A stretch of DNA of 64,000 nucleotides from an uncultured virus (IMG/VR IMGVR_UViG_3300037087_000281) (taxonomy: Duplodnaviria > Heunggongvirae > Uroviricota > Caudoviricetes), in IMG/VR virus record IMGVR_UViG_3300037087_000281; one strand, given 5' to 3'. The notes beneath the pieces were generated by a model. That model had not been told where the DNA came from, searched no databases, and was given only the letters and a program-made list of their open reading frames with translations. Positions 1-64,000 of the stretch are shown one piece after another. A program made the position numbers and the translations under genes. Within the stretch, counting starts at the first letter, position 1. The number at the start of each line of letters is the position of its first letter.

Positions 1-2
1 AG

Positions 3-452
3 CGCGATGAATTCGAGATCTACGGCGACATAGTCAAGGTAGACAAGGCACAACACCTGGTTTTTGGTTGGTTCAGTGTTACGGAAGTTCACGGCAAGAC
101 CATCGAGGACACCCAGAAAGATCTCATCAAAGAGGCCACCATCGAGGACAGTGCATATGAGTTCGTGCTTAACGAGCGCAAGGGCGGCGCGATGCATGAA
201 TACGGGAAGGACGATGAGGTTAAGGTAGTCGGCCAGCTCGTCGAATCCGTCGTCTTCACGCATGAGAAGCAGGAGGCGATGCTGAAGAGTTTGAAGGAGC
301 AAGGCATCGATGCCGAGCTGAATCTTCGTGCTGTGGCATGGTGGGGCGGATTTTTCATACAAGATCCTGACGTGTGGGACAAGATTACGACCGGTCACCT
401 GAGGGCCTTCAGCATCGGTGGCAAGGGCAAACGTGCGAAGATCGGTGAATGA
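3..452 (+). CDS. XkdF-like prohead protease (5' truncated by window edge)
   Basis: Frame open from base 3: IVKVDKAQHLVFGWFSV...IEDSAYEF...GGAMH...VESVVF...WWGGF...VWDKITTGHLRAFSIGG, resembling XkdF-type head proteases; upstream of scaffold/capsid. Confidence 0.75.
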   Translation, partial: RDEFEIYGDIVKVDKAQHLVFGWFSVTEVHGKTIEDTQKDLIKEATIEDSAYEFVLNERKGGAMHEYGKDDEVKVVGQLVESVVFTHEKQEAMLKSLKEQGIDAELNLRAVAWWGGFFIQDPDVWDKITTGHLRAFSIGGKGKRAKIGE

Positions 453-569
453 GAGGAGCGCCAAAGTGGAGAAAGTTCAACCGCACCAAACCATTCAGCT
501 TTGCAGGCACTGCCTTCAACGACCGGGGGAGGATCATCGTCTCGATTGTCCTTTTCGGAAAGAGGCCCA

Positions 570-1319
570 ATGCGAAAAGTCGCCAGCACCCTCACGATCT
601 TAGTGCTGGTCCTCCTGATCGGCTCGCCCGCGCAGGTTCAGGTGGGCCAGTCTCCGAAGCAGACGCTATCGCCCGAGTTGTATCGGTCGATGAGGGGCAG
701 TGACTCTGACAAGCTCGACACCGTCATCCGACAGCAGGAAATCTTCTCGTATCAGCACACCAAGATGATGGAGAAGATAGACTCCCTGATACCCACGATC
801 AGTCGGAACACGCAGCACCTGGAGGCCATCGATCAGCAGATGGCAGCGGAGCAAACGGCACGCAGGGAATTGCAGGCACAACTGGATCAGCACGTTTCGG
901 GGCAAGTCAACCAACCAATTTCCATCGCGGTGTTGACAGCACAACTGGATACCGTCCGCTCAGTGGGGATCTGGATACTCACGGGCGTCGGAGGCTTACT
1001 GCTCGGGCTCATCGCGTTCGCGGGTAAGGCATTTATTTCTAAGAATCTGCCTCCAGCGTGGGCCGCGACGCAGTCGATTCAAGTAGCCGAGCGGCTGCAA
1101 GAGCACGAAAAAGCTCAAAAAGAGCTATTGCGGGAGCACGATCAGCGGCAGGAGGAGTATCGAAACCACGTGTTAGGTGGGCTCCAGGAGGTGAAGCAGG
1201 TCGTTAACGAGGCTGGGAATCGGGCCGATAAAGCCTTCCTGGAGAGCAACAACGTAAATTTGAAATTGGTAGCTATTGGAGCACAAGTCCGAGATGGAAA
1301 ACCATTGAAACAGGAGTAA
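570..1319 (+). CDS. Membrane protein with signal/TM segment, coiled coil and second TM (possible lysis-related)
   Basis: GAGG then ATG at 570; hydrophobic N-terminus and IWILTGVGGLLLGLIAFAG segment. Confidence 0.55.
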   Translation: MRKVASTLTILVLVLLIGSPAQVQVGQSPKQTLSPELYRSMRGSDSDKLDTVIRQQEIFSYQHTKMMEKIDSLIPTISRNTQHLEAIDQQMAAEQTARRELQAQLDQHVSGQVNQPISIAVLTAQLDTVRSVGIWILTGVGGLLLGLIAFAGKAFISKNLPPAWAATQSIQVAERLQEHEKAQKELLREHDQRQEEYRNHVLGGLQEVKQVVNEAGNRADKAFLESNNVNLKLVAIGAQVRDGKPLKQE

Positions 1320-1322
1320 AAT

Positions 1323-1487
1323 ATGCACTATAAGAATGGACGTGAAGCAAAGAACGGAGACAAGGTCATACTGCTGTCGGCATACGGATCTCCTGTTATC
1401 GGAATCCTGTATGACGCGACGGCCACCTCTTCGAAGTCTCCCGTTAAGCCTGCCGATAAGCCCCCTGAAGTCCCCCCAGGGGGATAA
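1323..1487 (+). CDS. Small hypothetical protein (MHYKNGREAKNGDKV..., 54 aa)
   Basis: AGGAG SD, ATG 1323, TAA 1485-1487; fills the gap between neighbouring genes. Confidence 0.6.
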   Translation: MHYKNGREAKNGDKVILLSAYGSPVIGILYDATATSSKSPVKPADKPPEVPPGG

Positions 1488-1489
1488 GC

Positions 1490-1807
1490 GTGGAAATCGA
1501 CTGGGTAAAGGCAATCGCCATCGGAGGCTGCGTGCTCTGGGGGGTCCAACAGATGAGAGAAATCTATCGTAGGTTGGCGCGGCCTGTCGGACTGACCGTG
1601 ATGAACGGCGAGTACAAGGCCCTCGTGGAAAACCTAGAGCAACTGAAACGCACCACCAACGAGATGCTGACCGCCGCGAAGCAGGAAGTTATGGCCGAGG
1701 TTCTTGAAGGGCTTCCGTGTAGGGCTTCCGGATCGCAACTAATCCAACCCACGCTAGCAGGAGCCACGTGCGGTATGTCACCATCCACAACGGCGGGTGA
1801 TGATTAA
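1490..1807 (+). CDS. Small membrane-anchored protein, holin-like
   Basis: N-terminal TM (WVKAIAIGGCVLWGV) followed by a charged/coiled segment. Confidence 0.45.
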   Translation: MEIDWVKAIAIGGCVLWGVQQMREIYRRLARPVGLTVMNGEYKALVENLEQLKRTTNEMLTAAKQEVMAEVLEGLPCRASGSQLIQPTLAGATCGMSPSTTAGDD

Positions 1808-1823
1808 GGAGAATAGATAACAC

Positions 1824-3200
1824 ATGCCTCAAGAACTCAGCAATCTTACGATTAGTGAGGTAAGTTTGGTCGACAGGCCGGCCAACTCCAGCACGGACAA
1901 GGACGGCAAGCGAGTGCCACATGCTCGCGTCGCTTTGTTCAAACGCGATGACTCTGTAGAGAAGGCGGGTAAAACTGAGGGCGGCATCAGCTATCCAAAA
2001 TCCGACTACGCATACACTCCAGACGATACCCCGTCTAACTGGAAGTTGCGCCTGACAGCGAGTCCAGGCGGCAAGCCCGACCCGCACATAGTCGGCGCGG
2101 CGGTCGCGGCACTGGGCAAAGGTTTTCGTGGCAACAAGGTAGAGATTCCGGCGGAGGCGCTGCACGGCGTCAAGGCCAAGGTGCGGGCGGCGTGGCTCGC
2201 AGCAAACGCAGACAAGGGAAGCGACGAGCTGCCCGACATTCTAAAACAAATCAACAAAGGAGATACAGGTATGACACTGGAACAGATCGAGAAGAAACTC
2301 ACCGACCAGGACGCCGTGCTCAAGGCGCTCACCGACGAGCGCGACGTTCTGAAGGCCGAAAACGAAGTCGTCCTCAAGATGTCGAAGAAGGAGCGCAAGG
2401 CTTACGCCTCGATGTCCGAGGACGAGCGCAAGAGCTACATGGCGGGCGACGCCGACAAGCGGAAGTCAATGCTGGAGAAGGCCGAGGGCCAGCTCCGTGA
2501 GAAGGCCCTCTGCGACTCGATGGACGACGCCACCAAGGCCAACTTCGAGAAGGCGGGGCCGTCCAGCCGCGCCGCGATGCTGGAGGATCAGGAGAAGAAG
2601 CTCGCTAAGTCCAAAGGCCCTAAGGGTGACAAAGGCCCCAAGGGCGACAAAGGCAAGGACGGGGAAGACGGCGAGGACGGGGAAGACGGCGAGGACGGTG
2701 ACGAAGTGGACGACGAAGAAGATTACGGAAAGGCGAAGAAGGCGAAGAAAGCCATGCTGAAGAAGTTCGACGTGGTGGACGACCTTGTCACCCGCGTGAC
2801 CAAGGCCGAGACCGAGCTGGCGACCGCCAACCGGACGGCTCGCATCCTGAAGTTCGCCAAGCGCGCCGAGACCGACCTCCCGCACACGGCGGGGACGCCG
2901 GAGGCGAAGGGCGAGATGATCATGAAGCTCGCCGACTCTCTTGGCGACGGCAGCACGGCGTTCGACAACATCATGAAGAGCCTGGTGGAGGCCGACAAGG
3001 CCATCGCCAGCCACTTCGTTGAAGTCGGCAAGAGCGGCGGCAACATTCCGGCCCTCCTGGTCTTCGAGAAGCGCGTATCGGATGTCAGCAAGAGTGACAA
3101 CATCAGCGTGGCCAAGGCGACGGAGAAGGTGATGAAGGACGAGCCCCAGCTCTACCTGGCCTACGAGCACGAGCAGCGGCAGCAGGCGTTGCGGCAGTAG
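1824..3200 (+). CDS. Capsid scaffold/maturation protein with collagen-like G-X-Y segment
   Basis: AAGGAG SD; N-terminal EVSLVDRPAN motif; charged coiled-coil body; directly upstream of cement and capsid genes. Confidence 0.7.
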   Translation: MPQELSNLTISEVSLVDRPANSSTDKDGKRVPHARVALFKRDDSVEKAGKTEGGISYPKSDYAYTPDDTPSNWKLRLTASPGGKPDPHIVGAAVAALGKGFRGNKVEIPAEALHGVKAKVRAAWLAANADKGSDELPDILKQINKGDTGMTLEQIEKKLTDQDAVLKALTDERDVLKAENEVVLKMSKKERKAYASMSEDERKSYMAGDADKRKSMLEKAEGQLREKALCDSMDDATKANFEKAGPSSRAAMLEDQEKKLAKSKGPKGDKGPKGDKGKDGEDGEDGEDGEDGDEVDDEEDYGKAKKAKKAMLKKFDVVDDLVTRVTKAETELATANRTARILKFAKRAETDLPHTAGTPEAKGEMIMKLADSLGDGSTAFDNIMKSLVEADKAIASHFVEVGKSGGNIPALLVFEKRVSDVSKSDNISVAKATEKVMKDEPQLYLAYEHEQRQQALRQ

Positions 3201-3254
3201 GCAATAACCTCTCCCAAACCAAGAACAAAAGAAAACAACAGGAGATAACTCACA

Positions 3255-3632
3255 ATGGCATACGAACTACTCAAGACCAAATCCATCAACATCACCGCCA
3301 GCTTTGCGACTAAGCAGTACACGTTCGTGAAGCTCGACACCAACGGCACATTGGCCACCCCGTCGGCGGGCGGCATGGCCATCGGCGTCATCCAGGACAA
3401 CCCCAACACGGCTGGCAACCCCGGAGCGGTCTGCTTCCCCGGCGATATCACCAAGGTGAAGGTCGGCACCGGCGGCATCACGGCGGGCGGGGCGGTCAGT
3501 ACCGACGGCAACGGCTGTGCCGTGGCTTGGACCAGCGGCGCCATGATCCTCGGCTACGCGCTATTCGCGGCGGCAGTCGGGGGACTGGGCAGCATCATCT
3601 ACCAGCCGACCACTCACACCTCGTGGGGATAG
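3255..3632 (+). CDS. Capsid cement/decoration protein (DUF2190-like)
   Basis: Gly/Ala-rich 125 aa with AIGVIQ and GGITAGGAVSTDGNGCAV; precedes major capsid gene. Confidence 0.7.
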   Translation: MAYELLKTKSINITASFATKQYTFVKLDTNGTLATPSAGGMAIGVIQDNPNTAGNPGAVCFPGDITKVKVGTGGITAGGAVSTDGNGCAVAWTSGAMILGYALFAAAVGGLGSIIYQPTTHTSWG

Positions 3633-3693
3633 AGGACAAGCGACTCCCCGAAACTCAACCAAGAACTGAAAAGGAAACAGGAGAAAACAACAA

Positions 3694-4704
3694 ATGCCTC
3701 AACCCACACTCGGTGACGTTCACGTAAATCGACCGCTGACCAACCTCAGCATCGGCTTCGTTCAGGACCAGAGCGACTTCGTCGCCGGTCAAGTCTTCCC
3801 GTCCATCCCGGTCAACAACCGCTCGGACGTCTATTTCGTCTACAACCGTGGCGACTTCTTCCGCAACAACATGCAGAAGCGTGCGCCCGGAACCCCGGCG
3901 GCAAGCGGCGGCTACAAGCTGACCACCCAGACCTACGTCGCCGACGTCTGGTCGCTGAAGAAGGTCATCGATGACCAGATCCGCGCCAACAGCGACGCCC
4001 CGCTCCAGCCCGACCGCGACGCCACCTACTGGCTCACGCAGCAGGCCCTCGTCAACCGCGACGTCAACTGGGTGGCGTCCTATTTCACGACCGGCGTCTG
4101 GGGCACGGACATCACCGGCGTCGCCAGTGGCACACCCAACTCGACTCAGGCCCTTCAGTGGGACAAGTCCGGCAGCACCCCCATCGAGGACGTCCTCAAG
4201 GGTCAGCTCGCCATCAAGAGCAAGACGGGCATGTGGCCCAACGTGCTGGTACTCGGAGCCCAGGTCTTCATGGCGCTCCTGACCAACGGGGAGATAACCG
4301 ACCGGTTGAAGTACGGCCAGACGGCTCCCGGCCCGGTTGTGGTCAATTTGACGGACCTCGCGGCGCTCTTCAAGGTGTCAAAGGTTGTCGTCGCGGCGGC
4401 CATCCAGACGACCTCGGCCGAGGACACGGTTCCCAACTCCGACACCACCCCCGACACCTTCGACTTCATCGCGGGGAAGAACGCGGGGCTGTTCTACGCT
4501 TCCCCGTCGCCCGGCATCTTCGAAGCCAGTGCCGGGTACACATTCAACTGGACCGGCTTCACCGGCGCCACAGCGGCAGGCATGCGTATCAAGAAATACC
4601 GCTGGGAGATCGACTCGGCGGACCACGTCGAGATCGATAATGCATATGCTTTCGGCCTGGTATCCAAGTATTTGGGCTACTTCTACAGTGGCCTAGTGAG
4701 CTAG
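3694..4704 (+). CDS. Major capsid protein
   Basis: 336 aa; N-terminal DVHVNRPLTNLSIGF...VFPSIPV typical of capsid E-like proteins; position and strong codon bias. Confidence 0.88.
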   Translation: MPQPTLGDVHVNRPLTNLSIGFVQDQSDFVAGQVFPSIPVNNRSDVYFVYNRGDFFRNNMQKRAPGTPAASGGYKLTTQTYVADVWSLKKVIDDQIRANSDAPLQPDRDATYWLTQQALVNRDVNWVASYFTTGVWGTDITGVASGTPNSTQALQWDKSGSTPIEDVLKGQLAIKSKTGMWPNVLVLGAQVFMALLTNGEITDRLKYGQTAPGPVVVNLTDLAALFKVSKVVVAAAIQTTSAEDTVPNSDTTPDTFDFIAGKNAGLFYASPSPGIFEASAGYTFNWTGFTGATAAGMRIKKYRWEIDSADHVEIDNAYAFGLVSKYLGYFYSGLVS

Positions 4705-4722
4705 ACCCATCGGGAGAATTTC

Positions 4723-5175
4723 ATGCTGACACTATCTTGTTCCAGGCCCCACATCCGCACGGTTGACTTCCGGACCTCACGGTTCGTGGTCGCTAAGGCA
4801 TGCGGCCTGGACGTTGACGGGCGGCATCTGGAACGCGGCGACGAGGTGCCGGCGGGAGCGTTGTCAGAGACGGCCTTGCGGCAGATCTACGACACCCCGC
4901 TGCGGCGCATCGAGACCGTCGAGTACGCTTTCACCCAGGACGAGGCTCTCCGCACAGAGTGCCTCGCTCGCGGGGTCCCTCCTCCCGGCGACCTTCCCGT
5001 CCAGGAAGAGATGCCGTTGACGGCCGACGGGGAAGCTCCTCGCGCGAAGGTCATAGCGCCAGACCTGGACAGTCTGCCTTACGGCGACTTGGTCGAGCTA
5101 TGCAAGGAGAATGGAGTAAACTCTAATGGAAACAAGCACCAGCTCAAAAAGCGTCTCAGCGCCTTTCTGGGATAG
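4723..5175 (+). CDS. Hypothetical protein with C-terminal SAP/HeH-like motif
   Basis: C-terminal LDSLPYGDLVELCKENGVNSNGNKHQLKKRL. Confidence 0.55.
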   Translation: MLTLSCSRPHIRTVDFRTSRFVVAKACGLDVDGRHLERGDEVPAGALSETALRQIYDTPLRRIETVEYAFTQDEALRTECLARGVPPPGDLPVQEEMPLTADGEAPRAKVIAPDLDSLPYGDLVELCKENGVNSNGNKHQLKKRLSAFLG

Positions 5176-5851
5176 CGTCTGCATCGTAGCAGGCGGTCCC
5201 AGCGCGCAGGACGTGCCTATCAGCTTTCTTCGGTGTCAGGAGCGACTGCTTCTGGTGAATGACGCTGCTCTTCGTCTTTCCTCCTTGAACCCGATGTCGT
5301 CGTTCGTCTCCTTGGATAATAACTGGGTGAGACGACATCGGGACTTTTTGACCAGCTTCCAGGGAGAGAAGTTCGTGGCGCTTCCGCAGGAGACTTGGCC
5401 GGACTGCGGGGGCATACCTGCAGTGACCTATCTCGGGTGGGACTACGACAACGGTCTCAGTGAAGATCCGACAAAGATCAACACCGGAGGCAACAGCGGT
5501 TACGGCGCGCTTGGCGTTGCATACCTCAAGCGAGCCAAAAACATATTCCTGGTCGGGTACGACATGGACCCGGCAGTGGACGCGAAGTACTTCGAGTGGG
5601 TACCACGCTTTCGGGCGGCAGCCAAGCAGCTCCGGGCAGCAGGAGTGTCCGTTCGGAATCTAAACCCGGATTCCCACATTGACGCCTTCCCACGGGTCCG
5701 AATAAGCGATTTTAAGCCTTCGGATGGCTGGGGCGGGTATAAACCCTCGGTTCGAGACCTCCGACGCGTCCTAGCGACCCCTAAGCACCAAGAAATGGCA
5801 TCCTACCGGATCGGAAAGACCGCTTCGGCGGGAAAAGGAGCGATTTCATGA
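5126..5851 (+). CDS. DUF115/MptE-like glycosyltransferase-fold protein, copy 1
   Basis: CIVAGGPS...GGNSGYGAL...IFLVGYD motifs. Confidence 0.65.
   Translation: METSTSSKSVSAPFWDSVCIVAGGPSAQDVPISFLRCQERLLLVNDAALRLSSLNPMSSFVSLDNNWVRRHRDFLTSFQGEKFVALPQETWPDCGGIPAVTYLGWDYDNGLSEDPTKINTGGNSGYGALGVAYLKRAKNIFLVGYDMDPAVDAKYFEWVPRFRAAAKQLRAAGVSVRNLNPDSHIDAFPRVRISDFKPSDGWGGYKPSVRDLRRVLATPKHQEMASYRIGKTASAGKGAIS
5711..5805 (+). repeat. Fixed-spacing dispersed element, copy 1
   Basis: TTTAAG...GGGTATAAA...CGTCCTAG(+56)...CAAGAAA(+78)...TCCTA(+90). Confidence 0.75.
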
Positions 5852-6309
5852 GCTGGACGTACTCTGGAAGTCCCCTGAACAGCCCGTTGGATGAAGTCCG
5901 GTTCCTGATCGGGGACACAGTCAGCACAGCTCCGAGAGTCTCCGATGAAGAGATCGCCTACAACATCTTCCTGGTCAGCGGGGCGAATCCGCCGCCTACC
6001 GGGAACTTCCTGGCAGCGGCTTACAGCGCCGACGGCATCGCTGCCAGGAGCGCAAGCTCGGTCGACAAGTCGGTCGGTGATCTTCACCTATCTTACAGCC
6101 AGCAGGCGACGGCGTACCGCGCGTTGGCTAACGCGCTCAGGCGGCGCGCCACTCTTAACATGGTGCCGGTCTACGTCGGCGGGCTGTCCATGGCGGAGAA
6201 GGCGGCCAACGACGAGGACACGGACCTGGTGCAACCGGGAATTCGTATTGATGGAATGAACATCCCGCAGGGCATGTTCCCGACCGGCGGTGGGAACCCG
6301 GAGGTATAG
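5848..6309 (+). CDS. Head-tail adaptor/head completion protein
   Basis: MSWTYSG...DEVRFLIGDT...SDEEI...VDKSVGDLHLSYSQ; synteny. Confidence 0.75.
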   Translation: MSWTYSGSPLNSPLDEVRFLIGDTVSTAPRVSDEEIAYNIFLVSGANPPPTGNFLAAAYSADGIAARSASSVDKSVGDLHLSYSQQATAYRALANALRRRATLNMVPVYVGGLSMAEKAANDEDTDLVQPGIRIDGMNIPQGMFPTGGGNPEV

Positions 6310-6648
6310 ATGCCTGTCTCTGATTGGGCCGACTTGTGTCCACATATGATTGGTTGGACTCCGCTGACTGGTCGCGACCAGTACGGCAAGCCGATCTATG
6401 GACCAGAGCAGACTTTCCAAGGACGCCGCGTATTCAAGATTGAGCGCGTGCCTTCCGGCGGTCAGGGTGATGGGGCGGTTGTGCTCTCCAGCATGACTAT
6501 CTGGATACTCGGTTTGCCAGACGTGAAGTACGATGACAGAATTTACGTCGTCGGTGACGACAAGTTCCCGCCCATCCTCAATGTGATGAAATGGCCGGAT
6601 GAAAATGGAGACTGTTATGTAAAAGTTCAACTGGGGACCGCCAAGTGA
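6310..6648 (+). CDS. Head closure/stopper protein
   Basis: 112 aa with RDQYGKPIYG; position after adaptor. Confidence 0.6.
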   Translation: MPVSDWADLCPHMIGWTPLTGRDQYGKPIYGPEQTFQGRRVFKIERVPSGGQGDGAVVLSSMTIWILGLPDVKYDDRIYVVGDDKFPPILNVMKWPDENGDCYVKVQLGTAK

Positions 6649-6802
6649 CTACTTTGTCGGATGCAATCACGGATCAGATTCTTATGGCTCGGCTTGAAAT
6701 TTGTCGGCGCGAGTTTATGTCTAGACGTATTACTGCCGAGGCGGTAGAAGCTGAAATTGCAGCGGTCGAAAGTGAAGTCCAATTGCGAAAGCATAAAGCA
6801 TC

Positions 6803-6961
6803 ATGAAGATCAGCTTTCGGCTCGACACCTCGACCGTCGCCTCCGACGAGTTCCTCGACACGGCGGAGTGGGCATTGCGCGAGGGGCTGATGACCGAGGA
6901 CCAGTTGATGGACGTGGTGGCTGCCGAGATCCTGTCGAACGTGAAGGTGGCAGAGGAGTAA
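6803..6961 (+). CDS. Small hypothetical protein (MKISFRLDTSTV..., 52 aa)
   Basis: ATGA overlap with upstream small ORF (6645-6806); ends TAA just before gp10-like gene. Confidence 0.4.
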   Translation: MKISFRLDTSTVASDEFLDTAEWALREGLMTEDQLMDVVAAEILSNVKVAEE

Positions 6962-6965
6962 ACTT

Positions 6966-7364
6966 ATGGCCAAGGTAACGTTCTCCCTCAACGGTATCGA
7001 CACCATCAAGGCTCGCATCGAGCGGGCCATCGCCAACGTGCAGCCGGAGGTCGCGTCTGCCCTCTACCAGTTCGCCGGTAGCATCATGATCGAGAGCAAG
7101 CGCCGCGTTCCAGTGAAGACTGGTGCGCTGATGAACACCGGCAAGGTGCAGGAGCCGGAGGTCAGTGGGTCCAAGGTGACTGTCACGCTGGGATATGGGG
7201 ATGAGACGGTTGGCTACGCACTGGCCGTACACGAGAACATGAGCCCTACCGTGCACTGGACTCGTCCAGGTTCTGGACCACACTACCTCATCAATCCCGT
7301 CCAAGAGCGGCAGGATGAGCTTCCGGGGATAGTTGCCGACGCGATAAAGAGGTCCGTGGCGTGA
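6966..7364 (+). CDS. HK97 gp10-like tail completion protein
   Basis: SKRRVPVKTGALMNT...YALAVHE...GPHYL motifs. Confidence 0.75.
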   Translation: MAKVTFSLNGIDTIKARIERAIANVQPEVASALYQFAGSIMIESKRRVPVKTGALMNTGKVQEPEVSGSKVTVTLGYGDETVGYALAVHENMSPTVHWTRPGSGPHYLINPVQERQDELPGIVADAIKRSVA

Positions 7365-7750
7365 GCCTGCTTCTCGACGACATCTACGATTACCTGTCGG
7401 CCAACGTCGGCAACAGCACCGGGTGGCTTCTGTACAAGTCGTACATGCCCGATGAGCAAGATCAATGTGTGGGCATCTTCGAGACCGGCGGGATGCCGGC
7501 CGACACCATGGAGCGGGAGAACGAGCGGGTCACTTTTCAGGTGTGCGTGCGTGGCTCTCGCTTCGACTACATCACCGTCCGCCGGAAGTGGCAGGAGATG
7601 TTCGAGGCCTTGCAGGACTCGCTGCCGGCGACGGGCTACATCCTGGTGCAGGCGATGTCATATGCCCCGCTGGTCTGGAACGACCCCAGCGGACGTATCA
7701 ATATGTCGAGCAACTGGCGCGTGACCCGGTTGCATTCATTATCACAATGA
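7361..7750 (+). CDS. Tail terminator / 'minor capsid' family protein
   Basis: MPDEQDQCVGIFETGG...FQVCVRG; synteny. Confidence 0.65.
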   Translation: MSLLLDDIYDYLSANVGNSTGWLLYKSYMPDEQDQCVGIFETGGMPADTMERENERVTFQVCVRGSRFDYITVRRKWQEMFEALQDSLPATGYILVQAMSYAPLVWNDPSGRINMSSNWRVTRLHSLSQ

Positions 7751-8415
7751 GGCATACGATTTCAAAATCCTGGCCGGGCGAGACCTGCGTGATCCTGGCC
7801 GGAGGCCCATCGTTGGCCATGCAAGACCTCTCCGCGCTGAGCATCCACCGCCCTAAGGTCATTACCATCAACGACAGCTGGCGGCTGTGGCCTTACGCGG
7901 ACGTGTTTTACTTCTGCGATCAGGAGTGGTACGAGAACCAGCTGGACCGGAATCGCTTGTCTCTTTGTCAGGCGTGCCACTTCCGAGACCTCTTGGTGAC
8001 GGGTTTCTGGTTGAAGGGTGGGGAGGAGTTGCGGTCGAACCCGAGCTTTCGTCACATTCCATTCACAGGGCAGACGGGCCTGGAGACCGATCCTTCGGGG
8101 CTCCGCCACGGTTCCAACAGTTCCTACGCAGCTATCAACCTCGCCTACCATTACGGCGTACGGAAGATCATCTTGCTGGGCGTGGACATGCAGGTGGTCG
8201 ATGGGCGGACGCATTGGCACGACGAGAAGCGTCCGGGCGGGTTCGACCGGATTCTGCGGAACACCATGCTCCCGCTGTTCGATTCCCTCGTGGAGCCGTT
8301 GAAGAGCGCCGGGGTGGAAGTCATCAACGCCTCTTCGGGATCGGCGCTTACTTGTTGGCTGACGATGGCCTTGGAGCAAGCGCTGCAACCAGTTTTGGAA
8401 ACAGTTAAAACTTAA
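7747..8415 (+). CDS. DUF115/MptE-like glycosyltransferase-fold protein, copy 2
   Basis: ATGA overlap; CVILAGGPSL...GSNSSYAAINLAY...IILLGVDM; paralog of 5126-5851. Confidence 0.68.
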   Translation: MRHTISKSWPGETCVILAGGPSLAMQDLSALSIHRPKVITINDSWRLWPYADVFYFCDQEWYENQLDRNRLSLCQACHFRDLLVTGFWLKGGEELRSNPSFRHIPFTGQTGLETDPSGLRHGSNSSYAAINLAYHYGVRKIILLGVDMQVVDGRTHWHDEKRPGGFDRILRNTMLPLFDSLVEPLKSAGVEVINASSGSALTCWLTMALEQALQPVLETVKT

Positions 8416-8424
8416 GGAGAAACA

Positions 8425-8670
8425 ATGGCAACTCAAACACAAATCAACGGCGGCATTCGTCGGAACTTCGCGTCTTTCGGCGATCGCAACTTTGAGAACG
8501 ACGGGACCACGCAGTACAAGGCCACCAAGGCTGCCGTTCATTTTCTCGGGACTCTCTACCACAAGGGAGATACGCTCCCCTACGATGTAGCGGGGACCAG
8601 TTATAGCAAGCAGGCTATCCACGAGATGCTCCTTCTCTGGAATAACGAGTGGATTGAGCCTCTGGCGTAA
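8425..8670 (+). CDS. Hypothetical protein
   Basis: AAGGAG SD; 81-aa ORF. Confidence 0.6.
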   Translation: MATQTQINGGIRRNFASFGDRNFENDGTTQYKATKAAVHFLGTLYHKGDTLPYDVAGTSYSKQAIHEMLLLWNNEWIEPLA

Positions 8671-8681
8671 GGAGAAGATGG

Positions 8682-8942
8682 ATGCGTTCCTGGAAGACGA
8701 CCTTGGCTGGCTACGTAACGTCCGGTGCCAGCTTGGTCCTCGCCTTGTCACAGGGTGGAGTCGTTTTGCCGAAGTGGGCGACTATCACTGCGGGCTTCGT
8801 GGCTGCGGGCGGAATCGCCGCTCTGGGCAAGTTCAGCAAGGATTACAACGTAACTGGGGCCATTGGTCCTGTTGCCGTGGGCGATCCTCCTGTTTCTCCG
8901 AAGGTCGTCACGATTCCCAGCAAGGACATGGCAACCAAGTGA
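8682..8942 (+). CDS. Two-TM small membrane protein, holin-like
   Basis: MRSWKTTLAG..., two hydrophobic segments followed by SKD. Confidence 0.55.
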   Translation: MRSWKTTLAGYVTSGASLVLALSQGGVVLPKWATITAGFVAAGGIAALGKFSKDYNVTGAIGPVAVGDPPVSPKVVTIPSKDMATK

Positions 8943-9739
8943 GCTTCCGCGCCACAGCTTTCGTTTGTTGCTATAACGAAGCGGATATCATAGGAGACAC
9001 GGTTCGTCATCTCCACGAGCAGGGAGTTGACGTTCACGTGGTGGACAATTGGAGCCAAGACGAGAGCGCCACCATCGTCAAAAAGTTGGGGATCATGAAC
9101 TACGAGAAGTTTCCCGCTGATGGCCCTTCACCATACTACTCGTGGCGATTGCTGCTTCAACGAGTCGAGGAGTTGGCTTACCAGTCAGATGCTGATTGGA
9201 TCATCCATCACGACGCCGACGAGATCCGTCGGAGTCCTCGCGCGAGGGAAAGCCTGCTGGACGGGCTGGAGCGTGTCGGTCGCGGGGGTTACTCGGCGGT
9301 GAACTTCCAGGTCTATCACTTCATGCCCGTGGACGACCTATACGTCGGTGACCCGGAGCGGCACTTTCGCTACTACACCGTCAACCATCCGGACAGCCGA
9401 ATGCGGCAGGTGAAGGCCTGGAAGCGCACGGAGCATCGGGTGGACTTGGCTAGCACGGGGGGTCACTTCGCGAAGTTCCCCGGCATGCTGGTCTCGCCGG
9501 AGTTCTTCACGCTGAAGCACTATCCGCTCCGCACCAGCGCGCAGGCGGAGCGGAAGGTGATCCGGGAGCGCGTGGGGCGCTACGATCCGGTGGAGCGTGC
9601 GATGAAGTGGCACGTGCAGTACGACGGCCTCGCGGTCTCGCGGCAGTGGATTCGACGACCCGAGGACTTGACTTTGTGGAACGATGCCCGACCACCAAAT
9701 GCTTTGCCATGTTTGTCGGCCTTGAAAGGAGCCGTATGA
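8939..9739 (+). CDS. Glycosyltransferase family 2
   Basis: YNEADII...VVDNWSQD...WIIHHDADE (DxD). Confidence 0.85.
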   Translation: MSFRATAFVCCYNEADIIGDTVRHLHEQGVDVHVVDNWSQDESATIVKKLGIMNYEKFPADGPSPYYSWRLLLQRVEELAYQSDADWIIHHDADEIRRSPRARESLLDGLERVGRGGYSAVNFQVYHFMPVDDLYVGDPERHFRYYTVNHPDSRMRQVKAWKRTEHRVDLASTGGHFAKFPGMLVSPEFFTLKHYPLRTSAQAERKVIRERVGRYDPVERAMKWHVQYDGLAVSRQWIRRPEDLTLWNDARPPNALPCLSALKGAV

Positions 9740-10002
9740 AAATGCTTACGACGTTGTTGTTGGCTGATGCTGTGAAGAAGGGAGGTCCTGGTGGCGGCCC
9801 GCACCCGAACCCTGGCAGCGCCAGCCGTTCTGCCAACTTGAAGTCCAAGATTGCCAATGCCAGCGACAAGAAGTCGGATCACCTGGCAGCGGCAGCTGCT
9901 CACCAGCTGGCCAGCAAGAAGCATCTCGCTGCCGGCAACTTCAAGACGGCGGCGCTTCACGCGGGAAAGGCTGGAGTTCACGAAGAGGCTGCGAAAAGCT
10001 AA
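9736..10002 (+). CDS. Small basic Ala/His/Lys-rich protein
   Basis: AAAGGAG SD; KKGGPGGGPHP motif. Confidence 0.5.
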   Translation: MKMLTTLLLADAVKKGGPGGGPHPNPGSASRSANLKSKIANASDKKSDHLAAAAAHQLASKKHLAAGNFKTAALHAGKAGVHEEAAKS

Positions 10003-10694
10003 TGAGCGTCGCCGTCGTCATCGCCAACTTGAACTACGGGCAGTACCTAGAGCGGTCCATTCGTAGTGCTCAGCAGCAGACGATCCCTCCTGCCGAGGTT
10101 ATCATCGTGGACGGCGGCTCGACGGACAACTCCAAGGAGATCGCGGAGAACCTATGCGCGGGGTGGATCGATGCTTTGCCACAGCGGCAGGCCAACGCAC
10201 GCAACATCGGCGTCCAGAGTACTGCCTGTGAGTTCGTCGTTCCGCTGGACGCCGACGACTGGATTGAGCCCAACTACGTTGAGCGCTGCTTGGACACGAT
10301 GCTGCGAGACGATGGCATCGGAGCGGTGGCTCCCGACTTGATCTGGCCGGACGGTCGAGTCCAGCCCACGACCCCGCCGTTCTCCGTGGACCGTTTCCTG
10401 CAAGGCAATCTGATGTTCTGCTGCTCGATGTTTCGCCGCAAGGCTTGGAAGCAGGTCGGCGGCTACGACGAGGCCCCTGCCATTTATGAGGATTGGTTGA
10501 TGTGGGGAATGATGGTCGCTGCTGGTTGGAAGATACTGCCATTGCGGGAGCCGTTATTTCACTACAACCCGCACGCGGGTTCCAGCACAGATCGGATGCC
10601 TGTGAATGGGGATGCTGCATATCGCATAGCGACCATTCAGAAGCTGAGTGCCCATGTTGAATGCAAATTAGCAAGGGAAAACCGGTATGCCTGA
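10002..10694 (+). CDS. Glycosyltransferase family 2
   Basis: NYGQYL...IIVDGGSTD...ARNIG...LDADD...GGYDE...EDW. Confidence 0.9.
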   Translation: MSVAVVIANLNYGQYLERSIRSAQQQTIPPAEVIIVDGGSTDNSKEIAENLCAGWIDALPQRQANARNIGVQSTACEFVVPLDADDWIEPNYVERCLDTMLRDDGIGAVAPDLIWPDGRVQPTTPPFSVDRFLQGNLMFCCSMFRRKAWKQVGGYDEAPAIYEDWLMWGMMVAAGWKILPLREPLFHYNPHAGSSTDRMPVNGDAAYRIATIQKLSAHVECKLARENRYA

Positions 10695-11223
10695 GCAGCA
10701 AGAGAGCGTCTGGGGATACTTGCCCCAAGCCAATCGTCAGGCTTTGGAGATGCTGATTAAAAAGCACTCCGTGAAAACTGTCCTGGAAATTGGCAGCTTC
10801 ATGGGACTATCGGCTATCTGGTTCGCTCAACGCGTGGATCATGTCACCTGCGTTGACCGCTGGTGGATGGATCACGAGCCGGATGATCGAGAGATCGACC
10901 GGCACTATCCAAGTCAGCAGTTCTGGGAGGCTTTCCACAGCAACTTAACAGCGACAGGGGCTGTAGACAAGGTTCTCGCGATTCGCGGTGACTCTAACAT
11001 AGTCAATGTACTTGCGCCGGAAGCCGACCTGGTTTACATTGACGCGGACCACTCTTATGATGGCTGCCGGTCAGACATCTTTTTGTATGGGCCAAAGGCA
11101 CGAAAAGTGCTGTGCGGCGATGACTTCGGGAATCCAGGACTTCCTGGGGTACGAAAGGCTGTGGAGCAAGTTTTCCCAGGCGTTAAGGTCGCAGAGCCTT
11201 TCTGGTGGGTGGAGAAAGCATGA
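10687..11223 (+). CDS. SAM-dependent methyltransferase (Methyltransf_24-like)
   Basis: VLEIGSFMGLS...DLVYIDADHSY...LCGDDF. Confidence 0.85.
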   Translation: MPEQQESVWGYLPQANRQALEMLIKKHSVKTVLEIGSFMGLSAIWFAQRVDHVTCVDRWWMDHEPDDREIDRHYPSQQFWEAFHSNLTATGAVDKVLAIRGDSNIVNVLAPEADLVYIDADHSYDGCRSDIFLYGPKARKVLCGDDFGNPGLPGVRKAVEQVFPGVKVAEPFWWVEKA

Positions 11224-12077
11224 AGGTTGCCATACTCAATCGGGAGCGGACATGGGAAGGCGGCGACCTCATCGCCATCGACGCTACGATGACCGCGCTC
11301 CGGGAGCTAGGCGTCGACTGCTGGTATGGAAATGCGCGCCCGTTGCGGGAGGCGGACCTGGTTCACATCTTCCACGTCAACTATCCTTGGAGCCGCGAGA
11401 ACTTCCGGCTGGCCACCGTGGCGGCGAAGCCCTACGTGGTGACGCCGACCTTCTACCCGGTTGACCGGGGAATGGCCCCGGCGGAGATGGCCAGCCACCT
11501 GAGACGTGCGGCGGCGGTCCTCCCCTTCTCACACACCGAGGGACACGAGATGCAGGCTTGGGTCGGGGCAAAAATCCCGTACACGCCCATCCCGAATGGC
11601 ACATCCAAAATATTTCACGCGCCTGATGGGGGGCCGGGACGAGTCGGGGTCGCTGCCGTTGCCGTCCGTGCGGATGATGGCAAGCGATGGGAGGTCATTC
11701 GAGATGCTTGTCAGGAACTGGAGATACCATTCACATTTCTTACGGGACTCTCGCGGGAGGACTTGGCGGCGGAGTACAAGCGGCACCGTGTGTTGGTTTC
11801 CTCCAGCTCTACGGAGCGGATGTCTTTGGTGATCGGGGAGGCTCTCTGTGCCGGGTGCCGGGTGATCTCTACTTCTGCCAACCGTGGCAATGAATGGTAC
11901 GGCCCAGGCCTGCAAACGATTTCCCCGGAAGGTTCCGTCGCGCTGTTCAAATCACATATTCACCCAGCTTATAACTCAGTAGATTGGGATTGGTCTCCTA
12001 ACACCTACGCAAGGAACCTTACATGGGACCTAGTCGCGACACAACTTTTGAAAGTATATCAGAAGGTGATATGCTAA
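11220..12077 (+). CDS. Glycosyltransferase family 4 (GT-B)
   Basis: GGDL; DLVHIF; SSTERMSLVIGEALCAGCRVI (E-x7-E). Confidence 0.8.
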   Translation: MKVAILNRERTWEGGDLIAIDATMTALRELGVDCWYGNARPLREADLVHIFHVNYPWSRENFRLATVAAKPYVVTPTFYPVDRGMAPAEMASHLRRAAAVLPFSHTEGHEMQAWVGAKIPYTPIPNGTSKIFHAPDGGPGRVGVAAVAVRADDGKRWEVIRDACQELEIPFTFLTGLSREDLAAEYKRHRVLVSSSSTERMSLVIGEALCAGCRVISTSANRGNEWYGPGLQTISPEGSVALFKSHIHPAYNSVDWDWSPNTYARNLTWDLVATQLLKVYQKVIC

Positions 12078-12664
12078 CGCCACAGCAGCAAGCTGAAGTT
12101 CGCTTTTGGCAAGACGTCTTCTGTGTCGAGGAGCAGAGCAATCAAGAGCGTTACTTGAGTCGCCGCCGAGGAGACTACTGCGCCGCCGAATCCTGGTTCA
12201 CGCCCACTCTGGCTCGTCAAGAAGGATTAGGGTTGGATCTTGGATGTGGTCTGGTGAGCATTTTGGGATTTCGTGGAACGCCGATAGTTGCGACTGATCC
12301 TTTGTTGTATGAGTACGACAAGACATTCCGTCACACAGGCAGCAGCTGGGTCGAGTACCGCTGCGAGAGCGGCGAGCAGATGAGCTTCCCAGCAGAGTCG
12401 TTCGACTATGTGTGGTGCATCAATGTGATCGACCATACCCCAGACCCGGACAAGATGGCGACGGAGATTCACCGGGTCTTAAAACCGGGAGGCAAGCTGT
12501 ACTTCTCGGTGAACTTCGACCCTGATTTGTACGCTCCACACTACCACCTATGGACAAGGGAGACGGTGGACCACGCGCTGCTCGCGCTCAAGATGCTGGA
12601 GGGGACGGAGCGTTGGTTTCCAGAATATCAGAAATATGTTTTCACAGGGATATTTTCTAAATGA
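12071..12664 (+). CDS. Class I SAM-dependent methyltransferase
   Basis: LDLGCG...SFDYVWCINVIDH...RVLKPGG. Confidence 0.85.
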   Translation: MLTPQQQAEVRFWQDVFCVEEQSNQERYLSRRRGDYCAAESWFTPTLARQEGLGLDLGCGLVSILGFRGTPIVATDPLLYEYDKTFRHTGSSWVEYRCESGEQMSFPAESFDYVWCINVIDHTPDPDKMATEIHRVLKPGGKLYFSVNFDPDLYAPHYHLWTRETVDHALLALKMLEGTERWFPEYQKYVFTGIFSK

Positions 12665-13377
12665 AGCCGGTAACTTTAGTGACGCTGTCCGGGTTTGCGG
12701 ACATCTTCACACAGTTCTGCGCGAACGTGGAGCTGTTTGAACCCGAAGTGCCGAAGAGCGTCGTCACTAGTCGAAGCCTCGTTCGCAGGGATATGCCGGG
12801 TTGGGAGGTGATTGTAGGGCAGGAGCCTTTCTCCTTCCCACGGAACGCTAACCTGGGAATCAAGGCGGTGAGCGACGGCGACGTGTTACTGATGAACGAT
12901 GACGCTCAGTTCACCGAATCTGGCTCCATCGAAAAGCTTCAGGAGATTGCCCATGCTCATCCGGAGATCGGGATCTTGTCCCCGCACATCGACGGCGAGG
13001 CTGATAATGTCTTCCAGACCGACCCCGCAAAGTTCCCCGGTGGTCTCACCTACTGCGAGCGACGGCTATGCTACATCTGCGTCTATCTGAAGCGAGAGGT
13101 CATTGACCGTGTGGGCTTGCTGGACGAGCTGTTTTCTGGCTATGGATTCGATGACCAGGACCACTGCCTGCGGGTGTTGCTCGCGGGGCTAACTCTGGCG
13201 GTGACTTCTGAAGTGACGGTCAAGCATGGATTCGGTGGAGTGGGCAGCAGTTCCAGCTTCCGTCGCACCCACAACAACCGTCACGCTTCTGGGGCAGAGA
13301 TGCAGCGGCGCTTTCGTAACAAGTGGATGACGCTTTCGATGGCTTCAGACGTAGTTGCCCGGTACATAAAGAGTTGA
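12661..13377 (+). CDS. Glycosyltransferase family 2
   Basis: FPRNANLGI...LLMNDD...VGLLDELF...DDQDHCLR. Confidence 0.85.
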   Translation: MKPVTLVTLSGFADIFTQFCANVELFEPEVPKSVVTSRSLVRRDMPGWEVIVGQEPFSFPRNANLGIKAVSDGDVLLMNDDAQFTESGSIEKLQEIAHAHPEIGILSPHIDGEADNVFQTDPAKFPGGLTYCERRLCYICVYLKREVIDRVGLLDELFSGYGFDDQDHCLRVLLAGLTLAVTSEVTVKHGFGGVGSSSSFRRTHNNRHASGAEMQRRFRNKWMTLSMASDVVARYIKS

Positions 13378-13379
13378 GC

Positions 13380-14225
13380 ATGGAACAAACTGGGGTCTCC
13401 ATCATCACGGCGACCGGAATGCGACCGGAAGCTTTCGGACTTTGCGCGGAGTTCATCCGACGACAAGACTACCGGGGACCGTTGCAGTGGATCGTTGTGG
13501 ATGACGGGGAGATTGCAACCAGAATCGACGACCTGCCAGCGAACATCTTGTTCTCACACATCTACCCGGAGCCGAAGTGGAAGCCGGGTGATAACACGTT
13601 GGCGAGAAACCTCTTGGCGGCCATCCCGGAGGTCTGCTACGACTTCGTCGCGTTCTGCGAGGACGATGATTGGTACGCAAGTGACTATCTCGGCCAGCAG
13701 GTGAAGTATTTGCAAGAGGGGTTCAAAATCGTCGGGGAAGTTCCCGCGCGCTACTACCACCTTCCGACTCGGCAGTACTGGAGGCTCGGCAATCGGTCTC
13801 ACGCGTCTCTCGCGCAGACGGTGATTCACAAGGATTTGCTGCCGCTGCTGAGGGAGATCTGCGAGGAGCCGCAGTCCAGCTTCATCGACGTGCGGTTGTG
13901 GGAGCGTGCCCAAGGGCGGAGAGCTTTCCACGGTGGCGCGCGCTCCGTTGGCATGAAGGGGCTTCCGGGACGCGCGGGGATCGGAGTGGGCCACCGCCCG
14001 CAGTCCGGCGTCGGGTGGGAGCCGGACCCGGACCTGGAGATCCTTCGGGATTGGATCGGCCAAGACCTGGAACTCTATAGGACTCGTTTTAAGGCGCTCC
14101 TGACTCCGAGGGGGTATAAAACCCCTACCCAGGCCCCTCCGACGCGTCCTAGCGATCCTAGAGGGGCAAGAAACGAGGTCCTAGGCGCTTCCGAGGAGCC
14201 AAAATCCCATCCGGACCTACTTTAA
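13380..14225 (+). CDS. Glycosyltransferase family 2
   Basis: VSIITATGMRP...WIVVDDG...FCEDDDWY. Confidence 0.8.
   Translation: MEQTGVSIITATGMRPEAFGLCAEFIRRQDYRGPLQWIVVDDGEIATRIDDLPANILFSHIYPEPKWKPGDNTLARNLLAAIPEVCYDFVAFCEDDDWYASDYLGQQVKYLQEGFKIVGEVPARYYHLPTRQYWRLGNRSHASLAQTVIHKDLLPLLREICEEPQSSFIDVRLWERAQGRRAFHGGARSVGMKGLPGRAGIGVGHRPQSGVGWEPDPDLEILRDWIGQDLELYRTRFKALLTPRGYKTPTQAPPTRPSDPRGARNEVLGASEEPKSHPDLL
14088..14184 (+). repeat. Fixed-spacing dispersed element, copy 2
   Basis: Same blocks at +57, +79, +91. Confidence 0.75.
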
Positions 14226-14291
14226 CGATCTCAAAGCCTGAAATTTACCGCGCCCACCAGGGGCAATTCAAATCAAAAGGAGAACTACAAA

Positions 14292-14738
14292 ATGGCAGGA
14301 CTATTCGCAAAAGGAACGGCCATCTACGTGGGCGACGGAGCATCTCCCGAGCACTTCACGAAGACGCTGAACGTCAAGAGCATCACCGGACCCGGCTTCC
14401 AGGTGACCATCGTCGACACGACCACCCACACGACCGTCGGCAACTACCGGGAGAAGGCCGCAGTGCTGATCGACCCCGGCAAGTTGAGCTTCGGCATCAA
14501 CTACGATCCGGCCGACCCGACCCTGGCACCCGCCACGGGCTTGTTCGAGCTGATGGCGACGCTGACGGAGCGGAACATGCAGCTTCGCTTCCCGCCCTCG
14601 GACACTCACCACAACATGATGAGCTTCAAGGGGTTCGTCACTGGCCACCCGTTCACCTTCCCCATCGACAACGTGATCGACAGCACCATCGAGATCACGC
14701 TGGACGGCCCCGTCTCGTGGGGGATGTTCACTCCGTAG
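14292..14738 (+). CDS. Major tail (tube) protein
   Basis: 148 aa; VKSITGPG...DTTTH...LIDPGKLSF...FKGFVTG; strong SD; upstream of chaperones and tape measure. Confidence 0.85.
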   Translation: MAGLFAKGTAIYVGDGASPEHFTKTLNVKSITGPGFQVTIVDTTTHTTVGNYREKAAVLIDPGKLSFGINYDPADPTLAPATGLFELMATLTERNMQLRFPPSDTHHNMMSFKGFVTGHPFTFPIDNVIDSTIEITLDGPVSWGMFTP

Positions 14739-14825
14739 GGAGTTGGAGGGAGCTCGTAAATCTTCTGAGGGGTCCTCGTGCGGCCCCTCAACAATTTCAA
14801 CCAGTTTTTAAATCAGAGGATCATT

Positions 14826-15245
14826 ATGACAAACGGCAGTACAGCAACGAACTACCCGACCGAGCCTACGCCGGTTACTTTCGCCAACGGCAAGGTGTAC
14901 CATCTCCGCTACTCTCTCGGCGCGGTGAAGCGGATCAAAGCCAAATTTGGAAAGACGTTCGCCGAGATCCTCGGGCACCCGCCGGAGGACTTCTTGCCGA
15001 CGGCACTCATGGAGGGGATCGTCGAGAAGGAACCGGGGTTGACCGAGGAGGTGATGTTGGAAGACCTCCTCACCGGCCCGATGATCGAATACGCGCAGCT
15101 GTGCTTCGTGGAAGCTTTTTTCGGCGTACAGCAGAGGCATGCAATCGACGCTCTGCTGGCAAAGAATCGCGAGGTCCTGCAAAAGGCAATCGGAACGGTG
15201 GCAGCAACGGCTCCGCCGCCTCCTCCGGACCCGATGGTCCAGTAG
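14826..15245 (+). CDS. Tail assembly chaperone
   Basis: GAGG then ATG 14826; between tail tube and tape measure. Confidence 0.7.
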   Translation: MTNGSTATNYPTEPTPVTFANGKVYHLRYSLGAVKRIKAKFGKTFAEILGHPPEDFLPTALMEGIVEKEPGLTEEVMLEDLLTGPMIEYAQLCFVEAFFGVQQRHAIDALLAKNREVLQKAIGTVAATAPPPPPDPMVQ

Positions 15246-15577
15246 AAGAAGAGAAGTTCTGGCTGGACCTGTGGAGCTTCGGCACGCAGGTCCTAGGGAT
15301 GGCCAGCGAAGAGTTCTGGTCGCTGACGTTCGAGGAGTACTTCGCTCGCGAGGCTCGATACTTGGAGCAAGAGCGGAGGTGGGACTTGCGCTTTGGGATG
15401 GTAGGGGCGACCTTCATCAACTGGAGCGGGAAGCAGCTGCGAGAGGGCTCTCCGCCGGTCACTGCTGAGGCGCTGTTTGGCTATTCGTTGGACGAGGATT
15501 CCGGCGAAGACTACGAGATGACGCCGGAAGACACAATCGAGCAAGTCAGGAAGTTTACAGCACCGAAGGGAATGTGA
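15246..15577 (+). CDS. Second tail assembly chaperone segment (-1 frame, probably frameshift product)
   Basis: LGMASEEFWSLTFEEY motif in the -1 frame; no clear own start. Confidence 0.6.
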
Positions 15578-15866
15578 GCTTTTTGGCTTGCCAGGCAGTA
15601 CGAAGATCTTCGATGCTGGGTTTTTCTGGAGTAAATGCCGTCCCACAAGGACGTACTTGCTCCAAGCGAATCTCCACTTGCTTTGGAACCACTACCATCT
15701 TGATCCAGACTTCGCAGACGGGGCAGATATTGTAGAAGCTCCGAACTGCCCCCGGTTCTAGGAGGTCCAAGTCACATTGGGCGTCCTTGCTCTGCCATCC
15801 GTCTGCAAGAATCGTATCGCAGACGGGACAAGGCATTGAGTAGTGGATTAAGTCAAACATTCCCAT
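15555..15866 (-). CDS. Small Cys-rich (CxxC...CxxC) protein, antisense within tail operon
   Basis: MGMFDLI...CPVC...QSKD..C...CPVC; CCGTATAAT motif just upstream. Confidence 0.65.
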   Translation of the reverse strand: MGMFDLIHYSMPCPVCDTILADGWQSKDAQCDLDLLEPGAVRSFYNICPVCEVWIKMVVVPKQVEIRLEQVRPCGTAFTPEKPSIEDLRTAWQAKKLTFPSVL

Positions 15867-15890
15867 GACTAATTATACGGTGAACAACTA

Positions 15891-18800
15891 ATGGAAGGCA
15901 GCGGCAGCACTCCACTAGCCGAATTACTGGTTAAGATCGGCGCGGACATCTCGGATTATACATCTGGGATCAACGAAGTCATCTCCAAGACTGAGGAAGC
16001 GGGATCGTCGCTGTCGTCTCTCGGCGAGGGGATGTCCGCTGCTTTGACCGTCCCGCTGACAGCTCTAGGAGCCGCCGCGCTGGACGCCTCCATCGAGATT
16101 CAACAAGGTTTTCGGGAAATCATCGTCAGTACCGGGGCAGTCGGCGATAGCCTCGCCGGTCTCAAGGAGAGCTTCAGCACGGTCTTCGCCGGGGTGGAGG
16201 AGTCGGCGACCGAGGTCGGCGGGGCTATTTCCACACTTGCCAAGTTGCTCGGCCTGGCCGGGGAGCCGTTGGAGGATTTGTCGCAGCAGTTCTTGGAGTT
16301 GGCGCACATCACAGGACAGGAAGTCGTCCCCATGGTGGAGCAAGCGGCCCGCGCGTTCAACGCCTGGAAGATAGCTGCCGACGATCAGGGCGCTTCTTTG
16401 GATTTCTTATTCAACGTTTACCAGAAGACGAACGCTTCCGTCACGGATTTGTCGTCGAGCTTGATGCAGTTCGGCCCCCAGTTGCGTGGGTTAGGCTTGG
16501 ATTTCGAGCAAGCCGCTGCGTTGATTGGTACCTTGGAGAAGGCCGGAGTTCCAGCGACCGCCGCCATGACGGGGCTTCGTACGGGCTTGAAAGACCTTCG
16601 GGCGCAGGGGATAGACCCAACGGTAAATGGTTTTGCACAGTTGATCACTTACATCAAAAGTGCCACCACAGAGATAGAGGGCCAGAATCGCGCTATGGAG
16701 CTTTTCGGGTCGCGTGGGTACCTTGCGATTTTCGATGCCATCAAAAGTGGTGCCCTCGATCTAAACGCGATGACTGCCGCAATGAAGGAGAACGCCAGCA
16801 CCATCGAGGAGACCGCTGAGACCGTGAAGACTCAGGGGGACCGCCTCACCGAGGCCTGGCACAATGTGATGCTAGCCGTTCAGCCAATCGGCGACGTGAT
16901 GAAGGGCGCCATGGCGGACTTGCTGAACACCTTCGGGCCGCCGATCATAAGCGCGATAACCGCGATGGCAGATGGGTTCCAGTCGCTGGACCCGCTGATT
17001 CAAAAAATCGTGATCGGTTTGGGGGTGCTAGTCGCTGCCGCCGGTCCTGCCATATTGATCTTTTCTAAGCTTGGCGGCGCGGCGGTGGTGTCCGCCCTGA
17101 CTGCAACTGCCACAGCGGTTTATAACGTCGGGTACGCGGTGGCGAATGGTCTGGAGGGGGCACTAACTGCCGGGGAAGCCGCGATGCTGGCTTTTGCGCA
17201 GGCCGCGCTAGTCGTGGGAGCCGCGTTCGTCGTGTTCAAGGAGATCGGAAACATCGTCGATTCGATCAAGGACCTTGGCAAGGCATTCACCGATAATCTT
17301 CCGGGGGTGTCCAGCTTCTTCTCCTCGCTCGTGGACGGGGCCGAGGGGATCGGGTCAATTCTTGTTGGTGCTCTTACCAATGCTTCGAAAGCGGTTACAG
17401 CAGCGGTCCCCATGTTATTCACGGGCGTATCGGGTATCGCTTTCTCCGATCTGCTCCCCGCAGGATGGAAGAAGGGGTTGGATGATTGGTACGCCGGGAC
17501 GAAGAGCATAGGGCAGGCTTGGTCCGATACTTGGTCTGAGATTAAATCTCATCCATTGGACTTTCTCTCCGGTCCTCTTGGGATGCTCGATGAAGCCTTG
17601 CGAAGCATCAAAGATGACATAGAGCGGATCGGCGGCCACTACACATCCATGACCGCGGCCACCGATAACTTGTTGAAGTCGAGGTTGCCCTCGGCGCCAA
17701 ACATGACCGGTCTCGGCCTCAACCCGGACGGCAGTGCCAAAAAGCCCGCCGATCAAGCTGCCGGAGAATCGACCGACGATTACACCAAGAGGAAAGCGGC
17801 GGAGGCGGCAGCCTCCGGCATGGCAGCCGCCCAAGCAGCTGCCAAGGCGCTGGACACGGCCTTGAGCGAACTGGGGGCGGAACCTCCCAAGATCGAGAAG
17901 CTCGCCGAGGCAATGGATTTGGTTACAGTGTCTTTTCTCAAGGGAAAGGTCAGCGCGGACCAGTTCGGTGAAGCCATCGGCGGCAGCCTCCAGAAGCAGA
18001 TCGATGCCCTCAACAAATACGAGGCCAAGTTGCCATCCGGGGCCACCTACGATCCGGCCCAGATGGAAGCTTTCCGCAGCCGCCTCAGCGACATAGACAA
18101 GCTGTTCGAGACAGGGCAGATCGGCATCGATGAATACGACAGCGAATTGCGCAAGCTCCAGGACGACTACGGTAAAGCCACCGGGACGAGTGTTCAAATC
18201 GCTCTTACTAACCTCGGCATTCCCACATTGGAAGAACTTACAAGCAAGGCCACCATCGCCAAACATAATGCGGACATCGTCATCGCTGACATCGGTGACC
18301 ACGTCGGCTTGCAGTGGTTGGCAGAACAGAAAGCGTTCACCGCCGCGCAAAACCTGGCGACAGGGGGAGGAGACGCCCGTCAAACAGCCCTGAAACTTTT
18401 GGGGATTCCATCCATCGAGGTGCTGAAAAATGCTGCCGACATGGCTCTAGACGAGGCTGAGGCCGTCGTGGAGTCAGAGGCAAGCACTATCGGAGAGAAG
18501 TTCGCCGCGCAGCAGTCCCTGTTCACCAAGACGGAGGCTGCTGGGCAGAGTGCAGATCCTCTTCTATTCGCTATGAAGCTGCTCGGCCTCCCGGATCTTC
18601 CTACTCTTCAAAACAACGTCGACAAGGCTCAAGCAGCAGTGGACGCCCTTATGTTGTCTGGTCAGGGAACCCTCTTGGCCAAGATGACCGCCGCGCAGAA
18701 CCTCTTCCTCGCTCAAGAAGCACAAGCCCAGGCGCAGGACCCGCTCGCAGCTGCGTTGAAGATGATGGGGGTCCCGTACAAATCTCCAGTAGAGCTCCAG

Positions 18801-21476
18801 CAAGCCGTCACGGATGCTACTGCTAGAATCGCGGCGATTACCGCGACCGGTCAAGCCACGTTGGCGCAAATGCTCGCGGCGCAGCAAGTGTTGTTCAACG
18901 CACAGAATGCCCAGGCGCAACAGAATGATCCATTGGCAGCAGCCTTAGGTTTATTTAATCTGCCGACGCTGGACGTTTTACAGCAGAACATGACTACGGC
19001 TACGGAGAAGTTGGGGGCGTTGATTTCCGCTGGCGGAGCTACTCTTTCTCAGATGGTCGTAGCTCAAAAGGCAAAGTTCGATGCGGCAAATGCCTTAGGG
19101 CAGGCACAAGATCCTCTACGAGATGTATTAAAGTTATTCGGTTTGCCGTCCATTCAGGAATTGCAGCAAGCATCTTCCACCGCCCAAACGGAATTGGCTA
19201 CTTTGATCGCCGCTGGCGGAGCATCTCTGATTCAATTAGTCCAAGCGCAGCAAAAAGCATTCGACGCCGCCGACGTGGCGGCTCAAAACTCTGACCCGCT
19301 TCGTGGAGCCTTGAAACTTCTCGGACTATCGTCCATTCAAGAGCTTCAGCAAAACATGAACGCTGCCGTCACGGAGGCTGCCGCCGTGGTAGCATCAGGG
19401 CAGGCTTCTTTGCTCCAAAAGTTACAAGCGCAGCAAAAGGCGTTCGACGCCGCGAACGCGGTTAGTCAAAATACCGACCCCACCGCTGGAGCTTTGAAGT
19501 TTTTAGGAATTCCTTCACAGCAGGAGTTGAATCAAGCGGTCGATCAGGTGACGAAGGCGTATCAAGCTATCTCCGACGCGGGAAACGCGGCCACCCTCCA
19601 AGGCCAGCAAGCATGGCAGAAAATGATTGAGGCGCAGATAGCTGCGGGTGGAACCTTGACCGCCGCCGTGGCTGCTCAGTACGCCAACATCGCCGCGACG
19701 ATGAAGACGCAGGCGCAGAAGATGGTCGAGTTCGCCACTCAGATCTCGAACGACTTTCAGACCGCGTTTGATAGTCTGAGCACGATGATCGGCAAGAACC
19801 TGGTGGAGTGGGGAAACTGGTGCCAGGACGTGGTTACCATCGGGAAGCAGCTAGCTGAGAACTTGCTCTCGACATTCATCAAGGGTTTCTTTCAACCTCT
19901 CGCGGACCAGATCAAGTCCGCCGCCGCAGATATCTCCACATCTCTGGGACAGGATTTGGGGATGTTCGGGAGTAGTTCCAGTTCTGGCGGGGTCACCGGC
20001 CAAGTCATTAACGGTGCCACGACTCGCATGGGGAATCAGGTTGGGGGAGACACCGGGTCGGGAGTGGATACGAGCGGCGTTACCTCCGGAGTTGGCACTT
20101 CTACGTCGGGTGCCCTCAGCGCGGTGCCCATCGTTGGAGTCGCCGTCGCGATAGCCAGCGCCATAACCCAAGCGATCCAGAACATGCACGAAGAGGCGAC
20201 TCTTTCGCTGATCGAGGAGTCCACTCGCTATCTGAATATCGGATTGGTCACGCAGGGGGATTCCCTGCTCAACGACTCCCATATCATCCGCAACGCACTG
20301 ACCGACATCACGAAGGACGGCGTGGGATTCGGAGACGTAGTAAGCCTCCTGGAGCAGTTGACGGATGTGAAGGATTCCCCGACAGAGATTCGGGATTATC
20401 TTTACAACGCCATCGGACCGATGATCAGACTGATAACCATGAAGGTCACCGGCACCGACTACGGAAGTGTCGGTGCTCCTGTAGTGGGACCCAACGTCGT
20501 CACATCAACACCGACTCCGACCCCGACCACGACCACGACCCCGACCCCGATTCCAACCACGACTCCAACCACCACTCCAACCACCACTCCAACTACGACC
20601 CCGTTGACTGCTCAAGCATCGACTCCCGCTGCTACTTCGACAACCACAGGCACGCTACAATTTTTGGATACGGTACCAACGCCGACTCCGCCCTCGACTC
20701 CGACGATAAACGGCTCGACATTAACGCCCGCGCCCGGATATCAAGTAGACCCCAATGCCCCTGCTACGTCGTCGGCCGTTCCAGCCGGGGTACTGCCGTC
20801 TTGGGTTCCCACCAACATTCCATCCGTTACTCAAGCATCAGGAGCCGTTCTCGCTTCCGCCCAAACAGCAACGACTTCCCCCAGCCAAAAAGTTAACCCC
20901 GACGGCAGCATAGTATACATCGATGCCGACGGAAACGTCACGGGGGGAGTGACTGCGGCGGGAGTGACGTGGTCATATTCACTTGAGTCGGCTACCCCAA
21001 ATAGTGGAGTAGGCTCGCCCATTGCCGACTCCACGACGACGATCCTCGCCGCGATGAACGCCGCTGGCATGCTTGCATCTCAGGCCGATGCTGCCACCTC
21101 TCAGTTGAGTGACCTCTCCAGCACGGTTGCGGCCGCAGGGTCATATCTGAAGGGAGATTCTTTACTGCCGACGGCTGCTGCCTTGGATACGTCTTTGGCG
21201 GCGACAGCGGCGGGGGGCGAGTACACCAGCGGGTCTCTACTGCCGGCGCCTGCGGCGTCTGCATCGTCTCCAGGTACGGCAGCAGCGGGATTTCTGCGGG
21301 GAGATTTATTAGCTGGCCAGGCTGCCTCTCCATCTTGGAGTTCTCCGACTCCGGCGGTTTACGCTCCAAACTCCTCCAACTCTGCCCCCGTGACCAACAT
21401 CACAGTGTCGAACAACACCTTCACTAGTCGGGCAGATATGGACTACTTACTGAACGTCGTTCAAAATCAACTCTAA
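15891..21476 (+). CDS. Tape measure protein (1861 aa)
   Basis: LAELLVKIGAD start; Ala-rich helical; follows chaperones; 61-aa internal repeats; Thr/Pro-rich C-terminal region. Confidence 0.88.
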   Translation: MEGSGSTPLAELLVKIGADISDYTSGINEVISKTEEAGSSLSSLGEGMSAALTVPLTALGAAALDASIEIQQGFREIIVSTGAVGDSLAGLKESFSTVFAGVEESATEVGGAISTLAKLLGLAGEPLEDLSQQFLELAHITGQEVVPMVEQAARAFNAWKIAADDQGASLDFLFNVYQKTNASVTDLSSSLMQFGPQLRGLGLDFEQAAALIGTLEKAGVPATAAMTGLRTGLKDLRAQGIDPTVNGFAQLITYIKSATTEIEGQNRAMELFGSRGYLAIFDAIKSGALDLNAMTAAMKENASTIEETAETVKTQGDRLTEAWHNVMLAVQPIGDVMKGAMADLLNTFGPPIISAITAMADGFQSLDPLIQKIVIGLGVLVAAAGPAILIFSKLGGAAVVSALTATATAVYNVGYAVANGLEGALTAGEAAMLAFAQAALVVGAAFVVFKEIGNIVDSIKDLGKAFTDNLPGVSSFFSSLVDGAEGIGSILVGALTNASKAVTAAVPMLFTGVSGIAFSDLLPAGWKKGLDDWYAGTKSIGQAWSDTWSEIKSHPLDFLSGPLGMLDEALRSIKDDIERIGGHYTSMTAATDNLLKSRLPSAPNMTGLGLNPDGSAKKPADQAAGESTDDYTKRKAAEAAASGMAAAQAAAKALDTALSELGAEPPKIEKLAEAMDLVTVSFLKGKVSADQFGEAIGGSLQKQIDALNKYEAKLPSGATYDPAQMEAFRSRLSDIDKLFETGQIGIDEYDSELRKLQDDYGKATGTSVQIALTNLGIPTLEELTSKATIAKHNADIVIADIGDHVGLQWLAEQKAFTAAQNLATGGGDARQTALKLLGIPSIEVLKNAADMALDEAEAVVESEASTIGEKFAAQQSLFTKTEAAGQSADPLLFAMKLLGLPDLPTLQNNVDKAQAAVDALMLSGQGTLLAKMTAAQNLFLAQEAQAQAQDPLAAALKMMGVPYKSPVELQQAVTDATARIAAITATGQATLAQMLAAQQVLFNAQNAQAQQNDPLAAALGLFNLPTLDVLQQNMTTATEKLGALISAGGATLSQMVVAQKAKFDAANALGQAQDPLRDVLKLFGLPSIQELQQASSTAQTELATLIAAGGASLIQLVQAQQKAFDAADVAAQNSDPLRGALKLLGLSSIQELQQNMNAAVTEAAAVVASGQASLLQKLQAQQKAFDAANAVSQNTDPTAGALKFLGIPSQQELNQAVDQVTKAYQAISDAGNAATLQGQQAWQKMIEAQIAAGGTLTAAVAAQYANIAATMKTQAQKMVEFATQISNDFQTAFDSLSTMIGKNLVEWGNWCQDVVTIGKQLAENLLSTFIKGFFQPLADQIKSAAADISTSLGQDLGMFGSSSSSGGVTGQVINGATTRMGNQVGGDTGSGVDTSGVTSGVGTSTSGALSAVPIVGVAVAIASAITQAIQNMHEEATLSLIEESTRYLNIGLVTQGDSLLNDSHIIRNALTDITKDGVGFGDVVSLLEQLTDVKDSPTEIRDYLYNAIGPMIRLITMKVTGTDYGSVGAPVVGPNVVTSTPTPTPTTTTTPTPIPTTTPTTTPTTTPTTTPLTAQASTPAATSTTTGTLQFLDTVPTPTPPSTPTINGSTLTPAPGYQVDPNAPATSSAVPAGVLPSWVPTNIPSVTQASGAVLASAQTATTSPSQKVNPDGSIVYIDADGNVTGGVTAAGVTWSYSLESATPNSGVGSPIADSTTTILAAMNAAGMLASQADAATSQLSDLSSTVAAAGSYLKGDSLLPTAAALDTSLAATAAGGEYTSGSLLPAPAASASSPGTAAAGFLRGDLLAGQAASPSWSSPTPAVYAPNSSNSAPVTNITVSNNTFTSRADMDYLLNVVQNQL
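18213..19620 (+). repeat. About eight 61-aa (183-nt) repeats in tape measure
   Basis: LFNLPT/LFGLPS/LLGLSS/FLGIPS units start at 18951, 19134, 19317, 19500, with four weaker copies upstream. Confidence 0.8.
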
Positions 21477-21489
21477 AGGACCGCACGAA

Positions 21490-21912
21490 ATGGCAGACTT
21501 CAACTATCAGAAAACGCTGGAGGACATCGGCAACAAGTTAGTGGACCTGACCAGCGACATAATCAAGGTGGCTCTATGCACCGCCGCTTACACCGCCGTG
21601 CAGGCGACCGATCACACCCTTGCGGACATACCAAGCAGTGCGATAGTAGCGACCGCCACTCTCAGTGGTAAGAGCTTCACCGGTGCGGTCTTCGACGCGG
21701 ATGACGTGACCTTCGCGGCACCTCCATCCGGCCACACGGTGACGCAGGCTGTGATCTATCAGTCGGACGGAGCCAGTCCGGAAGGCACGCTGTTGATCCG
21801 CAAGATCTCTGGAGATTCTTACGCTGGGTTCCCATTCGTCACTAGCGGCTCAGACATTCCATTGATTTGGCCGAACGATGCCAACAAGATCTTCAGCTTC
21901 GTAAATGCGTAA
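21490..21912 (+). CDS. Tail-associated virion protein
   Basis: IKVALCTAAYT...TLSGKS...FDADDVTF pattern; follows tape measure. Confidence 0.6.
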   Translation: MADFNYQKTLEDIGNKLVDLTSDIIKVALCTAAYTAVQATDHTLADIPSSAIVATATLSGKSFTGAVFDADDVTFAAPPSGHTVTQAVIYQSDGASPEGTLLIRKISGDSYAGFPFVTSGSDIPLIWPNDANKIFSFVNA

Positions 21913-21947
21913 GGACGGAATCCACCGACAAACAGTGACCCCAGCAT

Positions 21948-24062
21948 ATGCCTATACCTAATCTTGTCCAAGCTGCCAGCTCTTCGAGTTCGCAATCGCA
22001 AGCATTCGCGTCACCCGTAGCTGCCGGTAATCTTCTGCTCGTGGGAATAGGGTATGAAGGAGTTGCATCCTCAGTAGTGATTTCCGACACGCAAGGAGGT
22101 TTGTGGACTCAAGCGGGATCTACCAGTCCGACGGTCGGTGGAAACTACTGTCAGTTGTGGTACAGAATTGCTGCCACCAGCGGGCCGCTTACGGTGTCTT
22201 GGTCAGCATCCGGCGGCCTGTCTTATCAATGCACGGCGGTTGCCGAGTTTTCGGGATTAAACGGAGTCATCGACTCTAGCGATCAGGCTGCGGGAACGGT
22301 TCCCACGATCACCGCCTCCGCCACAGATGCTCTTGTCGTCACTCTGGTGGGCATGTATAGGAGTGCTGATTCCATCACGGTCGGCGGTTCTACGCAGGTG
22401 GCCACGCAGGCGAACGGTCACGATGCTATCGGCGTTGCCTGGGAAACTCATTCTGCACCTGGATCATATACTCCGGCAGTTACTGTTGTAGTGGACCCTT
22501 CAAACGCAGTTTTCGTAGTGGGTGCGTTTCTGTCCGGCGTACCAATCCTTCCTATCACGGGAACCGGGGGAACAATCAACGTCGTAGGGGGAGCCAGCGG
22601 GAAGGTAATCCGTGCCGTCCTAGGAGTGCTCGGGGGCTTCATTAAAGCCGTCGGAGGAACAACCGGGGCGATACTGATAACCGGCCCCCGCTTGCTGACG
22701 GTATTCATTGACAACACCGACCGTACGGAGTTCGTGAAATGTGACGACGGCAGCGGCGGGAACGGCGTGCAGCGGACCATGCAGATCGGGGGCGGCAGCA
22801 AGGCCGCGGTCTCCTTCACGCTGACCCAGAAGGGCACCCCGTACCGCCCGGAGCAAGGTCAGGAAGTGGTGATCTGGCACCGCGACGGGTACCGCTGGTT
22901 CGCCGGCGTCGTGGACAACACGAGCGAGTACGACTACACCGGTAGCGCCGCCCGCAACGAGATCACCGTGAATTGCGTTGACTACGGGGTGCTCTGCGAC
23001 CGGGTGATCGTTGGCAAAGAGTACCAGGCCTTCGCGGGTAACCTGGCGGCCATCCTGTTCGGCCATATCTGCACCGATTACTTGACGCCGCGTTTCGGGA
23101 TCAGCTTCGTTTGGGAGTGGGACCCGATGGTGGCTCTCGGGGATCAGGTCTACAACTGGATAACGGCTACGGACGTTCTCAACGGCATCTGCACGGCGAG
23201 CGGCGCGGACTGGCGCATCGACTTCAACAAGGTGTTGCATCTCTTCCCGGCAGAGACGGGATACTTGACGGCTCCATTCTCCATCCAGCAAAACGATGGG
23301 AACTGGATCGATATGACGGTGAGCAACGACTCCAGCAAGTACCGCAACCGCGTCGGCGTCAGGAACAACGCCGCCGTCAACCCGCTCTGGACGGACACTT
23401 TTCACGGGGACGGGTATACGCGCTTCTTCATTACCATGTCTCCGTTGAACTCTCGCCCCATGGTTCGGGTTAATGGGGTCCCAGCCGTCGTGATCGACGT
23501 TGCAGATTTTGGATTAAAACCATACGACTTCGAATGGTTAGCTCCAGCAACTGTCGTTCAAAATTTCTCCCATTCAGTTTTAGGTTCCGGCGATGTTTTG
23601 GAAGTCGAGTACCCGACGCCCCTCTCCTACATAGCCTGGGCGCAGGACGATGCGGAGATCGCTGCCAACGGATTGTTTGAGGGGATAGTAGACGTAAAGG
23701 ACGTGTCCAACATAGACACGCTTCAGGCAATCGCAGACGGGCTGCTGTTGCGCATGAAGGTTCGTCCCGTGACCGTGGTGATCCAGACGGACAGGGACGG
23801 GTTGGAACCCGGCATGGGCTTGGTGGTCAACACCGCCCGCCCGCTGGCAAACGACAACATGATGGTGACTCAGGTTAACAGCAACGAGATTGGCCGCAAG
23901 TTCTTCCGGCATCAGGTGACCGCCATCAATTCGGCCAACCAGGCAACTTCCAACGAAGCGGCGTTTTTACAGCGAGTGATTTCCTCTATCGCTCAGCCGA
24001 AGGACCGCGTGCGTCAAAACATAGTTTTTTATCTACAAAGACGGGTAATGACGGAGGGGTGA
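21948..24062 (+). CDS. Tail tip/hub-like protein with beta-rich N-terminal domain
   Basis: 704 aa; position; hub-like C-terminal portion (WFAGVV, DWRID, GLEPG). Confidence 0.6.
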   Translation: MPIPNLVQAASSSSSQSQAFASPVAAGNLLLVGIGYEGVASSVVISDTQGGLWTQAGSTSPTVGGNYCQLWYRIAATSGPLTVSWSASGGLSYQCTAVAEFSGLNGVIDSSDQAAGTVPTITASATDALVVTLVGMYRSADSITVGGSTQVATQANGHDAIGVAWETHSAPGSYTPAVTVVVDPSNAVFVVGAFLSGVPILPITGTGGTINVVGGASGKVIRAVLGVLGGFIKAVGGTTGAILITGPRLLTVFIDNTDRTEFVKCDDGSGGNGVQRTMQIGGGSKAAVSFTLTQKGTPYRPEQGQEVVIWHRDGYRWFAGVVDNTSEYDYTGSAARNEITVNCVDYGVLCDRVIVGKEYQAFAGNLAAILFGHICTDYLTPRFGISFVWEWDPMVALGDQVYNWITATDVLNGICTASGADWRIDFNKVLHLFPAETGYLTAPFSIQQNDGNWIDMTVSNDSSKYRNRVGVRNNAAVNPLWTDTFHGDGYTRFFITMSPLNSRPMVRVNGVPAVVIDVADFGLKPYDFEWLAPATVVQNFSHSVLGSGDVLEVEYPTPLSYIAWAQDDAEIAANGLFEGIVDVKDVSNIDTLQAIADGLLLRMKVRPVTVVIQTDRDGLEPGMGLVVNTARPLANDNMMVTQVNSNEIGRKFFRHQVTAINSANQATSNEAAFLQRVISSIAQPKDRVRQNIVFYLQRRVMTEG

Positions 24063-24066
24063 TATC

Positions 24067-24402
24067 ATGATGACCATATTTCCAGGAGTGCAGATATCAC
24101 CTTGTAACGGTTATCTGGCGCAGTGCTCGTTGTACGTGGTAGCCGTCAGTGGTGGGTGCCCACCAATAACCCCTCCCTCAACAGATGTAGTGGAGATAGA
24201 CGTGCTGATGAACGGCGTGAGTATTTTCGGAGAACTGCCGAAGATGACCTGGGCGGGCGGCACCACCGAGGTGCAGTACTTCGCTGGGTTTGTCGCGTCG
24301 CCGTTTGCCGTGCAGAAGGGCGATCTGTTTTCCGTGATCTTGCTTACGGATTTCGAGTGGACGGACAGTGGGATTCTAGGTTTGGAACTACTAGTGATAT
24401 AG
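24067..24402 (+). CDS. Small tail-associated protein
   Basis: Last gene on + strand; EIDVLMNGVSIF...VQKGDLF. Confidence 0.5.
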   Translation: MMTIFPGVQISPCNGYLAQCSLYVVAVSGGCPPITPPSTDVVEIDVLMNGVSIFGELPKMTWAGGTTEVQYFAGFVASPFAVQKGDLFSVILLTDFEWTDSGILGLELLVI

Positions 24403-24405
24403 GAC

Positions 24406-25116
24406 TCATGGTCGCAAACTTTGGTAGAAGGACCAGTCTGCGCCGAGGCGGGATTTCACATCGCCTTCCCATCGCGTGAACTCTGCTGCCCCGAACACTT
24501 TGGGGGAGTTGTTTCTCAGGTGGCTGATGCCTGTGTACCAGTCGGGAGACATGAATGCGGCTTTGTCGAGCCGTCCTGGCCCGCACACAAACGGGGTAGA
24601 TGCACCCACCTGGAGGGCGGGGAACGTAGACCGCGCCCAATAGTCCCGTGAATACATCAACGTCGCGGAGTAGAGGTAGCGGCCCGGCCCTCGGTAGCGA
24701 TACTGAAAAGAGTTTCCACTCGGGAGGTCATAAAAGATCGGAGCCTCTACCCCACAGATTTCGGCGTTGGCATCCCCCATGGCTGCTACTTGAAGTGACA
24801 ATCGTTCTGACTCGTACCAATCATCATCGTCCCAATGCGCGATTAGATCGCCTCGTGAATGCTTCACGCACCAGTTGCGCTTCGCTCCTAGGGTTTTGAA
24901 CCTAGAGTTTGGAACATATCGGAGGATGGAAACCTTATCGTTGTCGTCGGATGAGGCGGTTGCCCAAGATACCAAGGAATCGAACCTAGTTCCGTCATCT
25001 AAGATCAACAGTTCTTTATTTGGGTGCGTTTGCCGCAAGAAGTACTCTACCGCCTTCTTCATGAACTCGGGGCGGTCCCGGGTGGGCATGATGCAGCTAA
25101 CTAGCGGAAGACTCAT
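24406..25116 (-). CDS. Glycosyltransferase family 2
   Basis: PLVSCIMPTRDR...LILDDG...LGAKRN...AHWDDDDWY. Confidence 0.88.
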   Translation of the reverse strand: MSLPLVSCIMPTRDRPEFMKKAVEYFLRQTHPNKELLILDDGTRFDSLVSWATASSDDNDKVSILRYVPNSRFKTLGAKRNWCVKHSRGDLIAHWDDDDWYESERLSLQVAAMGDANAEICGVEAPIFYDLPSGNSFQYRYRGPGRYLYSATLMYSRDYWARSTFPALQVGASTPFVCGPGRLDKAAFMSPDWYTGISHLRNNSPKVFGAAEFTRWEGDVKSRLGADWSFYQSLRP

Positions 25117-25361
25117 GCTGATTCTCCTTTAACCACATTCAAAACTTCTTCAGGGTTCCCGCACCACTTGACGGATACGATGGGGGCACCGATCTCTATC
25201 AGGGCCTTCAACCTGGCGTGTGCCGCGCCGGAGAAACGGTTGCCAATGTCGGCAATGTCCACGTACCATAGCAGATCCTGGCTCTTCGCTTTCCGCGCTC
25301 CGCGTCCGTAGCGTTGCAGCGCGTTGTTTCTTGACGGAAGCCCGGTCGCGTCAACTATCAT
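25113..25361 (-). pseudogene. Displaced duplicate of the SF2 helicase 3' end
   Basis: GLPSRNNALQRYGRG...GNRF...RLKAL aligns with the C-terminus of 26199-27683. Confidence 0.75.
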
Positions 25362-26221
25362 CGCTTATTCTTTTTTCTCCAAATAGCCCAACGTTTTTTC
25401 CCAGCTTCACTTACTTTTCTACGAGTTTCTTTTGAGTGCTTGTACCCTAATGCGTTATGATTTCCTTGCCGGGCTAGACTAAGTTTTTCTTTGACTTCTT
25501 TGGTTCGTACTTTACCTTTATTTGCTTTGGAAATTTTCTCCCTAGTTTCGACAGAAAAGGTTCTCCCTCGTAGGGCATCGCTAAGCTTTTGACAGGTCTC
25601 AGGAGAACGTATGCGCCCCACCGCAGCATCGCGCATACGTTTTCTAGCTTCCTCTGAAGGATTGTGGCGCCCGAGGTGTGCTTCCCTTAATCTCTTTTTC
25701 ATTTCCGGAGTCGCCATAGTTTTGCGAATTTTTTCAGAAGTTTCAGGAGACCGTTTTCTTCCGAGATTCTTGCCTTTATTTCCCAGGCTTATTTTTTGAC
25801 GAGTTTCGGGGGAATGTTTTCTTCCTTTCTGTGCGGCACTAAGTTTGCTTCGAAAGGAAGTCGTTACAATGGCACGTACCCCTGCACTTATTTTCTTGCG
25901 GTCCTCTTCAGAGAATTTGTAGCCGACTGCTCCCTCTCCCCCTTCTGTCAAGTTATAACCGTTAGGAGTCATAGAGTTCATCAAGAAAATCCATATCTTT
26001 TCCATTGTGCTAAGTTGTGAGTTTGGCGCCTTCGCAAGAACGGAGAGAGTAAAACCATCTTGGGTGTATTTTCGGAGAGCATTAGCAAACAGTCGATTTT
26101 TGCTTTTGGAGTACTTTGCATCGTAAACATGCCCTCGCCAGCGCTTGGCTAACGGCCCAGTGGTTTTTCCTACATAGCACTTTCCGTTGATTTTGTTTTC
26201 AGCTAGGTATATCAGGCCCAT
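25358..26221 (-). CDS. GIY-YIG homing endonuclease with NUMOD3 repeats
   Basis: GLIY...CYVGKT; GYNLTEGGEG; repeated (H/R)SPETxxKIS; AT-rich relative to flanks. Confidence 0.9.
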   Translation of the reverse strand: MGLIYLAENKINGKCYVGKTTGPLAKRWRGHVYDAKYSKSKNRLFANALRKYTQDGFTLSVLAKAPNSQLSTMEKIWIFLMNSMTPNGYNLTEGGEGAVGYKFSEEDRKKISAGVRAIVTTSFRSKLSAAQKGRKHSPETRQKISLGNKGKNLGRKRSPETSEKIRKTMATPEMKKRLREAHLGRHNPSEEARKRMRDAAVGRIRSPETCQKLSDALRGRTFSVETREKISKANKGKVRTKEVKEKLSLARQGNHNALGYKHSKETRRKVSEAGKKRWAIWRKKNKR

Positions 26222-27683
26222 TGATTTCCTCCATAGCTTTCAGCACCGCTTTCGCATCATTTTTCCACTGTTCATGAATGATTGGGCTTCCAAGTTCTTG
26301 CAGTGCTTTTAAGCGGCTACGTCCGGCGGCCTCAAAACGATTTCCGACATCAAAGATATCAACGTAAAACAAGACTTTTTCTTTCTGATTTTTGCGAACT
26401 CCTCTTCCGTAACGTTGGATAGCATTATTTCGGGAGGGTAAACCGCAGCAATCAAGAATAAGATTTACAGATTGTATATCCACTCCTTTGGCGAATACCT
26501 TCGACGCCAAAATCAAGTCTAACTCCCCGGCGTCCATCTCCCGCATAGCCTCCAGCCTGGCGGCAGGTTTGATTTCACCGCTGAGAGATCGGTGTTTTAC
26601 GTCGGAGAACCTATTATCCAGCATCCGCAGGTGGACTTTCCAATCCACCAGCACCACGATCTTCCGTCCGCACCTCAGCCCCTCCCGCACGATCCCCTCA
26701 ACACAATCGTTCCTCGACTTGTTTAGGCAGACGCGTCTCCTGTACTCGGCTGCCTGACTCCCCGCCTTGATCCAGACCTTCTTCCCGTCCACCAGCGTTG
26801 GATATGCAGGAGCCATGCCCGTCAGCGGGTCGTAGAACTCCACCCGGTAGATCACCCCGTCGCTGAGATAACCGTCCTCGACTCCCTGAGAGATCGGGTA
26901 CTCAAAAACGACCGGCCCACACATCGCAACTGCTGGCAAGTGTACGTGAGGCTTCTCTACCTCCAACGTTGCAGTCAGGCCAAAGACGGCTTTGGCGGCG
27001 ATCTGCTGGATGACGTCCGCATTCCTTTTGTTAATCGCGACATGCACTTCGTCTACGATGACTACTTCCAGCGTGCGAAACCATTTTCGAAAGACGCTGG
27101 TGTGCCGCCGCTTGTGGAGGGTTTGAATCGTCGCGCAGGTGACGCGCTGAAGTTCGAACCTTCCGCTGCCGACGATTCCTACCTCTTCTCCGAGATCCTT
27201 CGCAAGCGCAGCACGGGACTGCGACAGTAACGCCAACTCATCGCAAACGAACAAAGCCTGCCCTTGCAGACGGGCGAAGAATGCCGCTGCTAGCGCCGTC
27301 TTTCCTGTGCCGGTTCCACTCAGGATCAGCCCTCCACAAGTAGATGCGGAGATCATGGCGACCAAGGCGTTCTCTTGATACGGGCGGAGCTGGCGTATGG
27401 AGGTAACGTCTTTGAACGCGGGAGACCTCCGCTCGTCAGTGAGGATTAGTTGGAACTTCTTCCCCAGCGTTTCTTGTTGCTCCAGAAATAGCCCCGTGGC
27501 CACGCGACCGCGCTGGAGCATATTTTGGAATCCGTCCCAGCTCCCGCAACGATACGCCTCGGAGAACTGTGCTCCTGGAACGGAATACCGGAAAAACTTC
27601 TTCAAACGCACCTGAACGTCGGGGTCGCAATCAAAAACAGCCCAGCGGTTGCCGAGCTGGACCTTCACCGTGGGGGGTTTCAT
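26199..27683 (-). CDS. Superfamily 2 DNA helicase (UvsW-like)
   Basis: LRPYQ, GTGTGKT, DEVH, TAT, QRYGRGVR motifs. Confidence 0.9.
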   Translation of the reverse strand: MKPPTVKVQLGNRWAVFDCDPDVQVRLKKFFRYSVPGAQFSEAYRCGSWDGFQNMLQRGRVATGLFLEQQETLGKKFQLILTDERRSPAFKDVTSIRQLRPYQENALVAMISASTCGGLILSGTGTGKTALAAAFFARLQGQALFVCDELALLSQSRAALAKDLGEEVGIVGSGRFELQRVTCATIQTLHKRRHTSVFRKWFRTLEVVIVDEVHVAINKRNADVIQQIAAKAVFGLTATLEVEKPHVHLPAVAMCGPVVFEYPISQGVEDGYLSDGVIYRVEFYDPLTGMAPAYPTLVDGKKVWIKAGSQAAEYRRRVCLNKSRNDCVEGIVREGLRCGRKIVVLVDWKVHLRMLDNRFSDVKHRSLSGEIKPAARLEAMREMDAGELDLILASKVFAKGVDIQSVNLILDCCGLPSRNNAIQRYGRGVRKNQKEKVLFYVDIFDVGNRFEAAGRSRLKALQELGSPIIHEQWKNDAKAVLKAMEEINGPDIPS

Positions 27684-27694
27684 CTGGGAGGTGA

Positions 27695-27790
27695 TTTAAG
27701 CGCCTCTGGGGGTCCGGGGGGTATAAACCCTTGGGGGAGGTCCCTCCGACGCGTCCTAGGGGCTAAAAACGACCAAGAAAACGATCCTAG
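27695..27790 (+). repeat. Fixed-spacing dispersed element, copy 3
   Basis: Same blocks at +57, +79, +90. Confidence 0.75.
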
Positions 27791-28068
27791 GGGCTTCCGG
27801 GAAAGAGAAATTAGTCCGCCGACGCCCCGTTCGGGTCCTCCGGAGCAAGAGAAGACCCGAAACAGGACATCTGGGCAGCCGTCGGCAGCGGAGGGGGCGG
27901 AGAGCAAATCCTCCCCGATCTGGCCCGACGGAAGGCTGCGGGAGCAGGCATTCCACGATGCTACAGACATCGGACGGCTCGGACTCAACGCTCGTGTGCC
28001 GCCGAGCGGAGGTTTATGATTCGTTGGCTCTTTGGTCATAAACGCCGTCACCTGCTCCCTTGTTTTCA

Positions 28069-28272
28069 TTATACGGTCAGACCGCTCTCGCGGTAGCTCT
28101 CCTCCATCGCTTCTTCCCAGCCGAGGTTCTCGGCGTGCCGCAGCCAAGCGCCCTCGGCTTCTACCTCGGCGAGATGCTCCCGATGCTGGTCCAGCTGCTC
28201 GGCGGTTAGGAAGCCGTCTGGGACTCCTGCCAACAAGGCTTCCGCTTCATCTTGCGTGATGAGGTTGCTCAT
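28069..28272 (-). CDS. Small acidic hypothetical protein
   Basis: AAGGA upstream; 67 aa. Confidence 0.5.
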   Translation of the reverse strand: MSNLITQDEAEALLAGVPDGFLTAEQLDQHREHLAEVEAEGAWLRHAENLGWEEAMEESYRESGLTV

Positions 28273-28284
28273 GTTGAGCTGTCC

Positions 28285-28668
28285 TTACAGCGACTCGACC
28301 ATCTTGAGCAGGTCTTCTAGCGGCTGGCCTTCGAGCTGCTCGTCCTGCTTCCGCTCGATGATTGACAGGATGCGGTCTTTCTTGGCACGCACCTCGGCCT
28401 TAACCTTCGCCGCCTCGATCTCCGCCAGACGAACGTCGATGATGTGCTTCGCGATGTCGAACTTCAGTTGGAGAACGTCGGTGCTCCGGCTCGTCTTCAG
28501 CACGAAGCTCTCCGTGGACTCCTCCTTGAGCTGGCGGGACAGCGCCATCGCGATCTTGTCGAGGTTCAGCCCGTTGCCGGACAAGGGCAGGTCCCACAGA
28601 TCCTCGACGGACAGCGGACCCTTCTGTGTTTCGAACCGTAATTTCAAGCGTGCGGCTTTTTCAAACAT
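28285..28668 (-). CDS. Conserved phage protein (MFEKAARLKLRF...SVEDLWDLPL)
   Basis: Recognisable phage family; paired with upstream 677-aa gene. Confidence 0.7.
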   Translation of the reverse strand: MFEKAARLKLRFETQKGPLSVEDLWDLPLSGNGLNLDKIAMALSRQLKEESTESFVLKTSRSTDVLQLKFDIAKHIIDVRLAEIEAAKVKAEVRAKKDRILSIIERKQDEQLEGQPLEDLLKMVESL

Positions 28669-28683
28669 GTAATTTTCCTTTCG

Positions 28684-30717
28684 TTAGAATATGACCTTGA
28701 TCGTGCGAGTCAGGCTTCCCTTGACCCTGCACAGCAGTTGGTTGCGTTGCGTTGAGGAGAACCCGAGGCCGCTCAGTTGCCGGTCCGACTCCTCCGTCTT
28801 CATCTTGGCTCCGACGATCTCGAAGACCTTCCGGTGCTTGGATAGCTCCTCCGTTAAAAACTCGTTATAGAACCCCCGCGCCACCCCCTCGTTGCGGCAA
28901 CCTTCGAGCATGAAGAAGTAGTGCTTGTTACCGATGGAGAGGTTATCCCAGTGGTTCGGGGAGAGCATGACCACGTTGGCCCGGTGAAATACTTGAGTGG
29001 GAACGCTCCATATCGTCTTGCTCGATTGAGTGGAGGGCAGAGATGAGACAATCTCGAAGCCGTTCTTGTCATACTTGAATCGCGCCACCTCGATGGTTTC
29101 TTTGTCGCGGACGGGCTTGTCATAGGAGAACGAGTGGACGACCCCGCCGAACTCGATCTCGGCCTCGAAGCCAACGTTGGACTTCTCACGCAGGCAGAAG
29201 TTGTGGACCGCCAAAATGTAGGTCCCCGCCCGCATGCGCTCCTTACTGGGGTAGAAGATGTTTTCCACCGCGCTACGAGTGGTCCCAGAGCCCGCGTTCA
29301 TGTCCACGTCGAGTTGGCCGCGAGTCAGAGCAGAAAGTCTTTTGGCGTAGTAGATCTCGTTGCCTCCAGGCTCGGTCAGGTGCAGGTCGAGGTCATCGTA
29401 GTTGAACCAGGACAGCGAGCACCGGAGGTCAGCCTCCACTTGCCCGCCAGCCCGCTTCACGCGCTCCTTGATGGAGTCGGTCAGGTCGCCGACGTAGGAC
29501 CAGGAGAAGCGGTTGGGCCACTTGAACAGCAACTTGGAGGTGGGGTCTCCAGCCGTGACCAGACTGACTAGGTTGTTGGCGTGCCGGTTCTCGAACATGA
29601 TCTCTAAGGACTCAGCCGTCGGGAGCACGTCCGCGAAGAACTTCTCCACCGGGACCTCCTCCACCCGGTCTAGTGCCTTCTTGCTCTCCGGAATTCGGCT
29701 GGCTAAGTCGTCGAATACGTTCATCGCCTTCTTCGCCGTCCGGTCGGCGAACAGGATGTTGTTGATCGTGATGTCGTCGATGGTCGCGTATCGTCGCTCC
29801 AGCGCGGAGGCCAGCCCCAATTCGTTGACCTTGACCTGCGCGTCCGCAATCATGCGCTTGGTGACCAATGCGGTCGGGCGCTTGTAGTTGGCGGGTGCAA
29901 CCTTTAGCTCAAACGCTTTGACCGCGTCCTCGATGTCCATGCCACCCGAGAGGTCAGTGAGCATGGTGCCGATGGCGGTGTTGCGAATGCGTGAGACGGA
30001 TTGCGGGGTGGAGCCGACGTGCGACCACACAAATAGCTCACGCGCTTCGGGTGTCAGAGCGTCGAACTCCCGCTTGAGCGTCAAGAAGCTGGAGACTGCG
30101 AACTGCTGCTCCTCGCCCCGGTAGAGCGAGTTCTGCGCGATCAGGTCCAGGACCATGCCGATGCTCTCGACGGATAACTCCTGGAGACTGCGGAGCATCA
30201 CGTCGTAGGTGCTGCGGCTCTCGGCCAACTTCGGCCCGATGGCCGGGCCTGGGGCGACTACCGCCGTCGAGAGGTTCACGAAGAAGTGCTCCCAGGTCTT
30301 GACGGTAGTGTCGGCTAGCAGCTGGCGGTTGGCGCTAACGCCTACAGTCTTCTCCGTGTGGAGGAAGGCGTTGTCGATTTTGCCCTGCTTGACCAGCGCC
30401 GACATCGCGTCGGCGACTGCCTGGTACGGGCCTCCGACGCTGATGTCCCACAGGCTGACCATTTCACCGTTGACGATGGTCACGACGCTGCCCAGCGTGC
30501 GGATGAAGCCTCGGCAGCACGAGCAGTCATGCTCCGTGCGCTTCTGGTACAGAGGGTTGGAGCCCTCCGGGAAGCTGTTCAGATAGGACTGCCAGAGCAT
30601 GTCCTTCTCGATATCTACGTGGAATAAGCCGGTGGGCAGCATTCGTTGGAACTGCGCTGCTACTGCGGTCTTCAAGGTCTTGAAGGTTGTTACTTGTTCG
30701 ACTGGTGCTATTTTCAT
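28684..30717 (-). CDS. Conserved phage protein with YfaP/DUF2135-like domain
   Basis: HDCSCC; DLDLHLTEP...LDVDMNAG...AVENIF. Confidence 0.7.
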   Translation of the reverse strand: MKIAPVEQVTTFKTLKTAVAAQFQRMLPTGLFHVDIEKDMLWQSYLNSFPEGSNPLYQKRTEHDCSCCRGFIRTLGSVVTIVNGEMVSLWDISVGGPYQAVADAMSALVKQGKIDNAFLHTEKTVGVSANRQLLADTTVKTWEHFFVNLSTAVVAPGPAIGPKLAESRSTYDVMLRSLQELSVESIGMVLDLIAQNSLYRGEEQQFAVSSFLTLKREFDALTPEARELFVWSHVGSTPQSVSRIRNTAIGTMLTDLSGGMDIEDAVKAFELKVAPANYKRPTALVTKRMIADAQVKVNELGLASALERRYATIDDITINNILFADRTAKKAMNVFDDLASRIPESKKALDRVEEVPVEKFFADVLPTAESLEIMFENRHANNLVSLVTAGDPTSKLLFKWPNRFSWSYVGDLTDSIKERVKRAGGQVEADLRCSLSWFNYDDLDLHLTEPGGNEIYYAKRLSALTRGQLDVDMNAGSGTTRSAVENIFYPSKERMRAGTYILAVHNFCLREKSNVGFEAEIEFGGVVHSFSYDKPVRDKETIEVARFKYDKNGFEIVSSLPSTQSSKTIWSVPTQVFHRANVVMLSPNHWDNLSIGNKHYFFMLEGCRNEGVARGFYNEFLTEELSKHRKVFEIVGAKMKTEESDRQLSGLGFSSTQRNQLLCRVKGSLTRTIKVIF

Positions 30718-30736
30718 AGGTTTGCTTTCCTGTTAG

Positions 30737-30748
30737 ATTATACGGTTA
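30737..30748 (-). promoter_or_regulatory. CCGTATAAT promoter motif
   Basis: TAACCGTATAAT upstream of AGGAAAGCAAACC-TATG; recurs at 15872, 28068, 33721, 47290 and as a variant at 56023. Confidence 0.65.
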
Positions 30749-31117
30749 GCGCCGTTTCTCCTTCATTAGCTTGCGCAGAGCGCTCACTGCGGCGTTCTGC
30801 TCGGGCATGTCTATCCCGAAGCAATAGTCGTGGTTGTGGATGACGGCGGCGTCCCTGGGATCGGCGTGAAGCTTGAGAGTCTCAGACTTGCCGTGGCAGG
30901 TGATCTCCGTCCCGAAGATGGTGACCTCTCCAGCGCTGGCAATCTCGATGGGGTAGCCGTGCTTGATCAGGCAGGGGATCAACGCCTCGGCAACGAGCGC
31001 GTGGACCAGTTGCTTTGGAAAGATGACAGGTATGAGTTGGTCCTCTCCACCAAGAGTAGTTTTGAACATTATGTATTTCATAGATTTACCATTCGCACTC
31101 GCGAATCTTCCCTCCAT
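30746..31117 (-). CDS. Hypothetical protein
   Basis: MKYIMF...PVIFP...VHALVA...SAGEV...CHGKSETL; start uncertain. Confidence 0.55.
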   Translation of the reverse strand: MEGRFASANGKSMKYIMFKTTLGGEDQLIPVIFPKQLVHALVAEALIPCLIKHGYPIEIASAGEVTIFGTEITCHGKSETLKLHADPRDAAVIHNHDYCFGIDMPEQNAAVSALRKLMKEKRR

Positions 31118-31461
31118 CGCTGATGGTCATGAACTTCGGGTCCGGTAGCGGGGACCAGTGAGTAGGTCCATCGCCTGCAGACTCTACTTCAAAATCCCCC
31201 CGTCCTACAAATGGAGGTTCCTCGAAGGGCAGCGTCCACCATAGGACGATCCCATAGTCTTCGTGATACTCGACGCGCGGGCGGAGCAGGAACAGTGGTT
31301 CCATTTTCAAGAATGCATCTTTTAGCTCTTCGAACAAGTTTTCTTTCTTCAGTAAAGATTTGTAAAGTTCAGAACGGGCACTCATCGCTTTCCTCCAATC
31401 CTTCGTGTCGGGCGATCTCATTTGCAGATTCCCGTAGGCACTCCTCGACGGAGACGCCCTG

Positions 31462-33525
31462 TTACTCGCAGGCGGCTTTCAATAGCGCATCGCCGTCTAG
31501 CTCGATCTCTTTCTGATCAAAATGCCGCTGCAACCCGTCGGGGGTAACGAGGTGACCTTTTGACTGCGCCTTCCTACTGGTTTTTCCGATATAGTCTTTC
31601 AGTAATTCCTTCGACGGGATGGTTCCGATGCGGGTGGCATTTTCGTCGGTCAAGACGCCGACCTCGTGCTCGTTGGGATCTCCGCTGGAACCCCAAGTGG
31701 GAGGAGCCGAGGGCGCTCCCTGGCCGAAGATGGCCGGAATAGGTCCACAGAAGATCAGAGACCCTACCGCTCCGGTTTTGGAGTTGAACTTGGCACGGGT
31801 AGAGGCCACCCATGCCAAGTTCTTCTCGCTATCTTTCTCCCACTGCTTACGTGCCATGGGATGTGGGATTAGCTCAGGAGAGAGGATGAAAACTCGTTCC
31901 GCTTCGAGTCCCTTGCAGCGATGCACAGTTCCGAGCACTACCGCGTTGGCCTCGTCGTCGTCGTCCTTGAATAGTGACTCCAGGTTTTCGCGGATCTGTT
32001 GGACGGTCTTGGCATTGGCGATGAACTCCATCATGCACGAGCACTTGTCCATGAGGTTCTGCATGCGGCCCTCACCCTTTTCCTCCAGCTTGAGCAACCG
32101 CTCGGCCTCCTCACGACCGTAGATGCCGAGCTCCTCGCGGATGACGGCTAACTCGTCAGAGTATGTGGCGCGGGCGTTAGCATCCAGCCTCTCTACGGCC
32201 CGCTCCTCCAGCTTGTCGATCAGCTGGCGAAGACCCTTGCCGATGTCCTTGCCCTTGATCACCGGACGGATCTTGCGGCGGATGAGTGCATAGGCGACGC
32301 CGATCAGCTCGGCGTTGACCCGGCAGATCACTAGGTCACCGGCGGCCATCATCTCGACGGCCTTGTCCTTCTTCATCGAGAGGATCTCGCCCTCGGGTGC
32401 GTCGGGCAGCGCCTGGATGTTGGGGAACAGGTTCTGCGCCAACCGGACGTGGCTCTTGGGACAACGACGTGTGATGGTCAGCGGGAAAGTCTTAACGCCC
32501 AACGGACTGTTTTTCATTCTCTCGGTCAACTGGTCGATAGAATCAGACAAAGCGCCCCTGAAACTATAAATTGACTGTCTTTTGTCCCCGATTCCCATCA
32601 GGCGTCCGGCTCCGACTCGAAACATCAACTCGTGCTGACAGGCATTCAAATCCTGAAGTTCGTCGCTGATCATCAGCTGCGGAGCGAAGCGGGGTTTCAG
32701 GTCCAGCACGACCGGCAACCAAATCATGTCGTCGAAGTCAATCTTAGACGCAACGAGCTGCTTGCACTTGTCCAGCGCTGCGGGAACTATCAAGACCGCC
32801 TCGTTGAACTCCCCGTTGAAGTCCAGCGAGTGGTGGTCGGCCAGCCGCTCCATCTCGTCATGGAAGTTGGCGGCGTGATAGTCGATCAGGTAGTTCTTGA
32901 CGAAGCCGGCAAGCTTTTCCGCGAGGTTCAGCTTCATCCGCCACTGCCCCTTGCCGAAGATGGGAGCGGGGCAGAGGCCTTCGAAGATGTTCTGCATCTT
33001 CTTCTCGTCAGGGTCACCGAGATTCTTGAAGTGCTCCCGCAGAATGCCATAACCAAGGGAGTGGTAAGTGCGGGCGCGGGCGTTTGGCACCTTCGACGCA
33101 GCCAACTTTCCATTGGCCTCTTTGGCTATGTGGCGGTTGAAGGCGACGATGGTGATTTGCTGACTCTTCGGGGCACGCAGGCACCATTGGCAAGCAACCC
33201 AGGTCTTCCCCACGCCCGGACCGCTATCCACGATGATATGAGACTTTCCCTTCGCGAGGTAGTCCCAGATGGCTTCCTGCTCGTCAGAGCCGGGCATCTT
33301 GACCATCGGCTCGTAGCCCGCTCCGGCGGCGGGGACGAACTTGGTCTCCTCGCTGACCTTGCGGGTTCCCCGGCAGGACGGGAAGCGGCTGCAACCATAA
33401 AAGCTTCCACGTTGAGAAGTGCGGAGGGTCATCGGCCCGTCGCAATCCGGGCAGAGGACCTTGTCAGATGGCCCGCCCTTGGACTCGACGCGGACTTGCG
33501 CGGCGGTTCTCCAGTCAGTTGACAT
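31462..33525 (-). CDS. UvrD/Rep-like SF1 helicase with N-terminal topoisomerase-type C4 zinc ribbon
   Basis: CPDC...FYGCSRFPSC; GPGVGKT; DELQD; GDKRQSIYSFRGA; TVHRCKGLE; STRAK. Confidence 0.9.
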   Translation of the reverse strand: MSTDWRTAAQVRVESKGGPSDKVLCPDCDGPMTLRTSQRGSFYGCSRFPSCRGTRKVSEETKFVPAAGAGYEPMVKMPGSDEQEAIWDYLAKGKSHIIVDSGPGVGKTWVACQWCLRAPKSQQITIVAFNRHIAKEANGKLAASKVPNARARTYHSLGYGILREHFKNLGDPDEKKMQNIFEGLCPAPIFGKGQWRMKLNLAEKLAGFVKNYLIDYHAANFHDEMERLADHHSLDFNGEFNEAVLIVPAALDKCKQLVASKIDFDDMIWLPVVLDLKPRFAPQLMISDELQDLNACQHELMFRVGAGRLMGIGDKRQSIYSFRGALSDSIDQLTERMKNSPLGVKTFPLTITRRCPKSHVRLAQNLFPNIQALPDAPEGEILSMKKDKAVEMMAAGDLVICRVNAELIGVAYALIRRKIRPVIKGKDIGKGLRQLIDKLEERAVERLDANARATYSDELAVIREELGIYGREEAERLLKLEEKGEGRMQNLMDKCSCMMEFIANAKTVQQIRENLESLFKDDDDEANAVVLGTVHRCKGLEAERVFILSPELIPHPMARKQWEKDSEKNLAWVASTRAKFNSKTGAVGSLIFCGPIPAIFGQGAPSAPPTWGSSGDPNEHEVGVLTDENATRIGTIPSKELLKDYIGKTSRKAQSKGHLVTPDGLQRHFDQKEIELDGDALLKAACE

Positions 33526-33720
33526 TGTTCGCCTCAATTTCCAAAAGGTTTAGAGTTCGCCGCTGCCTGAGGTTTGGGTTTGCCTGGCAAGCGTCATCGA
33601 AAGCCATAGCGATCATTTCCCGGATATCTTCAGGAACGTAGACGGAGCACTGAGACAAGAGTCCTAGTGTTCCCAAATAGCGCATATGTTCGGACTCCAT
33701 TTGGTTTGCTTTCCTTGTAA

Positions 33721-33732
33721 ATTATACGGTTA
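33721..33732 (-). promoter_or_regulatory. CCGTATAAT promoter motif
   Basis: TAACCGTATAAT upstream of AAGGAAAGCAAACC. Confidence 0.65.
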
Positions 33733-34175
33733 GGTGGGATAAGACTTTCAGGACATCACCCTCAAAGCCCATTTGCTAACTGAAGTCTTCTTCGTCCGCT
33801 TCCGCACCAATGTCGTCTTCATCCTCGTCGTCCATCGGGTCGTCCGGCATGCTGTCGAAGTCCGTGAAGGCAGGCGCAGGCGGGGTCATGTGCGCCGCCA
33901 TGTGCTCCATCAGCGCCCCGCGTTTGCTCACCTCGGCGTCGGCTACTGGGACGGTCAGTCCCCTAGCCGTGATATTGCCCTGGGCGTCCTTGACCACGGC
34001 GCGGACCATGCCGCCACCAGTGCTCTGGTGCGCCTGGAAGACCAGCTGGTACCCGTTGCCGAGGTCCTGCGAGCTAAGGTCAGGCATTATTACCTCCATC
34101 CCCACTTGATTACCGCTCCGATGGCAAACCCAGACAAGAGGATCAGCCAGTCGGCAAAGGTCGTCTTTGGTCGGG

Positions 34176-34775
34176 TCACACGCACCCCACTTTCCGGACG
34201 CGAACGACGACCTCGCCGGTGCGGAGTATCTGCTCACCCTTTGGAGTCAGGACGTCTTTCGGCTTCGCGACCAATCGCTCCCGTGCGTAGCGGAGGGTTC
34301 GGCACGTCTGTTCAGCACGGCTCCAGTTTTTGTCTTCGATTTCTTTCCGAAGCTCTACGAGCATCTTGGCCTCTTCTTTCTCCACCTCGTGGATGGCATT
34401 GGCGGTCGGCGGAACGTTCGCGCGGGCGATCAGGTCGAGGAACCGCAAGCGGTCCATGACGTTCCCCGGCACGTGGCAGTGGACGGCATCGGGCTGCGCC
34501 AGACTGCGCAGGAACGCGAGGTCCTTTAGTTGCAGACGGACTTGCGGGATCTTGACTTCAATGCTTGGCCTGCTGAGGTCTTCCGTTTTGGTTTTTGGCA
34601 TATAGCTCCTGTATTGGAAATTCTTACTCGGGATAGGAAGGTAAGACGAAGGAGCATCGGCGCAGAGCGTCTTTTCTCCACAGTCCTCGCAAGCTCCATT
34701 CGAGGTGCCGAAGAAAGACGACTGTCTGTTAGCGTCCTTCATCCGGTGTTGGAAACACGGTTCGCATAAGAACAT
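34176..34775 (-). CDS. Hypothetical protein with N-terminal Cys cluster
   Basis: AAGGAGAGCAG SD; CEPC...CEDC. Confidence 0.55.
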   Translation of the reverse strand: MFLCEPCFQHRMKDANRQSSFFGTSNGACEDCGEKTLCADAPSSYLPIPSKNFQYRSYMPKTKTEDLSRPSIEVKIPQVRLQLKDLAFLRSLAQPDAVHCHVPGNVMDRLRFLDLIARANVPPTANAIHEVEKEEAKMLVELRKEIEDKNWSRAEQTCRTLRYARERLVAKPKDVLTPKGEQILRTGEVVVRVRKVGCV

Positions 34776-34791
34776 CTGCTCTCCTTTGGCT

Positions 34792-34864
34792 TTCGCCTTC
34801 GGCTCCTGATTAAATCATACGGGAGCCGATTCAACCCGTAGCCAACGGGCATCGTCAGGGCGAA
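34792..34864 (-). ncRNA. Type I hammerhead-like ribozyme (variant core)
   Basis: UUCGCC-CUGACGA-U-GCCCGU/ACGGGU-U-GAA-UCGGCUCC/GGAGCCGA-A-GGCGAA; intergenic, three stems around a CUGANGA/GAA core. Confidence 0.55.
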
Positions 34865-35241
34865 CTTACTCCGACTGGAGGATGTTGAAGCTGAACCCCT
34901 TCCTCCAGTTGTCCATAATCTTCTGGGCGAGGACGCGCAGGGCGGTCGCGTCCTCCACCTCGACCCTGAACGTCCGCTTGTGGGCCTTCTTCATCACTAC
35001 CGTCACCGGGAACTTCATCTTGCTCTCCTTTCATCTTAGTCCGGCAACAGCGCCCGAAGTTTGGCAGCTTTCAGCGCAGCGGTTGAAAGCTGATTGAGTT
35101 TCTTGTTGATCTGGCGAAGCTCGCGCTTCGCGTCTTCGTACAATGTTCCGCTGAGAGCAGGCGGCGGAAGCGGCTGAACGGTTTCCAGCGCTTTGAGCAG
35201 CACCACTTCCAACGCCTTCATGTAACGGATCTCGTCTCGGC

Positions 35242-35724
35242 TCATGCGACCTTCTCCTTGGCGGGCTCCAGCCAGCTGTCCCACCAATTGCACTCGGTGC
35301 ACTTCATGTACCAGCGGCCCTCGTTCGGTCCGCCGCCGGTCTTGAACGCCTTCATCTGGTGCTGGCACTTGGGGCAGTTTACCAGCTTGCGCCCGAAGGT
35401 CCAGAGGGCGCGGAGCACGTCGGTCAACCGCCGCTCCCATCCGCCGACGCGCGTCACCCAGCGCCCGTACTTCGAACCGAGGGGCTTGCCCTGCGGGTCC
35501 GCCAACCAGCATCGGATGGAATCCTTGGCGGCTTCGGCGGAGTGGCCGTCGGCTCCGACCGAGGAGCGGATGACGATGATGACTCCGGGCTTGACCGGGA
35601 GGTAGTATTGGTGCTCCCCGCTGATCAGTCCCGTATAGCCCCACAGCGGCGTGCGGGTCCCCTTGAGGCACGGCAGCGCGGCCTCGAACTGGGCACGGGA
35701 GAAGTGGTCCACGCTCATGCACAT
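35242..35724 (-). CDS. Hypothetical protein with C-terminal zinc ribbon
   Basis: CPKC...GPNEGRWYMKCTEC. Confidence 0.6.
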   Translation of the reverse strand: MCMSVDHFSRAQFEAALPCLKGTRTPLWGYTGLISGEHQYYLPVKPGVIIVIRSSVGADGHSAEAAKDSIRCWLADPQGKPLGSKYGRWVTRVGGWERRLTDVLRALWTFGRKLVNCPKCQHQMKAFKTGGGPNEGRWYMKCTECNWWDSWLEPAKEKVA

Positions 35725-36062
35725 GCCTCCTGAGCGACTTCCACGGATTGAATGGCTTTCAAATCCCAGATGCAGCCGGACGCGCAATCCCACCCGTAGT
35801 ACCAAGCAGTGTGGTAAGTCAACCGCCGCGCATAACAGTAAGGCGCGATGATGATGCCTTGGTGCTTGGCGGCGACCTTGGACCAGTCTATGTAATACAG
35901 ATAGTTTCCGCTGGGTTCGTCCCGAATGAAGTCGACACACCATCGCTTCCAGTCATCTTCAACGGAGATCCAGAATCCACGTGGTTTGAAACTATCTTTT
36001 TGCGAGTAAGATCGCTGGGCTAGTTCCAAGGGCGCTGCCGCGTAGTGAAAAAGATTGCTCAT
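35715..36062 (-). CDS. Hypothetical phage protein
   Basis: KPRGFWIS...IDWSKVA...GIII...WYYGWDCASGCIW. Confidence 0.6.
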   Translation of the reverse strand: MSNLFHYAAAPLELAQRSYSQKDSFKPRGFWISVEDDWKRWCVDFIRDEPSGNYLYYIDWSKVAAKHQGIIIAPYCYARRLTYHTAWYYGWDCASGCIWDLKAIQSVEVAQEACA

Positions 36063-36226
36063 CTAAACAACCTCCCGAATAAGCTGAGAACAACCCTGCC
36101 TGCCTTCCGCTCGCGGCCCGAGCGCGTTAGCGGGACACCGATTCGGCGGGATATCTTGCCCTTCAGCGCACTGATACCGACGACGCGCCGCCAACTGAAC
36201 GACATTCCAGGGATTCCGGTCTTCAT
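36059..36226 (-). CDS. Small basic conserved protein (GMSFSWRRVVGIS...GVPLTRSGRERK)
   Basis: GGAGG SD; ATGA overlap with upstream small ORF. Confidence 0.6.
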   Translation of the reverse strand: MKTGIPGMSFSWRRVVGISALKGKISRRIGVPLTRSGRERKAGRVVLSLFGRLFR

Positions 36227-36392
36227 TGGTCCTCCAAGTCTCCTGCCCGGTGACCGTCTTCCTCGCACCCTTTGGCGTGCTTCGGGCAGACGGGCTTGCT
36301 GTGCAAAGAGCAGATCTTGGTCGCCCGTTCGACGTGACCTTGGTCAAAACAGATGAAGCATTTGAGGAAGTAAAGTGGGTGCTCAATTTTCT

Positions 36393-37199
36393 TCATGCTT
36401 GTTCCTCCTTGACGGTCACACTCTCGATGGGGTTGATGGCCGGGGTGACGATCCGACGACCGGCCTTCATGTCCGCCCGTTTCTTTTTTCCGTAGTTAGG
36501 AGAAGCTGTTCCAGTAGGCATGCAAAAGGTGCCAGTAGGTAGATTGACCGCATCTTCTTGAGTCCAACCGCGTTTCAAGCGTCCATAAATTTTGTGTATG
36601 TCGATGCCCTTGATACGTGCCCATTCGGCGCATGTTTTTGTTTCTCCATTGGCAGTAACGAAACGGGTAATCCCTCGATTCTCCATCTGCTCACTTCGGT
36701 TCGCCCATCGAACATTACCGGGCTCATAATTTCCGTTTCTGTTCGGCCAGAGATCAATTGTGTGCTGCGGAGTAGGTTTTCGCCCCATGTAAGATAAGAA
36801 TTTTCCGAAGTCTTTTCGCCACGAACCGAACACTGTTTTTCCACTTCCTCCATAGCGGTCGTATGCAATGTTTTTAGGGTCATAGCATCGTGAGCGCATA
36901 GCAGTCCAACTTTTGTATTCGGTACTAACTTCCGTGACGCATCCTCCGTGTTTTATATGACTGATTCCCATCTGGGATATCACGCACTGATGGCACTGGA
37001 TGGATTTCCCTCGCTTCAGCTCCGTGCCAGACTGATCAATCTTCCTGCCGCAATCACATTTACAGCGGAAGGTGGTCCTCCCCTTGACTACTCCAAGGCA
37101 TTTGCGAATTGTCAGTTTCCCGAACCGCGTACCTACTGCGATGATCAATTTGTTTGCCACGTTTAAGTTTCTCCCAATTAAATTCCCACTCCGCGCCAC
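36393..37199 (-). CDS. HNH-like homing endonuclease (start uncertain)
   Basis: CKCDCG; YKSWTAMRSRC...RYGG; NGNYEPGNVRWA; AT-rich. Confidence 0.75.
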   Translation of the reverse strand: MARSGNLIGRNLNVANKLIIAVGTRFGKLTIRKCLGVVKGRTTFRCKCDCGRKIDQSGTELKRGKSIQCHQCVISQMGISHIKHGGCVTEVSTEYKSWTAMRSRCYDPKNIAYDRYGGSGKTVFGSWRKDFGKFLSYMGRKPTPQHTIDLWPNRNGNYEPGNVRWANRSEQMENRGITRFVTANGETKTCAEWARIKGIDIHKIYGRLKRGWTQEDAVNLPTGTFCMPTGTASPNYGKKKRADMKAGRRIVTPAINPIESVTVKEEQA

Positions 37200-37329
37200 A
37201 GCCGAGGCAGGTCACGTGAGTCGGCCCCCGGCGCTGAAAGCAGTTGAGGTTTCCCACCCGGCGCAGAGACTGAGGGAACGTCATCCGCTGGTGGAGGCAA
37301 CCGAACAGGGACTCCAGCAGCTTGATCAC
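37060..37329 (-). CDS. Small Cys/His protein (LFGCLH...TFP...VTCLGCG), 3' end overlapped by HNH gene
   Basis: Motif pattern; coupled to upstream small ORF. Confidence 0.5.
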   Translation of the reverse strand: MIKLLESLFGCLHQRMTFPQSLRRVGNLNCFQRRGPTHVTCLGCGAEWEFNWEKLKRGKQIDHRSRYAVRETDNSQMPWSSQGEDHLPL

Positions 37330-37501
37330 GGCTCCCTCCGCATCCTTAGGTGAACAATCCCCTTCGGGCTCCCAATGGCGTCTGGCAGGGAGTCTCCGGC
37401 TTTCACGTGATCGGCTGCCATCTGGAGCAGGCGGGCGGCTTCTTGCCGCTCGACCGGCTCCGCGGACTCTGTAATATAGACGAACAGCTCGATTTTCAGC
37501 A

Positions 37502-37717
37502 TCAGCAAACCTCCAGGCGTTGAGACTGATAACGCCCCTGCCTCAGCGGAGCCGAGTGCGGGAATCGAACGTCATACGCGTAGTGGGAGTAGAGCGACCC
37601 GTCCGGCGCGTAACCAGCCATCCACCGAATCCGGCGGACGACCCCGGTCAAGCGACCTTCGTGCTTTCCGCTGAGAACTTTTACGCGTTGCCCCACGGTC
37701 AAAATGTTGATCTTCAT
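37502..37717 (-). CDS. Small KOW/SH3-like protein
   Basis: AAGGAGAGCAA SD; VGQRVKVLSGKHEG. Confidence 0.55.
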   Translation of the reverse strand: MKINILTVGQRVKVLSGKHEGRLTGVVRRIRWMAGYAPDGSLYSHYAYDVRFPHSAPLRQGRYQSQRLEVC

Positions 37718-37795
37718 TTGCTCTCCTTCATGCGCTCTCCCTTGTTTGTTTTTGTGCGGTCGGGAGGAGCAAGGAGAGCGCCGAACCCCTCCCGA

Positions 37796-37870
37796 CCGTT
37801 TCACTCTGCGTTTGCACGGGCTTGTGACCGTTCCCGGCGGGTGATTTGCCTACCAGAAGCCGCATTACGG
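37796..37870 (-). ncRNA. Twister ribozyme A (type P1, with P3 hairpin)
   Basis: CCG-UAA-UGCG-GC-[hairpin]-CGG-UCACAAGC-CCG-UGCAAA-CGCA-GA-GUG-AAA-CGG. Confidence 0.85.
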
Positions 37871-38004
37871 GGATTGGATACCCCGCTAGGATGGCCCTTG
37901 CCGTCACCCCGCTCAGCTATCTCGCTCAGCTCGACTAGCTCCGTGCGGCTGAAGTACAACCGCTGGTCCGGGTCGGTGGTAAGCAGTCGTTGAATCTGTA
38001 CCAT
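37801..38004 (-). CDS. Small hypothetical protein whose 3' end overlaps twister A
   Basis: AAGGAGAGCAAAC SD, ATG 38004. Confidence 0.45.
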   Translation of the reverse strand: MVQIQRLLTTDPDQRLYFSRTELVELSEIAERGDGKGHPSGVSNPRNAASGRQITRRERSQARANAE

Positions 38005-38014
38005 TGTTTGCTCT

Positions 38015-38072
38015 CCTTCCCATCCGCTTTCCACCTCCCCGACTTTGGACGGGGCATCGGCGCGTTGGAAGG
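38015..38072 (-). ncRNA. Twister-like ribozyme E (variant, 3-bp P2)
   Basis: CCUUC-CAA-CGC-GC-CGAUG-CCCCG-UCCAAAGU-CGGGG-...-GCG-GA-UGG-GAAGG. Confidence 0.7.
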
Positions 38073-38130
38073 CCCGCCGTCCGGGTCTGAAGTGGGCGGC
38101 GAGTTCGTCCTCCCGTCGGTAGGACGGGCA

Positions 38131-38220
38131 CTAGGTCTTACGGGTGTTCTTCGCCCCGCAGTAGGGGCAGTTGCGGTAGCCGGTTACTTTCCGGCACTTG
38201 GTGCAGACTCTTATTGCCAT
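38131..38220 (-). CDS. 29-aa zinc-ribbon microprotein
   Basis: AAAGGAGAG SD; MAIRVCTKCRKVTGYRNCPYCGAKNTRKT*. Confidence 0.55.
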   Translation of the reverse strand: MAIRVCTKCRKVTGYRNCPYCGAKNTRKT

Positions 38221-38238
38221 TGACTCTCCTTTCTAATT

Positions 38239-38481
38239 TTAGGGTCTTGCAGTCTTCAGTGGGACGCCCTCGGCGAGGCATCCTTCCAGGTCCAGCGAGC
38301 GGGCGCTGTAGCTGAGGGCGTCCGGATGCCCGTCGGCCATCTTCTCGAACGCCACTTGGTTGTCCCGGCGGACGTAGAGGACCAGCTCGGCCTTGGTCCC
38401 GGTGTTGGCGACCACTTTCTCGCAAAGACCCACGGGGAGGATGGTGCCGGGCTTGCGCATCTGGACTTGGTAGCGGATCAT
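38239..38481 (-). CDS. Hypothetical protein
   Basis: AAGGAGAGCAAACC SD, ATG 38481. Confidence 0.6.
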   Translation of the reverse strand: MIRYQVQMRKPGTILPVGLCEKVVANTGTKAELVLYVRRDNQVAFEKMADGHPDALSYSARSLDLEGCLAEGVPLKTARP

Positions 38482-38504
38482 TGGTTTGCTCTCCTTTTTG
38501 ATTT

Positions 38505-38551
38505 CCACTCTGCGTTATGCGCGGGCTTGTGACCGCCGTTGGCCGCATTAC
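38505..38551 (-). ncRNA. Twister ribozyme B (core intact, P1 not evident)
   Basis: UAA-UGCG-GC-CAACG-GCGG-UCACAAGC-CCGC-GCAUAA-CGCA-GA-GUG. Confidence 0.8.
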
Positions 38552-38595
38552 AGTAGGACGAGCCGCTCGCCCGCCCTACGCATCACCTCCTGTGG

Positions 38596-39333
38596 TTAGT
38601 CGCTGAGTGTTACGGGTTGTCCCGTCTCGCGGTACCTGCGAATGATCTTGGCCTTGCTCTCCGGGGAGAGGCGCTCGAAGGCCTCCGTCATCTCCCAGTT
38701 GGTCTCCGTCGGCGTATGGCCTGCCTTGATGTCCTCCTGGATGCGCTTGAAATGCTCCGGCTCCCCGACGCTCATCAGCGAGAGGTCGAAGGTCCGCGTC
38801 TCATCCAACATGCGTACGGCGGGGGCGGGAGTGACGATGATGGATGATTGCCGCGCGGGGTCTTTAGCGTGAGCCAAGTCCTTCCAATGATCCGGATAGT
38901 TACATCCGCATTTGCATTTTTCTGGTAGAGATGCGGAGAACTTCTTGCTGGGCGGGTTGAACTTGATGGGAGCTGGAGGCTTGTTGCCATTGACGATGGG
39001 TGCGGGCGGTTTGCCGTTGGTCATGTCCCAGTAGATGCCGTTCGGGTCGACCTTTTTGCTCCGCGTGCTCGCGCTCCCGCTGTACCCGAAGGCGTGGTCC
39101 GCCTTGTCCGGCACCGGGGGGTTGTACTTCAGACTACCGACCGGAGGCTTGGGGAAGGCCTCGGCGGCCTCGGCCAGATGCGGGCGGATCGCGTCGAGGA
39201 GATCGGAGACCTCGACGGCGGCGTTGGAGCAGTTCTCCCATTCACCCTCGCGCGCAGCGGTGATCGCACAAGACAGGTGTGAGGCGATGATCTTGAGGCG
39301 ATGGGAAGCTTCGGATCGTGTTATCAATCCCAT
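38596..39333 (-). CDS. Hypothetical protein with short tandem NGKPPAPI repeat
   Basis: 245-aa ORF with GGAGG SD. Confidence 0.55.
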   Translation of the reverse strand: MGLITRSEASHRLKIIASHLSCAITAAREGEWENCSNAAVEVSDLLDAIRPHLAEAAEAFPKPPVGSLKYNPPVPDKADHAFGYSGSASTRSKKVDPNGIYWDMTNGKPPAPIVNGNKPPAPIKFNPPSKKFSASLPEKCKCGCNYPDHWKDLAHAKDPARQSSIIVTPAPAVRMLDETRTFDLSLMSVGEPEHFKRIQEDIKAGHTPTETNWEMTEAFERLSPESKAKIIRRYRETGQPVTLSD

Positions 39334-39627
39334 CTAACCCCTCCCGTGAATGCAGAGGCACTCGCTGCCCGAACTGCAAGCCGGGCAGGTGCACTGGTCA
39401 TCATCCCGATAGTGACGCTTGGAAGATGCGGGACGCGCCGAGGGCTTCACCGCGCAGATGAAAGTGGTCGCGTCGTGCCAGAGGACCCGCTCCACGATCT
39501 CGCTCTTTGTCTCTCCGCTCCGCTTGGAGACGATAACGGTCGTGCCGACGGCCACGCTGCTCGGTGAGTTGAATGTCACGCGGATGCCCCAGTCTCCGCT
39601 CTTCAGTTTGGTGTATGTTGCGGTCAT
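39334..39627 (-). CDS. Small protein with Cys-rich tail, paralog of 43403-43729
   Basis: ATYTKLKSGDWGIR...DDDQCTCPACSSGSECLCIHGRG. Confidence 0.7.
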   Translation of the reverse strand: MTATYTKLKSGDWGIRVTFNSPSSVAVGTTVIVSKRSGETKSEIVERVLWHDATTFICAVKPSARPASSKRHYRDDDQCTCPACSSGSECLCIHGRG

Positions 39628-39639
39628 AAGGTTTGCTCT

Positions 39640-39700
39640 CCTTTTCCATCCGCTTTCTGCCCTCCGGACTTTGGACCGGACGTACGGCGCGTTCAAAAGG
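39640..39700 (-). ncRNA. Twister-like ribozyme F (variant, 3-bp P2)
   Basis: CCUUUU-GAA-CGC-GC-CGUACG-UCCGG-UCCAAAGU-CCGGA-...-GCG-GA-UGG-AAAAGG. Confidence 0.7.
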
Positions 39701-39746
39701 AATATGGGGAACGGGAGGCTGACCCTGCCCGTCCCCTTGGTTCGGC

Positions 39747-40526
39747 TTACTCGTGGGCGACGTAGCGCCGCTCGCCAGCCTTGTTCTTGACGGCGTCGAT
39801 CTTCACGCCCTTCGCGCGGGAGTTGGACACGAAGCTCTGCGCGCTGGGGACCGTCCACCCGCCCGCGGCGGCGATCTCCTCGATAGTCGCGCCGGTCTTC
39901 CGCGACATCAGCGCGAGGGCGGCGGCTCCACCACCGGCCTTCTTCGCGGCCTTCGGGGCGGCTTTGGCGGTCTTCTTCGCGGGCGGGGCTGCCTTTTTTG
40001 CGGTAGGCGCGGGTTTGGCCGCCTTCTTTGCGGCGGTCTTCTTAGAGGCTCCGGCGGCGATCGGCGGAGCGGCGTTCACGGGGGTGTTAACTTCGGCGTT
40101 GGAATCCATTTTGATTTGTCCTTTTTCAGAAATTTTCAAGCACTGGTTGGAGCAGTACTCACCGCTCCTGCCTCTCCAGCAGAGGGTCACTTGCTTACCG
40201 CATCCGCGGCGGTCGCAGAACTTTCGGGCGATGCCCGAGGTTCCAAAATCTTCGGCGGTCACTTCCATCTTCGTCTCCTCGGCGAGGATTTCGCACGCGG
40301 CGTGGTACACGCGGCCGTCCCGCGTGCGCATCGCGCCGTCCAGCCTGACGAGGTGCTCGCAGACGCAGCACTCGCGTACGGAGCTCCCCTTCTTCCCGTC
40401 CTTCGCGTCGACGAAGTCGTTGATGCACTTCCGGGAGCAGAACTCGAGGTCGCTCTTGAAGAGCTTGTACGGAACCGCTCCGACGGCGTTCGGGCACCCC
40501 TGCATCGAGCAGGCCTTGTGGGTCAT
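39747..40526 (-). CDS. Zinc-finger + Lys/Ala histone-like + DUF3489-like wHTH protein
   Basis: AAGGAGG SD; FCSRKC, YCSNQC; KKAAK repeats; GATIEEIAAAGGW. Confidence 0.65.
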   Translation of the reverse strand: MTHKACSMQGCPNAVGAVPYKLFKSDLEFCSRKCINDFVDAKDGKKGSSVRECCVCEHLVRLDGAMRTRDGRVYHAACEILAEETKMEVTAEDFGTSGIARKFCDRRGCGKQVTLCWRGRSGEYCSNQCLKISEKGQIKMDSNAEVNTPVNAAPPIAAGASKKTAAKKAAKPAPTAKKAAPPAKKTAKAAPKAAKKAGGGAAALALMSRKTGATIEEIAAAGGWTVPSAQSFVSNSRAKGVKIDAVKNKAGERRYVAHE

Positions 40527-40535
40527 CGTCCTCCT

Positions 40536-40590
40536 TCCCCATCCGTCTTCTCTCACCCTCGGCTTTGGACGAGGCGTCGGTGCGTTAGGA
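40536..40590 (-). ncRNA. Twister-like element G (degenerate variant)
   Basis: UCC-UAA-CGC-AC-CGACG-CCUCG-UCCAAAGC-CGAGG-...-ACG-GA-UGG-GGA; mismatches in P2 and T2. Confidence 0.5.
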
Positions 40591-40620
40591 GAGAGGGGCC
40601 TTTCGGACCCCTCTCGATTC

Positions 40621-41616
40621 TCAGGCGGAGTACGTCTTCGCGCCACCTGCGTTGGAGGCGTTGATGACGATGCCTTTCTTGCGGGTGTTGGACACGAAGC
40701 TCTGGAGGGATCCGAGCGTCCAGCCGGTCGCGGCGAGCAGCGAGTTGACGGTCGCGCCGCCGGGTTGCCGCATCAGCGCGAGGGCGGCGGCTCCCTTGTC
40801 TCGCGGGAGCGCCCCGTTGGGGGCCACGCGGGCGGCGCGGTTCCCAGAGGCGCGCGAGGCCTTCGCTCCGGCGGCGGCCACCGGCTTGCCGACAGGCTTC
40901 ATGACTTTATCCGACCCGGCCGCCCACGCGTAGACCGCATTGAGCACGTTCGGGAGGGTCTCCATGAACTTGTTGCCGTCGAATGCCTGCTCACCGTTGA
41001 CGTCCGTCGCGATGGACACAAATCGTGCGACGGTGGTGGCCTCGGCCAAGATGGTCTTCAGCGGAGGTTCGCCGACCATCAGGTTGAGCTCCGTGCGAGG
41101 CACCAGGATTTCACCCTCCAGGAACTCACGGTCGGCGTTGAACGTCATCCGGAAGTTAACGCCGAAGCTTTTGAAAGCGTCGTTGAAGTTGGCGAGGACC
41201 CGTTGGACGTTGGTGACGTTTTGCCCGGGAGCAACCGCATCATCTACTTTCGGTAGGCTCTTGCCGCTCCAGATCTGCTCGTAGAGGCGGATGGCCTTCT
41301 CCAAGAACGTGGCCTTCTCCTGCGGATACGGGGTCGAGTCGCCGACGCCCTTGACCTTTACGGCCATGTCGTAGGACTTCTGCTGTGCGGGGTTGAGCGC
41401 CGCTTGGTAGAGCAGTGGGCTGGGGCCGTTGGCCGGGCAGATTGCCTCCGCGTACCACTCGTGCGCCAGCTTCAGGCTGGTTAGCCGGTCGACCGACATC
41501 CACTCGTATGCTGCCGTCAGGCCGGCAAGGTTCAGCGTGGGGACCGCCGCGACGATGGCCGCCGGGGGCGCATATCCGGCGTAGGTGCTTCGCCGTCCGT
41601 AGTTTCTTCGTGCCAT
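40621..41616 (-). CDS. Hypothetical protein with C-terminal DUF3489-like wHTH
   Basis: AALALMRQPGGATVNSLLAATGW; AAGGAGAGCAAACC SD. Confidence 0.65.
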   Translation of the reverse strand: MARRNYGRRSTYAGYAPPAAIVAAVPTLNLAGLTAAYEWMSVDRLTSLKLAHEWYAEAICPANGPSPLLYQAALNPAQQKSYDMAVKVKGVGDSTPYPQEKATFLEKAIRLYEQIWSGKSLPKVDDAVAPGQNVTNVQRVLANFNDAFKSFGVNFRMTFNADREFLEGEILVPRTELNLMVGEPPLKTILAEATTVARFVSIATDVNGEQAFDGNKFMETLPNVLNAVYAWAAGSDKVMKPVGKPVAAAGAKASRASGNRAARVAPNGALPRDKGAAALALMRQPGGATVNSLLAATGWTLGSLQSFVSNTRKKGIVINASNAGGAKTYSA

Positions 41617-41634
41617 GGGTTTGCTCTCCTTTGT

Positions 41635-41696
41635 GCGAGGGGCTTGAGACCTCGCTTGCCGCATTACGGCACGTCTCTCGACGTTCCGCTCTCTGC
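41635..41696 (-). ncRNA. Twister ribozyme C (circularly permuted, P5-type)
   Basis: GCA-GA-GAG-CGG[hairpin]CCG-UAA-UGC-G-GC-AA-GCGAGG-UCUCAAGCC-CCUCGC. Confidence 0.8.
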
Positions 41697-42673
41697 TAGA
41701 CCGATGCCGGGGGAAGGCACAATCTGTGCACTGCCTCGACGAACTTCGTCTCGAACGCGGCTTCCGTGTTAACCACAACGCACTCCCCGCCGAGCGCCGC
41801 GCAAGCCGCCTTCAACGCGTCGTTGGGGTTCTCGTCGCCGATGTGGATGTAGTCGAGGATGATGCCGGACTGCTTGAGCACCGGCACCCATTCGGGGAGG
41901 ACGTTCGTGCCGCTGTCACCGCCGTCAGAGACGACAATAAAGTGATGAAGGCCAACCGAACTGGGGTGCTTGCGGCAGCACTCGACGCCTGCACGGATAG
42001 ACGCCATGATGTCTGTCCCGCCGGAGTTGACGCTGTCCATGCCGACCTGGATTCGGTCAACCACTGCGCGGACCTCGTCCGCCGTGCCCGAGTCGAAGAC
42101 AACCTTTGCGCCAGCCCCGAAGGCGATCACCGCAAGGGAAGACTGTGGGAACTTGGCGAAGCGTGCTTCGATCTCCTGCTTGGCGAGCTTGGCGACCAGC
42201 TCGATGCGGGAGGGCGGCTGCATGTGCGGCTTGCTCCAGTCGATCGCGACGTGGAAGCTGCCGATCAGGTCGTGCTGGATGACGCGGGTCTTGATCTCCT
42301 CGTCTGTGACCGTGAAGGTTGGCGGCATGCCGGGAACCAAGGGGTCGATCATCTTGATGATTTCCTGCTGTTCCCACCCGAGGTCTTGGCCGCTCATCAC
42401 TACCGCGATGGCGTCGGCGACTTTCGCGCGGATGCTTGCCAGCCTCTCGGGCGTCCAGAGGTACTGGTCGGCGAAGCCCTTCTTGTTCTTGTCGGCGGCG
42501 ATCCGCTCGCTCATGCTGCCGGACACGTCGAAGCAGAAGACCAGCTTGGCGAACTCAGAATAAACATCTCCAAGCTTGCGAAGGACCGAGTTGCCGTTGG
42601 TTTGTAGGGATTCAGTTTTTCGAAGAACGATATCATTCGTCCCTTTGAAGATCATGCTGTTGTCAAGTTTCAT
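41696..42673 (-). CDS. von Willebrand factor A domain protein
   Basis: FCFDVSGSM (MIDAS), GGTDI, IVVSDG. Confidence 0.85.
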   Translation of the reverse strand: MKLDNSMIFKGTNDIVLRKTESLQTNGNSVLRKLGDVYSEFAKLVFCFDVSGSMSERIAADKNKKGFADQYLWTPERLASIRAKVADAIAVVMSGQDLGWEQQEIIKMIDPLVPGMPPTFTVTDEEIKTRVIQHDLIGSFHVAIDWSKPHMQPPSRIELVAKLAKQEIEARFAKFPQSSLAVIAFGAGAKVVFDSGTADEVRAVVDRIQVGMDSVNSGGTDIMASIRAGVECCRKHPSSVGLHHFIVVSDGGDSGTNVLPEWVPVLKQSGIILDYIHIGDENPNDALKAACAALGGECVVVNTEAAFETKFVEAVHRLCLPPASV

Positions 42674-43308
42674 TTTGCTCTCCTTTTTCCAACCAGTCGG
42701 CATCGCTTTGCTTGAGCAGCGCGCCGCTCTGGAGTCCATCTTAATTTGCTGTTCTTGATTCGATTCTCTCTGACTTCTGGGTCTTTCCAACTTTCGCTGG
42801 TAGTCTTAGCCAACTTCTTTTTGGTTGCTTTGGAAAGCTGATGCCCAGGCTGAAACGTTCCGGCATTAGGCCCGTGCCGTAAAACTCCTTCTCGTATCTT
42901 TTGCTTCTGGGCTTCTGGAAGCGGCTTTCCTTTTCGCTTGGCGGCGGAGATCATTCCTGCGCGCCGCATCGACGCTTGACGCTCTCGGAGGATTTTTCCT
43001 TTGAGTCTCTTCCCCCGGCGTTCGGCGCTCCACTTCTGTTTTTGCGCTTTGCTGTGGTAGTGCTTGCCGATATGATGGATGCGACTGTGCTCGCTCTTTG
43101 TCATCAGTTGAAGATTGCTGATCCGGTTGTTCATGATGTTTTCATCTATGTGGTGAACCACCTCGTCCTTTCGGAGGAGGCGTTTGATGCGGTTTATCAT
43201 CTTCAACCGGTGCTGCGCGATCTTGGTTCCGTCCGGGAGGAGAGGGTGGCCATAAACTTTGACCATCAAATAACCTTCGCCTTCATATCCAGCCCGCTTC
43301 GTCTTCAT
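42670..43308 (-). CDS. HNH homing endonuclease with NUMOD3-like tail
   Basis: QHRL...EVVHHIDENIMNNRISNLQLMTKSEH; own GCTATAAT and AGGAGG upstream. Confidence 0.88.
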   Translation of the reverse strand: MKTKRAGYEGEGYLMVKVYGHPLLPDGTKIAQHRLKMINRIKRLLRKDEVVHHIDENIMNNRISNLQLMTKSEHSRIHHIGKHYHSKAQKQKWSAERRGKRLKGKILRERQASMRRAGMISAAKRKGKPLPEAQKQKIREGVLRHGPNAGTFQPGHQLSKATKKKLAKTTSESWKDPEVRENRIKNSKLRWTPERRAAQAKRCRLVGKRRAK

Positions 43309-43344
43309 ATACGCCTCCTAGCTTTATTATAGCCCGGAGAATGC

Positions 43345-43399
43345 GGACGGGCTTGGAACCGTCCAGCCGCATTACAGGGCCGAAGCCTTGTCCTCTGCG
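43345..43399 (-). ncRNA. Twister ribozyme D (circularly permuted, P5-type)
   Basis: CGCA-GA-GGA-CAAGGC(UUCG)GCCCUG-UAA-UGCG-GC-U-GGACGG-UUCCAAGC-CCGUCC. Confidence 0.88.
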
Positions 43400-43402
43400 C
43401 CG

Positions 43403-43729
43403 TCAGCCGCGCCCGTAGATGCAGAGGCACTCGCTGCCGGAGCTGCACTGCGGGCACGTGCATTGGTCATCATCGTTGCGGTATCGGCGACGCCCCGAGT
43501 AAGAGAATGCTGATGCCGTCCGCGCGATGGAGCAGAGACTGACGGTCTGCCCGCTCTTGCTGTCGGTTCCGGTCCAGAGGACCTTGCTGATGGTTTCTGT
43601 CTTGGATGTTCCATCCCGCTTCGTGACTGTGACGGAAGCTCCCGCCGAAAGTTTGCCGGCCGCTCGAATGCCCCACGATCCGTCGCGGAGCTGAGTATAC
43701 GTTGCTTTCGCTGTTGTTGCTGTACTCAT
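43403..43729 (-). CDS. Small protein with Cys-rich tail, first gene of early operon
   Basis: ATYTQLRDGSWGIR...DDDQCTCPQCSSGSECLCIYGRG; AAGGAGAGCAAAC SD. Confidence 0.7.
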   Translation of the reverse strand: MSTATTAKATYTQLRDGSWGIRAAGKLSAGASVTVTKRDGTSKTETISKVLWTGTDSKSGQTVSLCSIARTASAFSYSGRRRYRNDDDQCTCPQCSSGSECLCIYGRG

Positions 43730-43750
43730 ACGTTTGCTCTCCTTGAAAAT

Positions 43751-43815
43751 CTGTCCCGCCCGTTTTCTTCCCCCGCAACTACGGATGCGGCGTCGGCACG
43801 TTCGACGGGCGACAG
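43751..43815 (-). ncRNA. Twister-like element H (variant)
   Basis: GAA-CGU-GC-CGACG-CCGCA-UCCGUAGU-UGCGG-...-ACG-GG-CGG within CUGUC/GACAG stem. Confidence 0.5.
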
Positions 43816-44299
43816 CGGCGATTAGCGGCTGCGCCCTGATTTCGTTTGGTGTTGTTTCGATTTGTTTTTTGCGTCATCGGGCCGTGGGATCCCCGTTTCA
43901 ATCTCGGGTGGCCTTCGCCGTTCTTGTGGATAACCTAATCACCTTACGTAACGCCATGCCAAGCTCTATGCCATTCGACTCGTGCGTTGACGAGTGCCGG
44001 TTGAGAATCTCCAATCCGTGGTGGATAAAGCTGGAGTCTTACGTTGGCGGCGCATTGCCGCCCCGGCGTGGACCGTGGGTTCCTGTGATGACGGGGGTTT
44101 AGGTTTACCGTGGGAACTATTCAGATTTCAAAAATCTCTTGGAGACGCTTGAGGCCGGCGTTGGTGACGTGAAGATCTGTAGCGAACATCGTCTCGACGT
44201 TCCTGCTTCACCTGCCACCGGGTGTTCCACCCGAGGTTTCAAGCCGCTTGCTATCGCCGCTTTCCGCCCGCCGGTCTTTTTGATTACTCCGTGCTGCCT

Positions 44300-44370
44300 T
44301 ACTTCTTTAATATATACTCGTTTTTGTGGAAAGTACACAAGTTTTTTGAATTATTTTCAGATTATTTTCC
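44300..44370 (-). promoter_or_regulatory. Probable strong sigma70-type early promoter with AT-rich UP region
   Basis: AAAATAATCTGAAAATAATTCAAAAAACTTGTGTACTTTCCACAAAAACGAGTATATATT in a GC-rich genome, upstream of the small-gene operon. Confidence 0.6.
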
Positions 44371-44609
44371 GGGAGACCAAAGGCCGGAGGGCGGCGCGGA
44401 AACCGCGTATATATAGATGGCGCGGCGCGAGTCATGCGGACCTCCAGGAGGCGTCTCCGAGGGAATCCCATAGGAAACGGTTAGGCGCGCCGCCGCGATC
44501 CATCCTGGGGCTCCGCAGGAGGCCGGGTGAACCGTTCCGTCAAGTTCTGACTCCGAGATCGTTGATTTTTAACAAGTTCTCGATCCATGTGAAAACTCAA
44601 ACCTTTGGT

Positions 44610-45110
44610 TTAAGTCCGTTGAGAGAATCGGCGGCCCCACTCCGCTATCAGGAGCGCTTCTGCCCTGTTATGATCTCGTTTTCGGTCCAGATCCGCGCAG
44701 GATGGGAACAGCTGGAGCGCCCGGACGATGGAGGCGTTCTTGTCGGCCCCAGCAGGAATGAGCAAGTCCTTCTTCCACCGCGCGGGCTCGACTCGCGTAA
44801 CCGGGACGCGGAGCACGGCGAGGATGCCAAGCCAGAGACCCAGGCCCATGCCCTGAGAAAACCCGCCGACGCTCCCGGTGCGGGGCATCGCGTGAAGGTT
44901 CTCGATGGTGACTTGGACATCACCTCCGGCGGACTTGACGATCGCTTCTATTAGCGTCGCCATCGGCCCGTCGCAGTAGGCGGTGCGGCTTTTCTTGCCA
45001 GTCTTGACGACGACTGTGGGGATGTCTTGGAGGGAGACGATCCGACCTTTCGTATCGAGAGCGGCGACAGCCCCGGTGCAGCCACAGTCGATCCCAATGT
45101 GCAATTTCAC
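44610..45110 (-). CDS. RuvC-like Holliday junction resolvase
   Basis: IGIDCGCTGAVA...TIEN...PARWKK...NRAEALLIA. Confidence 0.85.
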   Translation of the reverse strand: MKLHIGIDCGCTGAVAALDTKGRIVSLQDIPTVVVKTGKKSRTAYCDGPMATLIEAIVKSAGGDVQVTIENLHAMPRTGSVGGFSQGMGLGLWLGILAVLRVPVTRVEPARWKKDLLIPAGADKNASIVRALQLFPSCADLDRKRDHNRAEALLIAEWGRRFSQRT

Positions 45111-45284
45111 TTGCCAGTCTCCTTGTGCGCGGCCACATCTGCGGCATCATTTGAGTTGGCCTGCACAAATCCCATCACTCCCAATACGAGTGCGATTGGT
45201 AGTGCCGGGAATAGCACGTCTCGGCCAAATCCATCCATCAGCACAACTCCAGCGGCGATCCCACAAACTAGTGGGTAGTAGTGC

Positions 45285-46547
45285 TTAAGCGGCATCTTTG
45301 GACTCCCTGTGCGCGGCCACGAAGGTGGCGGCACGGTCCAGGCGTCGGTTTAGCTCCCCCCACGACTGTGGGCCATCCATGTAACCTTGGATGATATCTA
45401 CCGCCTCCGCGAGTGCCGCCTCCGCCTTCTCCCGAGCAGAATTCAGCGCGTCCATATCTTTCCGCAGTCGCGCGTTGTCTTCGATCAGCACTTCCCGTGC
45501 GGCCTTCTCGGCGGCGAGGTCAGCACGGAGTTGAACAATCTCTACTTCTGGGTGTCCTTCCCAGAAAGTGAATAACATCTCCCTCATCATGTCTGAGTGC
45601 TCATGTAGTTTATCTGCCTTCAGCCGCTCGTTCTCCACCCGCAATTCCTCCACAGCCTTTACCAATTCCGGGATTGGATAGTCTCCGGTCCCGTGGAACT
45701 GCCTGTGGGGCATGATGGCGCTAGCCAAGGCGTCCAAATTCACTCGCAGCATGAGCTTCTGAGCATCCCGGTTTACGAGTTGCCGAAGGGCTTCATCGCG
45801 CTCTGCTGTCATGGTCAGCGCGTAAGCCGCACTGCCTTCGTGGACAACAGGCTGGCAGGGGCAGGAGGTGGCGAGAGCAACATCACGCTGTTGTGCCAAT
45901 TGAAACTCTTCCCGCGCGTCCACACCGTGAAACCATTCCCACGAGTCTTCCAGCGCCTTCCTGACGGCACATTCGGGAGCATTCACCGATGGCACAAGTT
46001 GCTTCGCCGCTGCGATGCCTACCGCGTGCTCCGCATCTGTCGCGGTCTCATAGGCGTATTCATCAGACGCCCCGGCAGCCATCCTCACAGCGCACTCGGG
46101 GGGATGCACTACGGCAGCCATCGCCATTTGGCTTTGAGGTCCCAGTTCCACACGATCAATGACCACAGATATATCGTCAACAGGTCCATGAATCCCGCTA
46201 TTACCCACATCCACCACGGCATTATCATCTCCTTCTCCTTTGGCACACTCGTAGGAGACAGATGCCCCGGCAGCGTCCTGCTGTGCCGCCGGGGCATCGT
46301 TACATCCCGGCGAATGGTTGACATTTGTCGGGCATGGGGCATCACCTCCTTCCAGTTTCATCCATACATCCAATCTTTCTCTCGTGACGACGGAACGCCA
46401 CGGTTGGTGCGCCAGCAGCCAATCAAACTGCTCCACGTCCCGCCGCATCTCTTCCAATGCGACCAATGCTGCTTGGTACCGGACCGCATACCCAGTATCG
46501 AGTACATGGTTGTTGATGAATGCCATTACCTTTTGGTAGTTACTCAT
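45285..46547 (-). CDS. Hypothetical mosaic coiled-coil protein
   Basis: ATGA overlap at 46547; 420-aa ORF. Confidence 0.5.
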   Translation of the reverse strand: MSNYQKVMAFINNHVLDTGYAVRYQAALVALEEMRRDVEQFDWLLAHQPWRSVVTRERLDVWMKLEGGDAPCPTNVNHSPGCNDAPAAQQDAAGASVSYECAKGEGDDNAVVDVGNSGIHGPVDDISVVIDRVELGPQSQMAMAAVVHPPECAVRMAAGASDEYAYETATDAEHAVGIAAAKQLVPSVNAPECAVRKALEDSWEWFHGVDAREEFQLAQQRDVALATSCPCQPVVHEGSAAYALTMTAERDEALRQLVNRDAQKLMLRVNLDALASAIMPHRQFHGTGDYPIPELVKAVEELRVENERLKADKLHEHSDMMREMLFTFWEGHPEVEIVQLRADLAAEKAAREVLIEDNARLRKDMDALNSAREKAEAALAEAVDIIQGYMDGPQSWGELNRRLDRAATFVAAHRESKDAA

Positions 46548-46912
46548 TTCTTGTCTCCAAATTTTAGTGTGAGCCACTGACCGATGTAATCCGCGATGCT
46601 GTGTACGCTCGGGATGTCCGGCTTGCCTGTGAAACCTGCAGGCTCGAACTTGAGCCCTGTCAGCTTGCTGGCAATCTCTTGTATTGGAACCCCACGCTGA
46701 AAGGCTAAAGAAATGACCAGCGCCAGCGCGTGGCACAGGCCGCGCTCGAAAGACCCAGCATGATCGAATGTCAGGAAGACCTCGCCGGGAGTCTTGTCTT
46801 GGTAAAGACCTACGGTGATATAGCCTTCCAAATCCTTCTCTGGAGGTGAGCGCTTGATGTGCAGCTTGCGAGTGATGGAATCCCGCTCGACGGGCATGGG
46901 TCGTCTGTTCAT
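46544..46912 (-). CDS. TSCPD-domain protein (class II ribonucleotide reductase C-terminal-like)
   Basis: YITVGLY...PGEVF...ISLAFQRGVP...FEPAGFT...SIADYI. Confidence 0.8.
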   Translation of the reverse strand: MNRRPMPVERDSITRKLHIKRSPPEKDLEGYITVGLYQDKTPGEVFLTFDHAGSFERGLCHALALVISLAFQRGVPIQEIASKLTGLKFEPAGFTGKPDIPSVHSIADYIGQWLTLKFGDKK

Positions 46913-47274
46913 CTCTCATCCTCTTGCGGAATAGGCAAATCTTCGAACGGTGCACCTCTGCCATATGAGACGTTGACGTGATCCTTTCCTACCCACATAC
47001 AAGTTTTATAGGGAAGGAGTTCTCGACAAGTATTGCAGGCGGTCTTTGGCATCTCTACTCCTGCGGCCTCCAACGCTCCCCAAAGCAGATCTTGTGGGTC
47101 GTAATCGGTCTTGACGCAGACTTCTGGGCGAGGACGTAAGTAAGTATTCTCCTCCTCCTCAAACGCCTTTATGATTGCTGATTCCAGTGCTTTGGCAAAT
47201 CTCTCTTGAGTTGCCCGATCACGCTGTAGCTTATCTGCCCACCAGAGAGCGGCAACTTGTATCGCATTGGCCAT
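46909..47274 (-). CDS. Hypothetical protein
   Basis: AALWWAD...TDYDP...LPYKT; CCGTATAAT and AGGA upstream. Confidence 0.6.
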   Translation of the reverse strand: MANAIQVAALWWADKLQRDRATQERFAKALESAIIKAFEEEENTYLRPRPEVCVKTDYDPQDLLWGALEAAGVEMPKTACNTCRELLPYKTCMWVGKDHVNVSYGRGAPFEDLPIPQEDER

Positions 47275-47289
47275 AATTTTCCTGTTTTA

Positions 47290-47300
47290 ATTATACGGTC
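47290..47300 (-). promoter_or_regulatory. CCGTATAAT promoter motif
   Basis: GACCGTATAATTAAAACAGGAAAATTATG. Confidence 0.6.
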
Positions 47301-47386
47301 TCGTCCGGATCATACTCCACGACGATGAAGCGGTCGTCCAAGATCGGGCTGGTCGCGGAACTTCCAGAGATCACCTTTGATCAGTT

Positions 47387-47671
47387 TCATAGTTGGTTCA
47401 ACTTTAGTTGGCAGTGTTCGCAAGTCCCCTCGTAAGGATATTGCCGACACATATCAGGTCGCGTATCGTAAATCATGCATAAATGCGTTTGTGGATTCCA
47501 GTGACGGCAGGTGTAGCGATCATGATCTTCTCGATGATCGATGACTATGAGCATTTCTACGATGTCAGGTATTTCCGACAACGGAGACTGTGTTGCAAGA
47601 TCTTCCAAGTCTTTGAAACGGGAGGTTCCAACACAGAAGTCTTCACAGCACTTTCCAGTGCAGCTGCTCAT
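47387..47671 (-). CDS. YkgJ-like Cys cluster (Zn/Fe-S) protein
   Basis: CTGKCC...C...LCMIYDTRPDMCRQYPY. Confidence 0.75.
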   Translation of the reverse strand: MSSCTGKCCEDFCVGTSRFKDLEDLATQSPLSEIPDIVEMLIVIDHREDHDRYTCRHWNPQTHLCMIYDTRPDMCRQYPYEGTCEHCQLKLNQL

Positions 47672-47673
47672 AA

Positions 47674-50598
47674 TCAAATCTCCTTCACTGTCGCTATCCC
47701 GTTTCGCTTCTCTACCTGCCACTCTCGGTCCGGAGAGACCTCACCTAGAATATACGGATTGTGTGAAATCAAAACGCAGTGCTTAAACCTATCTGTCACC
47801 TTTGACAACCCCTTTGCGAAGGCAGCCGCATTGACAGAGTCCAATCCTTCCGCTGGCTCGTCCAAAATCAGGGCGTTCGCGGGCGACATCGTATCCATGA
47901 ACGCGAAGACCGTGATGATTGCCGCCATTCGGCTTTCCCCCGCGCTCTGATCCCGGAAGCTCTCGCCACCACCCTCGTTGTGGATCTTGGGCAAGTCTAT
48001 CTCCCCGCCGGACATCTCAAACGAGACCCCGATCTTGCCGTCGGAGAAGATCTCCGAGTACCTCTGGGCGGCAGAGTTCAGGGCGGGAGCCGTCGCCGAG
48101 GCCAGGAACGCAGGCAGGCCATCCCTCCCGACGGCAGACAAGCAAGCCTCGACGAACCGCTGCTCGTAGATGCAAGCCAGTCGCGCCCGCTCGTGAACGC
48201 TCTTGGTCCGTTGTAGGGTCTTGACTCGCGCCTGCTTGGAGTTCAAAATGCCTTCCAGTCGCTGGCGGGAATCCAGTTGCTCCCGTAACTGATTCCACTC
48301 GGTCATCAACGCGGAGTGCTTCTTTACCGCCGTCTCCCACTCCCTCTGCCGCATGTGCCGTTGCTCGGACTTCGCCTGGCGTTCATCTCGGTTGGTGTCT
48401 TTCTTCGCGTCGTAACTTTCCAGTTCTAATTCCAGCGCGTCGATCTGAGTAGACAGCTGCTTGACGTTCTTCTCCAACCGCGCTACGTCCACGCGAGTTC
48501 CGCACGTGGGGCAGTCTCCTTGGAGCCCCGACAGTTCCTTCCGGCGGTCGATCAGGTGGTTCATGCGAACTTCCAAGTCCGTGGCCTTGAACAGCAACTT
48601 CTCGAACGCCTTCTGATTCTCGTCCATCCAAGCGCCGATGCTGTCGATGGCCTTCTGCGCGTTGTTCTTGGCCGTGGCCTGCTCCAGCATCTCGCGCTCT
48701 TTACTCGTGATGTCCTTCGGTGAAACTTTAGCAGAGGAGGCCAATGCCTCTACTATCTCCAGAGTTCCCGATGACGCTTCGATAAGAGCAGAGTCAGAGT
48801 AGGAGACATCCATCTCCACTTCCTCCACCGCTCGCTTGCACCTCAGCAACGCCTTGCGGATCTTGGCCTCGGCCTCGATGAACCGTTCTAGGCCGAGCAG
48901 TCGCGAGAACAGCTCCTTGCGCTCCTTGTCGGTGCCGAATACAGACCCAATGTCCCGCTGCCCGACGTATACGGCGTTGGTCAGCACGCTCCAGGTTAAC
49001 CCGGTCAATCTCTCGACTGCTGCCTGCGTCGCGTTGGCGTCCCCCATCGAGATCTCTTTGTCGTCGAGGTAAGCGCGAAAGTTGTTCGGTCGGCGGCCCC
49101 TCACGACCCGGAGCTTTCTTCCGCCGGCCAACGTGAGATGGGTCTCTACCTTGGCGGCTGCCTCGGTTCCCTGCCGCGCCCACCCATCGAAGGTCTGCCC
49201 CTTGAACGTACGACCGAACAGCGCCAAAAAGGGCAACGTCGTCAAACTCGATTTTCCCGCGCCGTTGCTGCCCGGCCAATCATGATTAGTTCCCGTGACG
49301 AGAGTCAGCCCTCGCTGGTCGAAATCCAGCTCAGCTTTCTCGAAGCAGAGGACGTTGGCCGCGGAAACTTTTCCCAGCGTGATGCCTTGGAGCCCGACCC
49401 CGCCCCCCGACGGCAGGTGCTTGCGGATGAACGCTTCCATCTGCTCGATGGTCGTCTCTTCCGGGAGCTCGACTTTCTCCAAGTACCGCCGGAGTATCGC
49501 CGCGTCTCCGCCCTTGATGTCGACCTGTTCGACGGCCGCGGCGCGTTGAATCTCGGGGACGAGGACGAGGTCGGCCCCCTCGTACTTCTTCTCCAGCCGG
49601 GCGCGAGCAGCCTTTAGTTCCATCACCTGGTCAGAGACGATCGGAACCCGCACTCGGACGCGAGTTCCCTTCCACCCGGTTTTCGGAACGAAGAAGTTGG
49701 GGGCGTCTGGATCGAACAGTCCGGGCACGACCGATGGAACCCATGAGAGCTGAATCTTGGCGGCGGCAGCCTTCTCATTGATGGACGCGACCATCAGCTC
49801 CTTCACCTCGTTGACTTCTCCCCATGAGGTCGAAAAGGGCGATCCAGGGTAAATGACTGCCCCGGAGAAGCCATAGGATGCCCTTTCTTGCGCGTTTAGA
49901 GCCCCTAGGACGCGTTTCTGGCCGTCGGCTGGGGCTTTCCTACTCCCCGGACTGGCGGAGGGCTTAAAAACGATTTGAGGGCGGTGAATGTGGCCCGAGA
50001 CGCAGAGGTCGTAGGTGTCGGTTCCGACTTCATCTAGCGTCAAGCCGGTTCCCTTGGAATATGCGTTGCGCTCGCAGCCGGTGACTTCGTTGTGGAAGGC
50101 AAGGATCTTGACGCTAGGTTTGCCGCCTTCGACAAGTTTGTGGGATCTGGCATCGGCGGCAGCTTCCGCGAACGCTTTCTTCTGCCGCACGGGGTCTCGA
50201 AAGTAAGGAACCATCCAGATGAGGCCACCGGGGAATCCAAGACCGGACCGCTGCCAGTCGTCGTCGGCTATTCGTACATAGGAGTTCTCTTTCCCCGATA
50301 TCTCCACCACTGGAATGCAGGAGGGAGTCCCATCGTGTACGCCAATGCTATCGTGGTTCCCGCGGACGAAATAGAAGTCGGCTTCGGCCGATATTCGCTG
50401 GACCATCTCGATCAAAAAGTTGGTGACTCGCTGATCTACCAAAGCGCTCTGCGTATCTTTTGCGTCTCCGAGGAAGACCACGGCTTTCCGCTCGTTCTTC
50501 CAAGAATTCAACTTCGCGACGATCTGATCGACGACTTGCTGGCACTTCAGGAGGTTGTCGACGCGCGCCTGGAAATCGCCTGTGAAGAGTATTCGCAA
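47674..50598 (-). CDS. Fused Mre11/SbcD nuclease-Rad50/SbcC ATPase
   Basis: GD, GNHD, GHIH phosphoesterase motifs; NGAGKSS Walker A; CPTC hook; SAGE signature; LILDE Walker B. Confidence 0.9.
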   Translation of the reverse strand: MRILFTGDFQARVDNLLKCQQVVDQIVAKLNSWKNERKAVVFLGDAKDTQSALVDQRVTNFLIEMVQRISAEADFYFVRGNHDSIGVHDGTPSCIPVVEISGKENSYVRIADDDWQRSGLGFPGGLIWMVPYFRDPVRQKKAFAEAAADARSHKLVEGGKPSVKILAFHNEVTGCERNAYSKGTGLTLDEVGTDTYDLCVSGHIHRPQIVFKPSASPGSRKAPADGQKRVLGALNAQERASYGFSGAVIYPGSPFSTSWGEVNEVKELMVASINEKAAAAKIQLSWVPSVVPGLFDPDAPNFFVPKTGWKGTRVRVRVPIVSDQVMELKAARARLEKKYEGADLVLVPEIQRAAAVEQVDIKGGDAAILRRYLEKVELPEETTIEQMEAFIRKHLPSGGGVGLQGITLGKVSAANVLCFEKAELDFDQRGLTLVTGTNHDWPGSNGAGKSSLTTLPFLALFGRTFKGQTFDGWARQGTEAAAKVETHLTLAGGRKLRVVRGRRPNNFRAYLDDKEISMGDANATQAAVERLTGLTWSVLTNAVYVGQRDIGSVFGTDKERKELFSRLLGLERFIEAEAKIRKALLRCKRAVEEVEMDVSYSDSALIEASSGTLEIVEALASSAKVSPKDITSKEREMLEQATAKNNAQKAIDSIGAWMDENQKAFEKLLFKATDLEVRMNHLIDRRKELSGLQGDCPTCGTRVDVARLEKNVKQLSTQIDALELELESYDAKKDTNRDERQAKSEQRHMRQREWETAVKKHSALMTEWNQLREQLDSRQRLEGILNSKQARVKTLQRTKSVHERARLACIYEQRFVEACLSAVGRDGLPAFLASATAPALNSAAQRYSEIFSDGKIGVSFEMSGGEIDLPKIHNEGGGESFRDQSAGESRMAAIITVFAFMDTMSPANALILDEPAEGLDSVNAAAFAKGLSKVTDRFKHCVLISHNPYILGEVSPDREWQVEKRNGIATVKEI
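49873..49968 (-). repeat. Fixed-spacing dispersed element, copy 4
   Basis: Same blocks at +56, +78, +90, inside the nuclease gene. Confidence 0.7.
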
Positions 50599-50602
50599 AG
50601 GT

Positions 50603-50989
50603 TTATTCCTCGATTTTCAATCCACTAAGCGCCTCGGCGAGGTCGGCCATCTTCTCGCAGAGATCTTTCCAATGATTCATGGTTTCCGGTGAGAATCGCA
50701 AATCCTCAAGGTTTGGAGCATATAGGAACTTCTCAACTGCCTCCGCCGCCGCAAAGCAAATCTTGAGCATCTTTATCTCCGGCCGCTTCTCGCATTGGAC
50801 GATGTGCTTCAGCAGAGCTGCGTTCCTGGCGTCCACGCTCATGCCCGCGCAGTCGGTGACATGCCCGCAATAGGAGCAAGTGACGGTAGAGCATGCTTCG
50901 ATTACCCGCTGTTCGATGAGCGTCCTCCACTTCCGTCGCGGGGTGTGAAGGAGTTCTTTGACTAGCCATTCGGAGTAGTGTATATTCAT
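50603..50989 (-). CDS. Hypothetical protein with CxxC...HxxxC zinc motif
   Basis: TCSYCG...LKHIVQCEKRP. Confidence 0.55.
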   Translation of the reverse strand: MNIHYSEWLVKELLHTPRRKWRTLIEQRVIEACSTVTCSYCGHVTDCAGMSVDARNAALLKHIVQCEKRPEIKMLKICFAAAEAVEKFLYAPNLEDLRFSPETMNHWKDLCEKMADLAEALSGLKIEE

Positions 50990-51345
50990 TTCCTCTTGGG
51001 GATTCTCTTTGGCAACGCTGCTGGGGATACGATGAGCTGCCCGTTGGCGTCATCCCAAACGCACTGGTGAGCGGCACCGTCATCGTACAGTGCGCTCCGG
51101 TGCGAGAAGGTAACGCGAGGTTGCCAGCAGCTCTCGCTCTGCTCGTGCAGGCTCACGACCGCGACGCAGTTGGGGATCTCTAGCGGCTTGAGCGAGATGA
51201 TCCCAGTACCAGGTTCTTCCAATATTGCGACCTTGTTGGCTCCGTTCTGCCGTAGTAGCTTCACCGCTTCCGCGTTGAGCAGGAGGAAGCGGGAGTTACG
51301 CCCGGAGACCTTGGCGGTGGGGAAACTGTGAGCCGGAGTGTTCAT
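50986..51345 (-). CDS. Hypothetical protein
   Basis: AAGGTG SD; ATGA coupling with next gene. Confidence 0.5.
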   Translation of the reverse strand: MNTPAHSFPTAKVSGRNSRFLLLNAEAVKLLRQNGANKVAILEEPGTGIISLKPLEIPNCVAVVSLHEQSESCWQPRVTFSHRSALYDDGAAHQCVWDDANGQLIVSPAALPKRIPKRK

Positions 51346-51450
51346 TTGTACTTCACCTTTAAGCTCTTCGACTTCTTTGACGAATCGAGGTACACTCCGT
51401 GATCTTCTGCGTCTTTAGTTGCTTCATTGGCCGCCTTATCTCTTTCAAAG

Positions 51451-51927
51451 TCATCTTCGTTTCCTTGGTGGGCGGTTGTCGTACTTCAGCCAGCGGTCCA
51501 GCGACGGCGCCAAGTTGCCGGCCTCCACCCTGATCTCGGCACGACGAAGCATGGAGGTCAGGAAAGACCTCTCGGCCAACGAGTTCCACTCGACAACCCC
51601 ACGAGACACCTTGGTCACCCGCACGTCGGCCCCGACCTCCAACAGCCCCCACCATGCGGGAACGTCCAGTCGGGAGAGCAAGCCCTTAGGGGTCATGAAG
51701 TACCGCCGCTGGCCCATCCCCGAAATCGGATTTTGTCGAAAATATTTTCGAGCGTCAGATTTGAAGTCCAGAACGGTGGCCTTGCACTCGATCACGCAGG
51801 AGCGCTCGCCCTTGAACCCGATGGCGTCAGGGATCTCACCGACCTCGGTAGAGAACTCGGTGAAGACCACGTAATCCCTTGACCGGAGCCACTTGGCCGC
51901 GTGTTGAACGAGTTCAGAGTGAGTCAT
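51451..51927 (-). CDS. PD-(D/E)XK nuclease-like protein
   Basis: GEIPDAIGF...VIECKAT...DF...GMGQRRYF. Confidence 0.7.
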   Translation of the reverse strand: MTHSELVQHAAKWLRSRDYVVFTEFSTEVGEIPDAIGFKGERSCVIECKATVLDFKSDARKYFRQNPISGMGQRRYFMTPKGLLSRLDVPAWWGLLEVGADVRVTKVSRGVVEWNSLAERSFLTSMLRRAEIRVEAGNLAPSLDRWLKYDNRPPRKRR

Positions 51928-52095
51928 ATATCCCAAAAGTATCTCGATGATACTCGATAAAACCACACAACACACAAGTTCTGTGCTGAATAATGTAGTT
52001 ACCCTTCACTCGCTTTATTCCGTCTTCATCGACTCTGGTAATGGTACCTTCCTCTTTGATTGACCAAGCTCCCCAGGTATGCCTCCAAAAGCAAA

Positions 52096-53088
52096 TCATC
52101 TTCCTACTCCTTGATATCGTTTAGTTACCTTCCACAAAACGGCCCACAACCACACCATCATCGTCGAATCTTCCAGCGGCGGTGCGCAGAGTTCCAGGAG
52201 CGAGGTCGCCGCACGATCTCCTCCCGAGCCAGTTCCTTCGCGCTCCAAGACCCCTCGAAGCCAACCGGAGCACGACGCGCGTATCCACCTAGCCTGATCC
52301 GACGATGCGTTCTTGAGGGCGGCCGCGACGGTCTTCCATTGCCCGGAAGTCATCGCCTTGCAGACCCGTAGGGAGTCGATTCCAGATTCATCGGTTCCCG
52401 CCACGGCCTCCACGGCAGACAGCCCCGACGCGTACTTCTCCAGCGCCATCAGGAGGTCTCTCGGCGCGGCGATCTGCATCAGGTGGCACTGCTCGAACAG
52501 CGGAGCCAGAGAAAGCGTGATTTTAGCCCGCGCCGCTTGCCTGGTCAGAAACGTCTCGCTGGCGTCGAAGCCCAGGAGCTTCATCTGATAAGTCACGCAC
52601 CGCTTGCGAAGCGTCGGCAAAATCTTCTGAGGCGCGGTTGTGCAAAAGATCCAAATGAGATGCGCTGGAGGTTTCTCCGTGGGGTCGAGAAGCAAGTCTT
52701 GTGCGTTCCCCGAAAGACGTTGGCACTCGTTGAGGATTATCACGCGCTTGCCCTCGCCGATGGGTTTGTAGCGCGATATTTCGACGATCTTCCTGACATC
52801 TTCCACGCCGGTCTGATCGCTGGCATTGGTTTCGTGAATGGCGAACTCCAGCTTGCGCTTCCAGCACTCGTCGCACGGATCTCCCCACACGGTCATGTGA
52901 GTGCACTGAAAGGTTATAGCCAAGATGTTGGCGATGGTTGTCTTCCCACATCCGCTGGGTCCCGTGAACATCCAAGAGGCCGGCTGCCGGAATACCATCT
53001 GCTTGCGGATGGCGGCGACCGTGGACTCTTGCCCGCAGAGAGCTGAGAGGGAACGAGGCCGCAACGCGAGGCTAAGTATCTTCGCCAT
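52096..53088 (-). CDS. Clamp loader, DnaX (gamma/tau)-like AAA+ protein
   Basis: LRP...GPSGCGKTT; C...PCDEC; NAS...GVEDVR; ILPTLRKRC. Confidence 0.85.
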   Translation of the reverse strand: MAKILSLALRPRSLSALCGQESTVAAIRKQMVFRQPASWMFTGPSGCGKTTIANILAITFQCTHMTVWGDPCDECWKRKLEFAIHETNASDQTGVEDVRKIVEISRYKPIGEGKRVIILNECQRLSGNAQDLLLDPTEKPPAHLIWIFCTTAPQKILPTLRKRCVTYQMKLLGFDASETFLTRQAARAKITLSLAPLFEQCHLMQIAAPRDLLMALEKYASGLSAVEAVAGTDESGIDSLRVCKAMTSGQWKTVAAALKNASSDQARWIRASCSGWLRGVLEREGTGSGGDRAATSLLELCAPPLEDSTMMVWLWAVLWKVTKRYQGVGR

Positions 53089-53285
53089 TTAAGCATCTTC
53101 CTCGATGACGATTCCTTGCAGTTTCTTGAACTCGTCCGCTCGCAAGGAGATGATCTTGATCTTGGGCTCGCGGGCGTCGTCGAAGATTTTTATGAAGGTA
53201 AGGTTGACCCATACCTCCGAGCTCGTGTGATCTTTTTTGGTTTGAACGGTCATGATTCGGCCGTCGTTAAGTTGGATCATTTGCA

Positions 53286-54206
53286 TCATTCCTCACCCCC
53301 GTCTCCGTCCTTCTTGTACGCAACGTCCTTCGCAGGCACGAACTCCAGCACGCCCTTGAGCAAGCGGTAGCCGATCTCAGCCCCCTCCTCCCCGCCGCAC
53401 TTGTTCTTCGTCGCCTTCAAGATTCCCTGAATGCCGACGTTCTTTCCGCCGTCCTTGCAGAACCCCGTTCGCTTCGCGCGGAGCCTGACCTGGCAATAGA
53501 AGCGCGGAGCGTTTCCGCCTGGACTATACCAAGGCGAACCCATCTTCACTCCCGGCTTTTGCCGCATCTGGTTGATGAAGATGAACGTCGTGTTGTAGCT
53601 CTGCGCGCAGGCCATCCATCGACGCATCAGTCGGCCGACGAACATCGGAAGGTCCATGTTAGTGCGCATGTTTGAGTTCTCGATGCCGGCGTCGCCCTCG
53701 CCCTCCGTCAGCAGCGACGCGACGGAGTCGATGACCCCAATCTGCTTCGCGGCGATCTTCTTGCTAATCGGACTCTTGATGACGGCCTCGATCTCGGCGC
53801 AGAGTTCCTGTGCGGTCGAGAGTCGTGGACTCTTCTCTTGGTGGGTCTTCCCGGTTTTCTTGTCGACGTAGCTGAACTGTCCGACGTACGGCTGAATGAG
53901 CTCCACCTTGTCGGGGTTGAGCCCGCGAGCCCTCGCCCACTTCTCGTCCCACGAGTTCTCCAAGTCTCCCCACACGACGCGCGCTCCTCCGACTTGCGCG
54001 AGCGCCGACAAGGACAGCGCGATGGCCGTCTTCCCGTGGCTCTCCATCCCCGTGATCTCGATCATGGTCCCGTATGGGATGCCAAAATCAGCGTGTCCGA
54101 TGACGCGGTTCAGGTCGGGGAGACCGGTGTCGAGGTACGCGCGAGGCCGCCACGCCATCGCGAGGTGTCCCAGTTTCTTCCGGATCGCGTCTAGTTCTTT
54201 TCCCAT
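53286..54206 (-). CDS. recA: RecA-like recombinase
   Basis: GIPYGTMIEITGMESHGKT; IDSVA; IFINQMR; PGGNAPRFY; KNK. Confidence 0.9.
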   Translation of the reverse strand: MGKELDAIRKKLGHLAMAWRPRAYLDTGLPDLNRVIGHADFGIPYGTMIEITGMESHGKTAIALSLSALAQVGGARVVWGDLENSWDEKWARARGLNPDKVELIQPYVGQFSYVDKKTGKTHQEKSPRLSTAQELCAEIEAVIKSPISKKIAAKQIGVIDSVASLLTEGEGDAGIENSNMRTNMDLPMFVGRLMRRWMACAQSYNTTFIFINQMRQKPGVKMGSPWYSPGGNAPRFYCQVRLRAKRTGFCKDGGKNVGIQGILKATKNKCGGEEGAEIGYRLLKGVLEFVPAKDVAYKKDGDGGEE

Positions 54207-54221
54207 TAGTTTTGATTTTCT

Positions 54222-54262
54222 CGAAAAGAAAAAGGGGCTGCCGCCGAAGCAGCGACCCCTTC
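54222..54262 (-). terminator. Intrinsic terminator after SSB gene
   Basis: AAGGGGTCGCTGC-TTCG-GCGGCAGCCCCTT followed by TTTCTTTT. Confidence 0.7.
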
Positions 54263-54268
54263 GTTGGT

Positions 54269-55306
54269 CTAGCGTTTTTTGACGGGCGCGGCAACCTTCT
54301 TGGCAGGCGGCGCGACCTTCTTGGCGGGAGCCGGAGCCGTCTTGCGGGCGGGCCTCACCGGCTCGGATTCCTCTTCGACCTCCTCGACTTCTTCTTCAAC
54401 CTCCTCCTCTTCGGGTTCTTCCTCCGGCTCGTCGGCCGGTTCCTCTTCCTCAGCTTCCTCCGGTTCCTCCTCGTCGGCGGGGGTTTCCTCCTCCGGCTCG
54501 TCCTCGGCTGCCTCGGACTCTTCCTCCTCTGTCTCCTCAGGCTCCGGCTCGTCTTCCGGCGCGGGCTTCGCGCCTCGGCGGCGAGGAGCCTCGTCGCGCT
54601 CTGCGTCCTCTTTCTTCGGCCGTCCGTAGTACGCGCTCTTCTGGTCCTCCGCGTCGTAGGCGGGGACGACGGAGTCGAGGTCCTTCACGGCCGCGAGGAC
54701 CGACGCCGGCACCTTGCTCGGGGTCTCGTCGCCCTCGACCTCGGTGTACCGGGTCTGGAGCATCTGGCCGGTGCGCTCGATGTTGATGTTGTAACCCTTG
54801 ACGGGGTCCACATAGTCCTTCTTGCTGCTGGCGATCTTGCTGTAGACGCGGACGGCCAGGGATTGCCCCTGCTTGCCGGGGATGCCGCTACCGGTGGAGA
54901 CCCACCACGGCTTCGGCCCGCCGAACTTCTGCGTGTCGGTGTCGAACTTGGATGCGTGGACGACGAACTGCTCCGCCGCCCGGATCTCGTTGGCCTGGGC
55001 GCGCTTCGCTGAGCTCCCGCTGCCCTCCAGTTCGGGAATCTTCACGTCGCACAGCCAGCACTTGCCCCTGCCCTCGATGTCCTTCCCGCAGCCGCACATC
55101 GCCTTGTCGGGTCCGACGTTCCGGTGGACGCGGAACTCGCGATAGGGCGGGTTCACGATCCCCTTCGGGTTGACCTTGCCCTCCGGGGTCAGGTCCTTCT
55201 TGTCCGGGAGGACGCGGAGGCAATTGCTGCCCTCCAGTATCTTGATGCTCGTTCCCTCCGATTTTTGTTTGACGCGATCTCGTGCGCCGCTTCTCCAGTC
55301 GCCCAT
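54269..55306 (-). CDS. Single-stranded DNA binding protein (gp32-like) with long acidic tail
   Basis: GSNCLRVLP; C...CWLC; DPVKGYNINIERTG; Glu-rich C-terminus; adjacent to recA. Confidence 0.7.
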   Translation of the reverse strand: MGDWRSGARDRVKQKSEGTSIKILEGSNCLRVLPDKKDLTPEGKVNPKGIVNPPYREFRVHRNVGPDKAMCGCGKDIEGRGKCWLCDVKIPELEGSGSSAKRAQANEIRAAEQFVVHASKFDTDTQKFGGPKPWWVSTGSGIPGKQGQSLAVRVYSKIASSKKDYVDPVKGYNINIERTGQMLQTRYTEVEGDETPSKVPASVLAAVKDLDSVVPAYDAEDQKSAYYGRPKKEDAERDEAPRRRGAKPAPEDEPEPEETEEEESEAAEDEPEEETPADEEEPEEAEEEEPADEPEEEPEEEEVEEEVEEVEEESEPVRPARKTAPAPAKKVAPPAKKVAAPVKKR

Positions 55307-55350
55307 AAACGATTTCTCCTTTGTCGAACTTTTTGGTTTGAAATTGAACT

Positions 55351-55506
55351 CTACTCGTCCGCGTCGCGCGCGCCCATCAACTCCTTCAGGTGCGCGCGCT
55401 TCTCCTTGAAGTACGCCTTGATGCCCGCCCGGACGACGCCGAGGGCGAGGCACGAGACCAGCAGCGCCGCGAGCAGCCAGGCGAAGATCATCCAGAGCGC
55501 GCTCAT
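55351..55506 (-). CDS. Small membrane protein (51 aa)
   Basis: MSALWMIFAWLLAALLVSCLALGVV... Confidence 0.5.
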   Translation of the reverse strand: MSALWMIFAWLLAALLVSCLALGVVRAGIKAYFKEKRAHLKELMGARDADE

Positions 55507-56013
55507 CTAGTTCCCCGGAAACCGATCCCGCAGCTTGCGACGGGTCTCGGCCAGCTTCCCGGCCCCGGCCTCCACCGCGCTCTGGAGAGACAGCTCGCTC
55601 CTCATCAAGTTCCCCACCACCTGCAAGCTGTCCCTGCGCATCCTGAACGCCTCCACGAGGAGCTTGGCGAACTCGTCGGCCTCGTCTGCGGCGTCGAACG
55701 CGTGGCGGGCGTCCGTCACGTCCTCGTCTACCAGGAGGAGCGACTCGATGGCTCCCTCCGTCATCTTCTCCCCGAGGTCTTTCGCCGTCTTGCGGATCAG
55801 CAGCTCGTGCTCCGCTTGCGTGCGCTCCCAGCTCATCTTCGCCGCGCTCCGCGCGCCCATGGTCTCGACCCGGTACCGAATCGCGTCCACGAACATCCCC
55901 GGGTTCTGGGCGGCCGCGTCCACGACGTTCTCCGGGGAGAAGTCGATGCGGTTGAGCAAGTCCTCCACGTTGGTCCTCTTCGCCGCTTGGTTGGTCGTCG
56001 TCGGTTTCTTCAT
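55507..56013 (-). CDS. UvsY-like recombination mediator (helical protein)
   Basis: KMTEGAIESLL...AFRMRRDSL pattern; next to SSB and RecA. Confidence 0.5.
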   Translation of the reverse strand: MKKPTTTNQAAKRTNVEDLLNRIDFSPENVVDAAAQNPGMFVDAIRYRVETMGARSAAKMSWERTQAEHELLIRKTAKDLGEKMTEGAIESLLLVDEDVTDARHAFDAADEADEFAKLLVEAFRMRRDSLQVVGNLMRSELSLQSAVEAGAGKLAETRRKLRDRFPGN

Positions 56014-56039
56014 GGCTATCTAACTATACGGTTTCAGAA

Positions 56040-57791
56040 TCACTCGGCGATCGCTTCGGGCATCAAGTCCTCCCACCGCTTGAACTCGACCTCTCGCTGC
56101 TTCTCGCGCCATCGAGACAAGAACTCCTCGACGGGTCCGCCCTCGTAGTCCGTCAAACTCCCCATGCAGAAGCCCGCAGACGCCTCGGCGATCAGCGGAA
56201 CGTGGAGCTTGATCCCGAACTCCCGCTCGGAGTAGGCCGCTGCTCCCTCCTGCATGAGGTGCTTGCACTGCTTGTACGCTTCTGGGAGGTCTCGCAAGTG
56301 GACTCGGAAGACCAGCGCGTCGTGGATCTCCATCAAGCATTTTTGGAGAAGCCCGTAAGTCCGCGACTTCATCTCCAGGAGGGCGAGCGCGATGAGGATT
56401 AACCCATGCGCCGAGCCTTGAATCGGACTGTTAACCGCTTGGTTCGCCCAGAAAGTCTTGCGCCCGTGCTCGTTGGTCTTGTTGATGTCCCGGCGAAACC
56501 CGTAGAGCGTCTCGACGAATCCTTCATTTTCCGCCTGGTCGTGCATCTTCTGAATGAACGCGGCGACTCCCGTGTACGTCTTGAAGTACTTGTCGTAGAG
56601 CTTGACGAGCCGCTTGTAGGTGATCCCGGTCATGTCGGCGTTCTTCCCGTCGATGGCCCTGATCTTGGCGACCACGTACGGGTAGAGGGACTCCCTGCCG
56701 AGGCCGAAGATGACGCCAAAGTGCATGTTCTTCACCATCTTGCGGAGGTTCTTCTCGGCTTTGATCCTCTCCACGGGCCACCCCGTGAGGGAGTTCCCGA
56801 CGAGGCAGTGGATGTCCTGCCCCGTGTTGAACTGGGAGATGAGGAGCCGGTCCCCGGATATCTCCGCGAGCATCCTTACCTCGATCTGACTGTTCTGCGT
56901 GACGACGCCGCAAGCCAAAACATAGTTGTGATCCGGCTCCACCGTTATCGTGAACATCGGTTGAGTTCCTGCCGGTTCGATGGCGATGATCTTGTGATTT
57001 AATCCGCGCTTTATTTTCTTTACGAGCCGATTAGAGTACCCGTAACTAAGGCCGAAATGATCAGCTACTTTTGAAGCTGTCCAGTTGTCGACGCATACAA
57101 ACTGATGTAGGAACTGCATGTCTTCATCAGACAGTTTGCTGTTTGGGTTCCCTCGCCCGTTGTAAGAACGGCGCTTTTTAACGCCTTCTCTAAGCGCCTT
57201 GATCCTGACCGCATGATCTTGTTTCGCGTAGATGACTCTCATGTGTTCCGCTCGATGATCGTACCTCAACTTGTACTCTAAATTTCCCGGAGAGTTGTTG
57301 GTAGGATCATCGTCTTTATGATGAACTTCATGCCCTTCTGGGCAAGGTCCCAAATAAGCTTCGGCCACCAAATGATGCTCGTAGTCATATATGAAATGAG
57401 ACCTGGAGTACCACGTCTTGTAACCTCCTCCGTTAGATCCCGGGCGACAAGGCACCATCCGTTCCCCGATCCGTAACTCTTCTGTGGTTTTGACTACAAC
57501 TCCGGAAGTTTTTCTCGCTTGTACTTTTTCCAGAGTGGGCCATCTGTGATCATAGGAAGCGATGACGGACTCATCGTTGTCGAACGTTACTTTATACGCT
57601 TTTTTCGGACGGACCGTCTTAATGCGTGTTACTGCGCCCCATTTTATTCTTCCATCTCTGTAAGTAAGCACGGGGGTGCCGACGCTTAAGCTGCTTATCT
57701 TTACTGCCCCATTCAATGTTTGTATGAGGGTGTCCGGATGCAAGCACTGGTCGGCAGCGAGGAACACCCAGAGGTCATCGAGATCCTTCAC
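56040..57791 (-). CDS. DNA polymerase family A, C-terminal (palm/fingers) subunit, intein-containing
   Basis: GTG coupled to upstream stop; motif A ADQ|SQIEVR, motif B RKMVKNMHFGVIFG, NSPIQGSA, motif C IHDAL. Confidence 0.88.
   Translation of the reverse strand: MKDLDDLWVFLAADQCLHPDTLIQTLNGAVKISSLSVGTPVLTYRDGRIKWGAVTRIKTVRPKKAYKVTFDNDESVIASYDHRWPTLEKVQARKTSGVVVKTTEELRIGERMVPCRPGSNGGGYKTWYSRSHFIYDYEHHLVAEAYLGPCPEGHEVHHKDDDPTNNSPGNLEYKLRYDHRAEHMRVIYAKQDHAVRIKALREGVKKRRSYNGRGNPNSKLSDEDMQFLHQFVCVDNWTASKVADHFGLSYGYSNRLVKKIKRGLNHKIIAIEPAGTQPMFTITVEPDHNYVLACGVVTQNSQIEVRMLAEISGDRLLISQFNTGQDIHCLVGNSLTGWPVERIKAEKNLRKMVKNMHFGVIFGLGRESLYPYVVAKIRAIDGKNADMTGITYKRLVKLYDKYFKTYTGVAAFIQKMHDQAENEGFVETLYGFRRDINKTNEHGRKTFWANQAVNSPIQGSAHGLILIALALLEMKSRTYGLLQKCLMEIHDALVFRVHLRDLPEAYKQCKHLMQEGAAAYSEREFGIKLHVPLIAEASAGFCMGSLTDYEGGPVEEFLSRWREKQREVEFKRWEDLMPEAIAE
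56892..57746 (-). mobile_element. Intein (285 aa) with HNH endonuclease in polymerase motif A
   Basis: Starts CLHPDT, block B ASYDHRW, VHHKDDDPTNNSPGNL, ends HNYVLACGVVTQN followed by Ser. Confidence 0.9.
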
Positions 57792-57943
57792 TCGCGCGTC
57801 ACCGTCCACGACGCGCCCTCCAGGAGCGCCGTTACGTCCTCTTGAATTAGCTCTATGACCTGGGCGTCGGACATGGATGCGAACTGCTCCTCCGTGGCCC
57901 AGAAGTCCTCTAACTCCTTGGTGACCGTGACGGAGACGCGCAT
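57788..57943 (-). CDS. Small acidic hypothetical protein (51 aa)
   Basis: MRVSVTVTKELEDFW...; coupled to neighbours on both sides. Confidence 0.5.
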   Translation of the reverse strand: MRVSVTVTKELEDFWATEEQFASMSDAQVIELIQEDVTALLEGASWTVTRE

Positions 57944-58329
57944 CAGTCCCCCTCCCGGCGGTACGAGAACGGCTCCCGCATTCTGGAACCGCTGTGCCCG
58001 AGGTAGGTGCTGGTGTCGCTGCGCTCGTGGGGCCGGGTGGCACTCTCCGCCGCCGTGTTCCAGTGGAACAGCGGGTTCTCCGGAGCGCGGGTCTCCAACC
58101 AGGCGTAGTTGAAGAGGTTGCGGAGGTTCTCGGAGTTGCCGGTCCGCTCGTACTTCTCCAGCTCCTTCCGCATCCGCGTCATGTACTTCATCCTCCTGCT
58201 CGGACCGCCGTGCGGGGCCTCGTAGCGCGGGTACCCGAAGGCGAGGCGATTGGCGGCCTGCTGGACGAACTCGATGAAGTGCGGCCAGTCGTGACGGAAC
58301 TTGCCGCTGCACCAGACGGTGAACTCCAT
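57943..58329 (-). CDS. Hypothetical protein
   Basis: GGAGG SD; NRLAFGYPRY...YERTGNSENL. Confidence 0.6.
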   Translation of the reverse strand: MEFTVWCSGKFRHDWPHFIEFVQQAANRLAFGYPRYEAPHGGPSRRMKYMTRMRKELEKYERTGNSENLRNLFNYAWLETRAPENPLFHWNTAAESATRPHERSDTSTYLGHSGSRMREPFSYRREGD

Positions 58330-58489
58330 CAGTAACCTCCATCCGTGCAGTAGTCGCAGCACCCGCAGCTGCCGTCTTGACAACTCCCGCCACTACGATA
58401 CTCGGCGTTCTTTTGCGCTTCTTCCGCGAGGTACCGACGAATCCGTTCTTCCCGTTCGTCGATCTTCTTGATCTCAGCAGCGATGGATA

Positions 58490-58906
58490 TCATCGGTCAT
58501 CTCCGTCGCCGTGAAGAGTTCCTCGTAAAACTCTCCCAGCGTATTTCTCCAGCGCGATGTCGGCTACCTCTTGAAGGGTCATCCCGAGCTCGAAAACTGT
58601 CGCTGACACGTACCACATCACGTCGCCCAGTTCTTTGCAAATGGCCAAGCGCCGTTCCTCGTTCAGGTGTCCGTCGTAGTCTCGGAGCAATTTCTTTACT
58701 TTCTCCGCCACCTCACCGCTCTCTCCGCATAGCCCCAACGCAGTATAAGGGAGATTACTTCCTTTGTCAGGATATATGGCAGTGTCCATGCAACGCTTTT
58801 GAAACTCATTCAAAGTAAGTTGCTGGCAGACCGAGCAAAGTTTCCCAGCCGTTCCGACTTCTCGACTCTGGCACTGCGGGCAATAGTCTAAATTCGGATC
58901 TTTCAT
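58490..58906 (-). CDS. MazG-like nucleotide pyrophosphohydrolase
   Basis: LGLCGESGEVAEKVKK...KELGDVMWY...GDGDDR. Confidence 0.88.
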   Translation of the reverse strand: MKDPNLDYCPQCQSREVGTAGKLCSVCQQLTLNEFQKRCMDTAIYPDKGSNLPYTALGLCGESGEVAEKVKKLLRDYDGHLNEERRLAICKELGDVMWYVSATVFELGMTLQEVADIALEKYAGRVLRGTLHGDGDDR

Positions 58907-59108
58907 TTGCTTATCCTCATTTCGATTGTTATCAAGTGCATCTCGGCTATGGTATCCTTGTACCCCAAGTAAGACATCTGAGTATAAAGTGGCTCTTTGC
59001 CAGATCTCGTATGCCCCTTGACGTAAGTACAAGAAATTCCATTCACTAACTGATACCGGGCAAGCAGCATGAATCCAGCTAGCTTCAAAAACTCCCGTTC
59101 CCAATTCT

Positions 59109-59774
59109 TCACCGCATCTTACTCATAGCCGCCGTCTGTTTCGTTAGTGGCTCAATGTCATCGAACAGTATCGGAATCTTTACCTTCAGTTCAGCCAGTA
59201 GTGGAATGGTCACCTGTCGCATCTGCGGATGGGCTTCTTTGGTCGTCCGCATGATCATAATGTGCCGAAGATTGCGGAGGTTAGTCGTCGTGATTATCCT
59301 GCTGGCAAGGGCGTTGGGAAAGACAGAGCGGGCAATCTGAGGAGCGCATCCCTCGTTGATTAACTTCTGGTACCACTTCTCGGCGTCCTCGATCCCACAT
59401 ATCCACGAGGCCTCTCTCGCTACCTCGTCTGGCTCCCCGTTGAAAGGCGTGATAAAGCTAGGGGGCATCTTCTTCTGGTAGTTGACAAAACGCGTACTTT
59501 CCTGTGTGAAAGCGCACAAGCGGTGCCGCACCCACTCGTGGGTAATGCCGCGGTCCACCACCATGTCGATGGTAACCGAGGCGTGCTCCACGATGCTCCA
59601 GTCCCCGTGGCCCAGAACCACGGTTTCGATGAATCGTCTCCAGGAGTCCTCGGTCTGCGCTTCTTCAGAGCGGTGGGAGATCCGCCCGCACCACTCGATC
59701 TTCTTCAGCAGCTTGACGCCGGCCTCCAGGTCGGGGACGTCCATCAGCCGCGCGTACGGCGTCACTATGTTCAT
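59109..59774 (-). CDS. thyX: Flavin-dependent thymidylate synthase
   Basis: SIVEH; RGITHEWVRHR...QESTRF; ARSVFP; AHPQMR. Confidence 0.92.
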   Translation of the reverse strand: MNIVTPYARLMDVPDLEAGVKLLKKIEWCGRISHRSEEAQTEDSWRRFIETVVLGHGDWSIVEHASVTIDMVVDRGITHEWVRHRLCAFTQESTRFVNYQKKMPPSFITPFNGEPDEVAREASWICGIEDAEKWYQKLINEGCAPQIARSVFPNALASRIITTTNLRNLRHIMIMRTTKEAHPQMRQVTIPLLAELKVKIPILFDDIEPLTKQTAAMSKMR

Positions 59775-61594
59775 TTCTCCTCCAAAGCCAATCTCCACCG
59801 GCGGTCCGACACCATCAAGTTCTGCATCATCGGGTTCCCGTGCGTATTCTGGAAATTGAGGATGCCCTCGGCCTCGGCCCGGTCCCCCTTGCCGCTTCGC
59901 AGCCTCCCCGTGACCGCGCCAACTAACCACCATATAGTTCTAAGTTCGCCATCGTGGAGTTCTGCGCTCCTCGCGTACCCGGCGAGGTAAGTCGACGCGA
60001 TCTTGCCGATAGTCCTACGCTTCATGACTAATTCCAACACCGGGTCTCCGGTCTCAGCGAGGAGAAGTTCCAGGATCTCCTTCCCGGTCCCGCGCGTGAC
60101 AGTCCCCCTCCTGTCCGTCGGCGTCGGCAGCTTCAAGACGTCGTAGAGCAGGTGGGCCACCTGCTGCGAGGAGTCGCACTCGAAGCCGGGATCGTCGGCT
60201 AACTGCCTGAGATGCCTATCTAACTCTGCGATCATCTTCGGGACTGCCTCCGACGCTTTCTTCCAGTTTTCCCAATCAAGGATCGGCCCGCGCCGCTCCA
60301 TCTTGTCGAGAGTCATCCCGGCCCTTACGTACACTTTGGCGAGAGCTTGATTGACTTGCGGGCTAAACCTCTCTTCCAGTCGCTTCGTCACGTCACAGTC
60401 TCCGCAGTTGCGCAAGACGAGGAGATCGAGCGGCACGTTGGCATAGTTGACCGATCCGAAAGTGCCGTCGCCGCCCGCATGTTCGATCACGGTGTCTTTG
60501 TAGTCTCCGAACTCGGGGAAGAACAGGTATGTGAGATTCTCTAATCCGCAGCTACGAAGAAAAGAATGCCGTAGGAACGTCCCGTACATCGTGTCATAAT
60601 CGTACCCTCGCAATTTGGCTCCGAGGTATATCGCGCTCGCGGCCGAGTCATATGACCCGTTCTGGAGAGTCTTCGGAATCGATACGTCTTCTAACAAGAG
60701 TTTCAACCGCCGACGTAAACTCTCACGCGTCTTCAAATCGGAACTCGCTTCAGGATGATCGATGACTACGGACCAAGCGCGGCCCGTCCAAGTCTTCCAG
60801 TTCCCTATGACGCGAAACTTTCCGACTCCGAATCCCGCCAGTAGCATCACTTTCTTCCCATTGACTGTTCCATCTTCTACGTCATAACTGACTCGCCGTC
60901 CGGCCTTTGCTTCGGCCTTGATGATCTTCTCCATCGCGTCGAACGTCTCGACGGACTCTACCGCTTCGTAGCGCCTCGACTTTATGTAACCCCATCGACC
61001 GGGATTCTTTAAGATCGTTGCGACGGCCCGCAGCTTCTCCTTCCAGACGTTGAACTCCCATCCAGCCGCTTCTCCTCTTCGCAGAAGGTATGACGGGTGC
61101 TGGAGATAAACACAATACGCATTCCACGGTTCGTGCCAAAATACCGGATGATCTTTCTTTAATGCTTTCCCGAGAAGTTGTTCTCCCGCTATATCCCCGA
61201 GTATCACGTGAACGACGGCCTCTCCGCGGTTAAGGTCGAGAGCTTCCGAGTTGTAAACGGCACAGCACTGGAGTTCCCGCTTCGTCGGGTCGCGCTCTTG
61301 GCCATCATCGGCAGGCCAGCACCTCACTCCCGCGTTCTGCACGTCGAAGTGGCCCCTCGTTAATCCGACCTCCGACAGCGCCTCCCACAAGAGCTTACCG
61401 GAGCTCCCCGACAGCTCCAAGCCCTTCGCGTTGTCGATCTTCCCCGGCCACGCTCCCCAAAGCATGGCCCGTCTGCCCTTGACGCGCGATAGTCCCTTGA
61501 TCTTCTTGACTCCGGCTATACCGTCGAGGGGGCAATGCGAACACCCCAAGACTTCGCCTCGGCGGGTCACCGGCTGGTTAAACAGATTTTTCAC
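59771..61594 (-). CDS. DNA polymerase family A, N-terminal subunit: UDG4-like domain + 3'-5' exonuclease + thumb
   Basis: CSHCPL...G.SGKLL...RC.P...HPSYLLR; YDVED, QNGSYD, DTM; QVAHLLY; STYL; TGRLRS...NFQN. Confidence 0.85.
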   Translation of the reverse strand: MKNLFNQPVTRRGEVLGCSHCPLDGIAGVKKIKGLSRVKGRRAMLWGAWPGKIDNAKGLELSGSSGKLLWEALSEVGLTRGHFDVQNAGVRCWPADDGQERDPTKRELQCCAVYNSEALDLNRGEAVVHVILGDIAGEQLLGKALKKDHPVFWHEPWNAYCVYLQHPSYLLRRGEAAGWEFNVWKEKLRAVATILKNPGRWGYIKSRRYEAVESVETFDAMEKIIKAEAKAGRRVSYDVEDGTVNGKKVMLLAGFGVGKFRVIGNWKTWTGRAWSVVIDHPEASSDLKTRESLRRRLKLLLEDVSIPKTLQNGSYDSAASAIYLGAKLRGYDYDTMYGTFLRHSFLRSCGLENLTYLFFPEFGDYKDTVIEHAGGDGTFGSVNYANVPLDLLVLRNCGDCDVTKRLEERFSPQVNQALAKVYVRAGMTLDKMERRGPILDWENWKKASEAVPKMIAELDRHLRQLADDPGFECDSSQQVAHLLYDVLKLPTPTDRRGTVTRGTGKEILELLLAETGDPVLELVMKRRTIGKIASTYLAGYARSAELHDGELRTIWWLVGAVTGRLRSGKGDRAEAEGILNFQNTHGNPMMQNLMVSDRRWRLALEEK

Positions 61595-62322
61595 AGCAAA
61601 GACCTGCGAGGTGATTTCTTTTTCACAGAAACGCTTTTGTTGAAAAGGAGACGACGTGTCTGGTTAAGTCTCTTCACGGCGATGGCGCAGTATTTCTCCT
61701 CGATTTCGATGCCGATGGCGCGGCGGCCAAGTTGCTTCGCGGCTACCAGCGTTGTGCCGCTGCCCATAAACAAGTCGAGAACGACCTCGTCTTGCAAGGT
61801 TCCGAGTCGGATGAGCTTATTGATGACGCGCAGCGGCTTCACCGTCGGATGCATGAAATCATTTTGCTCCGACGGGCTGACGATGAACCTGCTCTTGTCT
61901 CGAAAGGAGCCGTGCAGCTTGTTGGCCGAGAAGTGGTGCACAATGTACTCGGTGTCCGGAAGGTAGTTCCCGTTGGACAGCGGCGTGGGGTTCGGCTTGT
62001 TCCACGTGATTAGCATCCATCTCCTTTCGGGGCTTTGAGCGGCGCGCAAGATCTCAATTAGTTGATTTTTCCCGCAGAAGCAGAACCAGTTGTCGAATGA
62101 CCGTAGCAACCCGACGTCGAACCCCCCGTCGATGTGCCCGTGGATGTCGGCAAGGTACTTGCGCCGTGCGCCGATGCCGCCTCCCTTCGCTCCGATTTCG
62201 TAGGGAGGATCAGTAAGCACTAAATCCACCTTCGGAAGATGAGGCAGTATGTCGTTGCAATCAGCGCAATAGATCGTGATACCTTTCCCGTCATCGTAGT
62301 AAGGTTTGAGCAGTTTACTCAT
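61591..62322 (-). CDS. DNA N6-adenine/N4-cytosine methyltransferase (beta class)
   Basis: TDPPY precedes HPTVKP and DLFMGSGTT. Confidence 0.9.
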   Translation of the reverse strand: MSKLLKPYYDDGKGITIYCADCNDILPHLPKVDLVLTDPPYEIGAKGGGIGARRKYLADIHGHIDGGFDVGLLRSFDNWFCFCGKNQLIEILRAAQSPERRWMLITWNKPNPTPLSNGNYLPDTEYIVHHFSANKLHGSFRDKSRFIVSPSEQNDFMHPTVKPLRVINKLIRLGTLQDEVVLDLFMGSGTTLVAAKQLGRRAIGIEIEEKYCAIAVKRLNQTRRLLFNKSVSVKKKSPRRSLL

Positions 62323-62333
62323 TTCAATCGTCG

Positions 62334-62428
62334 CTTAAATCACGTTTCTTGCCCTCTACCGTGGCCTAGGATCGCTCGCCGGGGTCGAACCCATGTTGAG
62401 CTACCTGTTCCGGGAAGGATCGCTTAGA
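62334..62428 (-). repeat. Fixed-spacing dispersed element, copy 5 (intergenic, diverged)
   Basis: TCTAAG...GATCCTAG(+55)...CAAGAAA(+77)...TTTAA(+89). Confidence 0.6.
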
Positions 62429-62435
62429 ATAAACT

Positions 62436-63149
62436 CTACGCACTCGGTCTCCCTTTCAATTGCGCCGGTTTTCTTTCGGTCTTCGCTTTGGCTCGCCTTT
62501 GATGGTTTACCGGATGCAAATATGGAGTCCCAACTCCCTCCCCGAAGACCTCAGCCAGTTCTGGCGCGAATGTGAAGTAGCAGTAGTTCGGGTTGGTCAG
62601 CGTTCCCAGAAGCATCCGCTGCGCCTCTGCCTTGGCGATCCCGCGCGTTCGCAGATAAAACAACGCTTCTTCGTCAACTCGCGCTTCGTCGCTGAGGTAG
62701 TGAATGCGAAGCCCGTCTTCCTCGCAAAATTCCAGGAACTTCGTGATATCGACTTTTTGGTACTCGTGCGGCCAAATGTGGACCGCTCCGTCCGGTGTAT
62801 TGATGACTGCCTGTTGCAGATGAACGTACTCCCGCTCCTTCCGCCGTTTGATCCCAAGGTCATGCAACAGAACCCGCGAATTGGAAACATGCGGCATCGC
62901 GTACCAAAGCGACAAATGCGGGACGGTGACCACTTTTGTGCTGGCTGCATCGACCTGTCGCCCGACCGTTACCGACACCAGCAACATGATCCAACCGCCG
63001 CCCTCAGGGATCGCTTTGCCGTATTCTTCTGGAAAGGCGTCTTCTGGGCATTCGCGCCGATGGACCATATCGGTGATTGTCGAGTCCTTCTGGAGTTTGG
63101 CGTCCTCCGATTCGGTCCAAGCGGGATTCGGAATCATTCGAGGTATCAT
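62436..63149 (-). CDS. Hypothetical protein with SufB/SufD-like C-terminal helix motif
   Basis: VDEEALFYLRTRGIAKAEAQRMLL. Confidence 0.55.
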   Translation of the reverse strand: MIPRMIPNPAWTESEDAKLQKDSTITDMVHRRECPEDAFPEEYGKAIPEGGGWIMLLVSVTVGRQVDAASTKVVTVPHLSLWYAMPHVSNSRVLLHDLGIKRRKEREYVHLQQAVINTPDGAVHIWPHEYQKVDITKFLEFCEEDGLRIHYLSDEARVDEEALFYLRTRGIAKAEAQRMLLGTLTNPNYCYFTFAPELAEVFGEGVGTPYLHPVNHQRRAKAKTERKPAQLKGRPSA

Positions 63150-63176
63150 GTCAGCTTACTCGTTGGTACAAAAATT

Positions 63177-64000
63177 CTACAGGTCCGCGAAGACGAGCGC
63201 GCTTCTTATTTTCCCGTCGAGGTACCGAAGGCAGGTCGCGTTGGCGGTCTTGGCGATCTCGACGCGCGCCTGGCACGCGGCGGCCCTCTCCAGCCACGGA
63301 GCCAGCCTCCTTATCGGCCACACGGCGGCGGCCATCCCGTTGACGAGCTTCGCCGGAACTGTCTTCTGGAACTTCCCGGCTCCGAGGTCCACCGTGAAGG
63401 AAATTCCCTTCGCGGCCGGCTCAACTTTGGCGTCTTCCGCCTTGTCCACCAGGAACTGAGACGCCGTCTGGATGACTTCCAGCAAATCCTCAGCCGAAGC
63501 TTCGGCGACCGTCGGAGACTTCAACGCTATAGCGAGGGAGGTCTTGCACATGTCCAGCGGGTAGTTGTCGAGGTCGGCGGAGCGCGGCTGGAATACGTGC
63601 CCGTCCGGCGTGACCGCCCCCGCTCCCCTGTCGTCCGTGGCCAGCTTGCCGCCGGATGATGCCAAGAACTGCGCGACCGCCGCGGGGAGGAAGAAGCTCT
63701 GCTTGATCGACGGCGACAGGTACGCCGCGAGGAAGATCGTGTCGGTCGCGACGACACCGTAACCCTTGACGAAGTTGACCGCTTCCACGCTCTCGGCTCC
63801 GGCGGCCGATGGGAGGTATTTCACGGCGACTCCGACGGCGGCCTTCAGCTCGGGAGAGAGATCATATTCACCGACGGGTTTCCAAGACTCGTACCCGGCG
63901 ACGACGGCGCGCGCCGGGATCTCCAGGCGCTGACCAGCTTTCATCAAGATGGCCCCGCTCTTGTCGACGAAGACCTCCACCTCATCCTTCCGCGCCGTGG
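63177..64000 (-). CDS. Probable sliding clamp (beta-clamp-like), 5' truncated
   Basis: VVATDT and DNYP motifs; same module encodes a clamp loader. Confidence 0.5.
   Translation of the reverse strand, partial: TARKDEVEVFVDKSGAILMKAGQRLEIPARAVVAGYESWKPVGEYDLSPELKAAVGVAVKYLPSAAGAESVEAVNFVKGYGVVATDTIFLAAYLSPSIKQSFFLPAAVAQFLASSGGKLATDDRGAGAVTPDGHVFQPRSADLDNYPLDMCKTSLAIALKSPTVAEASAEDLLEVIQTASQFLVDKAEDAKVEPAAKGISFTVDLGAGKFQKTVPAKLVNGMAAAVWPIRRLAPWLERAAACQARVEIAKTANATCLRYLDGKIRSALVFADL

Follow-up and report, generated by a model that had tools for sequence, protein, structure and literature searches.

Does the short spacer between two small genes of an uncultured tailed phage encode a self-cleaving ribozyme, and what would such a ribozyme do there? 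What part such ribozymes play in the biology of bacteria and phages has yet to be settled, according to a review (PMC6765202). A sequence-only reading of the locus had proposed a hammerhead-like junction with a non-canonical core in this spacer. The window, by which we mean the whole 64,000-nucleotide stretch of DNA analysed here, is a piece of a tailed-phage genome with 57.6% G+C. Its plus strand carries structural genes, among them those for a major head protein and a tape measure, and its minus strand carries an array encoding a UvrD-like helicase, HNH endonucleases, a resolvase, an SbcCD-like nuclease, a clamp loader, a UvsX-like recombinase and pieces of a DNA polymerase. One IMG/VR record (G001) is the identical fragment, and the same phage, 100% identical, recurs in several IMG/VR loci. 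The stretch is contained in DNA runs from peat metagenomes and is partially matched in runs from lake water and soil; none of the 20 sequencing runs listed is an RNA run containing it. We conclude that the replication-gene operon of this peat phage probably contains a self-cleaving ribozyme in this spacer, a type I hammerhead with a rare variant of the core.

A three-way junction upstream of a ribosome-binding site

The element forms the spacer between a 50-aa ORF (34866-35018) and the ORF that starts at 34775, both on the minus strand (Table 1). Every part listed in the sequence-only reading is present, in the sequence and in the MFE fold, at the minus-strand position it had been given: stem I is open, and stems II and III are capped by loops. 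Both departures from consensus that it named, a U15.1-A16.1 pair and a U-U at the base of stem II, are seen in the sequence. It had also placed the end of the element a few bases before a sequence leading into an ATG, and AAAGGAGAGCAG-ATG is indeed found 3' of the element, with the ATG at 34775-34773.

Folding of 34870..34785 (ViennaRNA) gives the same three stems as the MFE structure, at -31.2 kcal/mol with a z of -3.0, a value equalled by 1 of 200 shuffles. On the plus strand, the mirror-image fold is equally stable (z -4.0). We take the minus strand to be the functional one because the G.U pairs in stem II of the window copy, and in stem III of a homologue described below (L084), would be C.A on the plus strand. 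The core motifs, the G.U pairs and the orientation of the genes all point to the minus strand.

Table 1. Features of the candidate ribozyme, its flanking genes and related elements in the window
Feature	Coordinates	Strand	Basis or detail
Whole three-way junction, candidate type I hammerhead core variant	34792..34864	minus	sequence, MFE fold, descriptor
Stem I, 5' strand UUCGCC	34859..34864	minus	pairs with 34792-34797 (U34864-C34859 with G34797-A34792)
Core C3-A9, CUGACGA	34852..34858	minus	sequence
Stem II, GCCCGU/ACGGGU	G34850-U34845 with A34839-U34834	minus	first pair is G.U; sequence, MFE fold
Stem II with loop and flanking mismatch	34833..34851	minus	sequence, MFE fold
Loop II, UGGCU	34844-34840	minus	sequence
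U.U mismatch, positions 10.1/11.1, stem II base	U34851, U34833	minus	sequence
Core G12 A13 A14, GAA	34830..34832	minus	sequence
Stem III, UCGGCUCC/GGAGCCGA, with 15-nt loop	34799..34829	minus	U34829-C34822 with G34806-A34799
Inverted 15.1-16.1 pair, stem III base	U34829-A34799	minus	sequence, MFE fold
Unpaired position 17	A34798	minus	sequence
Predicted scissile bond, A34798 (17) / G34797 (1.1)	34797..34798	minus	inferred from hammerhead numbering
Stem I, 3' strand GGCGAA	34792..34797	minus	sequence, MFE fold
3' tail, AGCCA	34787..34791	minus	sequence; complementary to loop II
Ribosome-binding block AAGGAGAGCAG, then ATG of downstream gene	34773..34786	minus	sequence
Upstream 50-aa ORF	34866..35018	minus	TAA stop 1 nt before stem I
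Downstream ORF, 199 aa	34176..34775	minus	Cys-rich 58-aa N-terminus in frame with conserved 141-aa protein
Twister-P5	43347-43399	minus	Rfam 49.7 bits, gathering 37.6, E 2.3e-8
Twister-like, twister-P1	37798-37871	minus	Rfam 43.8 bits, gathering 67.2, E 2.1e-7
Twister-like, twister-P1, directly upstream of AAAGGAGAGCA	38502-38554	minus	Rfam 36.8 bits, E 2.2e-5
Twister-P5-like, directly upstream of AAAGGAGAGCA	41637-41697	minus	Rfam 36.4 bits, gathering 37.6, E 5.9e-5
Weak twister-P1	39642-39698	minus	Rfam 24.3 bits, E 0.081
Copies of AGGAGAGCA, low ends	34777, 35021, 37719, 38009, 38487, 39634, 41622, 42676, 43735	minus	

The junction against chance expectation

A short motif that has been picked after the fact may be nothing other than helices that meet by chance between two genes. 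We therefore scored the element with a relaxed type I descriptor that asks for CUGANGA and GAA, for a non-G at 17 and for stems of 4 bp or more; the pair at 15.1/16.1 may be any standard or G.U pair, and the base of stem II may be offset by 0 or 1 nt. In 200 dinucleotide-shuffled versions of the 64 kb window, both strands included, this descriptor found 7 matches with stems of at least 4 bp and none with stems of at least 5 bp; under the same descriptor the stems of the real element are 6, 6 and 8 bp long. A search of 84 sequences, the window and loci L001-L083 (1,466,231 bases, both strands), returned no type I match besides the element itself, which it found three times, in the window, L001 and L002. 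The empty class of longer stems in the shuffles, together with the lack of any other type I match in 1.47 Mb, argues that the element is not a product of chance.

Weak matches do arise, which is the other point in favour of a chance origin. When type II and type III descriptors were added, two further matches appeared, each with stems of 4-5 bp. One is a type III match at 31377-31301, AU-rich, inside an ORF and repeated in a locus of the same phage (L005), which we judged to be chance; the other, a weak type III match in L010, is an example of what chance produces at this level. Against a chance origin of the element stand the shuffles and compensatory changes in two independent metagenome contigs, presented next. 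For practical purposes these homologues refute it, and we hold a chance junction to be extremely improbable.

Two diverged homologues keep the core while the helices change

An alignment-based scan of JGI metagenome contigs for the downstream gene returned five loci (L084-L088). The element is present in two of them. In L084 it occupies 726-803, directly upstream of a gene of the 141-aa family whose protein is 79% identical to that of the window; the upstream 50-aa ORF is homologous too, at 68% identity. In L086 it occupies 344-410, again directly upstream of the 141-aa gene, with a protein 47% identical and an upstream gene that differs from that of the window. L085, L087 and L088 are without the element, so that three of the six distinct loci with the 141-aa gene carry it.

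Both homologues keep stem I as (U)UCGCC/GGCGA(A), and both keep AGCC of the tail. The core reads CUGAYGA in all three sequences (CUGACGA in the window and L084, CUGAUGA in L086), GAA is invariant, and U15.1-A16.1 and A17 are present in three of three; the consensus A15.1-U16.1 pair occurs in none. L084 and L086 have G10.1-C11.1 with a 1-nt bulge where the window has U.U instead, and the window copy, to judge from this comparison, has lost G10.1-C11.1.

In the alignment of the three (A3), the structure as written out leaves 98.5% of 68 cells paired; sliding the partners by 1-3 columns lowers this to 25-46%. In four of the 24 pairs both partners differ between the sequences: one of stem II, two of stem III and one of the predicted pseudoknot considered below. 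The varying stem II pair occurs as three types (C-G, G-C and A-U), and stem III of L086 is a different, shorter hairpin that still starts with U-A. Stem I is invariant in the three homologues and, since it never varies, is supported by complementarity alone. The covariation score was reached by 4 of 500 shuffles, which with three sequences is suggestive and not a proper statistic; the statistics are weak because there are only three distinct sequences and one near-identical variant. A lake-water contig from run X12 differs from the element, in minus-strand letters, by U34844 to C, U34840 to A and U34813 to C. These listed differences all fall in loops, none in a stem or the core, and with them loop II reads CGGCA, as it does in L084 and L086.

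Homologue covariation and core conservation had been put forward as checks on the original proposal, and both came out in its favour: the core is kept in all three sequences, and the helices vary with compensatory changes. Because the junction, U15.1-A16.1 and A17 are kept in two homologues and the helices covary, we read the element as a conserved RNA. That it is a selected RNA of hammerhead architecture appears highly probable.

Predicted pseudoknot and 3' product hairpin

The sequence-only reading did not include one further feature. The five bases after stem I, AGCCA (34791-34787), are a perfect complement of loop II, UGGCU (34844-34840). The complementarity, as read from the letters alone, recurs in three of three homologues, with 5 bp in the window and 4 bp each in L084 and L086 (CGGC:GCCG), and its outer pair undergoes a double change, from U-A in the window to C-G in the other two. 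A pseudoknot between loop II and the 3' tail is thus predicted, which would hold stem II and the extension of stem I together.

The predicted 3' product starts with GGCGAAAGCC in all three homologues. In each of them it is predicted to form a hairpin, GGC-GAAA-GCC (-5.1 kcal/mol), that leaves the ribosome-binding site single-stranded. Speculatively, the invariance of stem I and the tail could be because of this product hairpin.

The same invariance of stem I and GGCGAAAGCC could reflect a binding site, as would be expected of a structured regulatory or protein-binding phage RNA that is unrelated to hammerheads and merely resembles them; the silence of the Rfam hammerhead models, detailed below, would fit such an RNA as well. 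A mere resemblance would have to extend to all 10 fixed core nucleotides (CUGA-GA and GAA), to a non-G at position 17, to three helices in the right order and to a predicted stem I/II tertiary pairing of the hammerhead type, with a descriptor match never this good in shuffles. We regard an unrelated RNA as very unlikely on these grounds.

Curated models and wider searches

The scan of the window with Rfam release 15 at gathering thresholds returned twister-P5 only and no hammerhead. At E <= 10, the 251 nt of 34700-34950 gave no hammerhead, with isrN (9.8 bits) as the sole match, and L084 and L086 gave no hammerhead either, the only match being mir-598 (19.9 bits). A search of the identical record G001 with RF00163 had 0 matches. 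The element does not reach the Rfam hammerhead gathering threshold and has no match even at E <= 10. A search with hammerhead covariance models had been proposed as a check, and here the outcome was negative: no Rfam hammerhead model matches the element at E <= 10. We label it a core variant because it fails both the A15.1-U16.1 consensus feature and all curated Rfam models. That feature is near-universal among hammerheads and not absolute. Such weakened-core copies are missed by curated models.

Further members were sought in several ways. A blastn search of 33700-36000 against phages gave 11 records, none covering the element, and one with the L086 element gave 29 records, all with at most 34% coverage and E of at least 3. 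By descriptor, no element was found in 79 loci around helicase relatives (29-37% identical, except L005, which is the same phage at 100%). A covariance model built from alignment A3 (R1) scores the window element at 103.9 bits; over 1.49 Mb of DNA it found the three family members only, the next match being at 13.6 bits (E 0.58, L029). In viral_contigs, a strict pattern matched only the phage itself and a loop-based pattern had 0 matches. A relaxed pattern gave 18 matches in genome_contigs and 5 in viral_contigs; those other than the phage itself we attribute to chance, since none has three stems of at least 4 bp. With the patterns used, no further members were found in viral_contigs or in one genome per species (185,579 species). 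So far, the hammerhead family looks small and confined to this phage lineage.

Published hammerheads with the same deviations

With Rfam Hammerhead_1 (RF00163) the element shares type I topology and the CUGANGA...GAA core; unlike members of RF00163 and the other Rfam hammerhead families, it gives no match at E <= 10 and by curated scores is a non-member. The closest likeness is to natural variants described by Perreault et al. (2011, PLoS Comput Biol, PMC3088659). There, A15.1-U16.1 is given as the best conserved pair of the hammerhead class, mutation at 15.1/16.1 slows cleavage by 10-fold or more, and the self-cleaving activity of a natural U15.1-A16.1 hammerhead is described as 'low, but detectable', its weakness being attributed to the lost A15.1-G5 contact. 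Natural stem II starts with U10.1-U11.1 exist as well (PMC3088659). The element resembles these variants in its inverted 15.1-16.1 pair, in its intergenic, phage-type context and, in the window copy, in U.U at 10.1/11.1. It differs from the published U-A variant, seen once, in that U-A and A17 are here fixed in three diverged sequences, and it differs further in that the window copy combines both deviations. The published U-A sequence may be one of the 'marine metagenome' drawings of Figure S6. The cleavage-triplet rule has been extended from NUH to NHH (Kore et al., 1998, as cited in PMC3088659 and PMC3884650).

The predicted pseudoknot has precedents in the same source. About 40% of hammerheads, of all three types, have a stem I/II pseudoknot, typically of four or more pairs and with nucleotides immediately beyond a stem (PMC3088659). 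Like those, the element would pair the terminal loop of stem I or II, over 4-5 bp, with bases beyond the other stem. The type II consensus, as described there, pairs loop I with the tail after stem II; in the type I element here, loop II is predicted to pair with the tail after stem I. Both core deviations and pseudoknots of this kind are therefore already in print for natural hammerheads, a point that the original proposal did not contain. The element is a new member of an already published hammerhead variant and does not constitute a new class.

The proposal had been cautious about activity, and that caution stands: the Rfam models are silent, and the published natural U15.1-A16.1 ribozyme cleaved weakly (PMC3088659). 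The window copy moreover carries two weakening deviations at once, U15.1-A16.1 and U.U. Its cleavage rate is probably below that of a consensus hammerhead. We consider useful self-cleavage by the window copy to be reasonably likely.

The same facts lend themselves to another explanation, that of a hammerhead-derived structure without useful cleavage, kept for another role as a folded 3' or 5' UTR element, for example in shielding the neighbouring ribosome-binding site or in stabilising the transcript. Such a structure could do without A15.1-U16.1 and, in the window copy, without G10.1-C11.1; it would fit the weakness of the published natural U-A variant (PMC3088659) and the lack of an Rfam match, and its pseudoknot tail abuts the ribosome-binding site. 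A pure fold, however, needs no invariant unpaired CUGAYGA, GAA and A17, and these persist at 47% protein identity with the stems changing around them; the position is also the same as that of bona fide twisters, to which we turn below. We find a non-cleaving role unlikely, and return to the reading of the element as a self-cleaving hammerhead.

Ribozymes and a repeated ribosome-binding block

Four twister matches with E <= 6e-5 lie within about 6 kb of the same strand, and only that at 43347-43399 is above the gathering score. The three sub-gathering twisters show conserved UAAUGCGGC, CAAGCCC and GCAGAG blocks. The sequence AGGAGAGCA occurs nine times on the minus strand against 0.74 expected, and five of the nine copies stand directly behind a ribozyme or ribozyme-like element. 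The tail of the hammerhead ends directly at one copy; the AAAGGAGAGCA block begins 4-6 nt after the end of the hammerhead (4 nt) and of the twisters at 38502-38554 and 41637-41697. A fourth copy adjoins the element at 39642-39698, and a fifth adjoins a second copy of a motif found there, at 38018-38070. About 70 nt separate a sixth (37727) from the twister at 37798-37871 that precedes it, and the spacers preceding the copies at 35029, 42684 and 43743 hold no recognised element.

The original proposal had described the hammerhead as a second ribozyme class at an equivalent position, and as to position this proved correct: ribozymes or ribozyme-like elements repeatedly adjoin AGGAGAGCA, and the hammerhead has the same site relative to the ribosome-binding block as the twisters at 38502-38554 and 41637-41697. 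Judged by this arrangement along the strand, a ribozyme joined to a ribosome-binding block is a repeated module in the operon. The hammerhead and the operon twisters (RF02684, RF03160) share the strand, an intergenic site a few bases 5' of the ribosome-binding block and a presumed job, self-cleavage of a polycistronic RNA; in fold and sequence they are unrelated. Published work has twisters and hammerheads sharing gene neighbourhoods (review PMC6765202) and several hammerheads often flanking prophage genes (PMC3088659). Processing of polycistronic transcripts by such ribozymes has been suggested and is not established (review PMC6765202). The core variant, the U.U stem II start, the pseudoknots and the twister and hammerhead neighbourhoods are all in print, and should hold no surprise for ribozyme specialists.

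The motif at 39642-39698 and 38018-38070 (minus strand) is twister-like. It consists of AACGCGCC, a hairpin with loop UCCAAAGU, and GAAAGCGGAUGG, and each of the two copies adjoins AGGAGAGCAAAC-ATG. The same motif is present in three other IMG/VR contigs (L116, L117 and L118), where its hairpin stem covaries and where Rfam gives it no match at E <= 1. Compared with the printed twister consensus, CCC in the loop is changed to CCA and GAGGG to GAUGG. These are positions that we take to pair in twister, and the two changes could then be a compensatory pseudoknot change. The motif may be an unrecognised twister variant.

Proposed action of the element

In the mechanism we propose, the element would be transcribed within the minus-strand replication-gene operon, and the pseudoknot would bring stems II and I into contact, as it does in other hammerheads with such a pairing. 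The A34798-G34797 phosphodiester would then come under attack from the 2'-OH of A34798. The upstream fragment would receive a 2',3'-cyclic phosphate and end in the folded ribozyme, and the downstream mRNA would have a 5'-OH and start 22 nt before the ATG with its ribosome-binding site exposed. With twisters at equivalent sites, the polycistronic transcript would be cut into gene-sized pieces with defined ends, and those ends may set the stability or translation of the pieces.

A more elaborate version, which we offer tentatively and think doubtful, takes U15.1-A16.1 and A17 as the mark of a stable sub-lineage selected for moderate speed, within an operon of seven modules whose cleavage product refolds. 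The seven would be four twisters, two unrecognised twister-like copies and the hammerhead, each fused to a ribosome-binding block, and cleavage would create the 5' end of each mRNA. The GGCGAAAGCC start would refold after cleavage into the 5'-terminal GGC-GAAA-GCC tetraloop hairpin. This hairpin would be a competitor of both stem I and the pseudoknot and could thus prevent religation and free the ribosome-binding site, so that cleavage becomes irreversible; it could also cap the 5'-OH end against 5'-end-dependent RNases.

Whatever the details, two unrelated ribozyme classes at the same site 5' of a ribosome-binding block would tie cleavage directly to the expression of single genes, and the operon offers a compact test bed for the role of self-cleaving ribozymes. 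That the most conserved pair of the class was inverted and then kept through divergence suggests that a weakened core is tolerated, or wanted, in nature.

Flanking genes

A terminator scan of the minus strand from 34300 to 35400 found no terminator-like site. For the plus strand alone, the scan lists an 11-bp hairpin at 35065-35092. This hairpin closely precedes the ribosome-binding site that serves the 50-aa ORF and is part of the spacer in front of another AGGAGAGCA.

The downstream 199-aa ORF has no Pfam or PHROG match. Its protein has 33 relatives, mostly of about 140 aa, and the Cys-rich 58 residues are common to only three. The Cys-rich segment (34602-34775, minus strand; CxxC...CxxC) runs without a stop into the 141-aa protein, which has its own AGGAG-ATG at 34601, and in P0033 the segment is joined to another C-terminus. 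It may be a small zinc-ribbon gene that became fused by stop loss.

Farther along the minus strand, DNA polymerase matches (phrog_17) extend over two ORFs, 56040-58043 and 59771-61594. The first of these (56040-58043) also has an HNH endonuclease domain, and the polymerase gene may have been interrupted by a homing-endonuclease insertion.

Follow-up and report, generated by a model that had tools for sequence, protein, structure and literature searches.

Twister-class ribozyme motifs at the gene junctions of a phage operon and probable self-processing of its polycistronic mRNA

The early mRNA of phage T7 is a long transcript that host RNase III cuts between genes at double-stranded intergenic sites, leaving 5'-phosphate and 3'-OH ends, and the resulting mRNAs end in hairpins. 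The operon described here would likewise be read as a long transcript cut between genes into hairpin-ended mRNAs, but its RNA would cut itself, leaving 5'-OH and cyclic-phosphate ends. Clusters of self-cleaving ribozymes at phage genes have been published before for hammerheads. In the prophage arrangements reported in 2011, several ribozymes flank individual genes or small groups of them, an organization interpreted as a means of cutting long phage transcripts down to gene-length mRNAs, and native constructs of about 2 kb were cut at all sites in vitro (PMC3088659, in the sections cited here). According to a 2019 review, a similar role has been suggested for bacterial twisters (PMC6765202, in the passage cited). 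The closest parallel in layout is the synthetic pRAP system, where each unit consists of a stem-loop, a twister, an identical ribosome-binding site (RBS) and an ORF, the upstream stem-loop being required to stabilise the released cistrons and added because expression was low from released cistrons that lacked a 3' hairpin (PMC9872166, in the sections cited).

Eight twister-class motifs, here termed A to H, lie between about 43.8 and 37.8 kb on the minus strand of the window, a 64-kb stretch of DNA from an uncultured virus. All eight had been picked out in an earlier note, and all are present at, or 1-5 nt away from, the positions given there; the eight cut sites predicted in that note agree with an independent count from alignments. 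The region is best read as a single operon of small accessory genes within the replication arm of the phage, whose eight motifs probably self-process a polycistronic mRNA into short hairpin-capped messages, and we place the probability of the operon and its self-processing together at roughly 0.72. The arrangement is a clean example of one already known in phages and not a new kind of element, so that the novelty implied in the earlier note was overstated. It differs from the prophage hammerheads in ribozyme class and in copy number, with eight elements in 6 kb as against the tandem and triple arrangements tested there, and the regular cassette of hairpin, ribozyme and RBS is a feature of the phage array and not of the hammerhead description in the sections cited (PMC3088659). 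Whereas pRAP is engineered, T7-driven and repeats one twister (PMC9872166, sections cited), the phage array has three architectures and some two-gene units.

The identification of the elements as twisters holds up. The motifs share with the twister class the N^AA cleavage site, P2, P4 with its loop U-NNN-AAG-Y, both pseudoknots and the general-base G after P2', and the cleavage-site AA and general-base G are kept in eight of eight copies; the roles of these residues correspond to those of A7 and G45 in the Oryza sativa twister (table 1 of PMC6154101, the part cited). Both the type-P1 and type-P5 connectivities of the class are found in the array. As assigned from the motifs, its composition is two type-P5 elements (F and G), two of type-P1 order without a closing P1 (A and C), and four of a subclass with the loop U-CCA-AAG-Y (B, D, E and H). 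The class itself is reportedly that of Roth et al. 2014.

Covariance models recover the elements to different degrees. Rfam holds the class as twister-P1 (RF03160) and Twister-P5 (RF02684), in clan CL00120, and at gathering thresholds the 64-kb window yields one match, element G, above the Twister-P5 cut-off of 37.6 bits; that seven of eight copies score below the gathering thresholds sets them apart from Rfam twisters and counts against the reading proposed here. At E<=10, five twister matches (G, A, C, F and D) are found over 36500-45500, and the whole window gives 11 matches, namely these five and six unrelated weak ones (E 0.22-3.8), with no twister match outside 37.8-43.4 kb. Sub-threshold twister-P1 matches were obtained for A, C and D, and B, like E and H, has no Rfam match at this E-value. 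The subclass missed by Rfam thresholds is instead described by a custom model (R1), seeded with B, D, E and four metagenome copies. The seed members match by construction (B 81.3, D 77.3 and E 69.8 bits), and H, not itself a seed member, reaches 54.9 bits (E about 1e-14), with the next best match at 14.7 bits (filters off, 30-50 kb). Within the window, ribozymes are confined to this one operon, so the phage does not need such processing in general, a point against the proposed reading.

Along the minus strand, the first element is H (43748..43810, predicted cut 43803^43802), a divergent subclass member with P2 CGU/ACG and a P4 of 5 bp, in which the loop AAG has become UAG and the GA has become GG; it is 65-71% identical to B as DNA (repeat families D3/D4). 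G (43347..43399, cut 43374^43373) is a permuted, type-P5 twister (RF02684, 49.7 bits, E 3.4e-8) whose internal P1 hairpin would end up as the 3' terminus of the piece upstream. Of the two copies earlier described as deviating, H is divergent, and G, the best Rfam match of the array, does not deviate, being, like F, simply of the permuted form. The other circularly permuted type-P5 element, F (41637..41697, cut 41666^41665), starts on the stop codon of a vWA gene and, at 36.4 bits (E 8.9e-5), is 1.2 bits under the Twister-P5 cut-off. Two subclass members follow: E (40531..40594, cut 40587^40586), where P2 consists of 2 bp and a C.A mismatch and the first T2 pair is A.C, and D (39638..39701, cut 39694^39693; twister-P1, 24.3 bits, E 0.12), where P1 (CCUUUU/AAAAGG) extends into the Shine-Dalgarno sequence. 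C (38502..38554, cut 38550^38549; RF03160, 36.8 bits, E 3.3e-5) has neither P3 nor a closing P1, the RF03160 P1 columns being unpaired. In the subclass member B (38012..38074, cut 38067^38066), P1 (CCUUC/GAAGG) overlaps the Shine-Dalgarno sequence, and A (37798..37871, cut 37867^37866; RF03160, 43.8 bits, E 3.2e-7) has P3 and no closing P1.

The helices and the T1 pseudoknot covary. The T1 triplets proposed for the eight copies were confirmed, as CAC/GUG in A and C, CUC/GAG in F, UCC/GGA in G, CCA/UGG in B, D and E, and CCG/CGG in H, and T1 is complementary in 11 of the 11 elements examined, with seven different triplet pairs. In the subclass alignment A4 (22 rows, 18 of them distinct), the paired share of cells is 94.6%, as against 80.5% after shuffling, and 12 of 18 pairs show changes on both sides. 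For four of five measures the observed values were reached by none of 500 shuffles, and for the remaining one, further pair types, by 20 of 500; slid controls gave 32-46% paired. These figures are to be read with the alignment having been fitted to the model, and with the metagenome rows having been fetched by a pattern that fixes T1 and the loop letters. Relative to known twisters, the four-copy subclass is characterized by P2 CGC/GCG, T1 CCA/UGG and a G.U or A.C as the first pair of the two-pair pseudoknot, H has a U.G in place of the A.A contact, and A and C have a local hairpin just upstream instead of a closing P1. About 94% of tested natural twisters cut, and tolerance extends to imperfect P1, P2 and P4 helices, to whatever base stands at N-1 and to pseudoknots with G.U wobbles (PMC11662667, sections cited), which takes in the G.U of B, D and H and the P1 lacking in A and C.

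It is nevertheless possible, and deserves to be kept in view, that only some of the eight cut, with H and perhaps E being non-cleaving twister folds, whether as decayed copies or as structured elements retained for protection at 5' or 3' ends. H has U for the loop A and G for the A after the general base, and E carries the A.C and C.A mismatches; in the CHiTA data, a G at the A.A contact significantly lowers cleavage, which also falls greatly with most mismatches other than wobbles in the two-pair pseudoknot (PMC11662667, sections cited). On the other hand, the two residues changed in H form a pair in env22 (A34-A49; PMC6154101, the part cited) and together make a U.G, and H keeps a compensated P2 pair (U-A) and T1 pair (G-C), which is unexpected in a dead copy. 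The mismatches of E also turn up in several metagenome copies that differ from one another, with A.C present in L022 a-d, L026 and L030, and C.A in L022 d. To judge from these residues, cutting may be poor in H and, less markedly, in E.

The cassette in which the ribozymes sit is regular, with each junction having the order hairpin, ribozyme, near-identical RBS and gene. When the 45 nt upstream of each cut site were folded with RNAfold and compared with 1500 background windows, all eight gave -14.2 to -22.1 kcal/mol against a background mean of -10.2 kcal/mol, and five of eight fell within the lowest 5%. The minus-strand hairpin before H (43807..43836; -19.6 kcal/mol, lowest 2.8%) ends 4 nt before the cut, as does that before E (40591..40615; -20.6 kcal/mol, lowest 1.7%), which would serve as the 3' terminus of the piece preceding E. 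The hairpin before D (39707..39736; -22.1 kcal/mol, lowest 0.9%) lies 13 nt before the cut. In the case of C, the hairpin (38553..38579; -21.5 kcal/mol, lowest 1.1%) ends 3 nt before the cut and occupies the place expected for P1, and in the case of A the same place is taken by a hairpin in the last 20 nt before the cut (37867..37886), paired through the N-1 U (45-nt window -18.1 kcal/mol, lowest 4.5%).

The RBS block AAGGAGAGCAAA, followed by 0-5 nt and then ATG, precedes seven genes of the operon (motif scan, repeat family D1; 37718..43748, minus strand, with motif starts at 43742, 42683, 41629, 39641, 38494, 38016 and 37726). In the subclass, the P1 3' strand is part of the Shine-Dalgarno sequence, and uncut RNA would hence hide the RBS, which the cut would free as the short 5' strand of P1 departs with the upstream piece. 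This raises a reading, compatible with self-processing and in our view unlikely as the principal function, in which the main role of cleavage is to couple translation to processing and not to set stability. GAAGG, the 3' strand of P1 in B, and AAAAGG, its equivalent in D, continue directly into AGAGCAAAC, the overlap is likewise found in L019, L026 and L030, and the unpaired probability of the Shine-Dalgarno hexamer, in partition-function folds of nested structures that ignore pseudoknots, rises after the cut from 0.47 to 0.74 in B, from 0.25 to 0.51 in D and from 0.08 to 0.30 in E. However, it changes by at most 0.07 for C, F, G and H, it also rises in A (0.20 to 0.46) where there is no overlap, and the subclass P1 is just 3-6 bp long. 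The overlap is moreover lacking in four of the eight elements and in the L017 and L022 groups.

As to gene content, the elements partition the operon so that each unit holds one or two genes, as had been proposed. A gene-poor leader (43811..44609) precedes H, and H is followed by a 108-aa gene of no family (43403..43729). Downstream of G are genes for an HNH endonuclease (212 aa, 42670..43308; PF13392 E 3.9e-9 and several PHROGs) and a vWA-domain protein (325 aa, 41696..42673; PF13519 E 5e-6), and beyond F and E are a 331-aa gene (40621..41616; PF11994 E 1.9e-7) and a Cys-rich 259-aa gene (39747..40526; PF11994 E 9.1e-7, just under cut-off), both with a C-terminal DUF3489. Two genes of 97 aa and 245 aa, without a ribozyme between them, occupy 38596..39627, the former (39334-39627) being a paralogue of the 108-aa gene (repeat D2), and two small genes, of 80 aa and a 29-aa zinc ribbon, occupy 38131..38481. 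All are on the minus strand. The placement of the ribozymes at gene junctions is general, the exception being A, which has no clean junction: a 67-codon ORF (37801..38004), a truncated remnant whose match to a family of 99-104 aa proteins is confined to its first ~36 aa, runs on through A to a stop at the UGA of GAGUGA. The predicted B-to-A fragment would hold a stop-less ORF, which counts against processing.

Terminator-like sites are found at no junction, the single minus-strand match in the array lying inside the vWA gene. An AT-rich, promoter-like stretch in the leader near 44305-44340, read directly, is a possible transcription start for the operon; the promoter consensus scan did not flag it, and its sole site (44593-44565; 1 against 3.0 expected) is no more than chance, which counts against the proposed reading. 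The 'early' timing is suggested only by replication genes on either side, and among runs on record as RNA, none contains this DNA, a further point against.

If the self-processing reading is correct, each ribozyme would fold during transcription and cut at its own N^AA, releasing pieces of 429, 1708, 1079, 893, 1144, 483 and 200 nt with one or two genes each. The upstream piece would end in a stable hairpin, either a separate stem or, for the P5 type, the ribozyme's own P1, with a 2',3'-cyclic phosphate, while the downstream piece would begin with a 5'-OH on the compact ribozyme fold, followed by the common RBS. A single long transcript, cleavage in vivo and effects on stability and translation are plausible inferences. 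The likely gain would be insulated, evenly translatable messages whose stability could be set separately, with no need of a host or phage nuclease. Such product ends are also the substrate chemistry of RtcB, and a ligase of the RtcB type might circularize the excised pieces as mRNAs. This is highly improbable: Pfam identifies no RtcB or other RNA ligase family among the 67 window ORFs, terminal hairpins make sense for linear RNAs, and circular or spliced products of clustered hammerheads were sought by Perreault et al. and none were found (PMC3088659, sections cited).

Comparison with a near-identical record (G001) reveals 99-100% identity except for two replaced segments, each of which begins or ends beside a ribozyme module. 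One, the HNH gene, is an insertion just downstream of G that both L012 and a contig of run X4 lack; the second, the B cassette, is missing from G001 and has its right breakpoint at about 37899, just upstream of the hairpin of A. B has no counterpart in L012, and the G001 copy of A has a different P3. These exchanges, the ORF before A being a truncated remnant fused at the B-cassette breakpoint, and the resemblance of H and D with their genes to a duplicated module (families D2-D4) could suggest that blocks of ribozyme and RBS are mainly portable junctions for exchange, duplication and loss of cassettes, with cleavage secondary or neutral. We consider this quite improbable, as each helix, like T1, stays paired from copy to copy through compensatory changes, which points to selection on the RNA fold and not on DNA identity; between copies the DNA identity is just 65-80%, poor for homologous recombination, and just two polymorphisms were seen. 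Related arrangements occur elsewhere: locus L022 carries four subclass copies at four consecutive gene junctions, and in L013 a type-P5 homologue of F with T1 CUA/UAG occupies the same place after a vWA gene (41% protein identity), followed by an RBS similar to that of the operon.

All eight of the twister-like elements claimed in the earlier note are real, and all lie on the coding (minus) strand, in the transcription order H (~43.8 kb) to A (~37.8 kb). An independent count from the alignments agrees with the predicted cut sites in eight of eight cases (H 43803^43802, G 43374^43373, F 41666^41665, E 40587^40586, D 39694^39693, C 38550^38549, B 38067^38066, and A 37867^37866). The expected recognition by the Rfam twister models holds for five elements (A, C, D, F, and G), and fails for B, E, and H, which gave no match but are sequence relatives of D belonging to the repeat families D3 and D4. 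At gathering thresholds, the only Rfam match in the 64 kb is to Twister-P5 at 43347-43399 (G), with 49.7 bits versus a required 37.6, and permissive thresholds return twister matches for G (49.7 bits), A (43.8), C (36.8), F (36.4), and D (24.3). The gathering score, which is an annotation threshold and not a structural feature, is thus reached by one of the eight elements, with F falling 1.2 bits short and A, C, and D scoring 24-44 bits against 67.2. Since most copies in the array lie below these thresholds, standard annotation under-counts twister arrays. Elsewhere in the window, Rfam found no additional twister at E<=10, and the six other matches are unrelated noise.

The hallmarks of the twister fold can be followed from element to element. 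The three-pair pseudoknot (T1), said in the earlier note to pair in every copy, is Watson-Crick in all eight window copies with the triplets as claimed, and in 11 of 11 elements when three relatives are counted. Seven triplet pairs are represented: CAC/GUG (A, C, and the copy of A in G001, the nearest virus record), CUC/GAG (F), UCC/GGA (G), CCA/UGG (B, D, and E), CCG/CGG (H), CUA/UAG (the F homologue in the related locus L013), and CCC/GGG (the fourth copy in L022, a metagenome locus). In each of the eight elements, N^AA, comprising the cleavage-site A and a second conserved A, stands immediately 5' of P2, the N-1 base being U in five, G in two, and C in one. In twisters, the role of general base falls to the G that directly follows P2' (G45 in O. 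sativa, G48 in env22), and that of general acid to the A past the cut (PMC6154101, table 1); such a G lies immediately 3' of P2' in 8/8, followed by A in seven and by G in H. The P4 loop reads U-NNN-A-A-G-Y exactly in seven elements and U-CCG-U-A-G-U in H, and closes a P4 of 4-7 bp. P2 spans 3-4 bp in seven elements, with a compensated U-A pair in H, and is reduced to 2 bp plus a C.A in E. The two-pair pseudoknot (T2) consists of G-C/C-G in A, C, F, and G, of G.U and C-G in B, D, and H, and of A.C and C-G in E. P1 is present in B, D, F, and G, limited to 3 bp in E and H, and absent from A and C, where a local hairpin instead ends at the cut site or within 3 nucleotides of it. Although conserved, P1 has been reported as dispensable (PMC6154101, PMC11662667).

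Judging from their sequences, B, D, E, and H are a twister subclass that lies below the Rfam thresholds, characterised by a CGC/GCG P2 (CGU/ACG in H, CGC/ACG in E), the loop U-CCA-AAG-Y, and the triplet UGG following G-A. A search pattern in which the subclass letters were fixed and P1, P4, and the linkers left free retrieved 4 stretches from viral and 28 from metagenome contigs; the loci were sorted by eye into 11 that keep a P4 helix and 17 that do not, the latter being dropped. A custom covariance model (R1), with a seed of B, D, E, and four copies from metagenomes, was applied afterwards and gave 53-84 bits for the 11 kept loci. The 17 others, lacking a P4 helix and scoring at best 20.3 bits, are regarded as chance matches. 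H, which is outside the R1 seed, scored 54.9 bits (E about 1e-14), and with filters off no further match above 14.7 bits was found over 30-50 kb. A loose home-made twister descriptor proved unspecific, with 15 matches versus 9.2 expected from shuffles, and was dropped; its plus-strand match at 36489, within a minus-strand gene, is attributed to chance. A ninth element near 44257-44392, hinted at by the repeats D8 and I20, was rejected because it has no 5' half and no R1 match with filters off.

Covariation was assessed in a subclass alignment of 22 rows, 18 of them distinct, into which both pseudoknots were written. The alignment is fitted to R1, the T1 letters of most rows are fixed by the search pattern, and one weak junk row is included. 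Read with these caveats, standard pairs occupy 94.6% of cells, as compared to 80.5% after shuffling and 32-46% when the partners are slid, and two-sided changes are seen in 12 of 18 pairs. None of 500 shuffles matched the observed percentage paired, either count of two-sided changes, or the covariation score, whereas the count of further pair types was matched by 20 of the 500. The covarying positions include all five pairs of P1 and four of the five in P4, and the third pair of T1 is AU in 15 cases, CG in one, and GC in one. At the first pair of T2 (columns 14 and 38), 10 rows have G.U, 7 have A.C, and none has G-C or A-U, an alternation that resembles an isosteric wobble exchange more than damage.

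Which elements are likely to cleave can be gauged from the CHiTA study of ~2,600 natural twisters, where ~94% of those tested were reported active (PMC11662667). In those data, there was full tolerance of imperfect P1, P2, and P4 helices, and tolerance also of every N-1 base and of G.U wobbles in the pseudoknots, whereas most other T2 mismatches strongly lowered cleavage, and a G at the trans A.A contact significantly so (PMC11662667). By these tolerances, cleavage is expected of A, B, C, D, F, and G, despite the lack of a closing P1 in A and C. Cleavage of E is doubtful, given the A.C in T2 and the C.A in P2; the same A.C is found in six other subclass copies (L022 a-d and one each in the loci L026 and L030). 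Cleavage of H is also doubtful, as the loop A is changed to U and the A after the general base to G. In env22, the residues at these positions (A34 and A49) pair with each other (PMC6154101), so that the change in H amounts to U.G for A.A. H keeps compensated pairs in P2 and T1, which would not be expected of a dead copy.

The eight ribozymes lie at boundaries of co-oriented minus-strand phage genes, with no terminator-like sites at the junctions. The order of parts at the junctions is a stop codon, a stable hairpin, the ribozyme, a ribosome-binding block (AAGGAGAGCAAA followed by 0-5 nucleotides), and the ATG, the block being found ahead of seven operon genes. Immediately 5' of the eight cut sites, the 45-nucleotide segments have folding energies of -14.2 to -22.1 kcal/mol, against a mean of -10.2 (sd 4.5) for 1500 same-strand windows; five of the eight fall in the lowest 5% of this background, and their 3' ends keep 0-13 unpaired nucleotides. 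For the type-P5 copies, the upstream hairpin is P1 of the ribozyme itself. None of the junction hairpins carries a U-tail, and a terminator scan flagged no junction, the sole minus-strand site in the array being inside the vWA gene; the scan is at chance level overall, with 16 sites versus 13.9 expected. Cutting at all sites would give products of 429, 1708, 1079, 893, 1144, 483, and 200 nucleotides, each holding one or two genes, in keeping with the proposed division into units of that size. The genes themselves are small and mostly without family, and include a vWA protein, two DUF3489 proteins, zinc ribbons, and a paralogue pair.

The same order of stem-loop, twister, RBS, and ORF is used in pRAP, a synthetic twister polycistron system, in which the stem-loop was added after released cistrons lacking a 3' hairpin were found to be poorly expressed (PMC9872166). 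It is this common layout that points to the operon being a self-processing polycistron. In such a mechanism, a single long RNA would be transcribed across the operon and cut in vivo by the ribozymes, leaving hairpin-capped 3' ends on one side and, on the other, 5'-OH ends folded into ribozymes, each followed by a standard leader. The interpretation in the earlier note is thus right in kind; from the arrangement we infer transcription as one RNA, cutting in vivo, and an effect on expression. Among the sequencing runs recorded as RNA, none was found to contain the region. No RNA-ligase family was found among the 67 window ORFs scanned.

A further possibility concerns translation. The 3' strand of P1 extends into the Shine-Dalgarno sequence in B and D, and in relatives at the loci L019, L026, and L030. 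In folds of nested structure, the Shine-Dalgarno hexamer is predicted to open further after the cut in B, D, and E, and hardly to alter in C, F, G, and H, so that the folding models give only a hint of cut-dependent opening. A more ambitious proposal is that the hairpin-twister-RBS block evolved as a portable 'gene socket', where cutting would cap the upstream message and unmask a Shine-Dalgarno sequence hidden by P1, such that a gene is translated only once released, with the same blocks serving as points of cassette swapping between phage strains, and H being an active natural U.G variant. Taken as a whole, this proposal is improbable.

Arrangements of a similar type are known. Multiple hammerheads around single genes or short gene blocks in prophages were described by Perreault et al. 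in 2011, who proposed processing of long phage transcripts, and native hammerhead constructs of ~2 kb were cut in vitro (PMC3088659). According to a 2019 review, ribozymes in bacteria occur clustered with one another and in the vicinity of phage genes, and both hammerheads and twisters have been suggested to process polycistronic transcripts; what self-cleaving ribozymes do in bacteria and phages is still largely open (PMC6765202). Among the papers searched, none describes a dense twister array in a phage operon. The novelty of the array is modest, and it contains no new kind of element. What makes it useful is the mixture of architectures, a subclass scoring below threshold, H as a U.G variant, the overlap of P1 with the Shine-Dalgarno sequence, and a polymorphism in gene cassettes. 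The operon offers a compact natural test case, in which eight sites represent three twister architectures and hairpin, ribozyme, and RBS recur as a regular unit, a design that synthetic biologists reached independently. Its natural variants (the P1/Shine-Dalgarno overlap, the A.C wobble, and U.G for A.A) bear on twister tolerance. A type-P5 twister also comes after the vWA gene of L013 (41% protein identity), at the corresponding place and together with a similar ribosome-binding site. The metagenome contig L022 carries four subclass twisters, each with a hairpin ahead, at four consecutive small-gene junctions within 1.25 kb (978-2229, plus strand).

Differences between strains are concentrated in two places. 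The window and G001 are 99-100% identical save for two replaced segments, which points to modules being gained and lost at boundaries beside ribozymes, although two cases are too few for a rule. In the first (42556-43340), the window has an HNH endonuclease gene directly downstream of G, and both G001 and a contig of the sequencing run X4 lack it. The first ~117 nucleotides of the adjacent vWA gene also differ between the window and these two. To judge from the sequences, the insertion and the altered vWA start are as after homing with co-conversion. In the second, G001 has a different gene of 75 codons, without a ribozyme, in place of the cassette formed by a 29-aa gene, B, and a 67-codon ORF. 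The 67-codon ORF (37801-38004, minus strand) is a truncated remnant, the first third of a protein family of 99-104 aa, with the match confined to its ~36 N-terminal amino acids. The remnant is fused to the module of A and so reads through this ribozyme, and because its stop codon lies inside A, past the cut site, the cut message would have no stop. Compared with the window, DNA contigs of four runs yielded strain and cassette differences only, and no usable ribozyme variants. The adjacent genes at 39747-40526 and 40621-41616 (both minus strand) have a common DUF3489 C-terminal domain, with a 24-nucleotide stretch identical in DNA, and the 108-aa gene after H and the 97-aa gene after D are paralogues; the shared ends and the paralogues suggest duplication of gene-plus-ribozyme modules.

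The window covers all or a large part of a phage genome, as identified by its capsid, tape-measure, and replication genes. The plus strand encodes a major head protein, a lambda-like tail tube protein, and the tape-measure protein, and the minus strand a long replication arm with a DNA methylase, a split family-A polymerase with Hint and HNH inserts, MazG, SSB, a RecA-like protein, a clamp loader, SbcCD, a Holliday-junction resolvase, and several helicases. The ribozyme operon sits within this arm, flanked by the resolvase gene (44610-45110) and an HNH gene (36393-37199), a position that makes 'early' a fair guess and not a result. The leader upstream of H (43811-44609, minus strand) comprises 800 gene-poor nucleotides, with an AT-rich promoter-like stretch near 44305-44340; it has no Rfam match, and direct reading together with a consensus scan established no promoter for the operon. 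G001, the closest virus record, has 42% of sampled words in common with the window. The 6.2-kb array region gave zero blastn matches against 50,697 phage records, and tblastn with a conserved 677-aa protein matched very diverse phages at ~51% identity, which does not place the phage.

Several other features of the genome were observed. The family-A DNA polymerase is split between 56040-58043 and 59771-61594 (minus strand), one ORF comprising a UDG and the N-terminal part of the polymerase, and the other Hint and HNH domains and the C-terminal part. Further homing-endonuclease-type genes, a GIY-YIG with NUMOD3 and an HNH, are present at 25358-26221 and 36393-37199 (both minus strand), bringing the genome to at least four genes of this type. 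A glycosyltransferase/methyltransferase gene cluster is located between the capsid and tail-tube genes (7465-14225, plus strand), and one extra glycosyltransferase gene is found past the tail genes (24406-25116, minus strand).

Follow-up and report, generated by a model that had tools for sequence, protein, structure and literature searches.

In the 64,000-nucleotide stretch of viral DNA analysed here (the window), ribozyme-like elements sit immediately before genes, and in two of them, F and E, one strand of the P1 stem coincides with part of a ribosome-binding site, which raises the question whether self-cleavage controls translation of the genes behind them. The initial annotation had proposed that cleavage releases the 5' strand of P1 and exposes the Shine-Dalgarno (SD) sequence, coupling translation to processing. 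The geometry of that proposal is confirmed below for E and F; however, the layout is more likely a general cut-then-translate arrangement than a switch, with a predicted effect that is small.

P1 strands within Shine-Dalgarno sites

All genes around F, E and a third element, G, lie on the minus strand. F, a putative variant type-P1 twister-like ribozyme, spans 39634..39705 (minus strand; Rfam, our covariance model R1 and minimum-energy fold). Its P1 pairs a 5' strand CCUUUU (39700-39695) with a 3' strand AAAAGG (39645-39640) around the core AACGC...CGGAUGG (39693-39646); the expected cut is G39694/A39693, and the N-1 nucleotide G39694 is unpaired. In the ViennaRNA fold this helix is lengthened to 7 bp (UCCUUUU/AAAAGGA), the longest P1 in the subclass described below. 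The translation start region of the F gene (39625..39643, minus strand; from sequence, open reading frame and unpaired probabilities) consists of the SD AAGGAG (39643-39638), a 10-nt spacer that includes CCUU, and the AUG at 39627-39625, from which an ORF of 97 aa extends (39334..39627). The SD bases taken up by P1 are AAGG, or AAGGA if the 7-bp helix forms.

E, likewise a putative variant twister-like ribozyme, spans 38008..38078 (minus strand; R1 and fold), with P1 CCUUC (38072-38068)/GAAGG (38019-38015), a core at 38066-38020 and C38067 as N-1, which places the expected cut at C38067/A38066. The SD AAGGAG (38018-38013) precedes the AUG at 38004 and has its AAGG within P1. The P1 3' strands of E and F provide 4-5 of the 6 SD bases of genes 38004 and 39627, and the two overlaps described in the initial annotation agree with both coordinates and folds. 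The putative variant twister-like element G (40527..40598, minus strand; R1 and fold) was described there as having a P1 that abuts AAGGAGG. Once a strong upstream hairpin forms, P1 of G is short (UCC 40590-40588/GGA 40538-40536) and has a single base, 40536, in common with the SD (AAGGAGG 40536-40530; AUG 40526), so that "abuts" is indeed the right term. P2 of G is weak, with two Watson-Crick pairs plus C.A and with pair 17/60 unpaired. Minimum-energy folding recovered P1, P2 and P4 unprompted for E, F and G.

Since the SD of E and F lies in P1 and its partner strand is located 5' of the expected scissile bond, cleavage would shift the partner to another molecule. A physical coupling of cutting to SD exposure is plausible in E and F.

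A candidate divergent twister subclass

At gathering thresholds, an Rfam 15 search of the whole window reported one twister, at 43399-43347 (Twister-P5). The E-value mode (E<=10), applied to 30000-50000, returned seven matches, five of them twister-type (elements A, B, C, D and F) and one passing its gathering score. F was matched at 39698-39642 as twister-P1 with 24.3 bits (E 0.27) versus a gathering score of 67.2, and E, G and a further element, H, gave no match at E<=10 in this interval. Positions 1-30000 contain two weak, unrelated Rfam matches and nothing else. Twister-sister, pistol, hatchet and hammerhead were considered for E and F and rejected, as none was reported by Rfam at E<=10 and the T1 and T2 registers fit twister.

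E, F and G have a common skeleton, AACGC[G/A]CC followed by a hairpin with the loop UCCAAAG[U/C] and by CGGAUGG; the pattern gave two exact matches in the window against 0 expected, and G was found separately. With this skeleton we scanned three public collections. Among seven stretches in viral_contigs, two are independent members (L005 and L006), two belong to a near-identical phage and three were rejected for want of the hairpin. The metagenome_contigs collection gave at least 121 stretches, with at least 20 member loci after hairpin filtering and inspection, and genome_contigs gave 95 stretches, of which five passed a crude hairpin filter and none of these five matched R1, leaving no members.

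R1 was built from 21 sequences, among them E, F and G, which as training members match by construction (69.9, 63.6 and 63.5 bits, respectively). Outside the training set, R1 found H (43744..43814, minus strand; 38.3 bits, E 1.7e-9), a putative fourth variant copy of the subclass that is absent from the initial annotation. Over 33 sources, the model matched the window four times and all 19 candidate loci, and gave no match in 13 doubtful loci. We rejected one weak additional R1 match, at 27810-27907 on the plus strand (11.4 bits, E 0.68), which is without the conserved loop and unlikely to be a ribozyme; it adjoins the sole plus-strand exact copy of GGAGAGCAAA.

Members among the matches listed were aligned (alignment A2; 24 rows, 23 distinct). 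Paired cells amount to 89.3% versus 77.3% in shuffles, and the covariation score to 0.331 versus 0.142; in each case 0 of 500 shuffles reached the observed value, and sliding the partners lowers pairing to 24-44%. Changes on both sides are seen in 11 pairs, including all five of P1; the P4 pairs covary, and the covariation of P1 and P4 spans 22 distinct elements among the matches listed. With both sides changing in 5/5 P1 pairs and no shuffle scoring as high, P1, as judged from this alignment, is not chance complementarity.

The T1 pseudoknot, formed by the P4 loop with the 3' strand of the P1/P2 internal loop (columns 36-38/65-67), is 100% paired and AA directly follows the expected cut in 24/24 rows (columns 13-14), in an alignment whose core columns, T1 included and H aside, were fixed by the search pattern, so that the evidence free of this constraint is that of P1, P4, H and the R/Y pair. 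At the third T1 pair, 21 rows have A-U and H has G-C (C-G in the Rfam consensus); this change is compensatory, as is the one to U-A at a P2 pair of H. C-G does not vary in T2. At the second position, where the pattern allowed all four combinations, 14 rows have G.U, eight have A.C and none is Watson-Crick. This second position corresponds to A2 columns 18 and 42 (39688 and 39667 in F), and both states are found in each of two sub-lineages, a pattern expected of a pair with wobble geometry. At N-1, most rows have U, whereas F, H and L011 have G and E has C.

The element order common to E, F, G and H is that of the type-P1 twister (RF03160, clan CL00120, as described in passages of PMC6154101), namely P1, N^AA, P2, T2 strand, P4 hairpin (conserved in its loop), AAA, P2', T1 strand and P1'. 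The A 3' of the cut, for which the same passages describe a catalytic role, and the T1 register, by way of its compensatory change, are also as in RF03160. Unlike RF03160, the subclass has a P2 of three pairs, A-U as the third T1 pair (G-C in H), G.U or A.C as the second T2 pair and the P4 loop UCCAAAGY, and it scores far under the gathering threshold. None of 13 metagenomic members reached the gathering score, and only L011 was reported (25.2 bits, E<=1). The architecture suggests that E, F, G and H are twister-fold RNAs of a divergent subclass missed by Rfam 15; with Rfam matches low (F, 24.3 bits) or absent (E, G and H), it is from the architecture that we infer self-cleavage.

The low scores could also mean that E, F and G are inactive, twister-derived structured RNAs whose P1 is a leader hairpin that tunes translation, possibly acting as 5'-end stabilisers or protein-binding elements. 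The absence of any Watson-Crick pair at the second T2 position and the weakened P2 of G are in line with such a loss of function. However, both pseudoknot registers are retained, as are the A-A past the expected cut and AAG in the P4 loop; the compensatory changes of H in T1 and P2 argue for selection on the full twister fold, and four canonical twisters occur in the same intergenic role. We regard inactivity as very unlikely, and E, F, G and H are discussed below as putative ribozymes.

Eight twister-type elements in one operon

Eight twister-type elements, four canonical and four divergent, lie within 43814-37798 (about 6 kb), occupying nearly every intergenic gap, each directly upstream of a ribosome-binding site. 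At most of these sites the phage-wide motif AAGGAGAGCAAA is present; on the minus strand it is represented by eight exact copies of GGAGAGCAAA and by 19 matches at <=1 mismatch versus 5.5 expected.

The canonical elements are all on the minus strand. A (43347..43399) is a twister of the P5-type permutation (RF02684, 49.7 bits versus a gathering score of 37.6) and lies between gene 43729..43403 and an HNH gene. B (41637..41697), also P5-type, scores 36.4 bits with RF02684, just below gathering (37.6); it begins at the UAG codon that ends the VWA-domain gene, and its 3' end is 5 nt before the SD of gene 41616. C (38502..38554) is a twister core in type-P1 order (RF03160, 36.8 bits versus gathering 67.2) without a clear P1, the P1 positions being unpaired in the Rfam alignment, and the SD of gene 38481 follows about 10 nt downstream. 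D (37798..37871), a core with a P3 stem (RF03160, 43.8 bits), sits within the 3' end of ORF 38004..37801. This 67-aa ORF behind E has a strong ribosome-binding site, reads through D and ends in a UGA stop at the 3' end of D, and cutting at U37867/A37866 would strip the stop codon from its mRNA. H, with P1 GUC/GAC, has its SD about 11 nt further 3' without overlap, and precedes gene 43729, a paralogue of the F gene. Neither in H nor in the canonical A, B, C and D is the SD placed in a ribozyme stem.

The genes of the operon include two HNH endonucleases, one VWA-domain protein and two DUF3489 proteins, and the other operon genes searched gave no family match past the cut-off. The paralogues behind H and F (43729-43403 and 39627-39334), each of which follows a variant twister, have the C-terminal motif CTCPxCSSGSECLCIxGRG in common; in the family search they gave only a sub-threshold match to DUF7573. 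We assume a single transcript across the operon, based on gene orientation and a simple consensus scan, in which no terminator-like site was found between these genes on the minus strand. The sole minus-strand terminator-like match, 41797-41780, falls within the VWA gene, and the sole minus-strand promoter-like site, 44593-44565, is upstream of H, in a consensus scan that is uninformative for phage promoters.

A module of stop codon, GC-rich hairpin, P1 5' strand, ribozyme core, ribosome-binding site and start codon is repeated along the operon. The hairpin of F is located at 39707..39736 (minus strand), between the stop of gene 40526..39747 and the P1 5' strand; similar minus-strand hairpins precede G (about 40615-40591) and E (about 38103-38073), as well as H and C. 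In the 50 nt before the cut, the hairpin z-scores are -3.1 (F), -2.9 (H), -2.6 (C), -1.8 (G) and -1.5 (E), the hairpin of G reaching -20.6 kcal/mol, and folding gave no significant hairpin in this interval for A, B and D. The hairpin ends 3-12 nt from the cut in H, G, F, C and E and in the metagenomic members L011, L018, L024, L025, L027 and L039. It has an SD-like 5' arm made up of purines (AAGGGGA, GAAGGGG, GAGAGGGG) and a pyrimidine-rich 3' arm (CCCCUU/CCCCUC) that leads directly into the P1 5' strand. In L039 this 3' arm and the P1 5' strand overlap fully, and hairpin and P1 exclude each other; in the isolated 5' fragment of E, folding pairs CCUUCC with the upstream GGGAGG.

A near-identical IMG/VR contig exists and was the sole match when a 245-aa protein was used in a related-locus search. 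The DNA of the window also occurs in peat metagenomes, and contigs from four peat DNA runs were compared with it. Contigs covering F and G list no differences inside either element, and thus offer no natural variation by which co-change of P1 and SD could be tested. In one strain the whole E cassette is exchanged: at 37900-38233, a contig of this strain carries 291 unrelated letters instead of E, the first part of the gene behind it and the last part of a 29-aa zinc-ribbon gene. The P3 loop of D (37837-37855) is hypervariable among strains. The HNH gene 43308..42670 is missing from the contigs of two of the peat runs, which have about 137 other letters instead (window 42557-43339), and hence represents a strain-variable insertion directly after A.

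Recurrence of the P1-SD fusion

The arrangement of ribozyme and start site was scored by eye in the 22 distinct elements among the matches listed. The P1 3' strand overlaps a GGAG-type SD in five (E, F, L011, L027 and L039) and abuts the SD in one (G); the SD follows 11-40 nt further on in four (H, L018, L024 and L025), and the remaining 12 have an A-rich leader with no clear SD and the first AUG 14-29 nt past the core. Whether or not an SD is used, all 22 lie about 12-46 nt before a start codon (starts assigned by eye). The overlapping cases all carry the ribosome-binding motif of the window phage, and in E, L011, L027 and L039 the GGAUGG of the core is followed directly by GAAGGAGAGCAAA, with P4 stems and T2 states that differ; the proteins downstream of these four are unrelated, except that those of L027 and L039 are orthologues. 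L018, L024 and L025 come from one unrelated metagenome contig of 15.8 kb, a second ribozyme array with at least three full subclass copies and one cut-off copy in about 2 kb; in each of the three, a hairpin precedes the ribozyme and the SD follows 25-40 nt later.

The proximity of all 22 elements to start codons allows for the overlap being a by-product of packing, in which a ribozyme in need of a P1 within a short gap would have taken the A/G-rich run found ahead of every SD in this phage as its P1 3' strand. Translation would be unaffected, since ribosomes would load only once cleavage is complete. AAGGAGAGCAAA is a ribosome-binding site of the whole phage, found also at genes without an adjacent ribozyme (42673 and 37717), and the gap before the F gene measures 119 nt, of which hairpin and ribozyme already take about 90 nt. 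The overlap should, however, cost the ribozyme, because its P1 strand would be contested by the 30S subunit, and yet five diverged copies retain it. In the same phage, H tolerates 11 extra bases. We consider packing an unlikely explanation of the overlap.

Alternatively, the overlap may be a selected device by which ribozyme cleavage gates translation of genes 39627 and 38004, with the role of a timer or quality check, or of a sensor for conditions that alter twister folding (Mg2+, temperature). The five elements that retain it have diverged and precede at least four non-homologous genes (those of E, F, L011 and L027/L039), and P1 CCUUC/GAAGG is invariant in four elements despite divergence of P4, while F has the 7-bp P1 noted above. 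This invariance may, however, reflect only a fixed SD together with the ribozyme's own need for P1, and the second SD-using lineage (L018, L024 and L025) has its SD well away from P1.

Predicted Shine-Dalgarno accessibility

The cost of opening the 6-base SD was computed with ViennaRNA for nested structures only, with pseudoknots ignored, using 120 nt upstream and 30 nt downstream. Cleavage is predicted to lower this cost from 3.87 to 2.51 kcal/mol in E, from 4.77 to 3.25 kcal/mol in F and from 3.68 to 1.45 kcal/mol in G, a drop of 1.4-2.2 kcal/mol, and to leave H (0.77 and 0.61 kcal/mol), B (0.99 and 1.02 kcal/mol) and C (1.76 and 1.75 kcal/mol) unchanged. For A (6.89 and 6.74 kcal/mol), the predicted mask is other local structure, both before and after cleavage, and D goes from 2.52 to 3.19 kcal/mol. 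When the P1 5' strand alone is barred from pairing, the cost is 2.40 (E), 2.91 (F) and 2.65 kcal/mol (G). Four ribozyme-free genes of the same region have opening costs of 1.41-4.97 kcal/mol, a range that includes the uncleaved costs of E and F, so that the "masked" values are not unusual. Furthermore, AAGG of F is predicted to re-pair after cleavage with the CCUU before the AUG, with unpaired probabilities of 0.01-0.17. The intermolecular P1 duplex is predicted at -7.6 kcal/mol for F and -11.1 kcal/mol for E, and release of the E strand may therefore not be instantaneous.

No sensor or ligand domain was found in E, F or G, which have no P3 or P5 insertion and linkers of only 4-6 nt and 9-11 nt, and Rfam reported no riboswitch family in the window. 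Twister cutting is predicted at about 1000 per minute under physiological conditions (passages of PMC6154101), so that masking of the SD would be brief.

These predictions bear directly on whether the overlap is a selected device. In its favor, the P1 5' strand adjoins, or overlaps with, the 3' arm of a hairpin that has an SD-like 5' arm; this hairpin could capture the strand after cleavage and make release of the SD irreversible, and an engineered analogue of the arrangement functions. Against it, an input domain is absent, rapid cutting is expected, the predicted effect is small and inside the background of other genes, and H, which precedes the paralogue of the F gene, and A-D keep the SD out of ribozyme stems. 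Such a device is possible, if on the doubtful side. The freeing of the P1 strand and exposure of the SD by cleavage, as inferred in the initial annotation, agrees with the geometry of E and F. The missing sensor domain, the expected fast cutting, the small predicted energy drop, the predicted re-pairing in F and the non-overlapping H and A-D speak against a selected control point.

Proposed mechanism

The explanation that we favor, with about even confidence, is constitutive processing of a polycistronic RNA, in which the P1-SD overlap contributes at most a modest, input-less coupling of cutting before translation. In this model, 43814-37798 (minus strand) would be one phage transcription unit with eight twister-type self-cleaving ribozymes, each of which would, constitutively and rapidly, cleave the polycistronic RNA immediately 5' of the conserved AA. 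The upstream piece would be left with a hairpin end and a 2',3'-cyclic phosphate, and the downstream piece with a 5'-OH ribozyme body and its own ribosome-binding site directly after, such that each cistron would become a separate, context-insulated mRNA. In E, F and the three metagenomic relatives with an overlap, the SD would be partly masked in any precursor that is uncut or misfolded, and would be opened by cutting once the partner strand of the 5-7-bp P1 is lost. We read this coupling as following from the tight fusion of ribozyme and ribosome-binding site rather than from a regulated switch, because there is no input domain, cutting should be fast, the energies are small and unexceptional, and sibling elements do not overlap.

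A bolder version, which we put forward only tentatively and think rather unlikely, is a natural, input-less process-then-translate module, conserved in a peat-phage lineage, in which cleavage would pass the masking strand on to the upstream hairpin at its SD-like purine arm. A single cleavage event would, irreversibly, give the upstream mRNA a capped 3' end and make the downstream ribosome-binding site accessible; the module would rest on an uncatalogued twister subclass with a wobble-only T2 pair.

The operon is a compact natural test bed for the biological role of bacterial and phage twisters. It contains matched elements with and without the SD in a ribozyme stem: F can be set against H, the genes behind these two being paralogues, and E and F against the four canonical elements. 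The operon further contributes a twister subclass, of putative activity, that is missed by current Rfam models.

Comparison with known systems

The ribozyme insulator RiboJ has an extra 3' hairpin to expose the ribosome-binding site, and no such extra hairpin is seen in the window elements. RiboJ is placed before ribosome-binding sites (PMC6206723), and as in the elements described here, a self-cleaving ribozyme directly 5' of the site removes the upstream context and leaves a structured 5' end. Compared with RiboJ, which is synthetic, hammerhead-based and used once per gene, eight natural twisters are located in one operon.

Processing of polycistronic mRNA by bacterial hammerheads and twisters has only been suggested, in passages of a 2019 review (PMC6765202). 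The present elements resemble that proposal in being intergenic in a phage-related operon and in the prospect of transcripts that differ in stability or translation; an overlap of a ribozyme stem with an SD is not mentioned in those passages.

In Schistosoma, T-variant twisters at the 5' end of the Perere-3 retrotransposon link cleavage to downstream translation, and NAA with any N has been assayed (passages of PMC8501958). There, too, the twister is in the 5' leader and the P1 5' strand comes from flanking sequence. Unlike E and F, the Perere-3 system is eukaryotic, has no SD, and its mechanism is tied to retrotransposition.

A further parallel is engineered. The initial annotation had noted that the SD-in-stem design is familiar from engineering, and this is in agreement with passages of Felletti et al. 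2016 (PMC5052635), where the SD was placed in twister stem P1 or P3 in E. coli and the active ribozyme differed from the inactive one 5-fold (P1) or about 100-fold (P3); the P1 format had low absolute expression because ribozyme structure stays beside the SD. In openly accessible article texts, we found engineered SD-in-stem ribozymes and no natural phage or bacterial twister case. In the engineered "type P1 SD" twister, as described in those passages, the SD is the P1 3' strand and the anti-SD the 5' strand, as in E and F; unlike it, E and F are natural, cover 4-5 of the 6 SD bases, and have no aptamer and hence no input. If cutting is needed for translation here, E and F would be a natural counterpart of a design so far known from synthetic biology.
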